This document shows, piece by piece, positions 1 to 64,000 of a stretch of 64,000 bases of DNA. The stretch lies in NCBI RefSeq assembly GCF_963676685.1, contig NC_092351.1, positions 55,986,001-56,050,000 of the forward strand. Direction: 5' to 3'. The stretch's first letter is position 1. The number at the start of each line of letters is the position of its first letter. A model generated the notes under the pieces. The model ran no database searches, was not told the DNA's origin, and was given only the letters and a program-made list of their open reading frames with translations. The stretch comes from Mytilus edulis (taxonomy: Eukaryota). The translations under genes were made by a program, and so were the position numbers.

Positions 1-537
1 AATAGGAAGGAAAGGGTATTTTTGGCTTAATGTAATAAACTAATTTTTCTGCTATAGTTAACATGGTTAATAATTTTGACACGAAGTTTTATAAACTTCG
101 GGCATGAAATGACGTTATCATGTTATTAAAAAACCCATTAAATTCCATGCTTTTACTTTGATTTTAATTGTTTTTTTTCTGCGTTTTAATATTTCGATGT
201 CAATTTTGTTTATACCGGTAACAGCCTTGTCTATATATCCTTGGATGAGGCAATGAGGACAGACAACAGACTCTTGGCATGCTTCCGGTAGGTATGCAAT
301 CAAGCCATTGCGTTTTGGAAATCTCGAATGTACTTGATTCATGCTGTGCTGACACCACTTCCTGATAGTTTCATAGATAGCGTTGTCTGCTCACATTATT
401 TATTGAAAATAATCTACCATAGCAATAAAACTCCTTAAATGTTATGTTATCGTGTACGATCAACTTATCCATGATGTCGATCATAGAATTCGAATACTTG
501 AATTTCAGTCTTTTTTTCATTTAAAATCAATACTTAC

Positions 538-607
538 AGGGTTTCCAATAACACACACTTAAACGTATCTGCTGAGATTATTGAAATTTGGTTACTGTAT
601 AGAATTT
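538..607 (-). pseudogene. Decayed LRR exon (paralog of 8332-8403)
   Basis: The GTAAGT donor is retained. There is a ~3-bp internal deletion, and the acceptor reads TTTCAA rather than TTTCAG. Confidence 0.65.
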
Positions 608-1094
608 TGAAAAAAAAGATTAGTACTCCATATCTACACTACACAAGAACTATATAATTTATATAATCAGTCTGATAAAATCTTATTCTACTATCATTAC
701 TACAGTAAATCAGTCCTTAAAACAATATTGGGATGAGATGCTTCTAACCAGATTAACAATGTATTCTAGGTAATAATACATCTGATACTACAAGATCTGC
801 CGCATGACCAATGTCAGTTTCCGGAATCATGAATCAAGTGACACTTTATTCAATTGTTGTTTGCCAATTGATCCCTTTTTAGGAATTTTTACATTTATCA
901 GGAATGCTAACAAAATATAGAAAGCCAAAGATTTAAAAATGCGTGTGAAGCTTTAAAACCAAAAGGGACGATCAATCAATTCCTGATATCGACCATAGAA
1001 TTGGAAAACTGGAACGTCCGTCTTTTTTTATTCTATTATAAAACACATTTTAACAAGGAATACAAGGAGACAACATCATGAAACGCAACTGGTG

Positions 1095-1630
1095 AAAAAT
1101 ATATTTGGTTTGTGGATCAAGATCTGAAAATGCCATATAGGTAAAATCATTGGGTTTGTGGATTAAGATATGTAAATAACATATAGAGAAATACATTTAG
1201 TTTGTGGATAAAGATCTGCAATTACCATGTACATAAAAACATTTAGTGTGTGAATTAAGATTTTAAAATACCATGTAGATAAAAGACATTTAGATTGTGG
1301 ATCAAGATCTGAAAATCCATGTCGATCGGACAATACCATATAGATAAAAACATTTGGTTTGTGGATCAAGATCTGAAAATACCATGTAGATAAAGACATT
1401 TAGATTGTGGAACAAGATCGGACAATACAATATAGATAAAAACATTGGGTTAGTGGATCAAGATCTGCAAATACCATGTAGATAAAGACATTTTGGTTTG
1501 TTGATCAAGATCGGAAAATACCGTGTAGATACAGATATTGGGTATCAAGATTTCAAAATATCATATACTAGATAAATACATTTGGTTTGTGGATCAATAT
1601 CTGAATATACCATGTAGATAAATATATTTG
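1095..1630. repeat. 46-bp minisatellite (~11-12 units)
   Basis: Unit approximately atttggtttgtggatcaagatctgaaaataccatgtagataaaaac. Confidence 0.92.
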
Positions 1631-1785
1631 TAAAAGAATAAACGAATCATCAGTAAAAGACGATTCACTTTTTTTGGACGTGACACGTGTTTTGATTTAA
1701 ACCAATCTGACATGGGGTCACATACAACCAAATCGTTCAATACAAAAGCAAGATTTACATGGTTTTCAATGAAACAAGTACTTAC

Positions 1786-1857
1786 ATGGTATTGATTGAA
1801 ACAAGACCATTAAACACATTTGCTGTTAAAGATGAAATTTTGTTGAATTCTAACTTT
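1786..1857 (-). CDS. 72-bp LRR exon (KLEFNKISSLTANVFNGLVSINT)
   Basis: TTTTCAG acceptor, GTAAGT donor. Paralog of 9713-9784. Confidence 0.8.
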
Positions 1858-1917
1858 CTGAAAAGAGTTAAAAATTACCATGATTAAGATTTGTCATTAA
1901 AACACTTTTCAAATTAC

Positions 1918-1990
1918 CCGCCTTAATAGAACAAAGTTAGTACTTGACGTATTGACTGTTGTAGCGGAAATTTGATTTCCAGTTAAACCT
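1918..1990 (-). pseudogene. Decayed LRR exon (GLTGNQISATTVNTSSTNFVLLRR)
   Basis: The LxxNQIS start is recognisable and a GTAATT donor is present. The expected acceptor reads TTTTCAA. Paralog at 9846-9918. Confidence 0.55.
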
Positions 1991-2387
1991 TGAAAATGAT
2001 AAAGATTTAATGAAATGTAAACACTATAAACATTTAGTGAACACGCCACTGGTATTTGATTTAAACAACTCTTTAATCTTTTACAAGAAACCAAAAATAG
2101 AGAAATTCATATGTTACTGAATACCAATTATGGAAGTGGAGCATTTTTGTTACGTAGCAGAAATATGAGACAAATGGTAAACATTACAGCGTCAAATGAC
2201 AAAAGAGGTCACGTGTGATTGTTAACAAATATTAAATGATATAGCCAAACACAAATGAAAATAACAATTTTTACATGTTATACGTCTGCAGCGTTTTTTT
2301 CTAGATATACTTCCGTCACGAACGATAAAAGCCAAATATTTGGAAGCCATAGATGGTTAAGTAACCATACGAATGAAAAGTTTGATA

Positions 2388-2695
2388 ACCAAAAGGGACC
2401 TAAAGAATCTATCCAAATCAATATAAAATCAACTTTGCATGAATGTGTTGGAATCTTTGTTTCAAATGATTAATACATAGACACACGAACATTTAAGGAA
2501 TGGTGTACATGCAAAAACAGTAGATAATGATACAAGCAAAACTGCATACATTGACCAAAACGGACCTAAACATTCTAACAAAATCAATTTAAAATCAACT
2601 TTTCCTGAATTTGTTGGAACCTTTGCTTCTAATGATTAATGCATTGATACATGGACAATTTAGGAATGGTTTACATGCAAAAATGGTTGATGATT
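2388..2695. repeat. Diverged two-copy tandem repeat, ~166-bp period
   Basis: accaaaagggacctaaa...tacatgcaaaaa recurs at ~2388 and ~2554. Confidence 0.75.
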
Positions 2696-2917
2696 GGTGT
2701 TTGCAAATTGAGGCACTTTTCTGTTTTTGTTTAAATTCGTAAGGAATTCAAGGAATTCGTAACAGTTGCTAAAGGTAGAAATCATAGGATGTATTCATGC
2801 TTGAAAGGAACTATGACCATTATCATGATTAGAGACTATCAACTCATTCATAATGTCGCACATTAAATTAGACAGCTTTAATTCTAGTAATTCATTTATT
2901 GAATAAACAGAACTTAC

Positions 2918-2989
2918 AATTGTTCCAACGATGTAAGATTAATAAACGCATCTGCTGCTATGGTTTTAATGCCGTTTCGGGATAGATCT
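2918..2989 (-). CDS. 72-bp LRR exon (DLSRNGIKTIAADAFINLTSLEQL)
   Basis: CTTTCTAG acceptor, GTAAGT donor, 72 nt. It lies in a ~860-bp block that is absent from the right-hand duplicate. Confidence 0.85.
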
Positions 2990-3459
2990 CTAGAAAGAGA
3001 TAAAGAATTAATGAATTGTCATTAAAATATTATTCAAATGCATCAAACGCGTTTATTAAATTAGCTGTTCAATATGTCCTGCACACTTATTCATCAGTAA
3101 GACTCAAGAGAATACAAAATGTAAAGTAAAAGTGTATCGATATGGAGAAACTGTGTAAGTGTCAAATATATGTACAACCTCAAATATATGTCCTTCTCTT
3201 AGGTCTATATCCGTGACGTCATGACACTCAAATCTGTGGATTTTTTTTATTCAAAGCAGTGTCCTTTTCATAAGGTGTACACTTTTAGTAATGTGACGTG
3301 ACTGGGGACATGCTCAAATAAACTATGTCGGGGTTTTATTAAGCGCCACCAGTGACTTTCTGGATTTATTGTTGATTTCTTTAGATAACAATTTGTACGA
3401 AATATGTTCCACTATACTAAAAGCAAGCATGAAAAAATGCTTGTTTCATCTTTAAAATA

Positions 3460-3995
3460 GAGGCGAAATATACCACTACACCTAAACTCATAAGTCGTAA
3501 ATATACTGAAAACGCCATGGCAAAAAAAAAAAAATAAGAAGACTAACAGACAAACAACAGTACACCAATCACAACAGAAAAAAATTAAAACTGAGCAACA
3601 AGAACCCAACCAAAAACTGGGGGTGATCTCATGTGCCCCGGCAGGTTTAAAACTGTTTTGCTGATAAACATGCTGAAAACTGTTTTGGGACGCGGAATTT
3701 TCCACTTGGTCATCCCTTCCCAATTAGCATTGCGGTTGCGCTCAGTCATTCGATTCATTTACCTTACTAGAAATAAAAGTTAGGCTACGCCAGTGTCAAT
3801 TCTACCCTTCCGGAGCACCTGATATCACCCCCAGATTTTGGTGGGGTTCGTGTGCTCAGTCTTTAGTTTTCTATGTTGTGTTTTGTATACTGTTGTTTGT
3901 CTGTTTGACTTTTTCTTTTTTAGCCATGGCAGTTATCAGTTTATTTTCGACTTATTAGTTTGAATGTCACTCTGGTATTGTTCGCCTCTCTTTTA
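3460..3995. mobile_element. Two oppositely oriented fragments of an abundant interspersed repeat family (paralog 10570-11105)
   Basis: The motif ttttggtggggttcgtgt..ctcagtctttagttttctatgttgtg..tagccatgg..tttgaatgtc recurs at 18575-18665, 40100-40345 and 55770-56000, and in reverse at 3460-3640, 41150-41300 and 47770-47910. Confidence 0.75.
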
Positions 3996-4186
3996 CAGCT
4001 TATCTAGAACTGTGACGTTACAACATAAAATTAGAACAACTTGAAGAAAAAAAACAAAGTTTGAAAGGGCATGAATCCTAAGAGCGACACTGAAATCACA
4101 AAAAAAAAAAAGAAAAATGACGAAAGACGAAAATTAACGATCAACATTATATTTCACTGTTTTGTCTTCAAGGCTTCTTTACCTAT

Positions 4187-4346
4187 NNNNNNNNNNNNNN
4201 NNNNNNNNNNNNNNNNNNNNNNNNNNNNNNNNNNNNNNNNNNNNNNNNNNNNNNNNNNNNNNNNNNNNNNNNNNNNNNNNNNNNNNNNNNNNNNNNNNNN
4301 NNNNNNNNNNNNNNNNNNNNNNNNNNNNNNNNNNNNNNNNNNNNNN
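4187..4346. other. N run (160 nt)
   Basis: Seen directly. Confidence 0.99.
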
Positions 4347-4390
4347 TATTAACTATTTCTAGATAAAATACAAAAGCGAACCACACTTAC

Positions 4391-4555
4391 AATAGTGTTG
4401 TAGTATTAGGTATACCATCAGGTATATCTTCTAAATTTCATGTTTTTTCATATCACTTCTGTGCCTTGGCAATCACAGGAAAATTCTGAACACGGATTGG
4501 CACAAGCTGTTTGCAATGAGCCAATTATTAGAATAATCGTTACGGTTAACATCAT
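4391..4555 (-). pseudogene. Disabled duplicate of the signal-peptide/LRRNT exon
   Basis: Homologous to 11501-11664 but 165 nt (+1 frameshift), with TGC>TGA at the fourth LRRNT Cys. Homology stops a few bases upstream of the ATG, so the 5' flank was not copied. Confidence 0.85.
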
Positions 4556-4678
4556 TATAACCACAAATAAAAGTAAAAGGTTTTGAACAAACGGAACGAT
4601 AAACAAATTTATGATGTTGACCAAATATTTTGAGAATGAAATTTAGGATAACCATTAGTAAAAAAAAATTTAACTTAC

Positions 4679-4750
4679 AGGTTTTTTAATGACACAAGAT
4701 CATTAAACGCATCTTTTGCTATAGTTGATATCTGGTTTCCTCGAAAATTG
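4679..4750 (-). CDS. 72-bp LRR exon (NFRGNQISTIAKDAFNDLVSLKNL)
   Basis: TATTTTCAG acceptor, GTAAGT donor, 72 nt, phase 2-2. Confidence 0.85.
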
Positions 4751-5551
4751 CTGAAAATAGATAAGGCATTAATGAATCGTCAGTAAAACACTATTTTGAA
4801 GCAAGGAGGTCGTTTTGTTTCTTTTTCCATTTTCAATAACAAGTGAATAATACTAAAAGTAACTGATGCAATATAATATTATACATCTAAAAGATTATCT
4901 ACATGATAAATATGTAAACAGTTGTGTAATTTGACCCAGTCTAAGAAAATTTCGGACCATGGCAGGGGATTGTTTTATTTACATTTTTTAACAACAAATC
5001 CAAGGGATCATATCATGGATATACTAATTAAACTATTACATTATAGCAAGGGACATTTTCTAAATATGGAATTATAGGGAGTGGGGGCAGTAAGAATTAA
5101 ACAGAATTCATAATAAAGCCTTATGAAACATGCATTTCCCTGCATGATAGCCTCCCTTAATTTGAGAGGAGATTCTAAAGGAGTAATAGACATAATATTT
5201 AAAGCATTACAGACGCAATGTCTTACACAAGTATGTTAGATATGTTTAAACATATTCATCATTCCTGTAGGTACCTTATTATAAAATTAGGTGTGTAAAA
5301 CACTGGGAATATGATAACCAAGATATTTGGTGCTAAGATTTGGAGGGAAAGATATTGTTGTTTTATTGCTACAGTTTGATAAAAGGTCAAGTCGTGTAAA
5401 CTAGATATAAAATATACACACTTGACAAAATGGAGAAAACAGCACTTCGATTCACTGAAGAACAAAAGGAAACTATTTACAGTTAATTGGATATTACAAT
5501 TGGGATGTAGATTTAGTAGATAGTAACAATGAGATAGCAAAGGTTACAACT

Positions 5552-5969
5552 ATGTCCACACAAACTAGTGACAATGTACAGGAGGAGATAGAAGATGGAA
5601 TTGAAGAAAACCAATTCCTCATAGAACGAGACCAAGCATGTGAGGAATGTCCCTTTTGTTTTTGCAAACCTTGCATTAATAGTGAAAAAAAACAGGCAAA
5701 TGTGGTGGGAAAGTGAACCTCAAAATAGACATCAAAGAAATAATAGAAAGGAGAAGTACAAATATTTCTGGACAATGATGTTTCACCGAGAAGCTTGGAA
5801 GAATGACAGATATTTAATGGGAAAACAAGCTGCTCTTGAAAGGGACCCTATATTCAAAAATGACACATGGCAAAAAAGAGATGTTATGCCTAAGTGTGTC
5901 CTAAAACTGGTAAGAGGGTGGCGTCCAAATCCTGAAAATATTACTTATATGGGCCACCTCTGGGAATAG
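5552..5969 (+). pseudogene. Intronless ~138-aa Cys-containing ORF with a P2X7 intracellular (ballast)-like C-terminus; one +1 frameshift in an A8 run
   Basis: MSTQTSDNVQEEIEDGIEENQFLIERDQACEECPFCFCKPCINSEK joins NRQMWWESE...KYKYFWTMM...RDVMPKCVLKLVRGWRPNPENITYMGHLWE* if one A is removed at 5685-5692. The R..MP.CV...VR...P.P....Y.G pattern resembles the end of the P2X7 ballast-type domain (recognised from memory, not searched). Confidence 0.6.
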
Positions 5970-6749
5970 TTACATAAATTTATAAAAGTGACATTTATTT
6001 AATAGGATATAACATTTTTTTAACATTAGTTGGCACAACAGATTAAAATACTATCTATATTCTGAAGCTTTGAAAGGATTATATAATTGATTGATCCCCT
6101 GCAATATGTAAGTAGATTCTCAATTCACAAATGCATGCTTTAGATTACTTAAAGCCACATGTGGTATGCTACTTTCGTTGTAAACATAAACAGACTGTTG
6201 TTGTCATGGTTATCTCCTCCTACTTGTCAATCACAGGAATTTGAATTTGAAAAATAGCTGTGCTTCAGGATTTTAATTTGTAATATCTTTATTGTGAGTT
6301 ATTCTATTTTCTCACTGTTTGGCCTAAACTGACCATAATTTATGTTCTGACAACTGTACAAGTTTAAAAGTAAAGCAGATAGCAATTTTTGTATTAATTT
6401 TGAAAAATGCTTCTCACTTCTTAACATTGCCCAATATGTGAATAAAATCATATTTTTATGAATTGTCTCCCTTTTATACCCTAGCCCCGGTGTTTAAATG
6501 TTATAAGTTAAGAGCGAAAATAACGATAATGATAAAAATAAAATAGTATATTCATTTGGTGTATGCATATTAAAACGCTTTTCTTGATAAATACATTCAT
6601 CTGGAATATAACAAATAGAAAGCCACCAACTTATTAAAGCTTGAAAAACTGCAGTACTATTCGCGGCGATCAACTTATTCATGATGTCGATCATAGAATT
6701 TGAATACGGGAATTTCAGTCTTTTTTTTAATTTTGAAATCAATACTTAC

Positions 6750-6821
6750 AGGGTTACCAATGACACAAGATCCTTAAACGTATCTGCTAAGATTATTGAA
6801 ATTTGATTATAGCTTAGATCC
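6750..6821 (-). CDS. 72-bp LRR exon (DLSYNQISIILADTFKDLVSLVTL)
   Basis: Canonical splice sites, 72 nt. Nearly identical to the 8181-8252 cassette, including the flanking intron. Confidence 0.88.
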
Positions 6822-7059
6822 CTGAAAATAGAGTATGTCACATATAAATAAATTGTCAGTAAAACATTATTCAAATTTATTGAGCACGACACGACGTCTT
6901 TTATTTTAACCTTTCAAATACGACTAAAAGTCACATTCACCAGGAACGCTCACGAAAAGTCCAAACTATTGACACTCAATGTGTGTCAATAGTCTTGACC
7001 AAGAGGGACGATAAACAAATCTATAATGTCGACTATAGAAATGGAGAATACAAATTTCA

Positions 7060-7465
7060 GTATTTCAATGACACAAGATCCTTAAACGTGTATGATGCTA
7101 TAATTGAAATTTTATTTCTATTTAATAGTCTAAAAAAGAGATTAATGAATCGTCAGTAAAATATTATTCAAATTTATTGAACACGACATGTTTTTTTTGC
7201 ATAAGCCTGGACGTCATATTCATCAGGAAGGCACCAAACAAAACAAAAATTGAAAGCTAAGGCCCATCGATAGTCGAAAAATATTTTGACCAAATGGGAT
7301 GATTAACAAATTGATGATCATGATGATGTCGACCAAAAAATTGGAGAGTTTTATTTAAGACAACCATAAGTAAACAATAACACTAACAAGATATTCAATG
7401 ACTCAAAAATTAATTCTTAAACTTATCTGTTGCTATAATTGAAATTTGGTTTCCTTGTGAAAGTT
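7060..7465 (-). pseudogene. Two decayed LRR exon cassettes (~7060-7130 and ~7387-7465)
   Basis: Both contain the exon-family core (caatgacacaagatccttaaacg / tgctataattgaaattt) and the shared intron flanks. They lack intact donors and/or carry indels. Confidence 0.6.
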
Positions 7466-8180
7466 TGAAACCAGATAAGGGAATGATGAATCGTAGGTAA
7501 AACAATGTTTAAATGTTTTGAATACGACATTTGTGTTCGTTGTTTGCCTTTCTATTCGGACTTGATGTAACTATCTATCAAAAAGTCATATAAATATTTT
7601 CAAATAACGTATGTCTTAAAAATATTTTGCAACACCTGATTTTTTAAAACGTTTTTAAAACTTTATACGAATATGAAGGAAAGGGTATTCTTGGCTTAAT
7701 GTAATAAACTATGTTTTCTGCTATTGTTAACAGTTTTGACACGAAGTTTTAGAACTTCGGGCATGAAATGACGTAATCATGTTATTAAAAAACCCATTAA
7801 ATTCCATGCTTTTGCTTTGATTTTAAGTGTTGTTTTTTTTTTCTGCGTTTTAATATGTCAATGTCAATGTTGTTTATACCGCTAACTGCATTGTCTATCC
7901 TTGGATGAGGCAATGAGGACAGACAACAGACTCTTGGCATGCTTCCGGTAGGTATGCAATCAAATCATTGCGTTTGGCATCTCGAATGTACTTGATTCAT
8001 GCTGTGCTGACACCACCTCCTGATAGTTTCCTAGATAGCGTTGTCTGCTCACATAAGTTATAGAAATAAAACTCCTTAAATGTTATGCAATCGTGTACGA
8101 TCAACTTATTCATGATGTCGATCATATAATTTGAATACGGGAATTTCAGTCTTTTATTTTATTTTGAAATCAATACTTAC

Positions 8181-8252
8181 AGGGTTACCAATGACACAAG
8201 ATCCTTAAACGTATCTGCTGAGATTATTGAAATTTGGTTACTGCTTAGATCC
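8181..8252 (-). CDS. 72-bp LRR exon (DLSSNQISIISADTFKDLVSLVTL)
   Basis: TATTTTCAG acceptor, GTAAGT donor, 72 nt, canonical xLSxNxIxxIxxxxFxxLxxLxxL pattern. Confidence 0.88.
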
Positions 8253-8331
8253 CTGAAAATAGAGTATGTAACATAAACAAAAATTGAATACTTGAATTTC
8301 GGTCTTGTTTTCATTTAAAATCAGTACTTAC

Positions 8332-8403
8332 AGGGTTTTCAATAACACATGATCCTTAAACGTATCTGCTGCGATTATTAAAATTTGGTTATCGCTTAGA
8401 ATC
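8332..8403 (-). CDS. 72-bp LRR exon (ILSDNQILIIAADTFKDHVLLKTL)
   Basis: TTTTCAG acceptor, GTAAGT donor, 72 nt, open in phase 2. Confidence 0.75.
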
Positions 8404-8892
8404 CTGAAAAACAGATTAGTACTCCATATCTACACTACACAAGAACTATATGATTTATATAATCAGTCTGATAAAATCTTATTCTACTATCATTACTACA
8501 GTAAACCAGTCCTTAAATAAATATTGGGATGAGATGCTTCTAATCTGATTGATCAATGCATTCTTGGTAATAATACATCTGATACTAAAAGATCTGCCGC
8601 ATGACCAATATCGGTTTCCGGAATCATGAATCAAGTGACACTTTATTCAATTGTTGTTTGCCAATTGCTCCCTTTTTAGGAATTTTTACATTTATCAGGA
8701 ATGCTAACAACATATAGAAGCCAAAGATTTATAAATGCTTGTGAAGCTTTAAAACCAAAAGGGACGATCAATCAATTCCTGATATCGACCATAGAATTGG
8801 AAAACTGGAACGTCCGTCTTTTTTTATTCTATTATAAAACAAATTTTAACAAGGAATACAAGGAGACAACAACATTAAACGCAACTGGTGAA

Positions 8893-9548
8893 AAATATAT
8901 TTGGTTTGTGGTTCAAGATCTGAAAATGCCATGTAGGTAAAATCATTGAGTTTGTGGATTCAGATATGTAAATAACATATAGAGAATTACATTTAGTTTG
9001 TGGATCAAGATCTGAAAATACCATGTACATAAAAACATTTAGTTTGTGAATTAAGATCTCAAAATACCATGTAGATAAAGACATTTAGATTGTGGATCAA
9101 GATCGGATCGGACAATACCATATAGATAAAAACATTTGGTTTGTGTATCAAGATCTGAAAATCCCTGTCGATAAATACATTTGGTTTGTGGATCAAGATC
9201 TGAAAATGCCATGTCGATAAATACATTAAGTTTGTGGATCAAGATCTGAAAATACGATGTAGATAAAAACATTTAGTTTGTGGATCAAGATCTGAAAATA
9301 CCATGTAGATAAAGGCATTTAGATTGTGGATCAAGATCGGAAAATACCATATAGATAAAGACATTGGGTTAGTGGATCAAGATCTGCAAATACCATGTAG
9401 ATAAAGACATTTGGTTTGTTGATCAAGATCGGAAAATACCGTGTAGATACAGATATTGGGTATCAAGATTTCAAAATATCATATACTAGATAAATACATT
9501 TGGTTTGTGGATCAGTATCTGAATATACCATGTAAATAAATATATTTG
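8893..9548. repeat. 46-bp minisatellite (~14 units), paralog of 1095-1630
   Basis: Same unit; period 46 (e.g. 9271 to 9317). Confidence 0.92.
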
Positions 9549-9712
9549 TAAAAGAATAAACATGATAAATGAATCATCCGTAAAAGATGATTCACTTTTT
9601 TTGGACGTGACACCTGTTTTGATTTAAACCAATCTGACATGGGGTCACATACAACCAAGACGTTCAATACAAAAGCAAGATTTACATGGTTTTTAATGAA
9701 ACAAGTACTTAC

Positions 9713-9784
9713 ATGGTTTTCAATGAAACAAGACCATTAAACACATTTGCTGTTAAGGATGAAATTTGGTGGAATCCTAAATTT
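9713..9784 (-). CDS. 72-bp LRR exon (NLGFHQISSLTANVFNGLVSLKT)
   Basis: TTTTCAG acceptor, GTAAGT donor, exactly 72 nt, phase 2-2. Fits the typical 24-aa LRR consensus except for N>H at the conserved Asn. Confidence 0.8.
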
Positions 9785-9845
9785 CTGAAAAGAGTTAAAG
9801 AATTACCATGATTAAGATTTGTCATTAAAACACTATTCAAATTAC

Positions 9846-9918
9846 CCGCGCTAATAGAACAAAGGTAGTACTTGACGTATTGACTGTTGTAGCCGAAATT
9901 TGATTTCGAGTTAAACTT
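9846..9918 (-). pseudogene. Decayed LRR exon
   Basis: Homologous to 1918-1990, with the same damaged acceptor. Confidence 0.55.
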
Positions 9919-11296
9919 TGAAAATGATAAAGATTGAATGAAATGTAACACTATTATAATTTATTGAACACGCCACTGGTCTTTGATTTAAACTTTTCCA
10001 ATATTATCAGGCTTGAAATCAACATATATGGAGCATAACACAACTCTTTAAGCTTTTACAAGAAACCAAAAATAGAGAAATGCATATGTTGCTGAATACC
10101 AATTATGGAAGTGAAGCATTTTTTTTACGTAGCAGAAATATGAGACAAATGGTAAACATAACAGTGTCAAATGACAAAAGAGGTCACGTGTGATTGTTAA
10201 CAAATATTAAATGATATAGCTAAACACAAGTGAAAATAACAATGTTTACATGTTATACGTCTGCAGCGTTTTTTTCTAGATTTACTTCCGTCACGAACGA
10301 TAAAAGCCAAATATTTTAGGTGTATATCCGTGACGTCATGACACTCAAATCTGTGGATTTTTGTTGATTCAAAGCAGTGTCCTTTTCATAAGGTGTACAC
10401 TTTCAGTAATGTGACGTGACTGGTGACATGCTCAAATAAACTATGTCGGGGTTTATTAAGCGACAGCAGTGACTTTCTGGATTTATTGTTGATTTCTTTA
10501 GATAAAAATATGTACGAAATATGTTCCACTATACGAAAAGCAAGCATGAAAAATGCTTGTTTTATCTTTAAAATAGGGGCGAAATATACCACTACACTTA
10601 AACTCATAAGTCGTAAATATACTGAAAACGCCATGGCAAAAAAAAATAAGAAGACTAACAGACAAACAACAGTACACCAATCACAACAGAAAAAAATTAA
10701 AACTGAACAACAAGAACCCAACCAAAAACTGGGGGTGATCTCATGTGCCCCGGCAGGTTTAAAACTGTTTTGCTGATAAACATGCTGAAAACTGTTTTGG
10801 GACGCGGAATTTGCCACTTGGTCATCCCTTCCCAATTAGCATTGCGGTTGCGCTCAGTCATTCGATTCATTTACCTTACTAGAAATAAAAGTTAGGCTAC
10901 GCCAGTGTCAATTCTACCCTTCCGGAGCATCTGATATCACCCCCAGATTTTGGTGGGGTTCGTGTGCTCAGTCTTTAGTTTTCTATGTTGTGTTTTGTAT
11001 ACTGGTGTTTGTTTGTTTGACTTTTTCTTATTTAGCCATGGCAGTTATCAGTTTATTTTCGACTTATTAGTTTGAATGTCACTCTGGTATTGTTCGCCTC
11101 TCTTTTACAGCTTATCTAGAACTGTGATGTACAACATAAAATTAGAACAAATTGAAGAAAAAAAACAAAGTTTGAAAGGGCATGAATCATAAGAGCGACA
11201 CTGAAATCACAAAACAAAAAAGAAGAATGACGAAAGACGAAAATTAACGATCAACATTATATTTCACTGTTTTGTCTTCAAGGTTTCTTTACTTAT

Positions 11297-11454
11297 NNNN
11301 NNNNNNNNNNNNNNNNNNNNNNNNNNNNNNNNNNNNNNNNNNNNNNNNNNNNNNNNNNNNNNNNNNNNNNNNNNNNNNNNNNNNNNNNNNNNNNNNNNNN
11401 NNNNNNNNNNNNNNNNNNNNNNNNNNNNNNNNNNNNNNNNNNNNNNNNNNNNNN
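11297..11454. other. N run (158 nt) at the paralogous position to 4187-4346
   Basis: Seen directly; flanks on both sides match those of the first run. Confidence 0.99.
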
Positions 11455-11500
11455 ACTATTAACTATTTCTAGATAAAATACAAAAGCGAACCACACTTAC

Positions 11501-11664
11501 AATAGTGTTGTAGTATTAGGTATACCATCAGGTACATCTTCTAAATCTCGTGATTTGCATATCACTTCTGTGCCTTGGCAATCACAGGAAAAGTCTGAAC
11601 ACGGATTGGCACAAGCTGTTTGCAATGAGCCAATTATTAGAATAATCGTTACGGTTAACATCAT
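11501..11664 (-). CDS. First coding exon of an extracellular LRR protein (signal peptide + LRRNT cap)
   Basis: ATG at 11664. Translates MMLTVTIILIIGSLQTACANPCSDFSCDCQGTEVICKSRDLEDVPDGIPNTTTL: hydrophobic leader, then a C-x4-C-x-C-x6-C..L..VP..IP..T..L LRRNT pattern. Ends in phase 2 at a GTAAGT donor (plus-strand acttac 11495-11500). Confidence 0.9.
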
Positions 11665-11992
11665 TCTAAAACTCGTCTCTTTTGTCCTTTTAAAAATAAA
11701 CAATAAAAGAATCAAATGAAATAAATGCAAAACGTGAACTTCCTGCAGCCATATCTGTAAATATTCACAAAACTATCGGCTTCCTTGTTAAACATAGTCA
11801 TCTTTGACATAGATAGATAAGTATATAAGAAATTTACAGCAACCAAACCTTTCTTTAATATCAAAAGTTAGTTATACATAAAAACACTGGTCTATCATCA
11901 CTATTTTTATCATTTTTTTGTCCATACGTACCAGTTTAAAATCATAAAATTTCCCTTCGACTATTTATGTTTTGAAAACAATTTTATAAATG

Positions 11993-12680
11993 TAAGAAGA
12001 TGTGGTATGATTGCCAATGAGACAACTCTCCACCAGAGGCCAAATGACATAGAAGTTAAAAAAATGAGTTACTCTACGCCCTACAAGAATAAGCAAATCA
12101 AATGCCTTATAGTAAGATATAGAAGGGCTTGAACTGTAAATGTATTTTTGTATTGTTTTCAATAACGATATCGCTATTTTTCAATGCATTTTGTTCTTTA
12201 TCACAGATTAACAGTCAATGTATCATTTATCACCAGAATAACTTTTTCTCTGAAGTACAAAAATGTTATAACAGTCCAAACATTCTTCAAAAGAAAGTTA
12301 AATATAAAACAAATAAAAAGGTTCTGTATGATTTCCAATGACACAACCCTCGTCAGTGACCAAATGAAAAAGGTTAAGAATGATAAGCCGTCTTATGACA
12401 TTCAACAATGTTCAAAACCCATACGCATAGTAAGCTATTATGAATCAAGAAATGTCGAATGTTGAATGTAAAACAAATCAAAAGAGAAAACTAGTGTCCT
12501 GATTTATGTACAAAACCATTAACAAAAACCAATATGATACACATCAACAAAAGACAACAACTGAATGACAGGCTTCTGACTTGGCATAGGGAAATACAGA
12601 ATATTGCGGGTTGGACTTGTTTGCTGGTAAAACAAAAACTCCTCCTATCCTGGGACCGTGTAACAGTACAGCATAAGAGC
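11993..12680. mobile_element. Copies of an abundant non-autonomous interspersed repeat (aagatgtggtatgattgccaatgagacaactctcc... family)
   Basis: The same family occurs at 13200-13420, 29085-29335, 39740-39960 and 61150-61360, and in reverse at 20665-20985, 32095-32297, 36805-36862, 56940-57535 and 63840-64000. Confidence 0.8.
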
Positions 12681-13924
12681 ACATACATTGCCAACTGAAA
12701 ACAACAACTACTGCTGTTAAATTTACTACAGCATCATTTTATGTTTCGGATCTATTAGACGCAGTAAATTTTTTTATTTAAATTGGCGTGATTAATGGCA
12801 GAAGGTCATACCAGTACTCGAATACCAGTTCCAATTATACTGGTTCTTTTGTATATGATAGTCTATCTCTGGGATTAAGACATTTCTATCATTTCTTATG
12901 TTTGCCAATTGAAAAAATACCTAGAAAACAAAAGTAAATGACGAACTGTAATCAAGGGCATTACAAATGATAGGAATTATTTAACTGTTTGATAAATATT
13001 AAATGTTATGTTAATCTAGAATTGATTTCTCGGCAAGTGTAATGTTAAGACTTAACGCCTGACTTCCTATTTAGGCATTTCATTTCTGGGTTATGAATTT
13101 CTAATAATTCGGGAAATTTAAATGCTCTCTCGACAATAAATGACACAACAGAACGATGATATGGCAGAAATTGTATACTTTTCTTAATTGTGAGTATATA
13201 AATATAATGAGATGTTGTATGATTACTAATGAGTCAACTATCAACCAAAGTCGAAGTGAAGAAGATGTAATCAGTTACAGGCAACCAGACGGACTTCAAC
13301 AAAGAAAAAAAGTCAATACTTTATAGTCGGAAATAAAAGGCAGCGAAATGAAAAATATGAAACAATTCAATATTGAAAACTAAAGGCTTCATTTTGAACA
13401 AAACAATTCATAAAGATCATATATAATTGTTCAGTGAGGGATTATCTTTTGTTTATTTACAGTCCAAATCTATAAGTTATACTGAGTTTAGCTATATTTT
13501 ATGCCACACTGCCAAAACCAATGCCCCTCCTTACTTCACATACAGTACGTGCAACCTTATGCGCTACTGCTTGACGTAAACTTGACTGATCGGTGAACGA
13601 TCGGTGACGGATGTTTGACTGATCGATTAATATCGGTGATCGATGACCCATAGAATCCGTCAGATACGTCAAATAAGCTATATGAGAGTTACCGTGATAA
13701 TGGTCAGCGATCGATCAGTAAATTAAGTTTATCCACGGATCGGACGAATACGTATATAATTAATTCTTATGTAAAACGAACTCCACAGTTTTTACGGTCG
13801 ATAAATGCGGACCTCTAATAAGACATCTTTACTCATTAAATATGTACCACTAAAGTTATTATTTGTGATAGGCCTCAAAAAAGTTTTTTGGTAGAAGTTA
13901 AAAAAATGAAAGGATTAAAATACT

Positions 13925-16180
13925 TAAGCTTTAGTTTGTGTTAAATAAAAATGCAATAATTTCATTATTTTGAAAGTTAATTTCAGTATTTTGTACACCG
14001 GGATTAGTTGTTTTTCATAAAATATTCTGAATTTCAGGGAAAAGATACTAAATTTTTGTTCGTGTTGCGTAAAAATGCAAATATTTCTTCTTTCGAAACA
14101 GAAATAATGCAACATCAGTCATAACTAGTGCATTCAGATAAGTAATTTTGTATAATATATGAATTATTGAAGGATAAATATGCATAAACTTTTTTTTGTT
14201 AAATAAGAATTCAATTATTTCTTTATTTTAATGGAAATTACTGACCACCTGTGGTTTTTTGTACTTTTTATGGTTCAGTACTGGTTACTTTTTTATAAAA
14301 TAAAAATCATATCTAAAAAAAATTACTAAAATGAGGTTTGCATTGTTTAAAATTACCAATTTTACAATAATGTAACTAGTCATTATAAAGTCCTCGAATA
14401 AGGTTTGTTTTGTAAGAATTTTGATAATGGAAGGGGAACATTACTTAAACTTTTGTTTTGTACTGAATAGTAATGCAATAATTTCTTTATTTTGATAGAA
14501 AATATGAACCGTCATTTCATTTTAGTACCTTTAGTACATCTGAAATGGTTGTTTTTCATAACATATGTTAAATGTCAGGAAAACGATACTAAATTTTTGT
14601 TCGCGTTGCTTAAAAATGCAAGTATTTCTTCTTTTATATCATAAATAATGCAACGTCAACTGCAATCAGTCATTAACAATGCATTTTGATCAGTACGTTT
14701 GTTTAAAAAGAGAATAATTGAAGGACAAATATGCATAAACATTTGTTTTCATAGAAACGAATGCACTGGTTTCTTTATTTTCATTGAAATTATTTTGGTA
14801 CTTTTTTTTAGTTTAGGATTGATTGATTTCCATAAAAGTTAAAAAAAAATATCAGAGAATACATACTTAAATATTGTTCGAATTATTTAAAATTACCAAT
14901 TTTCTTCTTTTGATAACCAATAATGCAACATTATTTGTAACTAGCTATTTCAGTTTTCCAATAAGATTTTTTTTTGTAAGAATTTTGATAATGTAAGCAG
15001 TAATTACTCAAACTTTTGTTTTGTGTTGGTAAACAAACTTTAATATACGAATGCAAAAATTTCCTTATGTTGATAGAAATTATGAACCGTTATTTGATTT
15101 CGATTCTTTTTGTTCATCAGGATTGGTTGTTTTTCATAAAATATGCTGAATTTGAGGAAAAGATACTGAATTTTTGTTCGTTTGCTTAAAAATGAAAAAA
15201 ATCTTCTTTTTTTATCAGAATTAATACATCTTTTGCAATCATTTATAATTAATGCTTTTAGAGAAGTAATTTTGTATTAAATAATAATAATTGGAGGATA
15301 AATTGCATAAACTATATTTTTGTTAGATAAGAATGCAATAATTTCTTTATTATGATAGAATGTATGAACCGTCATTTGATTTCGGTTCTTTTTGTACATC
15401 AGGTTTGGTTGCTTTTTCAATAATAATGACATAAAATATGTTGAATTTGAGGGAAACAATACTAAACCTTTGGTCACATTGCTTAAAAATGCATAAATTC
15501 TTCTTTTATATCAGAAATAATGCAACATCTATTGCAATCATTTATAATTAATGCTTTTAGATAAGTAATTGTGTATTAAAAGTGAATAATTGAAGGATAA
15601 ATATGCATAAACTTTGTTTTTGTTAGATAAGAATGCAATTATTTCTTCACTTTAATTGAAATTATTGATCGCCATTGGAATTTTGTACCTTTTATAGTTT
15701 AGGATTAATTGTTTTTCTTAAACGTTAAAGAATATCAGAAAAAATATACTTAAATGTTGATCGCATTGTTTAAAATTACCAATGTTTCTTCTTTTGACGA
15801 AAAATGATGCTATTTTTAACTAGTTATTTCAAAGGCCTCAAGATAAGATTTTCTCTATAAGAACTCGAAATTATTTGATTTTGTTTTAAATAGAATGCAT
15901 CATTACTTTAATTGAGGGGAACTTTTTGGCGGCCATTTGATTTTTTAACATCATAATGGGTTGTTTACCACAAAATTAAATAAATATCAGAGGAAAGATA
16001 CAACAAGTCATTCGCAATGTTTTAACATTACCAAATAACAAATATTTCTTCTTTTGATATAAAATGTAACAACCTTTTTTGTGATTTGTTATTTCAGTAA
16101 AGGCACCAGATAAGTTTATTAAAAAGTTTAAGATAATAAGTATAACAAACTGAAAATATTGAAAATAAGACACCAAAATT
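13925..16180. repeat. Degenerate AT-rich tandem array with ~290-bp subunit and ~540-580-bp higher-order period
   Basis: The anchor atactaaatttttgttcg (or a variant) occurs at 14045, 14586, 15163 and 15459. Confidence 0.8.
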
Positions 16181-16357
16181 ACAATAAATGATCACTTCAT
16201 TTCATTATCAAGAGCATTTTCGTAAAATCACAATCGCGATAAACACCGTGACTGGGAGTGGTTCTTAACCGTCAGACTATGGTTCAATATACCATTTTCA
16301 AATTAAAGACTATTTTCAAATTATTGACTTTTAACGTTAACTCCAGGGTTTAAATGT

Positions 16358-16628
16358 TTTCGACAGGTTACTTTCTTTGTGGTAGGACATTCTGGTACTC
16401 GTTTAGTAAAAGCAACATACAAAAGTGAAATCAAGATTTCAATCTGTACAATTTTGTTGGGGGAAATTAACTTTTTTATGTATCCTATACACGACAATAT
16501 CCTCGGAAAACAATAAACTTCCCTCCAAATAATTTGCACCGATTATATATTTGATTTTACTTCTTTTGTTTGCTCTTACTTGACTGAGTACCAGGATGTC
16601 ATACCACAGCGTAGGTTACCTGTCGAAA
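16358..16628. mobile_element. MITE-like element with ~80-bp imperfect inverted arms
   Basis: tttcgacaggttac..tgtggtaggacattctggtactc is the reverse complement of gagtaccaggatgtcataccaca..ggttacctgtcgaaa. Confidence 0.7.
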
Positions 16629-19600
16629 TATTATATAGTCTGGATTCATTACTCGATAATATAAACATAATCTAAATGTAAATAAAACTGTATATTATGT
16701 TTGAAGTTCTCACTTGTACATTTGTAGGTATAAAACTTAATATAGCATAATTTAAATCTTAACTTACTTTTAGAATAATTTCAGAAACGTCTTACCTTGG
16801 CGAGATATAACTGAGTAATAATACCGTAAGCCGTGGTTTTCTTTATACAAATGTTGATATGTGCGTACGTGTCAAAACCAAGCCTATGCTGACTCAAACA
16901 ATAACATCTGCATCGTAAGAAAAAAGTTAATTTAGAAATGTAAATTAGTATATTTTCGCACATAGACAATTTATATTCAGTATAACAATGTAACACCTTG
17001 TAATTTTATAATTAAAATCAAATGTTGCATAATCGATTAATATAATATATCAAATTATTATCTTTGTCAATGAGTAAAGAAAAACAGTACAATCTATATA
17101 ATAGATATTAGTGAAAGCAACTGAGGCGATCGTTGGTCATTATGTCCATTTCAGACATATTGTTCAAATACACACATAGTTATGCTGTAGCGATACAATT
17201 TCCAAGTATAAATATTGTTTTTCTCATAGAGTTTAATCCAAAACTATGAACGATTGACAATTAAATCTTCTCGAATCAAGGTATGAATGCAAACAAATAT
17301 CCTTCGTCGCACGCAACAGCACGATACAGTTAATACAAGTTTATGATGATTCCTATATGTTCGATATTTAAGCTTTTGCCATTTAAAGATTGTTTCTTCT
17401 ACCTGTTTACATTTATTTATTTGTTTCATTATAAAACTACATTGGTATAGTTAAGATGCATAATGCAAGAGTGATAACTCTTTTTGAAATATATCTGACA
17501 GTAATGAAAAAATTAAAAGACCAGTCAATTTCGTTTTAAACACGTCTGCTTCATTAACAAATTAGAATAAGACACTATAGGAGAAAATAAAAGAAAACAA
17601 AACGATCATCACGGCCACAAAAACACGAACAAGTTAAATATATAACAATGTACAAAACACTAAACAATACACTAAAGATTGAGCAACAGTAACCTGTTTG
17701 TGAATTTTAACGGGTCACGAGGTGCTTCCCTAATATCGGCATCCGCATTGCATTGACTGATCCAAGTGGGGGAGAGTATTCCGAGGACTGAAAACTTTTT
17801 TTCTAAACTTTATTCTTTTTTTTTTTTATGTGAACGTTTCATGACTTTCTAGGGGTTGGAACCCCCTTTTTTAAATGGCTATATCCGTGCCCGTAGTGTT
17901 TCTGTTGGGAAGCATAAGTCTACACGAAGAAGACTTATAATGTGTCTCAATATTGAAATTTAATTGTACAAACCTGAGAAAAAAGGCAGAACACAATTCA
18001 TTCGGAACCATTTTGAATCAATTTTACCGTTTTTTAGCCCGGTAAAAATAAATCTTATGTTGTCAAAGAGTGTTTAAGTGTTACCTTTTTACTGCAATCT
18101 TTATAATGATCTAAAAGAAATATTTTCGGCAGATCCAAAATTTCGATTTTGAGGCGGACGACACATATATAAAACCTCAAACTTGCGCTTGAATGACGTT
18201 ATAGGTAAATCTTTACGGAAAAATAATATAAAAGTCATGTAGTCAACAATTTTACAAATTTATAAATAAGCATTATTTTGCAACATAAATTGTCAAAATT
18301 GAAAACGATATACTAGTAGTCAATATTTAATATTGTTTGTCTAAGTACACAGTCAAGTCACGATATCGTGGACATTGAATCATAATCGATAGTTATCTTA
18401 TCCATAATGTAGTACATACAAGTGGATTGAGCCATACATTGAAGTCTGATCTATTATATCAATTTCGACATACAAACCGTCCAAATCAAGCAAATTCAAA
18501 TTCAATTGATACAGATATCGATAACACCGAATTCGATTCAATATCCTTAGTATCAGTATCGTTTGAGTTAACATTATTTATTTTAATTTTTAGCCATTGC
18601 GTTGTATGTTTATTTTCAACAATTGAGTTTGAATGTCAATCTGGTTTCTGTCGCTCCCCTTTTATCTGACAAAGAAGGAACGTTTGATTATGCAATGTGC
18701 CTACATTGTACAACGTGCATATCATAGTCATCACCGTGGAAAACAAGATCAAGTAAAGCATGGCCAAGTTATAATGTTAAACAAAGTATTTTGAAACACG
18801 GAGTACTTTTTGTACTAGTCGGAGTTAAGGGATCGCAAAAAAAAAGAGGATATAGAATGGCGACTTTTTTTTCTGTTGGTAAATCGTTTAATTAATTTTT
18901 GCCGTACAAAGTGTATTTTTATCAATTTGTAACCGTGAGCTACAATGTACACCACATGCATATCTAGCACTACAGACTACATCCGTTAAAAAGGCAAGAT
19001 TACTATGAATACGTTCCATCCCCTAGCGACTCCTCATTTCTTTTACTCGTTTGTTATATGAATGGTTCGCGTCGCAAAAGGTATCATTTCTAGAGCCGCT
19101 ATATAGACAATGAGTTTTCGGGGTAAAAGGGGGGGGGGTGATGAAATGTTGTCTGTTTAAGATAATTGTATTCGTTGTATTTGGCATATTGATTATAAGT
19201 TGCAATGTACCTATGATGTTATCCTCTCTACTCTTGTGTTAATCCTTAACAATTAATAATTAGTCCCTCACTGTACAAAAACTTGTTTTTCTGGGAGTGA
19301 TGATGAACAATGTCTCTTTCTGTTGCATTATGCAACGTGATCTTCTTTGGTATTGGTCGTTCGTTGTGGCAACTATCGCGTTTCACTGACTGCAATTCCA
19401 AACGTACAATGTATTTGAATAAAAGTTCAGAAATGTAATTCATATCATATCATAATGTTTGCAAAGTAGCCATATGTATTATAACACAAAACAAAACAAA
19501 CAAAAAACAAAAAAACAATTGGCTCGATTCATTTCAACACTCTTATCAGACAAACTAGGTATTGACTTGGCAACGAAAATGGAAAAGTAATCAGTATGTT

Positions 19601-19889
19601 GTTTTTTTATACATGATACGAATCATTTAATTTAGGGACTTTTATTAACATGATAGAATTACGAATATAACGTATAATCATTGCAAAACCAACGACATAA
19701 CATTATACACAACTTTGTTTCCTAAAACATTGATTATTAAACCGAAAATTCAAAGTTTACCCCTATGTGGCAGGGTTGATGTTGGCTGAGGTTGATAATA
19801 TGTGTTATACATGTTCATGATATTATATGACTTACATCGTGCTTTATTACTCATATCACTCGAAAAACAAAGTAAAAGTTTGAATGCAT

Positions 19890-20155
19890 GATATTGTTAT
19901 ATTTATAAATTAACTGTTTACAAAATTTAGAATTTTTTGAAATAATAAGGCTTTTCTACCTCAGGCATATGTTACCTTAGCTGTATATGGCAACACTTTT
20001 AGGAATTTTGGATCTCAATGCTCTTCAACTTTGTACTTTATTTGGTTTTTTAACTTTTTTGGATTCGAGCGTCACTGATGAGTCTTTTGTAAACGAAACG
20101 CGCGTCTGGCGTTTCTACAAAATTTAGTTCTGGTATCTATGCTGAGTTTATTTAC
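19890..20155 (+). mobile_element. Hammerhead-containing non-autonomous repeat (retrozyme / Penelope-derived)
   Basis: Homologous to 39535-39700 and partly to 40870-40935. Contains an HHR core. Confidence 0.8.
20070..20111 (+). ncRNA. Type I hammerhead ribozyme (minimal, palindromic stem III)
   Basis: CGUCA-CUGAUGA-GUC(uuuugua)AAC-GAA-ACGCGCGU-C/UGGCG. Conserved core, stem I CGUCA/UGGCG, GUC cleavage triplet at 20104-20106, one mismatch in stem II. Confidence 0.85.
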
Positions 20156-20362
20156 TTTATTTTCTGCTTGTATCAGTAATCATACATGGTATTCATAAAC
20201 TGATCAATGTCTATAGAAAACGCATATCATACATTTTTACATAATTGACATAATAAGTATTAAATCTCTCATGTAACATTGCAAACTTTCATCAAGCTAG
20301 AAAAATGCATTTTTCGAATGTCTTCCATCGTTTCATTCAATATATAAACTCTTTGATAAGAG

Positions 20363-20624
20363 GGGGCCTCGGTGGCCGAGTGGTCTAAGTAGTTGCTATT
20401 GTAATCACTAGCCAGTCAATACTGAGGTTGTGAGTTCGAACCCCGCTCCTGCGGTTGCACTCGACTCTAATCTTTATTGACTAGGATTGTCAGTTTTCCT
20501 ATTGAAGGTCGGTGGTTTTCTCCGGGCACTCCGGCTTCCTCCACCAATAAAAATTGAACGCCACGAAATAGCTCAAAAGCGGTGCTTAAAAGTGGCGTTA
20601 AAACACCAAAAATCAAAAATCAAG
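20363..20624 (+). mobile_element. Full-length tRNA-derived SINE with V-domain-like core (RUDI-like)
   Basis: A box ggtggccgagtgg, B box gttcgaacc, central ggttttctccgggcactccggcttcctcc, and an (aaaaatc)n tail. 13-bp TSD tctttgataagag at 20350-20362 and 20625-20637. Confidence 0.92.
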
Positions 20625-22692
20625 TCTTTGATAAGAGCAAAACAAAATGAAATATTGACATTTTCTTAGGTTGTGCTGTTACACCAATATCCGATATTAG
20701 AGGCGACTTGAACGCTAACCATGCTTAATCCTGGTATACTTATATTATGCCTGCCCAAAGTTATGTGCATGAATGTAGCTCAGTGGCTGTCGTTGGTGTC
20801 TGCATGACAACATTTTATTTTCTCGTTTTACATTTTTTTCGAGTCAGGGTATTGTATCTCTGGCTATACGGTACGCGGGCTTGTGGTTATGTTTGAAGGG
20901 CTCCTTTTGCCTTTTAGTTGTTTATAGTTATTGCATTTGAACTCAATTGGTAGTTGTCTCTCGTGCTATCATACGACTGTCATGTATATCTTTAATGTTA
21001 CATGCATTTGTTAGCACAATTTTATATGTTATAATATAAACGGGTTAAAAGATATGCAAAACATATGCATCAGTATGTACTAAGCATATTTACTTTTCTT
21101 CACAATTTGCATATCAAACAAAGTATACTATTTGTATAAACTGTAACATGATTTTATGTCTGTAGTTCCAATGTTCTTCTACACATCATGTCATGGTATC
21201 TGGCGACCAAACACAATACCTGAATAATAATTCGATAACATCGATTTCGTCTGTACTTACTACTACTTGATATGTTTAGAGAGTAACCAACTATTTGTTA
21301 GATTGTACACTGGAATTGTGCCTGTTCGAATATTCCCCTTTTTCTTAATATCTATAATTTGGGCATCTTTTTATAATTTATGATTTTATTGTATGTTGAT
21401 CGAACTTTCATTTCATTTCGGCATGATATGCCAATTTAGTTACATGTACTAGTAATAAATAGAATTGTACATTTTCTGATTGTATACCATTGACCGTTCT
21501 AATTTCTTTTCTTAACTTGAAATTTAAATCCTACTGTAAGCCGTTTTTTTCTTTATACGAATGTTGATATGTGCGTGTGTGACAAGCTTATGCTGACTCA
21601 AACAGTAGCATCTGTATCGTACAAAAAACTTTCACTTAGAAAGGTTATTTAGTATATTTTCACACCTAGGACTATATTTTGAATAATAATGTAACAGATT
21701 GTAATTTTATAATTAAAAAAGACGTTTTAAAATCGATTATTATATCAAATGTCTATTATCTTAATATGTCATTGAGTAAAGAATAAGTGTACAACTTTTT
21801 TAACGAATTTTAGAGAAAGCAACTGAGGCGATCGTTGGTCATTATTTTCATGTTTTAAATCAAGTAGATAATAATGATGATGCAGCGATACAATTTCAAA
21901 GTATAACTATTGCTTTTCATATGGAATTTATCCAATACTAAGTATGGACGATTGCCTTTAAAATACTCCCTATTCAAGATATGAATGCAAACATAAACCT
22001 TTTATCACACAAAAAGCAATATTCAACTGAAATTAACGATATTTCATCATGTATTTTGTTTTTTCTCTGTGTTGATAGTTTGTTTTGCCATTTAAAGTTT
22101 TTGTTTCTACCTATTTCTATTTACATGTTTCAAGATACAACTACATTAAAATAGGTAAGATGCATAACGCAAGAGCGATAACTCTTCTTTTTTTTTTTTA
22201 AATATATCTGACAGTAATGGTAGAGTTACGATATTTGTAGACTTCGATTTAAATACGATTATTTCTTTAACAAATTATTGTAAGATACTATACGAGGAAT
22301 TATATTTATATAAACACCATCACGGCCACAAAAAGTAAAATGTACAACAATGTACAAAACACTACACACTTAAACTTGCGCAACAGTAACATGCCAAAAA
22401 ACGTTTGTGAATTTTAACGGGTCACTAAGTGTTTCTCAAATAGTGACATCCATTATATAATCAAGATTAAGGGAGGTGGGTGATATCCCCTTTTTCCGAT
22501 TATTATATATTTTTTATTATGTAAAGGTTACATGACTTTATATTGGTTCGAGCCCACATGTTTTAAAATGGCTTATCCGTGCCTGCAGTGTCTCTATTGG
22601 CAAGTCTATATGGACTCGTCCTGTGTCCAGCTTAAAGGTCATTTAAGTTACTGTACACATTCATGCAACTTCTGATGTAATCAATATACTTG

Positions 22693-25132
22693 GCTCTGGG
22701 GTTATAGCAAGAAGATTTAGAACAGTTTTGACTAAACTTATCGATACTGATCAGACAGGTTTTATGAGTGGAAGATATATTGAGGAAAATCTAAGATTGA
22801 TCTATGATATCATGGAATATACTGAAGATAATGATATACCAGGCCTTTCATTGTTGATAGATTTTGAAAAAGCCTTTGATTCCATTTCATGGGAATTTCT
22901 TTTAAATGTATTGATTTTTTTAAATTTTGGCGATTCTATTATAAATTGGGTGAAAGTGCTCTATCAAAATATTAATTCAGCAGTCATTCAAGGAGGGAAT
23001 TTTTCAAACTTGTTCACTGTTAAACGGGTTTGTAGGCAAGGTGATCCATTATCGCCTTATCTTTTCATTCTTTGTGCTGAAATTTTAGCTTTAAAAATAA
23101 GAAATAACAAAAATATAAATGGAATCAAAGTTCTTCATGTTGAACACGCAGTTTGCTGACGATACATCACTACTTTTAGATGGAAGTGAAGAATCTTTAA
23201 ATGAGGCATTATTGGGACTAGATTGGTTTGCTAACATTTCTGGTTTGAATATAATTTTTTTTCCAAAACTCTTGTAATTTGGATTGGAAGTAAAAAGTAC
23301 AGTACAGAGACACTTTGTAGAAATCAAAATCATACTTGGGGAGGCACACCCTTTAAATTATTGGGTGTTAATTTTGATGTTGATTTAGAAAAACTAGTTA
23401 AAATCAATTATGATGAAAATATTGTAAAAATAAAAAGACTAGTCAAACAATGGTCTAGACGTAACATTACTGTTATTGGTCGAATTACTGTTGTAAAGAC
23501 ACTTATGTTGCCAATTAAAATTTAAATCATTTAGTAGTGTCACTATCTAATCCAAGTGAAGATATTATTAAACAGATACATGAAATGATTTGGAACTCAC
23601 CAGTTCATAGAGTGAAGAAAGATGTAATACAAAAAGATTATTGTGATGGAGGCTTAAAAATGATTAATTTACATGCTTTTGTAAATGCTTTGAAATGTAC
23701 TTGGATAAGAAGAATTTGTAAAAACAATTGTAAATGGCGAAATATATTTTTGTCATATGTTGATAAAGATAGATTATTTAGTTGTGGTTATAGCTATGTA
23801 AAGCAACTACAGCAAAGTATTAAGAATACATTTTGGAAAGATGTATTGGGTGCTTGGCAAATGGTAATTGAAAACGAAATTAATTTGCACGACTGGGAAT
23901 ATTTTCTTTCCAGTCCAATTTGGATGAATAACCTATTTCAAATTGACAACAAACCAGTGTTTTTTAAAGACTGGCATAGTAAGGGTATTCTACATGTAAA
24001 TGATATTGTTGTGGAGAATGGTACCTTTCTAAAATTTTATCAATTTCAGGAGTGTTTTCAGATGGATATAGACATTATGAAATATAATAGCATAATTCCT
24101 ATGCTAACTAAGACTTCCAAAAAAATTAATAAGGGAGATTATAAACTAGTATCTCCTTTCATACAATCAGTTATAAAGACTATTCTCAAAAGCAAAAAGG
24201 GATCTAAAGATATGTATTTGGTGCTAAACAAAACCAACACTGTTCCTACAGGATTAAAACGATGGGAAGCAATTTTAGTTTTAGAAAAATAAAGGCAACA
24301 GTAGTATACCGCTGTTCAAACTCATAAATCCATGGACAAAAAAACAAAATCGGGGTAACAAACTAAAACTGAGGGAAAAATCGATCAAAACTGGAAAAAG
24401 ATTTTTCAACTACCATTTGCTATTACAAAAAATACTAAGCTACAATGGCTTCAGTATAAAATTAATCATTAAATTCTGGCAACAAATACGTTTTTAAACA
24501 AAATTGGGATAGTGCAAAACCCATATTGTACTTTTTGTAAGACTGAACTTGAATCAATTTAACATATACTGTGGAACTGTTATTATGTACAACAATGTAT
24601 TGAGCAAAGTGAAATGTGGTTTCTCCAGAATGATATTAGTATACCATTTACACAGGATATTTTTTTGCTTGGAAATTTATCACGAATGTACAAAGGTGAC
24701 CCTCAAAACAATATTTTTTTCTAGATTAAACAATATATATATAATACACGATTTTTTAAAGTAGAATTAAGTTTAACAGCATTGATTGAAAAAATAAAGC
24801 ATCATGATTATATTTTGGAGAAGAAGATATCAATTAAAAATAAATGTTTTGTCAAGTTTAATCAAGCTTGATGCATTTCCCAAGACGCTTTACAGGAAAA
24901 TTTGGTGGATTAGCAACTATACAAAATTAGAGGACATCAAACTATTTTTTTTTTTTTTTTTTTTTGTTATTTTTACAATTATAAAATCCCAACAAAATGT
25001 TATTTTCAAGTTCTATACATCGTCTGATAGGTTGTATTATATTACATTCATATATATGAACTCACTGTTTGATAACTGTTCTGTTGTATATTATATATGT
25101 TGGACAAAAAAATAAAAATAAAAATAAAAAAT
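22693..25132 (+). mobile_element. 5'-truncated, decayed L1/Tx1-clade LINE (RT and C-terminal CCHC region)
   Basis: Motifs DQTGF..GRYI, LLIDFEKAFDS, RQGDPLSPYLF, QFADD (23149-23163, shifted frame), GGLKM and CTFC....ES..H...C. Several frameshifts and stops. A-rich tail at 25106-25131. 9-bp TSD atatacttg at 22684-22692 and 25133-25141. Confidence 0.93.
24291..24374. mobile_element. 84-bp insertion nested in the L1/Tx1 ORF
   Basis: Flanked by the direct repeat GAAAAAT (24284-24290 and 24375-24381). Removing it restores ...LVLEK-IDQNWKKIFQLPF. Confidence 0.8.
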
Positions 25133-26179
25133 ATATACTTGTAAGAAAACCAAAAGCAGTTTGAAGATAAACTAATAAAAACTTAATCCAATCAAATTGC
25201 ATAAGATTTAATAACAATGAGCGGTCCACATAATAATAAGTAATAGGGGTAAACTGGGTAGGGAGAAGGTGACAGATATTTTAAGTACTGCGTTGGTATA
25301 ATTTTCGGATCTTTCATTTGCGAATTTAAGGCAAAAGAAAGTTTGGACTTCAAAAGTCTACAGAATTATTGACTTTATACAGAAAATTTGCTCTTTTAAA
25401 ACATACCATGTTTCACAAATATTACGTGGATATAAAATAAAATCATTTTTTAAAACACTGCAAATTTTTTTATTCTGATTGGTATAGTGGTATTGTCATA
25501 AATTGCACTGAAATGGACCGTGATATAGCAAACATCGAATTCTCTCACAAAATGTTATCCCACACGATAGAATAAACAAATTGTTGATATCATCAATTGT
25601 AGCAGAAGACATTTGGAACACAAATTGTCAAAATTGAATTGGTACCGTCAATATAAAAAAACTGGAGTGTATGTACATTTCCATTCTCAATTTAACAAGG
25701 AAATAGAAGATATTTTTTTTTGTAAAGCACAAACGAATTTCGATCAAACAATTACCTCACAATGAAATGACGGCATATCATAATTCATACAAAATAAATT
25801 TTTTGTACAATGTCATGACGAATCCATTTGATTAGATATGTTACATAACACTACACGTGTTAACCAAGCTACTTTGTAAACAAAACAGCTGATAAAAATA
25901 AAATAACTCAGATGAATACATAGATTAAATCTGGATTAATAACCATTTGTTTACCAACAAAACTAACCATAGTATATGATATATATTTATGCTAAAGAGG
26001 CCGATGAGGTATTTCATGTTTCTATCAACAAGACTTAGTGTAAATATGTAATGAAATTATGTAAAAAAAAACTTATTGCGATCTATATAGGTCTACGGTT
26101 TAAAATATTTATAAAAGGTGACAATATTTCTTTATTTTATACATATTCTTGAACTAACCCTCATGATGAATTGTTAGAC

Positions 26180-27130
26180 ACACAAGGGAAGAGATTGATT
26201 TTAGAATTGCAAAATTTGTTGTCGCATCAAAACCAGGTGCCAATATTTTTCATTCTGTTAGATCATTATGCAATGGAATGAACATGTTGTTCTTTTGGCT
26301 ATATAAGGATAATTAGTTTAACACAAACTAAGAACTTTATAAATCTACGTTTACTAATTTTATGTCGATAAAAAAAAAGAAACGATACAATATTTCTTTT
26401 TTTTCTTCTTTTTAATATCTTTGAACTGCATTGATAATTGAGTACTTTTCCCCTCAGGTTTGACTGTTTGACATCAATGAAAGGAATTAAAGTTAAAAAT
26501 AGCAAAATTTATTATCAGCATCAAGAAAAGGTGCATATATTTTTCAATTATGTCAGAATATTATACAACTGCATTACAGTTCTGATTTTTGTTTGGTACC
26601 TCAGAAATAGTTTCACACACGTTGAGAGCTCTATAAGTCTACAGTTGCTAATACTTATTTTGATAACATTGAAAACTAACAAGATACTATATTCATGAAC
26701 TGGTCTGATAATTGTGTACTTCTTATATCTCAGGATGGATGATTAAACAGAAAATTGAAGAGATTTGAGTTTAAAATTGCAAAATTTGTTGTCAGCATTA
26801 ATCATTGTTAATATGGGGTGCCGACAATGATTTCCTTGTTTATTGATTATATAGTTCCGTAATTAAAATTTGGTACTTTTGGTACTTCAGGTTGAATAGT
26901 TTTATGTAAAAAAGAGCTCTTTTAGTCTGCGGTTACTTTATGTACATTGCAAGAGGATATCAATTAAAAGTGTCATTTTTTTCTTTTTTATGGTCTTCTT
27001 ATACGAACATGATTATTAGGTACCCAAAACCTCCAAACAGATTTCCTGGCGTTAAAGGGTATGATTTGAAGCTTACACTTTCAAAATTTGTTGTCGGTAT
27101 CAATATAAGTTACCAATATTTTTTACTTTT
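26180..27130. repeat. Highly diverged tandem repeat, ~285-300-bp period
   Basis: caaaatttgt(t/g)gtc at ~26211, 26781 and 27082; ggtac(c/t)tcag at ~26596 and 26881; gagctct at ~26625 and 26914. Confidence 0.55.
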
Positions 27131-30100
27131 TGATCACATGTTTTGTTACGGCATTACAATGTTGCTACATTTCACAAACGGATACAGGAGCCTCATTGGA
27201 ATTGTATATGGTTTTCATGAGTCGCTCTCAATAGAGATGATCATTTCGATGATAAACGCTATCAGGTTCATTGTATGCTTGTTTTGTTTGTTTGCTAGAT
27301 TTTCTCTTATGTGTTGTACCACCTCAGTTGATGGTAACCTGGTATCGAGTGACGATGTTATGTTCGTAAGAATATATCGTGGTGTCATTTTAAGAAATGA
27401 AAGGAAAATTTGAAAAAAAATAGTATCTACGTCTAAGTTGTTAGCTTCTAGTGCCTCGAGTTGCAGCTCGATGTAATAGCTCAAATGTTTAAAATGGCAT
27501 ACACTAAATATTTCTAACGAAGTAAAGTGATCTGCTTGTGACGTATATAGTTGCTTTTCTAAATCGTATGCTTATGTTATATGCGGAAGAATCATTTTAA
27601 CTACTTTCCTCAGTCCCGCTATCAAGTGGTATCATGAAAGAAAAAAGTTTTTAAATTTAATTCAAGTAAAACATGAAAAGGGAGTAATTTATGCTCACAC
27701 ATTGCAAAGCGTACACAAATATAATAAAATCATGGGATACCTTGTAAACAGAGACTTGTTGATTGTTGTCAAAATCGTCGCTATTCATAAACTAATCATA
27801 GATACCCCGATTAAGAATATGTACACACGACGCATTTTTCGTCAACAAAAGACTTGTCCATGACGCTCGAACAAAATTAAAAGGGAAATAATGTTAGAAA
27901 TTGAGGCGCGTCGTGGACCAAATATTCCTATACCTGTGACAGAAAATTCTGAGTTCTTCGAAAACAGATCTTGTGAAGATTTAATTTATGATTATGACTA
28001 TATCATTGTTAATTCATGTGAACACAAAATTCCTTCGGAGAGAAACCTCCACCAGCAGTTGAATCCATTCAGCTGTTGGTTAAACAACTAAGACTGCCTA
28101 ACTGTGAACGTAAATAATGTGTCTCTATCTGAATGTATAAGAACTTGAAAATGTTTAAAGTATGGCCTGCTTGATTAAAAAAAATATATTACTTTTACCA
28201 CCAGTTCTTTCATTGTCTTGCTCTAATTTCGGTCTGTATGCTTGCACTTAAAACCTTAGCGTAATCAGCCAAATGGATTGAATCTAGTATCAAGTGAGCT
28301 TAGTGTCAAAGACATTTTATGTAGCTAAAGTTTTAGATCACCTGCCACTTCATATTACCCTGTGTCACTATACCAGGCAAATACCAATCAAATGCTTAGC
28401 AAGCACAACATACTTTTCCATGTTCGAGTAGTAAATTATCCTAAACGCAACTGGCTAATCATATAAGAATGTCCTCCGACACTTGTTGGGTTCGAGTTAG
28501 ATGATTAGAAAGTGTTCGTATGTCTTTGGTCATCTATTTCAATCAATCGTTTAATGGTACAGTGCGTTTATACTAATTGTAACCGTGTTATACAATGCAC
28601 ACTACATGTATATCTAGCTTTCAGACTCCATGTGTTAAGGGCATATGATAAAATAGCAGGGGCAGACAATCACGTTTTCAAAACTTTTCGTGTTGTTTTC
28701 GCAACGTTATTAATCAGAACGTTGTAATTTTGCGATGTTTCTAATAAGAAATAATTACATTTCGCGACGTCGCTTTAGATGTAGTCACATTTGCAGAAAA
28801 TCAACTCACGTCATAAATCCGATTGCGCGCTAAGAAAATCGGCCAGATCACGAGAATTGTTCTATTTATTCATTAATAATAAAGTCAACAGTATTAACTT
28901 GAAATTTGAAAAAAAATCAAATCCACATTCATAATTTTGTATGTCTTTTTTTATATAGGAAATGAATAAAAGATATGTAGAAAATAATACGTCGATGAGA
29001 CAGAAACCCAACTACACAAAAAGCCCAATAAATAATTTAAATATCAACGTACTGTCATGATCAACATATAGTAACTATAAAAAGAAAGATGTGGTATGAT
29101 TGTCAATAAGACAACTCTTCACAAGAGACCCAATGACAAAGAAATTAACAACTAAATGTAACCACACGGCCTTTAACAATGAACAAAGCCCATACCGCAT
29201 AGTCAGCTATAAAAGACCCCAAAATGACAAATCTAAAACAATTCAAACGAGAAAACTAACGGCCTAATCCATGTACAAAAATTAACGAAAAACAAATATG
29301 TAACACATCAACAAACGACAACCACTGAATTACTAATGATGTCCATCAAAAAGTGTACATGCAGGTAAAAATTGAAACATTATGAAGATAACGAGACAAC
29401 TACATGTATCCATAAAATATTTGAGTCGAACGAAAGATAAGAATTTAACTAGAGGGGTTCGAGTTTACACGCTCAGTGATAACAGCCTAGTGATCGTGAT
29501 ATAGAAGATGAACTAGTAGATCACATTACAACCGAGGCCCTTAACATTACGGAACATTGAAAGACAGCCAAGTTCTTCACAATTTGAATCCTAGCATGTG
29601 ACTGAAATGAAGAAACACAGAGAATTATGTGATATATTTATTAAACAATATATTCAATATAAATAAACCTAAATTAATCAGTACACAATTACAACTATAC
29701 AGTTATAGTTATCTTGCGGTTCCAAATATCATTGTACATATAAAAGTGGTTTAATTTCAAGTAAGCATTTTGTATAATATAAAATTTTCAAATGTATTGA
29801 TTATCGGCATAGGAAATTCAGAGTTTTACATTTAATGTTCATTTTATTCAATGACATGTAATTTAAACATATGTAAAACTTGTTTTTTTTTTTTGCTTTT
29901 GAGCATAATTTAATCATTATGATATTAAAAGGTTGAGCCGACGGTGCAGCTTATATGACCAGTTCAATAAAACAGGTATAAAATAGCAATCATATATTTT
30001 AACTGGATTTTAACTAAAGTAGAAAATACATATTTACAAATGTGCAATGTTAAGTACAAGAGACATAGGCAGTATACGCAGTACATGCATGCACAGGTAT

Positions 30101-30963
30101 AATTGTTAATGTCGTTAGTCCTTGAACTTGAACAGATTTAGATAACATCTACAAAAAATTTCAGTAAAAATGGAAGCCTCTACATTAATGATCTTAGTCT
30201 ATATCAAATAATTAATTGTCAGCTTCAACCATTAACAATGTTTAGGTACACCATAAAATAAAAACATTGCAGCCCACTTTCAATTAATAATATTGAACAT
30301 TTACGATCAAGAATTTGTTGCATCTTGCAACTATGTACCAAAATAGTATCCCGGCTTGAATCCAGATTGAAAGAGTGTTACTCTTTATATAATTGTATCA
30401 CAAATGTTGGAACATAAATCCTTCCATTAATCTTGCAAAAAAAAGTAAAAGAAATATGACAACTGCATTGTAGTCCTACGTATTATTTTATCTTTAGTGG
30501 TGTTTCTAAAACAATTGTATATACATAAACCAAAACACCAAAAACAGAAGAAATTACATTAAACAAGTAAAATTGAATATGTGTACGAAGTGATAGTGCA
30601 TAGTAAAGATGTAAGAGTTACAAAATGGTTGCAAAATAATCTATGTAATGTTAATGTCATAATGCTTTGAAAGCGATCGACCAAAATTATTTAAAACAAT
30701 TAATATCACATCTATTCGGGAGTTATTTGAAAATGTAGGACAAATAAAACCCAGACAAAACTTATAAGGGACATGCGACGTTCTTCATAACAATCGTGTT
30801 TATTACTTTTACACATTATGCATACAAAATCAAGATTTATACGGCTGTTTCATATTATGTGACAAGCCTCTAATGATGGAAATCACTAAAATCTGTCATT
30901 ATATTGTAGTGTTTGATTTGAGAAAAGGTTACAATTTAAACGTCAGAAAATATTTAATCGTTT

Positions 30964-32092
30964 TTTAGCTCACCTGGCCTAAAAGGCCATGTGAGCTTTT
31001 CTCATCACTTGGCGTCCGTCGTCGTCGTCGTCGTCGTCGTCTGTCGTCGTTAACAATTTTTCAAACATCTTCTCCTCTGAAACTACTGAATGGATTTGAA
31101 TGAAACTTATAATGATTGTTCCTTAGATTATCCTGCACAAAGTGTGTGCTTCGATTTTTGATCCGTCAAAAAACATGGCCGCCCTTACTTTAAATAGAAC
31201 ATAGGGGTCAAATGCAGTTTTTGGCTTATATCTCAAAAACGGAAGCATTTAGAGCAAATCTGACATGGAGTAAAAATGTTTATTAGGTCAAGATCTATCA
31301 GCGCAGAAATTTTCAGATGAATCAAAGAAACCATTGTTGGGTTGCTGCCACTTAATTGGTAATTTTAAGGACATTTTGCAGTTTTTGGTCATTATCTTGA
31401 ATATTATTATAGATGAAGATGAACTGTAAACAGCAAAAATGATCAGCAAAGTAAGATCTACAAATAGGTTAATATGACCAAAATTGTCAATTGACCCCTT
31501 AAGGGGTAAATGTCCTTTAATGACAATTTTTCACAATTTGTTCATCATATTTGCTAACTTTAAAAAATCTTCTCCTCTGAAACTACTGAATGGATTTGGA
31601 TGAAACTTAGCATGATAGTTCCTTAGATTATCCTGCACAAAGTGTGTGCTTCGATTTTTGATCCGTCAAAAAACATGGCCGCCCTTACTTTAAATAGAAC
31701 ATAGGGGTCAAATGCAGTTTTTGGATTATATCTCAAAAACGAAAGCATTGTTGGGTTGCTGCCACTTAATTGGTAATTTTAAGGAAATTTTGCAGTTTTT
31801 GGTCATTATCTTGAATATCATAATAGATAAAGATAAACTGTAAAAAGCAAAAATGATCAGCAAAGTAAGATCTACAAATAGGTTAATATGACCAAAATTG
31901 TCAATTGACCCCTTAAGAGGTAAATGTCCTTTTGTGTTTTGGTCTCATTTTCTTTATTTATAAACAGTAAGTCATATATATTTGTAATATTGAAGAATTG
32001 TTAGCTGTACATGTTTGCCTGGCATGGTTCAATATGTTCAATAAGGCATTGTTTACCAGGTGAGCGATTCAGGCTCTTGCAAGCCTCTTGTT
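30964..32092 (+). mobile_element. Non-autonomous Helentron/pearl-type (HINE-like) element
   Basis: T-rich ends. Subterminal IR agctcacctg (30967) / caggtgagc (32057). (GTC)n microsatellite at 31015-31050. Internal ~500-bp tandem core (31068, 31568). 3' hairpin aggct-cttgca-agcct. Confidence 0.88.
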
Positions 32093-32986
32093 ATATAGAT
32101 TAAACCATTAGTTATCTTGTTTGAACTGTTAGTCATTAGTAATTTTGTAGGCTCTTTATAGCTTTCTGTTCGGTGTGAGCCAAGGGTTCGTGTTGAAGAC
32201 CGTGCTTTGACCTTTAATAGTTTACTTCTAAAACTATAATTGTAATAGGGATACAGAGTTGTATCGTGGGCACTTGTACCACATCTTCTTATTTCTATGA
32301 ACACTTTTATCAGCATAAGACCACTCTGTTGCTGTTAATATACTACCACTTCAAACAGATCAAAATTGCTCACCAAAAATTTGATGGTTGAAAAAAACCT
32401 TTACAGACCTCAAGGATCTCATAACTTCAAAATAGTCTACACTTTCATCGGTTGGACAATTTCATAGTGATTGCATTTAGAGGACTCGCTTGTAACTTGT
32501 GACAAATTTCTAAAGATTCTTTTAAATACCAAATAAACAACTTTTTTTTCAAGCAACGAGAACTAACACCATGAAAATGCATTGAACTTCGTTGCTATGG
32601 TTAATCTTCTACGTGTAACCTAAATTACATTTTGTCCTTTTTGAATTGAATAATTTGCAATCTTCGATGAGTTTAGTTATTACAGTGAACATGGCATATA
32701 AAAATGCATTAAGTGTGTTAAGAAAATACACCAAACATAGAAAAACATTATAACCATGATAACAGTGCATAATTTATAAGTCACTATACAAATGATACAC
32801 TAGCAATATAAAAGGCTATATACTCTATTTACAAAAACAACGAAAACCAACTTGATCAACAGACTTCCGTCAATATTTCGTTCAGAACTAATCATTCTCT
32901 TCATGGAAAACAAGCGTTTTGCTGTTAATCTAAAATATTCAGATATGTATCGACTTGAATCTTCATCAAATATATAGTCTACTTGT

Positions 32987-33024
32987 TCACCAATGAACAT
33001 CTTTACCATTGTCTACTGTGATTT
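32987..33024 (-). CDS. Putative terminal coding exon (EITVDNGKDVHW*)
   Basis: TTTCTGTTTTTGTAG acceptor. The phase-1 entry fits the 36591 exon, and TGA follows. Confidence 0.4.
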
Positions 33025-33344
33025 CTACAAAAACAGAAATATTCATTGTTGTCTATTTGTATCGAAATAACGGTTTTTGTTACGTCATATTTTGAAGTGA
33101 TATACCTTTTTGATATACTTTTGTTTGTCATAAACCAAACCAAACAAGCTATTACTTGTTTTATTAAAATGCCGTTGTCAGGTCCTTAACATGAAAAACA
33201 TAATATTGAGACGTGTTCCTATTGGACTGAATACGTTTTGCTATTGTAGGTTATATGATGTCTCTGAATATAGACATGCGTGGTCTTTAGCAGCTCGGAC
33301 GAGATTTAAATGTTCAGAATACGCATCGTCTGGTTTAAATCCTG

Positions 33345-33520
33345 TTTAGAAAAAAAACTCTGTATAATAGTTTGTTGCGGAATAACGGAATAACGGAATG
33401 ACGGAGTTACGGAATTCGGAAATGCAGAAATTCGGAATTGCGGAATTGCGGAATTGCGGAATTTCGGACAAGGGTAAAACAATATGGCACCGACAACTTC
33501 GTTGCGGGGCATAAAAATAA
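33345..33520 (-). mobile_element. Fragment of a Helentron/pearl-like element with a (gcggaatt)n / (acggaata)n microsatellite
   Basis: The reverse strand starts ttttatgccccgcaacgaagttg, followed by the short-unit array. Confidence 0.55.
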
Positions 33521-35151
33521 ACAAATTTTAAGTATCAATTAGAATAAAGCTCTACAATTAGCAATTGAAATATGTGACAGCTGACAACACGACACCATAG
33601 TAAAACTAGGAATAAACGATTTCCGTTCATTGAAAAAAATCAGTATATGTACAGTAAAAGTATTTTTGAATTTGAAAATCTGATTGTATGATGATTCGAA
33701 AAACAAATAACAGTTACATATTCAGTAATTCTTTATAATTCGAACTTACAACTAAATTTTGAAATCCGTTTTACTAAATTTTATGAAGTTTTGAGCATTG
33801 AAATATGATTCTAATGGTTTTTTTTTATCTTTTTAAACATGAAAACAACATTGTTAAAATATAGTTCGCACACGAAAAGTTACATGAGGCCTAATATTTT
33901 GATCGGTCTGAAAAGGTTTAGTTTAGCTAATGGTCTATCGAAAATATAATATAATGATATTGATACTTACAGAATTAGAAATAAGGGATTAATGATTGAT
34001 TGATAATGATTGATCATGTGTCAACGTCGAACCAAGATTCAAATAACGTAAACGCTAGCAATTTCATGATTGTAAGAACTTTATATTAGTATTAATTTCA
34101 GATTATACATTATTAAGGAACAACCATAACATCGGATTTATTTCTTAAACTCATTATTTGTAGTTCAATTTCATAAAAACAGTTACTTTGTGATCCCGTT
34201 TTTTCTTTCACATTATTTTGATAAGGGGATTTTTAAAATGTTTAACATACATAAGACATCCATAACTAATTTCGCACATTTCCTCTTGATATACCTGTAT
34301 TAAGTATATGTTACTAACTATAGTAAGGTATTGACCTATTTACTGTTTGCATAACATCCAAAACATTTGCTAAAAGAGGATTCCAATTTTTTGAACACAT
34401 GAAATTGAGGTTATGCAATGATATTTAAGCGATAACAAAGTACTTTATATATAGTATATTTCATATCACGTATTTATTCACACTCCGAACAGTGTGATAC
34501 TAGATTAATATACATGCTTAAAATAAGTAAAAGACAAACACCATCAGATAACACTATTCATAATAACTTACATCTGCATCACTAACAAGCAGTTCATTGC
34601 AAATGAGGTAAACATCGTCTTCATTGTCCTCAAGGGATGGATTTCGTTCTTAGACATAAATTTAAATATGAGATGTTAGTTATGTTGCAATAATGACAAT
34701 CTATCTATGTAACCAATAATTATGAATTGTGGTACTTTTTTCCAGTATAACTAAGATGTAAAGTTCAATTGCGTGTAGACGATGCATTACTTTATACACA
34801 TCCGTATTAAATTTTAATCTGTGTACCTATTATATTTATGAAGATCACATTTTAGCTACTGGTTGAACAGAACTGTTGCAAGACAACCTTTTCAACTGTG
34901 ATCTGTGCATAAAAGATTTCAAACATAACGGAAATGTATTCATATGAAATGAACGCCTTGGCTTAAGGGTATATACAAAATGGAATCAGACATTGAATGC
35001 TTAGTTTTGATTTCTATGTTACCCAGTTTATTCAGAGACATAATTGTGTTATTTTGGACACTGGACACACAAAATGTACATGTGGTTACGATCCTGAAAA
35101 TGATGTTTATTTCTGTCATAAATAATTCCTCTACGGAACCGATAAATGGTT

Positions 35152-35287
35152 TATACGGTTTACTACTGACCCCTTAAGGACCATAGAGGGTTTGTGAAAT
35201 ACAAAAGGGGTTGAGTCCGAAGTCGGAATCTCATACAGATTTTATAAATGATCTATGGTTTGTATGGTGTCAGTAGTGAACCGTATA
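35152..35287. repeat. Small inverted-repeat element (MITE-like), ~36-bp arms
   Basis: tatacggtttactactgacccc..accataga vs tctatggt..gtgtcagtagtgaaccgtata. Confidence 0.65.
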
Positions 35288-36231
35288 GCAAATGTTTCGA
35301 ACAAAGAACTTTTTCTGACGCGATTTAAAGAACAATAAACAATGAAATACAACAAAATCAATAGATGACGTAACCATTAACACAGAAGACGTGACTTCAT
35401 TAACAGCCATATGAAATTTACCAACCCCCGACAGATCCATATGATTGTACTTGTGATAGGGTTTTAACCAACCGCAACGTCTTAGTTTAAATTCATACAC
35501 ATGTAGGAATATAATATATTTAAAACCTCAGTTCAAGTTAGCTGTTTGGTCAAAGTATAAACGAGCAACAGCTTTACCGCATCAGATATTTAACTCAAAC
35601 AAATTCTGTATTATGCATTGTGTGGCAAACTATTTTTGCAGATATATGAATATAAGCTCTGAACATGAATGTTTAGTAGTTTTGGCTTTGTTTGGTCAAT
35701 AAATGTAATACATTGAAGCTCGTGTGCAAAAATAAAACCAGGACAACATTCAAAAACATAAATAAGAATGTCTGAAAGACTGATATTTTTTGAACATCTG
35801 AAGGATGGAACTTGGTACATTTATGCAACTTTTTGATTTTAGAAATTTAAGTTCCAACAAGTCGAACCTTAATTACCACCTATGCGTCTTTGTAATTTTT
35901 TTGTTTTTTAACCTAAAAACACACGATTGCTTAAACAAGTTTGCAGTGTTTCATCTTTAAATGTGACGTGTTCGTGAACATCATTTTCTTGTTACTCTTT
36001 ATTGCAAATATGATGATATTGTTTCTTGACGTTATGCATTCAAACACACAGTTTTGTAATGTTCAATGAGCTGACATTATGTTTCAGTAGCATTTTTCAT
36101 CTACACATTTATACAGAACAAAATGCCGATACATTATACATGTTATATGATATTATCTTGTTTATTTAGTTCTTTTCAATTGAAATGCTTGTACATGCTT
36201 TAACATTATTTAATATATATTAATCACTATG

Positions 36232-36546
36232 AAACAATAATGTGTCCATAGTACAATATGCCCAATATGCACTATAGTTTTCTATGTTCAGTGGACCGTG
36301 AAAATTGGATAAAATCTCTAATTTGGCAATACAATTAGACATATCTTATCATAGGTAATATGTGTCGCAGGTTTCGATTTTATTGGACTTCAAATTCCTC
36401 GAAAACGACTTCGAGTCTTCGATCAACATTTGTAGCCTACAGCGGGACAGACCGACGACCAAACGGACGAACGGACAAACGGACGAGTGGACGGACAAAC
36501 GGATTCACAGACCAGAAAACATAACTCGTATAAATTGGGCACAAAA
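36232..36546 (-). mobile_element. Pearl/Helentron-like non-autonomous element with an (ACGG/GGAC)n microsatellite
   Basis: Degenerate acgg array at 36445-36503 next to an A-rich end. Same architecture as 30964-32092, in the opposite orientation. Confidence 0.55.
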
Positions 36547-36590
36547 AGCTCATGTTATTTGATGTTGAAATGAACTTTGATTTTTTATAC

Positions 36591-36788
36591 CTTCACATTC
36601 CTCAGTGACATATTCAACAGTTGAGTCCGGGTCCTCATAAGTTTCTTGATCACCCGAGATTGCGTCATCACCATAGAGTGCTTCATCATAAATGTCTTGA
36701 GCATCATCCCAGAGTGGGTCTTCATAAATTACTGGTTCATCCGAGATTGCTTCATCATTAGTGTCTTGATCATACTGGAGTTTATTCT
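36591..36788 (-). CDS. 198-bp phase 1-1 exon, acidic and Tyr-rich (YDQD, YEDP, YDEA, YEDP)
   Basis: ATTTCAG acceptor and G/GTATAA donor. Translates NKLQYDQDTNDEAISDEPVIYEDPLWDDAQDIYDEALYGDDAISGDQETYEDPDSTVEYVTEECE, with an internal repeat at DNA level. Confidence 0.75.
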
Positions 36789-37809
36789 CTGAAATTATAT
36801 AAAGGCGGTAGCTTATTAAGAGAGTTGTCTTATTGGCAATCATACCACATCTTCTTTCTTATATGAAATGCATTAATTTGAAAAGATAAGAATTAAAAAA
36901 AAACGTAATAAAATAAAAATAATAAAACTTTAACATAGGTTTTCAATTCTAACTGATTTAGAGGTTGCATACCCAAACTTTTCATGGTGTAACAATACTC
37001 TTCCCCTTCTTCGTAATTCGTAACGGTCATCCGTATCTGTGTAAGATATTTTCTGAATAGTTTGTTCTAATGAATAACACATTTGTATTTGATAATAGGT
37101 TACAATACTTGAAAAATAAATGCGTATATGAGTATTTTATTTTGTTCATACCTGTTGTGTGAGAGAAAAAAAACGGTGTTATTAGATAATGACATAAATT
37201 ATTATATTTTACATGCATTTTCCTAAATTAAGCCATTTTGTAAAATGCTTATATAATTTAGGAATTTTCTAAATAATATTTACTAGTTTGTATCTGCATA
37301 TTACAAAATACCTGGACAAATTGAAAGGTATAATTGAAATGCCTGAAATTATTTAATAGAATGAATCATTATCTCAGAAACCAAAAGAATTAATCATGAT
37401 TACTAATGGATTTACTGAATTGTTTACTAGTTCATAATAGACAGTTACTTAATTTTTCATTTCATTTTAAAGAATGTTTCGATGGCAGGATATGTAACAC
37501 ATTGGTCCTGGGTTTTTTTTAAATACATTGTTTGGAATAAAATCGCGTCTAACACTACAACGCCATCTGGTTAAACCCTGTCTATCACACATGCAGCTTT
37601 GGCAATACCTTTTCTGATAAAAAAAAATAAACGCTTGGCAAAAATCAGACACATTAATATGTGTTTCCAACATCTGCAATGTCAGATAACATTGATAAGA
37701 TTGACTGATATATCTTACGCTATCATGAAATATAATAGGGTGAGGCAGATACACGAATATCGGCTGATGCATCCAAACAGGGGACACTTTCCATATTGGG
37801 ATTACTGTA

Positions 37810-38400
37810 TTTGGTTCAGTGATCACTTACATTTAATATATTCAAGTGAACTTGAAATAAAAGATACTACCGACACAGATAAATCTGCCTCACATTTAAA
37901 CAGTTTTTCTCGAAATGACAACTGTTGGTAGGTTGAATACCAAAATTTATGACAAACGCGATGATTTTAATTGTCCTATGGTCAACTTTCCATTTCTATG
38001 TAGCAACATCCCAGCGGCACCAGCATATGGAGTATATGTGTCTCAAGTGAAACGTTCCTATAAGGCTAGCTCAAAGTACGTTGATTTTGTTTAACTAGGA
38101 ATACTGCTTTCTTAAAAGTTGCTTAGATGGGGCTATACATCAATCAAATTAGGGTCATCACTCAAGAAATATAATGGTCGCCATCATGAGCTGATTCGCC
38201 ATTATGACAAAAGTGTGTCAGAAATCATATCCGATATTCTTCTTCAGTCATAATTACATTCCATCATTACCAAACTGAACAAATAAATAACACGACGGTA
38301 GCCGTATACGGTGCAGGAAATGGAACTGATTTCACTCCTGGTTTTAAATTGAGTTCGTGTTGTTTCTTATTCATTATTTATAACTTTTAATGTAAATGTC
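37810..38400 (+). mobile_element. Penelope-like retroelement RT relic
   Basis: IYSSELEIKDTTD..SAS.L, then (frameshifted) TKIYDKRDDFN.PMVNFPFLCSNIPAAPAYGVYVSQ, which are C-terminal PLE RT motifs. Stops are present. Confidence 0.85.
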
Positions 38401-39613
38401 CCTTGGTTTTTTTAGTCTTAGTTTACCCCTTGGTTTAGATTGTTATTGTCTTTCATCATGTTCGATTTTCAAGATTTGACATTGGTTAACTAATGATGCA
38501 TTAGATCATTTCAAGGTTAAAGATCCAAGGATTCTTTGGACATTCGAGAGGAAGAAATTCATATACCTGTCCGTTACTAGACATAAACAAAATTGAGTTG
38601 GAAATACTTATTCTATAAAGAGGCAATCTGTTTGGCTGTGAATAATACATAAATTCGAGGAAATGTTTCTGTCCGTATCTAAAATACCTCTATTTTAAGC
38701 AACTATAAAAATTCCTGCCATTTCTCTGGTTAATCTATTGCAGAACGTAGCTCTCTGATTTAATATTGGTTTGTTCTCGTCTTAGATATGCGTGAAAAAT
38801 TTGCTACTGAGTGGAAGTAAACAATAATACGCCAATAAAAACATGTGTATTATCCTACTTGATATAGCATACTGCTGTTTTGAGTCTAGATTTTCTAAAA
38901 AAAATGTTTATAAACTTGTTTCTATTGTTAGAACAAGTTACAGCCATTATGACAAGAAGAATACACACAAAAAAAAAACATAACGTTACGTACATGTTGT
39001 TTCATTAAAGAGAAAAGAAACTTTCAAACTCGTTTTAAAAGACAAGTTAAGGTGTAATACCACCACTTTAAGTCTTTGTCAATTTTCCACTTAGTGCAAA
39101 TTGTGTTTCAAATAAACAAAATATATGAGTACATGAAAACAGTTTTATCGTGTCTAGTACTAGAGACAAAATTTCACATACCATTTCCTTGCATATAAGA
39201 TAATAACCATTCTTAATTTTACTTGACAAAGCCTGTAGCAAATGTGACACCTCTCACCAAACGTTACTGTTTCTGACATTTTTTTTATTGAAATGAATCA
39301 TGAATAGTTCAAATGGTGTGCATGTAGGTGTGTGCTGAATACAGACAAAACGGGGTAATTTACAAAAAGACATATTCGAACTTATTTCAAAGTATGTTAA
39401 CGGAACTTTTAGCAAAAGAGCAAAGGCTCCGTCTCGAGTGTCTTGTCTGACCTATAATTGTTTACTTTTTACGCATTCTTATTTCGACGGAGAGTTGTCT
39501 CCACGGCACTCATATCACATTTTCTAATGTCTTAACATATTTTAGGAATTTTGGTCCTCAATGATCTTCAACTTCGTACTGTATCTGGCCTTTTTAAATG
39601 TTTAGGATTCGAG

Positions 39614-39655
39614 CGTCACTGATGAGTCTTTTGAAGACGAAACGCGTGTTTGGCG
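39614..39655 (+). ncRNA. Type I hammerhead ribozyme, second copy
   Basis: CGUCA-CUGAUGA-GUCUU(uug)AAGAC-GAA-ACGCGUGU-U/UGGCG. Perfect stem II, GUU triplet. Confidence 0.8.
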
Positions 39656-42460
39656 TATATACAAAATTTGGTCATGGTATCTATGATGAGTTTATTTATA
39701 CCTATTTGTAGCCGTGATGTTCTGTAAATGTATGAATATAAAAAAGAAAGATGTGGTATGATTGCCAATGAACCAACTGTCCACAAGAGACCAAAATGAC
39801 ACAGAAATTACAAACTACAAAAAATGTATAGGTCACCGTACGGCCTTTAACAGTGAACAAAGCCCATACCGCATAGTCAGCTATACAAGGCCTCGAAATG
39901 ACAATGTAAAACAAATCAAACGAGAAAAACTAACGACCTTCTCTATATTAAAAAAATGACAGAAAATGAAAAAGAGAATGACTGTCACACAAAACCGACT
40001 TCAAGTAGGAATTAAAATCCCTGTGAAGGTACGTAAACATGTCAAAGGTTTTTATCAGTTTTTACCATTAGTGTACAGAAATCAGTTAATTTTAATCCAC
40101 CAGAGATGATCACTACAATCCCCTTCCCTTTCATGAACGTGACCTACCGAATTAGACTATTTACCGGATTTGTAATCAACAGGACGGGTGCCACATGTGG
40201 AGCAGGATCTGCTCTAGTTTTTGGTGGGGTTCGTGTTGTTTATTCTTTAGTTTTCTATGTTGTGTCATGTGTACTATTGTTTTTCTGTTTGTCTTTTTTT
40301 CATTTTTAGCCATGGTGTTGTCAGTTGTTTTAGATTTATGAGTTCAATATTTTCCTTTTTTTTATTACTATTCGAATTATATTTTTCTTAGTAACAAGTA
40401 GTAGAAAATAAAATTGCTCCAGCTTTTCTTTTCAATGCAAAACTAATTGACGCGTATCAACTTTATTTATTTACCTTTTAACCCTACATTACATTCACAA
40501 TGCATGAATTTCTAAATAAGACAAAATGTATCAAAATGATTACGCACAATACATATTTATATACGTCTTATATACAAAATGCACAGCTAACATGGCTGAT
40601 GCGTGAAATGGTTTTCAAATTTATACTAAATTGCACCGATATTTATTTACCGAGACTTCTTTTTCACTGAGGTGGTAAAAAATTGTGTTAAAGAAAAATT
40701 AAATTTGAATATACTTAGAAAAAGCATTGACCGTGTAAAAACCTGAAAGTAAATACTTTGGTCTGTAAGCTATGACTTTAAGCAAAGATTAAAAATTATT
40801 AAAAAATAGCTTCTTGGGGAAACAAATTCACAGGAATAAGCAAAATCTCGTTGATTTTACATTCAGATCGACTTTATAAATTTACTGTTTACAAAATATT
40901 GAATTTTTTGAAATTACTAAGGCTTTTCTACCTCTGTATTTGTCCCTTTTGTATCGTTCGTCCCTCTTTTCAAACTCAAATGTTGGACACGTTTATACAA
41001 GATCAAAACCATATAAAGAAATATGACTAAAATGGATATAAGAAATCAAAACAAAAATTCATCGAGAGTTAACACTGTCTACAGCAGTTGAAACACTAAG
41101 TTAATTTGTAAATATATAGTTTGAGAAAGGTTTCGACAATTCATTCCAGTACACTAGAAAAGAAAAAGACCCCAAAAAAACAAGCAACTATACTAAACAC
41201 ATCTTATACAACTAAAGACTGAAAAACAAGAACCCCATCAAAAAAGGGGGTAATATCAAGAGATTAAGCACATTCTCTTCCACATGTGACACCTGTCGTG
41301 ATGTTCATGTACATACAAACCAGGTTGTATGTCTCATTCAGTAGGTCACATTTGGAGAAAAGAAATTTGGATTGTATGTATGACGTGTCGGAATATATCA
41401 TTTGTTTTCTGATCTACCAAATGAATTCAAAAGGGCTGAATTTTACTTCACCTCTTGGAAATACTTAGTTTTATAAGTGCAACCCTAGTCAATGAAATTT
41501 TGAGGTGAATTTCTAGCCCTGAAGTATTGCATACCCAGGTTTATATATAATCCGTATGAGGCCAACGCAGGAATGTTTCTATGAAGAAAAAGAAAGTTTG
41601 CAATTGGAAAGCTAAAATCTACTCTTGTGTCGAAACTTTTGTTTAATTAAGAAATCGATTACATCTTCTAAGTACCAGTACACATGCCGTTTCCTCCAGA
41701 AAAAAGGAATCGTGAATACACAGCTCATGTTAGGTGTTTTGCACTGACAAAAATCGCATTGATTCGACCAACAAATACTATTGCAAAATTTAAATGTGGA
41801 CCATTTGGGGAATCTATGTGTTCACAAACAATACTATCACAGTTTTAAAGAGTCTACGGAAACCAGAAGAGTACTTTACATTTTGATATTTTTCTTTGGT
41901 ATTGACACAAGGAGAAGACAAATCTATGAAAATTGCAATGTTTTAAGGTCACCTATAAACAGGTACTAATTCGCAATAGTATGCATGACACATGCTTCTT
42001 GATTGTATTCCGTTCATATATTTATATTTCCGCTTTACACTGCTGCATTCACACACTATACGAACTTCACTAATAGTTATGCGTTCCCGACTAAACAGCT
42101 TTTACGCGACTGGAATGGTTAACACATATTGTGATGTAAGATTCGATATAAAAAATGAAAAGTTGTGGTATCCTTGCTGGTGATACAATATGACGTAGAC
42201 GATTGCAGCTGTAATAAAACCTTTCGGTCTACAACAATGAAAAAAGCCATACCGAATACAATGGAATAGAAAGGTAGCAAAGTCGCAAAAAAAACCCCAC
42301 TTGTAATGAAAATGAGGCTCGTCAAGATGGACGTTTATGTTTTTGTCCGATAGATATCTAAATAACTTTAGTAGTATTGGTGTATTTGAACTGTCAATGA
42401 TACGTCTAAGTTTGCTATATAGACTAGGAAAGTATACACACATTCCACACTCTCGAAAAT

Positions 42461-43279
42461 ATGCATAGATACAAAAACGGTCCTCGTAGGCCACGATACA
42501 GTTCCTCAGACACTGATAGTGAATTATATCGTCCACCACCTAAACGAGTGAACACACAATCGTACACTGCTCCTGTTGATATTTCTTTAAAACCAGTCAT
42601 GTCTGACCCGTCGAAAGATAACACAATCTCCACAAATGATTTATATCAACTAATGCTGACCATTAAAGAAAACCAAGACTCTCTCAGAACTTCATTAAAA
42701 CATAGAATAACAAACTTGGAGTCTAAGTTTACACAAGAGATACAACGACATGTAAAATCTCTGAAAGATGAAATGACATTAGAATTTGCACATGTTGACA
42801 ATAAAATAAAGGAACTACAATCAAAGATGTCAAAATATGAATCAGGTCATAATACAGACAGTTTACAATCGGTTACAAACGAGAACAACTCACAACATAA
42901 ACTGGTATTTAAAAACATGAAACTCGAAAACAACGATCAAGAGAGCCGTAAGGCATACGTTAACGGTATCGTACATTCTATTGGATTATATTTTAATGTA
43001 ATTGATGTTCAACAGATCGGTCAAAATAACGGTACAGCCAATACGGGCAATCAAATTAGAACGAAACCCGTTATTGTGTCATTCCAAGAGGGAAAACATT
43101 GCGTTGATGTGCTAAAGAATAAAAGAAAACTGAAAGGTATTGATGATCTTAAAAACATATATATAGAAACGGATCGTTCTCGTCAAGAAAGATCGCAAGA
43201 GGCAAACTTTCGACGCTTAGCAAAATCTATTCCAAATCTACAATTTAAAAACGTACGGGTTATTAAAAAACAAAATTAA
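42461..43279 (+). CDS. LINE ORF1 protein (coiled coil + RRM-like region), 272 aa
   Basis: Open ATG-initiated ORF directly upstream of ORF2. Heptad-rich middle, and a PVIVSF..KRKLK..IYIETD pattern typical of LINE ORF1p. Confidence 0.8.
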   Translation: MHRYKNGPRRPRYSSSDTDSELYRPPPKRVNTQSYTAPVDISLKPVMSDPSKDNTISTNDLYQLMLTIKENQDSLRTSLKHRITNLESKFTQEIQRHVKSLKDEMTLEFAHVDNKIKELQSKMSKYESGHNTDSLQSVTNENNSQHKLVFKNMKLENNDQESRKAYVNGIVHSIGLYFNVIDVQQIGQNNGTANTGNQIRTKPVIVSFQEGKHCVDVLKNKRKLKGIDDLKNIYIETDRSRQERSQEANFRRLAKSIPNLQFKNVRVIKKQN

Positions 43280-43309
43280 CAGCAACGCTAGTCAAATAGA
43301 GAAGATACA

Positions 43310-46300
43310 AAATTAACTATTGGTAGCTGGAATTGCAATGGCTGGTATGTCAATGGTACGAATTTTAAGGGAAAATATATTAAACATTCTAAACTGTGAT
43401 ATTGTTGGTATATGCGAAAGTCATCTAAGAGACAATCAGACAATCAATATGAATGGTTACACTTGGATAGGTAATAATAGAAATGTTATTTCAAATAAGG
43501 CTTGGCGAGGAAGCGGGGGCGTAGGATTCCTTATTAAAAACTCTATATTTGAATATTTTGAAATTGACATTCTCGACAAAAGTAGAGATGATATACTTTG
43601 GATATATTTAAAATCTGTAAATGATCCGAACTTAGTCTTATACTTCAGTGTATGCTATTTACAACCTGAGAGATCTAGTAGAGGGAACATTTCTCAAGAG
43701 TTTTCCAGCATTTACTCTCGCAACTGTATCTTTATAACACAGGCAATCCTATTTTTATTTGTGGCGATTTCAATGGACGAATAGGAGACTCGCAGGATTT
43801 TAACGATTCGCTAGACGATTTACCGAAACGACAATATATAGACGAGCAAAAGAATGCGTTTGGTGAACATTTGCTAGATTTCTTGTCAGTTGCAAACTGC
43901 TGTATGTTAAACGGTCGCGGAGACCCTTCGAATGACAATTTCACATATGTGTCTACACAAGGAAAGTCCGTTGTTGACTATATGATTATACCGTACAGCG
44001 ACACTGATAAATATAACAATTTTGAGGTAAAGCTTATCTCAGACTTACTTATAGACTACGATATTGATGTGTACTCCGACTCGAGGTTCCCTGATCACTC
44101 GGTTCTTACTTGCACTTTTAAGAATTGTGAATACGAAAACATCAGTGAACTTCAAACAGTATCTGAAAACCAATCTCAAGTGTCTTCTGGAAACAAAACA
44201 CAATTTCGAAAATATAATGTATCGAACATTCCTAGTGATATTTTTGGCAGCGAACGTTGCGTCAGAAGTCTTGAAAAGGTAGTTGACTCTTTACTAAACA
44301 TCCGAAATATAGAAAACCAAATCAATACTATATACAATACCTTAATCAATGTTCTTCATGATGAAATGGATGATAAAACGTACTATAAAGACTTTATTCA
44401 AAACAGAAGCACACGTAAGCGAAGTAAGGCGAGGCCGTATTTGAACGATAGTTTACGTAATCAGCTGGCTGATGTGGATAAAGCCGAAAAGGTTTTTTTA
44501 AAATTTAAAGGAAATCGACGTGAGAAATCGGAACTGAGAGACATATTTAAAATAAAGAGAAGACAATTTGACAAAAGTTTACGACAAGAAGAACGCAAAT
44601 ACAAAATACAAAGACTAAACAACATAAAATCTTTCAACAGCGGCAATCCAAAAGAATTCTGGCGAGAAATTAACAAACTAGGTCCTGGAAAAACGCGCAC
44701 TTATATTGACTGCGTAAATATGCTTGATGGGTCCGTGTCTCATAATCCCACAGACATCCTGCAAAGGTGGAAAGAAGGGTACTCTAATCTGTTCTCTAGC
44801 GAAGTTGTAAATGTCGATAATCAGTTCATAGCGCAAGTGCAAACACTTAATCAACAACTCCAACAAGAACTTGATAATTGTGATATTCAGGAAGTAGATG
44901 ACACCACGGGCATTACGAAAGTTAATGAGTCGATCTCATTCCAAGAACTTAAAAGGGCATTACTTAATTTTAAAAACGGGAAAGCAACTGGTATGGACAA
45001 TTTGCCTAACGAATTTTTAAAAAGTGAGAAATTGATTCATGTATTACTTGAACTGTTCAACGTCTGCTTTTCGAATGGCATAGTGCCTGATGCCTGGTAC
45101 CAAAGTATTATCTGTCCATTACTTAAAAAAGGAAAAGACTATCGTGATCCATTACGTTACAGATGTATAAGTCTGATGTCAACCGTTGCAAAGGTCTTCA
45201 GTCAAATACTAAATGGTAGATTGATGAAGTATCTGGCAAACAACAAACTATTAAGCGAGGAACAAAATGGATTTCGACGTCTTAGATCTTGCCTTGACCA
45301 CATTTATTCTGTATGTACTATACTGAGAAACCGAAAATTAATGAACCTCGACACATATCTTTGTTTTGTTGACTTTAGCAAGGCATTCGATTCAGTAAAC
45401 CACACTATCTTAGGTGCGGGTGTTCACGGTAACATGTTCAAAGTTATAACATGTCTTTATTCAATCTTGAAAAGTGCTATTAGACTTTCGCCAATGATGT
45501 TCACAGACTGGTTTTCGGTAGATTCCGGTGTACGTCAAGGAGATAACCTCGCACCTACATTGTTTGCGTTATTCATTGACGATCGTGTGCCACTTATCAA
45601 AGGTCTTTCGCAAGGAGTATTAGTTGGAAACGACATGATTAGTTGTTTATTTTACGCGGATGACGTCGTTCTCATTTCGGACTCAAGTGAAGGCTTACAG
45701 TCTCAACTCAACGTTCTACATGAATGGACAAAGAAACATCTTCTAAATGTGAACATTGAAAAAACCAAAGCTATGCATGTTCGTAAGGCATCTTCCAGTA
45801 GATCAGATGTTTTATTCAGACTCGGACAAAAGGAATTAGATTACGTAGAAAAGTACCGTTATTTAGGCCTAACACTGTCCGAAAACATCGACTATAAGGT
45901 GTCTGTTAATGAACTGTCAGCGGCAGCTAGCAGATCATTAGGATCGTTAACATCAAAATTCTTGCATATGGGTAATATGGACTTCGAAATATACACAAAG
46001 ATATATGACAACACAGTCATTCCGGTTATGGATTATGCCTCTGGTATCTGGGGTATCAAGCGCTATGACTCACTTGAGAGATTACAATACAGAGCTATAA
46101 GGACATTCCTTGGCATTAGCAAATGTGCTCCGATTCCTGTTGTCTTAGGGGATATAGGTTGGCTACCTGTATATATTCATACGCAGTGTAATGCGATACG
46201 CCTATGGTGTCGCCTCATGAAAATGCCAGACAATAGACTTTGTCGTAAAGTGTTCTGTTGGGACATTGCAACCTCTACACGCTACAACAATACCTGGTTT

Positions 46301-46825
46301 AACAATATCAAGACAGTTTTGAATACTTGTAATCTTACGCATTTGATCAACTACAGTGGCGAGAATATTTCTACAAACTACGTTTTAGAAACAGCCAAAA
46401 GTAAATGTGTAGATGACTTCAAAGATAGATGGGGTAACGAATTGCGAACAATGCCAAAACTGAGAACGTATAAAACTTTTAAGTCCGAATTCTCAACGGA
46501 ACCATATGTAAAAAGACATTTATCAAGGGTGCAACGTTCTGGAACTTTTCCACTAGAAATTGAGCAAGGTCGTTACAGAAACATTCCACCTAATCTACGT
46601 ATATGTAAATTGTGTAATTCAGGTTCGATTGAAGATGAAACACATTTCCTCATCTATTATGACCGTTATACTGAATCACGAAACAGACTGTTACGGGAGT
46701 TACCTTCTATTCACATTGATGAGCTACCTCCAAACGAAGCCATTACAGTACTCTTAAATGCTAATACCAAACTTGTAGCAAACTTTATTTTAGAATTTTC
46801 CAATATAAGACGTGAATTTATATAA
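43310..46825 (+). pseudogene. LINE ORF2 (AP endonuclease + reverse transcriptase), frameshifted in the endonuclease
   Basis: IGSWNCNG, DIVGICESHL, GGVGFLI, CGDFNGRIG, SVVDY and PDH are spread over different frames (shifts near 43350 and 43700). The open 984-codon stretch carries QNGFR, FVDFSKAFDSV, GVRQGDNLAP, YADD (45653) and YLG, then KLRTYKTFK and CKLC...EDETHF. Confidence 0.9.
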
Positions 46826-48839
46826 CTGTTTAATCTTTCTATAGTAAATATCGAAGTAGACGCATGTCAACATTTTTTTAAATGTTATAATTTTGACCTC
46901 ATTTTGTTATATCTGTAATATTTAAAGTTAAAACATGATAGTGCATCATAAGCCTATTTGGCAGGCTGAATCATTATGTCAATACTCAATGTATATATTC
47001 AGATTACACTCTAATAAACTATTTATTCATTCATTCGTTCATTGTAACGATCAAAGGGTCTTATTTATGCACAAAACAATGCAATATAATCATATATAAT
47101 ACTACAACATAACAAGAAACGACAACCATCCATTATTTGTTCCAGAGATAGGATAGGCTCAAAAAGAATGAGTTTGATATAAACAGTTTTTCGAGCAAAT
47201 CCTCCCAATACACAAACACAGTATTGTAACAGCAAAACAGATGATTATAAAAAAATATTATCAGTTAAACAATTCTCAGCCCACCATATCAGCAAAAAAT
47301 AACAAATAAAATATACTTCAATCTTATACATCCAACGGATTAATTAAAAAAATCCATGATTTTTCCAATGTCGATATCGACGGAATGTTGCATCGCTAAT
47401 GTTAATATAGCAATATGTCTGCTCTATGGTCGGGTTGTTGTCTCTTGGACACATTCCCCATTTCCATTCTCAATTGTATATACATGATATACGACATAAC
47501 AAAAAAAACTATGTAAAACATTTGCACAGGTATGTCTCTGTTAAAAATGCGCTGTCCTGGATCTAAGATACTTGCAAAAATTTCGATCTGTAGATTCCTT
47601 GCTTGTACCTTTTTCCATCATATTTTGATTATAGGCATTGTGGTACATGCATATCATACATGTAACATGTTATCTGTCGTTTCACAAGGTATTTTACTTC
47701 TTTTGGAGATAATACAATACATGTTTATGTATTCTTATTATTTAATAAAGAATGAATGTACTGTTTCTTTAAAAGAGTGGCGAAAGATACAAGGACATTA
47801 CAACTCATAGATCGAAAATAAACTGACAACGATATGGCTAAAACAAGAAAAAGACAAACAGACAATCAATAGTTCACAAGACACAACATAGACAACTACA
47901 TACTACACAACAAAGTATATGTATAATCTGATAGCGATGAGCGGTTAACAGTTGCATTAAGTATTCGATTGTCTTATTCCAATATTGAATATATCTGGTT
48001 TGTCGCCTTACGTTATATAAGTTCACATTAAACAAACTTAGAACATGTTGAAGACCAGTTGAAAAAGACAATACATATTTTCATTTGACAAATGTTTCCA
48101 CTATGACGGCGAGTCATATTCACATGTGCATTGAATCAAACGTACGTAAATAAGTTGTACTATGGAGTTATACGGTACGCAAATCAAACAATTAGTCAAA
48201 CATCCATTATCTAGCAGATGTGCACAAAACTGCATTATGACGCAACATAGTCAGTATTGTCTTAATTAAACGGGGATACAACTGTTTTTCGGTCAACGAA
48301 GCTAATTATAAATGATATGAAGAAGAAATATATATACAAAGATCTGCATGTTGGTGAATTCCGTTTTTTACAAGAGCTTAATAATCCGTTTAAACATGAT
48401 GGACATGGATCCTACATTCTATATAACTGTATACAACCAAAAATATTGAAAATTAGTGTAAATCATATCGTACTTCTATTTTGTATTACACATGTTACAC
48501 TTTTATGGAAAACAGCCGCAGAGTAAAAGATGTCACATCATTTATTATGATACAGCCCTATATCACGCCGTATAACGTTCAGTTCTTTTGTCGCATCACA
48601 ATGTGTGCTATATTTTGCCGATCTTTAAACTGTTTTGTGTGCTAATTACATTTTAAACGGACAATTTAGACCTTAAACGAAATCTATATCTGACGAATAA
48701 GTTCAATACAATAGTATTTCGGATGCAAAATACTTCGCATTGAACTCGAGTAATCTTGTGTAGGTATCTTCACCTCGTAAATTAAAGGTCCCAAAGACAA
48801 ATCTAAACTTATGGCATACAAATTACAATGCATGTATTA

Positions 48840-49560
48840 CTGAAAATTTATTCCACCAGGGTTTTCAATATCACAAACTACTCAACACATTTCCTAACTT
48901 TTATCATCGATACAAGGGCATTATTCGTGAATATAAATCAGCATGCTGCTATCTTATACGCTCGGATATATCAAATCCAATGTTTTATAGTAATAATCTT
49001 AACAAAGCACAAAAATGTGGAATTTCACCAAACCAATCGTTTCAGAAAAGTATTAAGAAATATGTGTTTACGATACTGTTGGCCGGTCATTAAAGATTGC
49101 GGTATTGATATTGATTCACTTATAGGGTCTTTGCGTAGAAAATAAACACATTTATTATAAAACCGGCTATCTGCATGATATGGGTTCTGTTCGTCTCATA
49201 TATTTTATGATAGTATGATACTAAATCCCTAACGTGTGCTTGATATTCATATGATAAATGTGTAATCTTTCAATAAGTGTAATTGATGTCTTCAGTTTGC
49301 ATGTCAGTAATTGCGAGTAGTCTTTTGTTTAAATATGAAACATTTTAATTTTGTTCAGTTTATTTTGTTACCTATTCTGACATTAGACTCGGATTTCTTT
49401 TTAACTGAGTCTAACTATGCATGTTTTTTCTATGCTTATGTTTAAATTGGCTAGGGGCATAAGGCGATGGTTGAGTTCTTTAAAACATGTTTAACCCTGC
49501 AATATTTTTGCGCCTGTCCCAAGCCTTTGTTGGTCTTATATGAGTTTTACTTTTAATTTT
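48840..49560 (+). mobile_element. Decayed Penelope-like 3' fragment with downstream repeat (partly repeated at ~49600-49960)
   Basis: QGFQYHKLLNTF..FYHRYK..I..Y.......I...IS.P.FY resembles the PLE post-RT region. The block ttttgttaccta..ctgacat..gact.gga recurs at 49363 and 49783. Confidence 0.6.
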
Positions 49561-50216
49561 TTCTATATGGAAATTAAAATTATTGACATATAATGCGTTA
49601 TGTTTCTCGCATAAATCTTATGATAGTTGATACTAAACCGCTAATGGGAAGGATTCTACTTGATGTTTTTATAATGAAGACATAATCTCTCAATTAGTCA
49701 AATTGCGGTCTGCAGCTGGAATGTCAATTACTGCTAGTTGACCTTTGTTTATTTATGTATTTTTTTAGTTTTGTGTAGTTTCTTTTGTTACCTACCCTGA
49801 CATCGGACTTGGACTTCTATCATACGAGTTTTTACTGGACGTGTTGATGTGTATATGTGTTTTCTACAATTGCTTCAGGTCTGAAAAGGGTTGGGATATC
49901 TGAAAACATGTTTAACTCCATATAATTGTGCACTGTCTCAAGTCAGCAGCTTCTCACATATATTAATTTTGTCTAATAGTTAATTTGAGTTCATTTATAT
50001 GTTCCGAAAATGCTTATGAAAGTCAGAAACAAAATAATACACAAGTTTCTTCTGCACCAAAAAACATACAGATTCTTGGCTTTTGACATTCACATATACA
50101 TTCTGCTGGCGATAAACTAGTGGTTAAAGTACCATATGTACACTGATGCGGCATTCATATGCATATATTTGAAGAAAAAAAATGAAAAGATTTTGGATTT
50201 GTTTATCGATTGATAC

Positions 50217-50318
50217 CAGGAGAAGAACCATTATTTGCTTGTATCCTTGTTTGTTTCTCCAAAGGCTTTGGTGGCAGTGGTGGTGGTAATAGAGAACCGT
50301 CCATTGTTTCAACAATAA
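50217..50318 (-). CDS. Paralogous 102-bp exon (IVETMDGSLLPPPLPPKPLEKQTRIQANNGSSP) with a weakened donor
   Basis: Same acceptor and open frame. A short intronic deletion converts the donor to GTATCA. Confidence 0.45.
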
Positions 50319-51640
50319 CTACAATAAATAGATTTGTTTCATAAGGTGTAAACAGTAATTTCAACAATATTCATCATGATATACTTTCTAATAAGGTTTG
50401 TTTTATGGATATGCTATGTATTTACACATACTATATGATATAATCTAATTTCAAATTCGTCAAAGCTTATCAGAATTCAATTATGTATACAAACGGATTT
50501 GTTTTGTTATGTGTTCCAATTTGTAAAAAAAAGACGTTTATTCACAACCCACGCCTCTTTACAATATTTTTTCATTTTGTTTACGTACTGGTTCCCAAAA
50601 ATGATCTCTATGTTTCATCTTAATGAGACCACATGGTATAAAATGTAGCTGCAAAACTGAATTCTGAAGAAAACACAAAATTGAAAAACGGGTAGTACAG
50701 TATTTTAAAATCAGTTGAAGCATTTAGAAGGTCAGGCCATATAAACGTTGAAAACATGCCCGCCTCTACTACAAACAATGTATGTTTTGAAGCTGATAAA
50801 TAAAACAGAAGAGCACATCAAGTTTCTATTCTAGGGAATGATTTTCAACGAAAATTCATAGTAAAAGGGATACAGTTTGAGCCATCAAAGAGGGTTCCTA
50901 TAGGAAATTACATTGTCTATATTTACAGAAGTACAACCTTTAAAGGTAAACTATTAGTCTTATAACGTTTCTGTTGATGCATTGCAAAAACGTTTTTGGT
51001 ATGAATGGTGAAAGCATTTATGTTAAAATTGTTGTATTAATGTTCGACAGGTATGACATATTAAGTGTGTGTATTGCTGTGTGTTTGTATATTCCAATTT
51101 CCCTACAGGTGTAAGAAGATTTTTTAGATTTTATTAGAGATATGAATTTCAAACGTATTTTGCACCTGTTCCAAGTTATGTTTGTGTTGAATGTGTTCTT
51201 TGATTTTAGTTCATTTATATATTTTTGAGTTCAGAATGTTCTCCATAATCACTTAATTAGAACATTGTTAATGTAGGGTCAATCTGAAGCACGCCTTCGG
51301 GCGCTGGAGTTTTACGTTGTGTTGAAGACCAAATCGTGACCATCAGGTGTTTGTACTCTTTGCTCGGGTTTTTGTCTCTTTGGCACATTCCCTATTTCAA
51401 TTCTCAATTCTAATGCTTCAAATATGCTGATGACAGTCAGAATCAAAATAAGACACAAGTTTCTTCTGCACCCAAAACCATACAGATTCTTTGCTTTTGA
51501 CATTCACATATAAAATCTCCTGGCGATAAACTAGTGGTTGAAGTACCATATGTACACTGATGCGGCATTTATATGCATATATATAAAAAAATAAATTGAA
51601 AAGATTTTGGATTTGTTTATCGATTATAGTCACATCTTAC

Positions 51641-51742
51641 CAGGAGAATAACCACTATTTTCTTGTGTCCTTGTTTGTTTCTTCAAAGGCTTTGGTGGCA
51701 GGGGTGGTGGTGATAAAGAACGGTCAATTATTGCAACAATAC
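51641..51742 (-). CDS. 102-bp phase 1-1 exon with Pro-rich motif (IVAIIDRSLSPPPLPPKPLKKQTRTQENSGYSP)
   Basis: TTTATTGTAG acceptor, G/GTAAGA donor, open frame. Confidence 0.65.
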
Positions 51743-53063
51743 CTACAATAAATAGATGTGTTTCATCAGGTGTAAACAGTAATGTCAACAATATAAATCA
51801 TAATATACTTTGTAATAAAGTTTGTTTTATGGACGTGCTATGTTTTTTCACACATACTATATAATATAATCTACTTGCAAATTCTGCAAAGCTTATCAGA
51901 ATTCAATTATGTATACAAACGGATTTGTTTTGTTATTTGTTCCAAGTTAAAAAAAAAACGCTTATTCACAACCCACGCCTCTTTACAATATATTTTATTT
52001 TGTTTACGTATTGGTTCCCAAAAATGATCTCTATGTTTCGTCTTAATGAGACCACATGATATAAAATGTAGCTGCAAAATATGAATTCTGAAGAAAACAC
52101 AAAATTGAAAAACGGGTAGTATAGTATTTTAGAATCAGTTGAAGCATTAAGAAGGTCAGGCCATATAAATGTTGAAAACATGCCCGCCTCTACTACAAAC
52201 AATGTATGTTTTGAAGCTGATAAATAAAACAAAAGAGCACATCAAGTTTCTATTCTAGGATATGATTTTCAACGAAAATTCATAGTAAAAGGGATACAGT
52301 TTGAGCCATCAAAGATGGTTCCTATAGGAAATTACATTGTCTATATTTACAGAAGTACAACCTTTAAAGGTAAACTATTAGTCTTATAACGTTTCTGTTG
52401 ATGCATTGCAAAAACGTTTTTGGTATGAATGGTGAAAGCATTTATGTTAAAATTGTAGTATAAGTGTTCGACAGGTATGACATATTAAGTGTGCGTATTG
52501 CTGTGTGTTTGTATATTCCACTTTCCCTACAGGTGTAAGAAGATTTTTTAGATTTTATTACAGATATGTATTTCAAACGCATTTTTTGCACCTGTCCCAA
52601 ATTATGTTTGTGTTGAATGTGTTCTTTGATTTTAGTTCATTTACATATTTTGGAGTTCGGAATGTTCTTCATTATCACTGAATTAGAACATTGTTAATGT
52701 AGGGTCAATCTGAAGCACGCCTTCGGGTGCTGGATTTTTTCGTTGTGTTAAAGACCAAATAGTGACCATCAGGTGTTTTTACTCTTTGCTCGGGTTTTTG
52801 TCTCTTTGGCACATTCCCTTTTTCAATTCTCAATTCTAATGCTTTAAATATGCTGATGAAAGTCAGAATCTAAATAATAGACAAGTTCCTTCTGCACCCA
52901 AAACATTTCAGATTCTTGGCTTTTGACATTAACATATATAATTTGCTGGCGATAAACATGTGATGGTAGTAATATATGTACACTGATGCAGCATTCATAG
53001 GCATATATTGAAAAAAAAATAACTTATTTTATATTTGTTTATCGATTGATAGTAACATCTTAC

Positions 53064-53165
53064 CAGGAAAAGAACCACTCTTCTCTAGTGTCCTTGTTTG
53101 TGACTTCAAAGGCTTTGGTGGCAGTGGTGATCGTGGTTAATAACTATCAACTATTTGAACAATAA
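53064..53165 (-). pseudogene. Dead third copy of the Pro-rich exon
   Basis: The acceptor AG is disrupted (TGTATG) and an in-frame TAA precedes PLPPKP. The donor is intact. Confidence 0.6.
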
Positions 53166-56100
53166 CATACAATAAATACATATGTGTCGTCAGGCGTAAA
53201 CAATACTTTCAACAAGAACAATCAGACTATACATTCTTATTCAAGTTTGTTTTATGGACGTGCAATGTTTTTTAAACATATCATATAAAATAATCGACTT
53301 GCAAACTCGGCAAAGGTAATTAGGATTCAATCATGTATACACACACATTTTTCACTTTGTAAGAACAGCTTATTCACAAACCACGCCTCTTTTCATACAT
53401 ATTTTGTTTTGTTTACGTACTAGTTCCAAGATATGATATCCATGTTTCATCTTAAAATTAAAGTAATAATTTTGGAAGAGAATGACATATCAGGTGTGCG
53501 AATTGCTGTGTGTTTGTTCTTTTCCGCTTAACTTAGAAGTATATTGGATAGGAGGATGGTTGGTATATTACCAAATATATGTATTTTAGCATCATTTTTG
53601 CTTCTGTCCCAAGTTAGGTTTATTTTGTATGTTTTCCGAAATTTTAGTTCATTTATACATGTTATATGTTATGGAGTTAAGTACAAAATTTCACTGAAAT
53701 AGTACGCATTTGTGTTAAGTGGCCAGCTAAAATCTGCCTCCGTGTGCGGGATTTCCTGGCTGTGTTATAGACCCTTTGGTTGCATTGGGCTATTTTATGC
53801 TTTTTGGTCGGATTGTTGTCTGCTGTGCCTATTCTTCATTTCCTTTTTCAATTTCATAAAAAAATTTATAAACTGTATGTGGATAACTTTTAAAAAAAGG
53901 TGACTTGCCACGAGACACATTCTGACTGCTAATTTGAGTAAAAGCAGCATATGTTGGTCGGCTGACTTGATCATACAATAATGCCAAAGACTGGCAAGAA
54001 GATGAGGGTAATAGCAGGGGCAGGCTGTGCTAACCATGTAGTTACTATGAAATTGAAACGTTTGTGATACCATTGGGGAATTAAAACTCCACTAGCAGTG
54101 GCATCGACCCAGTGGTTGTAAACAAACATGACAAACTCAACTTAGATACCAGGATTACATTTTGTATTTATGTCAGACGCGCGTTTTATCTCCCAGAGAC
54201 TAAACAGTTTATTTATAAATATGACCATATCAACGATGATTCCTGTCAGCAAAAAAGTGCTGACTACTGGGCTGGTGATACTCTCTGGGAATTACAAATC
54301 AACCAGCATTTAACCTGGTATTTTGTAAGATTAATATATAATTTAAATATCTGTAAACAATTATCAAAATCCAAATTGATTTGAAAGCGTTATAGAAATT
54401 GTAAAGGTGACTTTATGTATTAGTCTGAACTGAAACTTCTTGCTTTTTCTACTTATTCATTATATCCTAAAGTGACACTGCAATACATCAATCTACCAAA
54501 ATAACCGAGTATTCTGTTAAATCAGAATATGACAGGTTCCAAAGCAGGAAGTTCTGAAAATCTGAGTTGAATTGAAAAAAAGGTATAGAAATGTTTCAAA
54601 GGCGACTATCTGCATTAAATCCTAATTGAAAAGTACGCATTCTTTAATTACAAATTAAATCACAAAATTAGAGAAATTCACAAAACTACTATAAACCTAG
54701 CAATTTGTAAGATAAATAAATACAATGTAAAAAATTGTAGAGTTTTATGAAAATCAAACTTGATTTAAATGTTAGACACATTGTTGAATGGCAAGTTCTG
54801 ATTTTAAACTAATTTAAAGGTTGTAATCTTGTTCTACCTGTTGAATAAATTTCTTCAATTTAGACAGCAATAAATCAAATAACCAAACAACATGGCATTC
54901 TGTAATATCAATATACAATTGAAAGGAACAGACTCTTTCATTAGAAAAGTAGATAATATGTTTAAAAGGCTAAGACTAGTCGAGACAGGTATAAACATGC
55001 CAACTCTAGTTGAGAAAAAAATTACTAAGTTTAAATTCGAGACAAAAGTCGAGTACAATTAAGTACAGTAAAGTGATGTTGCGATTATTTGTGATCGATC
55101 TTACTGGTGGAGCACCGAAGATGATATATTTTAGACTCTGAGCAGTACGCAGTGTACGTCTGTATACCTCTGCTAAAAAAAAAAACAAATTGAAGTTTTA
55201 AACGACATTGACAGGCTATACAGCCCTTGCACGGTCGGTATACTGAAATAAAGCAAGTGTTTAATTGACGGTCGTAAATTCTTTTAAAATCTCACATAAC
55301 ATAGCACCAAACCTTTGAATGATGGTCTCTGATTCTTTCTACTGTTGGTGCAATCCTGTAATACAATTTAAAGGACGACATTGATATTTCATTATGCTGT
55401 CATATACATATGATACTGATCTATCAATTTAATGCAAAGAAGAAGTTTAAACAACATGAACAACACATTCAAAAACAGATTTTAGAATAATAATTATGTT
55501 AGGTTACCGGCAAGATAATTCCCTTACTAATACTAGAACTTATAGATAAATCGATTAATGGCGATCACAAAAAAAGACGTTAATGTCTATAAAATAATTT
55601 AAATACATAGATGATTGTAACCATGTGTATGCTTGTGCAAAGTTGATAAAGCCAGTATTTTGAAATTTAAAAGTTAAATCTTGATTCCAGATGAATAAGA
55701 AATAACAATATTTTGAAGTAGTTTTCAAAGATATTCGACCATTAGGAAAACTTCCAATAAGAGAAACACAAATGGTTTGTAATAAGATGAGGAACACGAC
55801 GGTACCACATGCGTAGCAGTATCTGCTTACATTTCCAATTTTGTGTGGGTTCGCGTATTGCTTAGATTTTATTTATCTATGTTGTGGTTGTGTACTTTTA
55901 GCGTCTGTTAAAAGGTCTTTTTCTTTTTCAGCCATGGCGCTGTAAGTTTAATTTCGAGCTATGAGTTTGACCGTTCCTCTGGTGTCTTTCGTCCCTCTTT
56001 TAAACAAGGATAGAATTGATTTCTTAAATTTGATATTACATTTATGAGATATTAATGCAATATCTTTAAGCACCATTATGTAACTGATGTTGAAATCTTG

Positions 56101-56561
56101 TAAACCGATCTAATAGAGAAAATCAAAAGTATAAATTAAACACTGAGAGTATCGTGTGAAATCGAAAGGAGCAAACCGAATACGTCGACATTAGTAACTA
56201 CGCGTCTATTGCTATACATATATCAAAATTACACAATCGGAAACAGGTCACAGTCGGTAGAATTCCAACTCATACGACGAAACTAGTAACTATCAACCAA
56301 AGACAGCGAAAACATGTCGACAGTGAGTTAAGACACCAACAATATTTTGGGTAACCAACACGTAATGGTGAACGAAACTATTATGTGGCGTCAATGCCGT
56401 TGCTCAAGCAAGTTTATGTATTAAACTAAAAAAAACCACGTGACTAGAATAATAAAATCGATGCCATTAGCGATTTATTTTTGCTGTACAGATGCACTGG
56501 CAATTATACAAACCTACATTCTTATATCATATTAAATCAATACTTAAATAAATGTACTCAC

Positions 56562-56722
56562 ATCCTTATGTTGGTTATCCTTTCGTTCTTTCCAACAACA
56601 TATGTTGAAGTTTTTTTATGGCTTGTAAAAGATGAAACCGAATTAAAAGTAGTCTCACGTCTCCCACAGATGAATACATCATTATCATCTTCATCATCGT
56701 CATCTAAATATGATTGACACAA
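56562..56722 (-). pseudogene. Possible exon relic: acidic tract plus degenerate C2H2-like finger
   Basis: SYLDDDDEDDNDVFICGRRETTFNSVSSFTSHKKT..., ending at a GTGAGT donor. The second Cys position is CGT, one change from TGT. Confidence 0.35.
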
Positions 56723-56897
56723 CTATTTTATCGTCTATATACCAGCTTTGATTATTTGAACTGTCTTCTAATTTTCACTTACTACATTTGTATAAACTTC
56801 AAGATTTGACACAACTATTTTATCGTCTATATACCAGCTTTGATTATTTGAACTGTCTTCTAATTTTCACTTACTACATTTGTATAAACTTCAAGAT
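56714..56897. repeat. Perfect two-copy 92-bp tandem duplication
   Basis: 56714-56805 matches 56806-56897 by eye. Confidence 0.93.
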
Positions 56898-59396
56898 TTA
56901 CCTGTATTATTAAAACCGTGTTTTTACAAAAGTGATAATTTTCGAAGGGTTAACTATTTGGCAGTGTTGTCTTGCCATGGCTTTGTTTGAATTTGTTGTT
57001 TGTTTGCTTTTTTGCCTTGAATGTTTGTACCTAATGTTTTATTTACCATGTTAACTCTGCATTTACATTCAGATATCGCAGATCAAATTTATTCGTTCTT
57101 AGTGTATTGATTTACGTTTTTTGATTGAGTTAAGCCTGCCAATTTATATTTTATCGTGTGTTTTTCTATGTTGTGATGTTATGCTATTGTTTCAGAAAAA
57201 AGGGAGAAGGTTTGGTACCATTAAAACGTTTTATACCACTGCAAATGTTTGCACCTGTCCTTAGTAAGGAAACTGATGTACAGTAGTTGTCGTTTGTTTA
57301 TGTAGTGTATACGTGTTTCTCGTTCCCGTTTGTTTTATATAGATTAGACCGTTGGTTTTCCCGTTTGAATGGTTTTACACCAGTAATGTTGGGGCTCTTG
57401 CATAGCTTGTTGTTCGGGGTAAGCCAAGATTCCGTGTTGAAGGCCGTACATTGACCTATAATGGTTAACTTTTTTAAATTGTTATTGGATGGACAGTTGT
57501 CTCATTGGCACTCACACTACATCTTCCTATATCTACAGCTAATGTATTGTGTCGTCCTGAACATGCTTGAAGTGTTTGCCACTGGACATTTTACAACCAC
57601 TAATCAAACAAACTTCTATGCATATCAGTCAACTTTGAATCAATTTATATAAAAACAAGGATGGTAACATGTGTCTCAACACATGCACGGACTCACTTTA
57701 AATCCTAGAAAATGTTAGGTTTTAGATTTTCTCCGTATATAAGAGATCATAATGAAGTAGTTACGACGCTAGGAGTATTTGTATGAGGTCGTTTTCTGAA
57801 TTTTTCGTTTCTGCTCTATACGTTTAGTATGCTTCAACCAAATGCTATAAAAGTTATACTTAATGCTTTATAATGTTTTATGTTTATGCAAGAGGGGTCA
57901 TCATCAATGTCCCATGGACGCATTCCCCATTTATAAGCTCGAACGTATTATTTCTTTTTTGTAATGCATTAGAACCGGAATTACATTACTGTTATTGAAG
58001 GGTAGCCACAATCGATTTTGATTTGACGGTTGCAAATTTCCGTTTACTGTCTCCCCTTAGCATCGACAGTAAAACTGCATTTGCGAACATCAAATTGTTT
58101 ATTGACGGAGGGTAATCCTCAACTTTAGTGCCGTTACTTCTGTGAACTGCATTGGACTAATTTTAATTTATTGAAAGTATGCGGAAGATTTTCATATTAC
58201 AGGTCTACATACAGTGGAGATCACTTCTAACCTCTCATTAGAACTGTCAGAATATTCTGTCATAGAACTGTTCTAACCTGTCCTAGAACAGTTCTAGCTA
58301 GAACAGTTCTACCCTAGAACTGTTCTAGGTAGAACTGTCAGGATCAGTTCTAGGTAGAACTGACTAAATCAGTTCTAGGTAGAACTGTCAGGATCAGTTC
58401 TAGGGTAGAACTGTCAGGATCAGTTCTAGGTAGAACTGACCAAATCAGTTCTAACCGTAGAACTGTCAGCAGAACTGACTAAATCAGTCAGGATTGTAGA
58501 ACAGTAACTCTAAATGACGTCACTGCAGAAAGGGCAATTTAGAATTTAGAAGAAAAAATCAGTTCCAATTACTTTACTATATATAATGGCAGATTTTTCT
58601 ATATTTTTTACTGATCAAAATTTACATAAACAAATATCGGTGGATAGGAGGTTATCCAACTCATCGGAGAAATATTTTTATGAGATTGCAAATGAAACAT
58701 CATTGTTTACGTTTCTTCGTTCCCCGTTTTTAACAGTCTCTTCGTAAATATAACTCTGCATTTAATTCAAGTAAATTTAATCTTAATTTACCTTGTTTGC
58801 CTTGGATTTACATTCATGATTTAAGATTCTGTTTGGACAAATGCTCAAACGAAAATTGTACAGTGGATGAATTATGGGATATCATAGTAATGAACACAGC
58901 CGTGTTGTTAAACGCAAGAAAACTATGTACATTTGCACCTCGAGATTTGCACTGAGGTCTCAGATTTGCATTATCTCGTTGCCAAACTTATCCATAACGA
59001 TAATGAATAATATCTGGGAGTCTGGAACGTCAGAAAAATATACTCGATCTGAACATGAATGAAATATTTGCCACTGGACGTAAGGCTACAAACAAAACCA
59101 ATCATCTTCCTTCTTCAAATTATATTAACAGTATAGTCAGTATACCTTTTCAAGAAGAGAACTTCTCATACATGTACTTTTCATTTCAAAATAAAGTATA
59201 TGAATCAGTGATGTGAGTGTTGGATGATGCCCTTAAATAGTTCTGTTTAAAAAAAAACATCATGAACTACTGACTAAATAAAAATTCACTTTTTGTGACG
59301 GTTCATTATTTAATAATTTAAGTTTGGATGTAATGGGTCTTCTGTCGTTATTGTGTTATCAGCGCCCATAGACATAAGTTAGTCATGTTTGTTCAA

Positions 59397-61012
59397 TTTC
59401 CAATATTGCAGTTATTTATATATACTACAGTAAAAAAAATATAACCGAAGTACTGTTCAACTATATAAACTCACATAAAAAAGCAAATATGGTCAGTTTT
59501 GGTTGATGCGGTCAAAAGATTTTATTATACAACTCAGTCTGAAGTATGAAAACTACTGATATGTGTTTACGATTCAATACTTTGAATAAAAAGAGGATAT
59601 ACTGGCACTATAAATTCATGCGAAAAATTTTGAGGTCATTGTTTTCCAATATTGCTGTAACTTGTATATTACAATCCCTCTTGACCTAAAATTAGAACTG
59701 AATTACTGTGCAGCTTTATAGATTTGCAGAAAGAAAGAGAAAATAAGGTCAGTTTAGATTGATGCGGTCAAAAGATTTTATTACACGACTCAGTCTGAAG
59801 TATGAAAACTACTGATATTTGTTTACGATTCAATACTTTGAATAAAAAGAGGACAAGCTGGCACTATAAATTCATGAGAACAAAATTTTGAGGTCTTTGT
59901 TATCCAATATTGCTATAACTTGTATATATTACAGTCCCTCTTGACCTAAAATTATAACTGAATTACTGTACAGCTATATAGATTTGCAGAAAGAAAGAGC
60001 AAATAAGTTCAGTTTAGATTGATGCGGTCAAAAGATTTTATTACACGACTCAGTCTGAAGTATGAAAACTACTGATATTTGTTTACGATTCAATACTTTG
60101 AATAAAAAGAGGACATGCTGGCACTATAAATTCATGCGAACAAAATTTTGAGGTCATTGTTTTCCAATATTGCTGTAACTTGTATATTACAGTCCCTCTT
60201 GACCTAAAATTATAACTGAATTGCTGTACAGCTATATAGATTTGCAGAAAGAAAGAGCAAATAAGGTCAGTTTAGATTGATGCGGTCAAAAGATTATATG
60301 ACACGACTCAGTCTGAAGTTTAAAAACTAATGATATTTGTTTTCGATTCAATACTTTGAATAAAAAGAGGACAAGCTGGCACTATAAATTCATGCGTACA
60401 AAATTTTGAGGTCATTGTTTTCCAATATTGCTATAACTTGTATATATTACAGTCCCTCTTGACCTAAAATTATAACTGAATTGCTGTACAGCTATATAGA
60501 TTTGCAGAAAGAAAGAGCAAATAAGGTCAGTTTAGATTGATGCGGTCAAAAGATTTTATTACACGACTCAGTCTGAAGTATGAAAACTACTGATATTTGT
60601 TTACGATTCAATACTTTGAATAAAAAGAGGATATGCTGGCGCTATAAATTCATGCGAACAAAATTTTGAGGTCATTGTTTTCCAATATTGCTATAACTTG
60701 TATATATTACAGTCCCTCTTGACCTAAAATTATAACTGAATTACTGTACAGCTATATAGATTTACAGAAAGAAAGAGCAAATAAGGTCAGTTTAGATTGA
60801 TGCGGTCAAAAGATTTTATTACACTACTCAGTCTGAAGTATGAAAACTACTGATATTTGTTTAGGATTCAATACTTTGAATAAAAAGAGGACATGCTGGC
60901 ACTATAAATTCATGCGTACAAAATTTTGAGGTCATTGTTTTCCAATATTGCTATAACTTGTATATATTACAGTCCCTCTTGACCTAAAATTATAACTGAA
61001 TTACTGTACAGC
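59397..61012. repeat. ~260-bp satellite array, ~6.2 copies, inside the TIR element
   Basis: ttgatgcggtcaaaagatt at 59503, 59759, 60019, 60277, 60537 and 60797. Confidence 0.96.
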
Positions 61013-61467
61013 ACACTTTTTATGGAAGATCAATGCATTTGAATGAGGACAATAAATTTTAGTTGGACCCCCCCCCCCCTTTTTTTTTTAAACTGCTGGA
61101 TCCGTCCCTGGTGGTTTGGGCCGGAATAACGTATTACATTAAGGTCAGATAATTTTGTTATGTAAAACGAGTCATCCTGACTCCCCGAATGACAAATGTA
61201 AAATAAATGAAATAATAATGCCCCCCCCCCCCAATATTAACGGCTTAATTTATGTTCAAAAAATGAAAGAAAAACAAATAATTTATGTAACACATCAACA
61301 AAGAAAATCACTGAATAACAGGCACATACATGCAGAATATGGCGAGGTTAAACATGTTCTCTTGCCGATTATAAATCTGAAATAAAACCGGCAAAATAGC
61401 AAAACTCTATATAATATTAATCGCTATTTTGCCGAAGCCTTTATATTATGACAAATATTTCTTCAAA

Positions 61468-61600
61468 CTTATAAATCAATTCTAGCCGTAGAATTTATAA
61501 ATCAATTTTAGCCGTAGAATTTATAAATTAATTCTGGCCGTAAAATTTATAAATCAATTCTAGCCGTAGAATTTGAAATCAATTCTAACCGTAGAACTGT
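61468..61600. repeat. 26-bp tandem repeat (~5 units), ttataaatcaattctagccgtagaat
   Basis: Seen directly; it grades into the right subterminal array. Confidence 0.9.
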
Positions 61601-62605
61601 TCTAGAAGTAGAACTGACCAAATATCTGGTCAGTTCTAGCTAGAACTGTCAGGATCAGTTCTAGGGTAGAACTGTCAGGATCAGTTCTAGCTAGAACTGT
61701 CCAAATCAGTTCTAGGTAGAACTGACCAAATCAGTTCTAGCTAGAACAGTTCTAACCTAGAACTGACTAAAAGGTGTCAGGCTGACAGTTCTACATACTG
61801 TTCTAGAACATTTCTCCTGACAGATTCTGACAGAATTTATGAGAGGTTAGAACTGATCTCCACTGTAACTACATTTGTTACTTCAAGTATTTGTAATACA
61901 TAATACGGCAGGTCATTTGTATTCCCAGACCATCGTCTGTTTCGTCTTTCATCGTGAATATGAGCATGTACGTATACAGTGTAGTTTGTTTGTTTGGTCA
62001 AAGAACCCACATCTGAACATGTGTAACAATTAGACAAATCATACCAGTAATTTATTTTTCCCCTGCTTAGTCATAAATATTTTATCATATTTAAATAACA
62101 TTTGTTGATGTCTAAATTTAAATAAATGAAATAGACACGGCTGCTGTATAACTGACTTTACTAGTCAAAACTGATATTTCTTCATACAAGTGCTTCATAC
62201 AAATAATTTACCCAACATGGGACAATATAGCAATTTTCCTTACTTTTTATGGCAATTTGAATGCTTTCCTAAGATTCAAAATATTACAGTTTGAAGCACT
62301 GAAAGAATATCAGTGTTTCCTTCAAAATCAGAGTCTTGTACATGTATTAATACACAAGTATGACAAGTTACGCAACTCTCCTTCCAACTGGGACGACATC
62401 AAATGTTCAATGTAGGAATAAAAATAAACTTAATTCACAAAGTGTGTTCACTGATCCGCCCCATTCCTCCCCTTTCCTCTCTCTCACAACTTAAATTGGG
62501 GGAAAATGATTGACCAATATGGATACATGTAAAATCGATGTCAAATTATACTTGCAGCAACTTATACCACCCCCCCCCTATTTGATCCTTGATAAGTCTC
62601 AGGAA

Positions 62606-63022
62606 GGGATCTCCTTCCTGAACAAAATGATGTATCATATTGGTATAATATCACTAAGAAAAAAATATACAATAATGTACCTCGATAGTTCGCAATAATC
62701 ATAACAAAAACTGGTTTTTTTCAGCTTTTTAATGATTTTTTAAATTAAAATTTATTGTTAATGAATGCACCACAACTATTTTTTGCATGTTTGACTCAGT
62801 TTTATTTTTTTTATAGTCACTCGCATACATTAGAAGAATTCAAATACAATTTTCCTCCCAAAAAAATCGCTAAAAATCGGAATTTTTTAGCTGTTCACCT
62901 GAAAATGATTTTTTTTCATTAAATGATTGGGATCTCCTTCCTGAACAAAATGATGTATCATATTGGTATAATATCACTAAGAAAAAAATATACCTTTATA
63001 GTTCGCAATAATCATAACAAAA
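62606..63022. repeat. ~100-bp direct repeat (62606-62710 and 62929-63022)
   Basis: gggatctccttcctgaacaaaatgatgtatcatattggtataatatcactaagaaaaaaatatac occurs twice. Confidence 0.85.
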
Positions 63023-64000
63023 ATTAATGACTATCATAGTCAATGTTAATTATTTTATTCTGTTTAAGAATGGATTTATAAGTCTCTGCTTATATTTTGA
63101 AACCTGAATTTTTGTACTCGAAATTTCTCAATTGACCAAAGGAAAATTGCAAATCATATTAAAACAAAATTAGTGACCACAGAGCTCTGAATAAGCTTGG
63201 GTAATACTACTGATATACCTGGATCACCGTTATCGACTACTTACAATGTACAATAGCCAATTCAACATAATGACCTTGCCTACCAATATATTTAAATTTG
63301 ATTACGATTCGAGCTGAATCATTACAATCATTTAAAACCGATTGCACTAACTAACTTCCCTACCAGCTATTTTTTTATAGATTTAGATGCTTTGTCCTCG
63401 TCACTAATAAATGTCCTTTAATGTTAAATATTGAAATTTTACCAAATTGAAATGTTAAATATTTTAAGGGCTATCCTGTCTTTTATTAGACCCAACCAGT
63501 GGTAAATTCATAAAATAATAAGTGAAGTATAGATTGCTTTAAATTTTACAAGTGTTTAATCGGTTAAAATAAAGAAATGCAGCTCAGTAACTAACTTAGT
63601 ATGTAAGTATGTCGTGTTTGTGCATTCCCCTTCGGTTACCTCTTATCTTTTTTTTCCTTTATCGAAAGCAAATAGTATAACTGCGTTGTGTTCTTCTTTA
63701 AAGATAAGTCTATTGAACGAAATAGTCATGGAAGATATTTAAATCATTTCAGATGGAAGTTACAGTATCTGCAAATGAACATGTAAGTATGATTATGATA
63801 GAAAATATTTTATGAGGGGAATATTGCTTTAATCCACAATAGTTCATGTTTCCTTTTGAAAATCAATTGTTTAACCTTGTCATTTCGAGGCTATTTATAG
63901 CTGACTTTGTGATATGGGCTTTGCTCATTGTTGACGGCCGTAAAGTGGCCTATACTACTAGTTAATTAATGTGGCATTTTGGTCTCTGGTGGAGAGTTGT

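What the first reader, a model, noticed from the sequence alone, without database searches (positions are those of the whole stretch)
538..11664. LRR gene built from interchangeable 72-bp exon cassettes with live and dead copies interleaved
Seen: after one signal-peptide/LRRNT exon there are at least 7 intact 72-nt phase 2-2 exons and about 5 decayed ones. The intron flanks are also homologous between cassettes (e.g. atgatgtcga(c/t)catagaatt on one side and taatgaatcgtcagtaaaa on the other), so the unit of duplication is exon plus intron. The cassettes differ strongly in the first residues (DLSSN, ILSDN, DLSYN, NFRGN, DLSRN, KLEFN, NLGFH), while the scaffold QIS.I..D.F.DL.SL is largely kept. 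Established: these positions form the concave ligand-binding face of LRR solenoids, and symmetric exons can be skipped or shuffled without a frameshift. Inference: this is a birth-and-death cassette system that could diversify a bivalve recognition receptor by recombination and/or alternative splicing. The C-terminus lies outside the window, so the receptor class is unknown.
Basis: partly seen in the sequence, partly recalled or inferred. Interest (0 to 1): 0.8.

Follow-up and report, generated by a model that had tools for sequence, protein, structure and literature searches.

The report
Mussel LRR gene of duplicated exon cassettes
This is the front part of a mussel gene for a secreted leucine-rich-repeat protein in which every repeat is its own small exon, copies of these exons have been gained and lost, and the residues lining the likely binding surface change unusually fast.

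Summary
On the minus strand there are exactly 7 intact 72-nt AG..GT exons in one phase and 7 decayed relatives. About 60-70 nt of intron on each side of the exons is also homologous.

The gene is not a receptor. To the left of the window it ends in an LRRCT exon, one TSP1 exon and a short tail. It belongs to a small Mytilus family of secreted LRR-TSP1 proteins.

The interleaving of live and dead cassettes has two causes:
- Old pseudo-exons are shared with a paralog 20 Mb away.
- A 7.1-kb intragenic tandem duplication, running from the signal-peptide exon to LRR exon 7, was followed by complementary losses.

RNA contigs show splicing across the duplication junction and skipping of one intact-looking cassette.

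The five concave-face codons differ at 26 of 105 nt, against 4.8% in non-coding DNA; pN is 0.30 and pS 0.045. This points to diversifying selection.

Nothing points to somatic or programmed diversification. One-LRR-per-72-nt phase-2 exon shuffling is already described in brown algae, and phase-2 LRR exons in hormone-receptor genes. I file this as a new member of a known kind.

The parts
11501..11664 (-). Signal peptide + LRRNT exon of unit B (coding part, ATG at 11664). It is intact and ends with 2 spare nt (TT), the same phase as the cassettes.
   Evidence: Pfam LRRNT 22.2 bits, below the 25.8 cutoff; best public relative P0001, 74% identity; an RNA contig carries the B-type letters
11297..11454 (.). 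Assembly gap inside the intron after the signal-peptide exon of unit B.
   Evidence: flanks collinear with the paralog
9871..9942 (-). Old pseudo-exon psi_a (unit B), about 70 nt and out of phase. Also present in unit A and in the paralog.
   Evidence: (E 0.067)
9713..9784 (-). Cassette E3B (NLGFHQISSLTANVFNGLVSLKT). Intact and used in RNA. The conserved Asn is replaced by His.
8893..9548 (.). 46-bp minisatellite (14.2 copies) sitting inside a dead cassette.
8789..8927 (-). Dead cassette psi_m (unit B): 3' half of an exon plus downstream flank, donor site lost.
8332..8403 (-). Cassette E4B (ILSDNQILIIAADTFKDHVLLKT). Splice sites and frame are intact, but it was skipped in the one RNA contig that spans it. 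A core Leu is replaced by His.
8181..8252 (-). Cassette E6x (DLSSN...). An extra copy of the 6821-type cassette, 94% identical, absent from unit A and from the paralog. Used in RNA.
7395..7466 (-). Old pseudo-exon psi_b, with stops and no AG. Shared with the paralog.
7060..7131 (-). Cassette E5, dead here: the frame is open but the donor site is deleted. It is a working exon in the paralog.
6750..6821 (-). Cassette E6B (DLSYN...). Intact and spliced to E7B in RNA.
4679..4750 (-). Cassette E7B (NFRGN...). Intact, the last exon of unit B, spliced in RNA to E2A across the duplication junction.
4391..4555 (-). Dead copy of the signal-peptide/LRRNT exon (unit A). It has a 1-nt insertion and a TGA, and it lacks its own upstream acceptor because the duplication boundary lies about 5 nt upstream of the ATG.
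4187..4346 (.). Assembly gap at the same homologous place in unit A.
2918..2989 (-). Cassette E2A (DLSRN...). Intact. Its counterpart in unit B was removed by a deletion of about 860 bp at 10316.
   Evidence: (loose ends before 4679)
1945..2016 (-). Pseudo-exon psi_a (unit A).
1786..1857 (-). Cassette E3A (KLEFN...). Intact. One RNA contig carries exactly its three diagnostic letters.
993..1131 (-). Dead cassette psi_m (unit A), next to the minisatellite at 1103-1630.
538..606 (-). Cassette E4A, 69 nt like the paralog's E4. The frame is open and the donor kept, but the acceptor AG is changed to AA.

Best explanation
The stretch is the 5' two thirds of one expressed gene on the minus strand. 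The genome is inferred to be Mytilus edulis. The gene encodes a secreted protein: signal peptide, LRRNT cap, a run of 24-residue LRRs, LRRCT cap, one thrombospondin type-1 repeat and a short tail.

Each LRR is one 72-nt exon. The exon starts with the third base of a codon and ends with two bases (CT, AT or TT). Any cassette can therefore follow any other, and the junction residue stays hydrophobic.

The ancestral order is kept in a paralog 20 Mb away: SP, E2, psi_a, E3, minisatellite, E4, psi_b, E5, E6, E7, E8, E9, LRRCT, TSP1, tail.

At this locus a 7.1-kb piece from just upstream of the ATG to just past E7 was duplicated in tandem. Afterwards:
- The upstream unit kept the signal-peptide exon, lost E2 and E5, and gained a second E6-type cassette.
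- The downstream unit lost the signal-peptide exon, the E4 acceptor, and psi_b, E5 and E6.

Shown: transcripts run through both units and skip the dead exons.

Inferred: cassettes are gained and lost in the germline by unequal recombination or slippage between the conserved intron flanks. Inferred: the concave-face codons are under diversifying selection, because the protein binds a changing ligand. Inferred: exon skipping and/or haplotype differences add variation in cassette number.
For: - Cassettes and phase.
- Flank homology.
- Tandem duplication: B 4561-11669 against A -2344..4560, with 2.5-4.3% mismatches in the clean pieces.
- Paralog: all 12 exon matches of P0015 are found at G000:C8:76.54 Mb, and the two loci are collinear.
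- C-terminal exons: LRRCT-like ORF; TSP_1 at E 2.7e-13; tail ASCKHSKAQTRNQ.
- Family: P0001, P0014-P0019 and P0022, all Mytilus, all LRR plus TSP_1.
- RNA contigs:
  - joint 8251/8252 to 9712/9713 with canonical ends, which skips the 8403 exon;
  - joint 4750 to 6750;
  - loose ends before 4679 that read the start of the 2989 exon, in X19 and X20;
  - a signal-peptide exon with B-type letters and a spliced 5' UTR.
- Selection, over 7 exon pairs against the paralog:
  - concave codons 26/105 nt against other exon nt 23/396 and non-coding 984/20409;
  - pN 0.301 against pS 0.045;
  - 35 of 100000 random 5-codon sets reach the observed value.
- A against B exons: 24/213 differences against 122/3311 in non-coding DNA.
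- AlphaFold model of P0015: a strand every 24 residues, at last codon / junction / first codon.
Against: - All RNA evidence is from assembled contigs of three runs whose RNA label is a guess. One of them, X18, also holds intronic contigs and contigs of the paralog that cross-map.
- No contig covers the whole transcript.
- E3B has His at the conserved Asn and E4B has His at a core Leu. This hints at decay in the upstream unit.
- No protein model for this locus was among the 120 listed of 772 hits.
- The selection test rests on two paralogs and 49 exon differences. Several differences are clustered: 6 sit in the first 10 nt of E7. They could be few multi-base events or short conversions rather than independent substitutions.
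- Function and ligand are unknown.
Confidence: 0.72

Rival explanations
1. The locus is a rearranged, decaying duplicate of the working gene at 76.54 Mb. It is still transcribed, but its product is not functional. The fast change of the cassettes is loss of constraint plus a few conversion events.
For: - Dead signal-peptide copy, dead E5, dead E4A acceptor, and deletions of E2 in unit B and of psi_b-E6 in unit A.
- His at the conserved Asn of E3B and at a core Leu of E4B.
- Non-concave exon positions change about as fast as non-coding DNA: 23/396 against 984/20409, p 0.34.
- No protein model of this locus among the listed hits.
Against: - Loss of constraint cannot lift replacement change five-fold above the non-coding rate, and only at the five a-priori concave codons (26/105 against 4.8%).
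- All 10 cassettes that keep splice sites, plus the LRRCT and TSP1 exons, keep open frames.
- TSP1 differs at only 4/168 nt.
- Spliced contigs use exactly the intact exons and skip the dead ones.
Confidence: 0.2
2. The tandem duplication is an assembly artefact: two haplotypes or two paralogs stitched head to tail around the gaps.
For: - Two N runs sit at the same homologous place in both units.
- No sequencing run held more than 0.58 of the sampled words.
- One RNA contig (X18) joins the B-type signal-peptide exon through 72 unknown letters to an A-type E3, as a single-unit gene would.
Against: - RNA contigs of X19 and X20 join E7B to the start of E2A, an order that exists only if unit B lies upstream of unit A.
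- The units differ by 2.5-4.3% plus large complementary deletions, much as the locus differs from its paralog 20 Mb away.
- The DNA run X1 has depth in all 30 bins of 4347-10300.
- The junction at 4556-4561 is not at a gap.
Confidence: 0.05
3. A programmed or somatic system, like lamprey VLR or chicken Ig gene conversion, copies cassettes into an expressed site to make many receptors per animal.
For: - Interchangeable in-phase cassettes with conserved flanks.
- Several different junctions onto the 4750-type cassette within one run, X20.
Against: - Every live cassette has its own splice sites and lies in one transcribed gene.
- All 13 matches in the window are on one strand and within 9.4 kb.
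- Genome-wide there are only 15 cassette-like DNA matches, at about five loci.
- The junction variants are explained by exon skipping, alleles or the paralog.
- No rearranged DNA joint was seen in the DNA run X1, apart from one 77-nt skip.
Confidence: 0.02

Closest known systems
Ectocarpus and other brown-algal ROCO genes with 'type I LRR exons' (Zambounis et al. 2012, PMC3341825; Teng et al. 2024, PMC11378527; passages read)
   Same: - Each LRR is one 72-nt exon in phase 2.
- Intact and inactivated LRR exons are interspersed in the introns.
- Exon duplication and shuffling occur.
- Positive selection acts at a few variable LRR positions.
- Several splice variants differ in LRR content.
   Different: - Unrelated protein: cytoplasmic LRR-ROC-COR GTPases there, a secreted LRRNT-LRR-LRRCT-TSP1 protein here.
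- The algal genes also carry LRR exons on the non-coding strand. None was found here.
- The algal families are large (37 loci). Here there are about five loci.
Glycoprotein-hormone receptor and LGR genes (LH receptor exon structure as quoted in PMC11378527; LGR4 ectodomain structures such as 4li2)
   Same: - Typical 24-residue extracellular LRRs with an LRRNT cap.
- Similar-sized LRR exons, all introns in phase 2.
- P0015 matches the LGR4 ectodomain at E 3e-46, and RefSeq names the paralog 'LGR4-like'.
   Different: - There is no hinge and no 7TM domain. The LRRs are followed by LRRCT, TSP1 and a stop.
- The hormone receptors are conserved single-copy genes, not fast-evolving tandemly rearranged ones (recalled).
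[quoted passage not shown] 2019, PMC6564038; passages read)
   Same: - Arrays of equal-length LRR exons separated by phase-2 introns, with a 'junction' residue coded by two exons.
- Expansion by unequal crossing-over.
   Different: - 90-bp exons, thousands of genes, a ciliate.
- Here the exons are 72 nt and the family is small.
Lamprey variable lymphocyte receptors (VLR-A structure 2o6q among the PDB matches, E 2.9e-28)
   Same: LRRNT, variable 24-residue LRR modules and LRRCT, with diversity on the concave face.
   Different: VLRs are assembled somatically from hundreds of flanking cassettes without splice sites (recalled). Here the cassettes are ordinary exons and there is no donor reservoir.

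Membership tests
Extracellular 'typical' LRR proteins with cysteine caps | Tandem 24-residue LxxLxLxxNxI repeats | tested here: met
   - 10 intact cassettes with this scaffold.
- The paralog's protein P0015 hits LRR_8 at E 5.9e-57.
- The AlphaFold model has one strand per 24 residues, with pLDDT >85 over residues 30-230.
Extracellular 'typical' LRR proteins with cysteine caps | LRRNT and LRRCT cysteine caps | tested here: inconclusive
   - LRRNT scored 22.2 bits, below Pfam's cutoff of 25.8.
- The cysteine pattern is visible.
- The LRRCT-like exon (CC...W...C...C) matched no Pfam family, but it is conserved in all 8 family proteins.
TSP1-repeat proteins | Thrombospondin type-1 repeat (WxxW, CSxTCG) | tested here: met
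   The exon at L003:3790-3957 (window -6210..-6043) hits PF00090 at E 2.7e-13 and 50.3 bits, above the cutoff of 21.6.
LGR (leucine-rich repeat-containing G-protein coupled receptors; RefSeq name of the paralog) | Rhodopsin-type 7TM domain after the LRR ectodomain | tested here: not met
   - P0015 (368 aa) has no 7tm family among its 11 Pfam hits.
- At the locus the TSP1 exon is followed by a 38-nt tail exon.
- No hydrophobic stretch is present in the tail.
LRR exon-shuffling genes of the Ectocarpus ROCO kind (working likeness, not homology) | One LRR per 72-nt exon, phase-2 introns, inactivated LRR exons in introns | tested here: met
LRR exon-shuffling genes of the Ectocarpus ROCO kind | ROC-COR GTPase domains; LRR exons also on the non-coding strand | tested here: not met
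   - The Pfam hits of P0015 are LRR families, TSP_1 and two chance matches without matched stretches; none is ROC or COR.
- All 19 profile matches in 54 kb and all 13 in the window are on the coding strand.
VLR-like somatic cassette assembly | Incomplete germline gene flanked by many donor cassettes lacking splice sites | tested here: not met
   - 15 cassette-like DNA matches in the whole genome.
- The live cassettes have AG/GT sites.
- Only genomic and RNA contigs were seen, so somatic DNA could not be tested directly.
Small leucine-rich proteoglycans (names 'chondroadherin-like' and 'podocan' given to relatives) | Class-specific N-terminal cysteine cluster and C-terminal ear repeat | not tested
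   Podocan-named proteins appear only as 27-32% identical hits over about half of the query. No feature test was made.

The most novel reading that the evidence does not exclude
Mussels carry a small, so far undescribed family of secreted LRR-TSP1 recognition proteins. In this family the binding surface is diversified in three ways at once. First, there is strong positive selection on the strand codons that straddle each exon junction. Second, whole exon cassettes are gained and lost in the germline, so that individuals differ in cassette number and order. Third, in-frame exon skipping occurs. Together these would give animal-specific repertoires, an animal counterpart of the brown-algal LRR shuffling genes.
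Probability: 0.25. Interest if true: 0.7.

Novelty: new member of a known kind. Interest (0 to 1): 0.5.

Why it matters
Bivalves lack antibodies and rely on expanded, fast-changing innate recognition genes. Mussels are also known for large gene-content differences between individuals. Here the raw material of that variation can be seen at single-exon scale. There is a secreted LRR protein whose repeats are free-standing in-phase exons. There is a dated series of cassette gains and losses. And there is a five-fold excess of change at the predicted ligand-contact codons.

If the cassette content differs among animals, or changes with splicing, the family would be a tractable case of exon-level diversification of a recognition molecule in an animal. 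If not, it remains a clean textbook example of LRR growth by exon and segment duplication. It also corrects misleading automatic names such as 'LGR4-like' and 'chondroadherin-like'.

Tried and rejected
- My first motif scan for cassettes found nothing, because the LxxLxL motif is split between exons. I replaced it with a phase-aware scan.
- GPCR, TIR or TM continuation: rejected after reading 40 kb to the left.
- An exon hidden in the N gaps: judged unlikely. Each gap lies in a stretch of about 160-190 nt that is collinear with the ungapped paralog, whose gene model has no exon there. The letters were not looked up.
- The X18 joints 4739>8181 and 4747>6750, with extra letters between, at first looked like alternative cassette orders. 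I reject them as contigs of the paralog laid on this locus. Their loose end reads the paralog's E8 start, and the order matches P0015.
- The dN/dS rows for E4 were out of register, because E4A and the paralog's E4 are 69 nt. They were redone with a 3-nt gap, and the totals are not used.
- Literature. Four searches found no paper on a Mytilus LRR-TSP1 family. The terms 'LRR-TSP1' and 'LRR and TSP1' had 0 occurrences in the listed papers. Gene lists in the supplements of mussel genome and immune-repertoire papers could name this family.
- The byssus paper PMC12607631 (passages read) mentions podocan and COMP only, not this family.
- No fold search was run on the model, because the TSP1 part had low confidence.

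Full report
WHAT IS THERE

The gene lies on the minus strand. A mechanical scan for AG|72 nt|GT with an open frame at offset 1 returned 15 windows in window 1-14000. Seven of them carry the LRR scaffold xLxxNxIsxIxxDxFxxLxSLxx:
- 9784-9713
- 8403-8332
- 8252-8181
- 6821-6750
- 4750-4679
- 2989-2918
- 1857-1786

Each exon starts with the third base of a codon and ends with two bases. Those two bases are CT in 6 of the 10 cassettes of the gene, AT in 3 and TT in 1. The junction residue is therefore Leu, Ile, Met or Phe whichever cassette follows. The signal-peptide exon ends in the same phase, with TT.

A DNA profile of cassette plus 60-nt flanks found 13 matches at E<=0.01 in the whole 64-kb window. 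All are on the minus strand and all lie within 481-9844. Six of the 13 are decayed copies. A seventh decayed copy scored only E 0.067.

The alignment of 17 units shows that about 60-70 nt of intron on each side is homologous too.

The decayed copies fail in different ways:
- stops and no AG (7466-7395);
- donor deleted (7131-7060);
- out-of-phase length (9942-9871 and 2016-1945);
- donor lost next to a minisatellite (8927-8789 and 1131-993);
- acceptor AG changed to AA, with frame and donor kept (606-538, a 69-nt exon).

THE GAPS

Both N runs lie in the intron about 45 nt after the donor of each signal-peptide exon, and at the same homologous place in both units. The paralog, which has no gap, aligns collinearly on both sides: paralog 2565 with window 11485, and paralog 2725 with window 11296 and 4186. 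The sides are therefore in order and at about the expected distance, and no exon frame crosses a gap. I did not read or fill the missing letters.

THE REST OF THE GENE

The window is G000:C8:55986001-56050000. I fetched 40 kb to its left. The gene goes on as follows, in window-relative coordinates:
- three more 72-nt cassettes at -2154, -2467 and -4688;
- an LRRCT-like exon (-5031..-5187);
- one thrombospondin type-1 exon (-6043..-6216; Pfam TSP_1 at E 2.7e-13);
- a 38-nt tail exon coding ASCKHSKAQTRNQ.

There is no membrane span and no TIR or 7TM domain.

THE FAMILY

I searched exon by exon and joined no exons into a spliced model.

The signal-peptide exon alone (54 aa) found 13 proteins at E<=0.001 among 1.84 billion. 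The best is P0001 from Mytilus coruscus (74% identity, 365 aa). It has a signal peptide, LRRNT, 8 LRR cassettes, LRRCT, TSP1 and a short tail.

With P0001 as query, 772 proteins passed E<=1e-10 and 120 were listed. Those with both LRR and TSP_1 families are all from Mytilus: P0001, P0014-P0019 and P0022.

Their automatic names are misleading: 'LGR4-like', 'chondroadherin-like', 'carboxypeptidase N subunit 2-like' and 'HMCN'. These names reflect LRR similarity only. P0015 has LRR_8 (E 5.9e-57) and TSP_1 and no 7TM. Its best solved relatives are ordinary extracellular LRR domains: IGFALS, LRRC15, LRRTM, the LGR4 ectodomain, TLR3 and VLR.

P0015 sits on a contig of 90,587,198 bases. This is the length of C8 of this genome, so the genome is very probably M. 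edulis (an inference).

Relatives show the same cassette dynamics:
- P0001 has two identical consecutive cassettes.
- P0016 has a 48-residue double cassette twice.
- P0017 lacks two cassettes of P0015.

THE PARALOG AND THE HISTORY OF THE LOCUS

All 12 exon matches of P0015 lie at G000:C8:76,538,389-76,551,063. Its order is SP, E2, psi_a, E3, minisatellite, E4 (69 nt), psi_b, E5, E6, E7, E8, E9, LRRCT, TSP1, tail.

The two pseudo-exons and the minisatellite are shared with our locus, so they are old.

Our locus is collinear with the paralog, at 4.1-6.6% mismatches in long pieces. The exception is that window 4561-11669 (unit B) and -2344..4560 (unit A) are tandem copies of the stretch from about 5 nt upstream of the ATG to about 120 nt past E7. 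The clean pieces of the two units differ by 2.5-4.3%.

- Unit B keeps the signal-peptide exon. It lacks about 860 bp with E2. It has a dead E5. It has an extra cassette at 8252 that is 94% identical to E6 at 6821.
- Unit A has a frameshifted signal-peptide exon without its acceptor, and a dead E4 acceptor. It lacks about 950 bp with psi_b, E5 and E6.

So the 'live and dead copies interleaved' are partly ancient pseudo-exons. The rest is the complementary decay of one segmental duplication, plus at least one single-cassette gain.

TRANSCRIPTS

No run is on record as RNA. Three runs guessed to be RNA held 5-6% of the words. I laid them with one DNA run on 4347-10300. All are contigs, so depth and ends mean little.

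X20 gives three pieces of evidence:
- A joint 8251>9712 with canonical ends. Record 26 has 0 and 1 other letters on its two sides. This is E3B spliced to E6x, skipping the intact-looking 8403 exon.
- A joint 4750>6750, which is E6B to E7B.
- A loose end before 4679 that reads the start of the 2989 exon.

X19 shows the same loose end with one change. E7B joined to E2A is possible only if unit B lies upstream of unit A on one transcript, so the duplication is real and the dead signal-peptide copy is skipped.

X18 holds a 693-nt contig. It carries a spliced 5' UTR and the signal-peptide exon with exactly the B-type letters at the six places where A and B differ. Comparing the two E3 exons shows that these 3 letters, and the 9 unaligned bases, are what the A-type E3 would give. 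This contig therefore runs SP(B) - one 72-nt exon (probably E2A) - E3A. It is either a transcript that skips all unit-B cassettes or a haplotype without the duplication.

Further joints:
- 4749>9713 in X20, with one changed base. This is E3B joined directly to a 4750-type cassette.
- 'Goes back 72' at 4750/4679 in X19 and X20. These are two 4750-type cassettes in a row, an order not in the assembly.

Alleles with other cassette content, exon skipping or back-splicing could each explain these, and contigs cannot tell them apart.

Two X18 joints with extra letters are contigs of the paralog laid on this locus. X18 also has intronic contigs, so it holds pre-mRNA or DNA.

SELECTION

I fixed the concave-face positions beforehand from the LRR motif L1 x2 x3 L4 x5 L6 x7 x8 N9. 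They are exon codons 22, 23, 1, 3 and 4.

Over 7 exon pairs between the locus and the paralog:
- these 15 nt per exon differ at 26 of 105;
- the other exon bases differ at 23 of 396;
- long pieces dominated by non-coding DNA differ at 984 of 20409;
- Fisher p is 5e-12 for concave against non-coding, and 0.34 for other exon bases against non-coding.

By Nei-Gojobori counting:
- the concave codons have pN 0.301 (25/83) and pS 0.045 (1/22);
- the other 18 codons have pN 0.057 and pS 0.074;
- only 35 of 100000 random sets of 5 codons hold as many replacements.

The immediate 120-nt intron flanks differ at 60 of 1425.

Between units A and B the E3, E4 and E7 exons differ at 24 of 213, against 122 of 3311 in non-coding pieces. 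For E7 the exon differs at 6 of 72 while its flanks differ at 1 of 239 (p 0.0007).

The TSP1 exon differs at 4 of 168, LRRCT at 9 of 153 and the signal-peptide exon at 15 of 161.

The AlphaFold model of P0015 (8-sequence alignment; pLDDT >85 over residues 30-230; low in the TSP1 part) puts a short strand every 24 residues at last codon / junction / first codon. So the exon borders cut the ligand-facing strand, and the fast codons flank them.

Caveats:
- There are only two gene copies and few events.
- Some differences are clustered and may be single multi-base changes.
- The direction of change is not polarised, although the M. californianus protein P0014 suggests that both copies changed.

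WHAT IT IS NOT

Cassette-like DNA occurs only 15 times in the genome: at this locus, at the paralog, and at C8:82.11 Mb, C4:90.75 Mb and C8:46.85-47.10 Mb. No cassette lies on the other strand. The DNA run shows no rearranged joint apart from one 77-nt skip. This does not fit a VLR-like or gene-conversion donor system.

COMPARISON WITH WHAT IS KNOWN

One LRR per 72-nt phase-2 exon has been described for brown-algal ROCO genes. So have inactivated LRR exons inside introns, positive selection at a few LRR positions, and splice variants with different LRR sets (PMC3341825 and PMC11378527; passages read).

PMC11378527 also quotes the phase-2, equal-sized LRR exons of gonadotropin receptor genes. 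Tetrahymena has arrays of 90-bp phase-2 LRR exons (PMC6564038; passages read).

The principle is therefore known. New here are the protein architecture (secreted LRR-TSP1), the animal host, and a well-resolved history of one locus. My four literature searches found no description of this Mytilus family. Supplementary files could not be read.

VERDICT

- The finding is a new member of a known kind.
- Interest is moderate. It rises if single-animal long reads show that cassette content really varies.

Noticed in passing
window 8893-9548 and 1103-1630: A 46-bp minisatellite (14.2 copies in unit B) lies inside a dead cassette. The cassette's upstream flank is at 9593-9564 and its 3' half at 8927-8789. 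The array is also present at the same place in the paralog (L007 about 5196-5800).
   Followed up: partly
window 4679-4750 (joints): RNA contigs of two runs (X19, X20) show a 4750-type cassette directly followed by a second 4750-type cassette ('goes back 72'). This order is not in the assembly. It could be a cassette copy-number allele or a back-splice.
   Followed up: partly
window 3450-3645 / 3806-3998 and 10566-10757 / 10918-11110: An inverted repeat of about 195 nt per arm (77-79% identity) sits in the first intron of both units. Related copies are at about 18581, 40216, 41158, 47767 and 55838. It looks like a MITE-type element.
   Followed up: no
window 5400-5970 (+), duplicated at window -2344..-240: An ORF-bearing insertion lies in the intron between E6B and E7B and is part of the duplicated unit. 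Low-depth contigs of X20 cover 5083-6040.
   Followed up: no
window 42461-46825 (+) and 22728-24292 (+): A LINE-like retrotransposon: a 272-aa ORF, then an endonuclease-like piece and a 984-aa reverse-transcriptase-like ORF. A second, broken copy lies further left. This was judged by eye from the translations.
   Followed up: no
window 59435-61012: A 260-bp satellite with 6.1 copies at 94% identity, flanked by 25-26-bp repeats at 58322-58469 and 61469-61747.
   Followed up: no
G000:C8:46.85-47.10 Mb, C8:82.11 Mb, C4:90.74-90.75 Mb: Further family loci. There are three TSP1/LRRCT matches in a C8 cluster. On C4 there is a run of seven TSP1 matches about 700 nt apart, next to a cassette-like match.
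   Followed up: no
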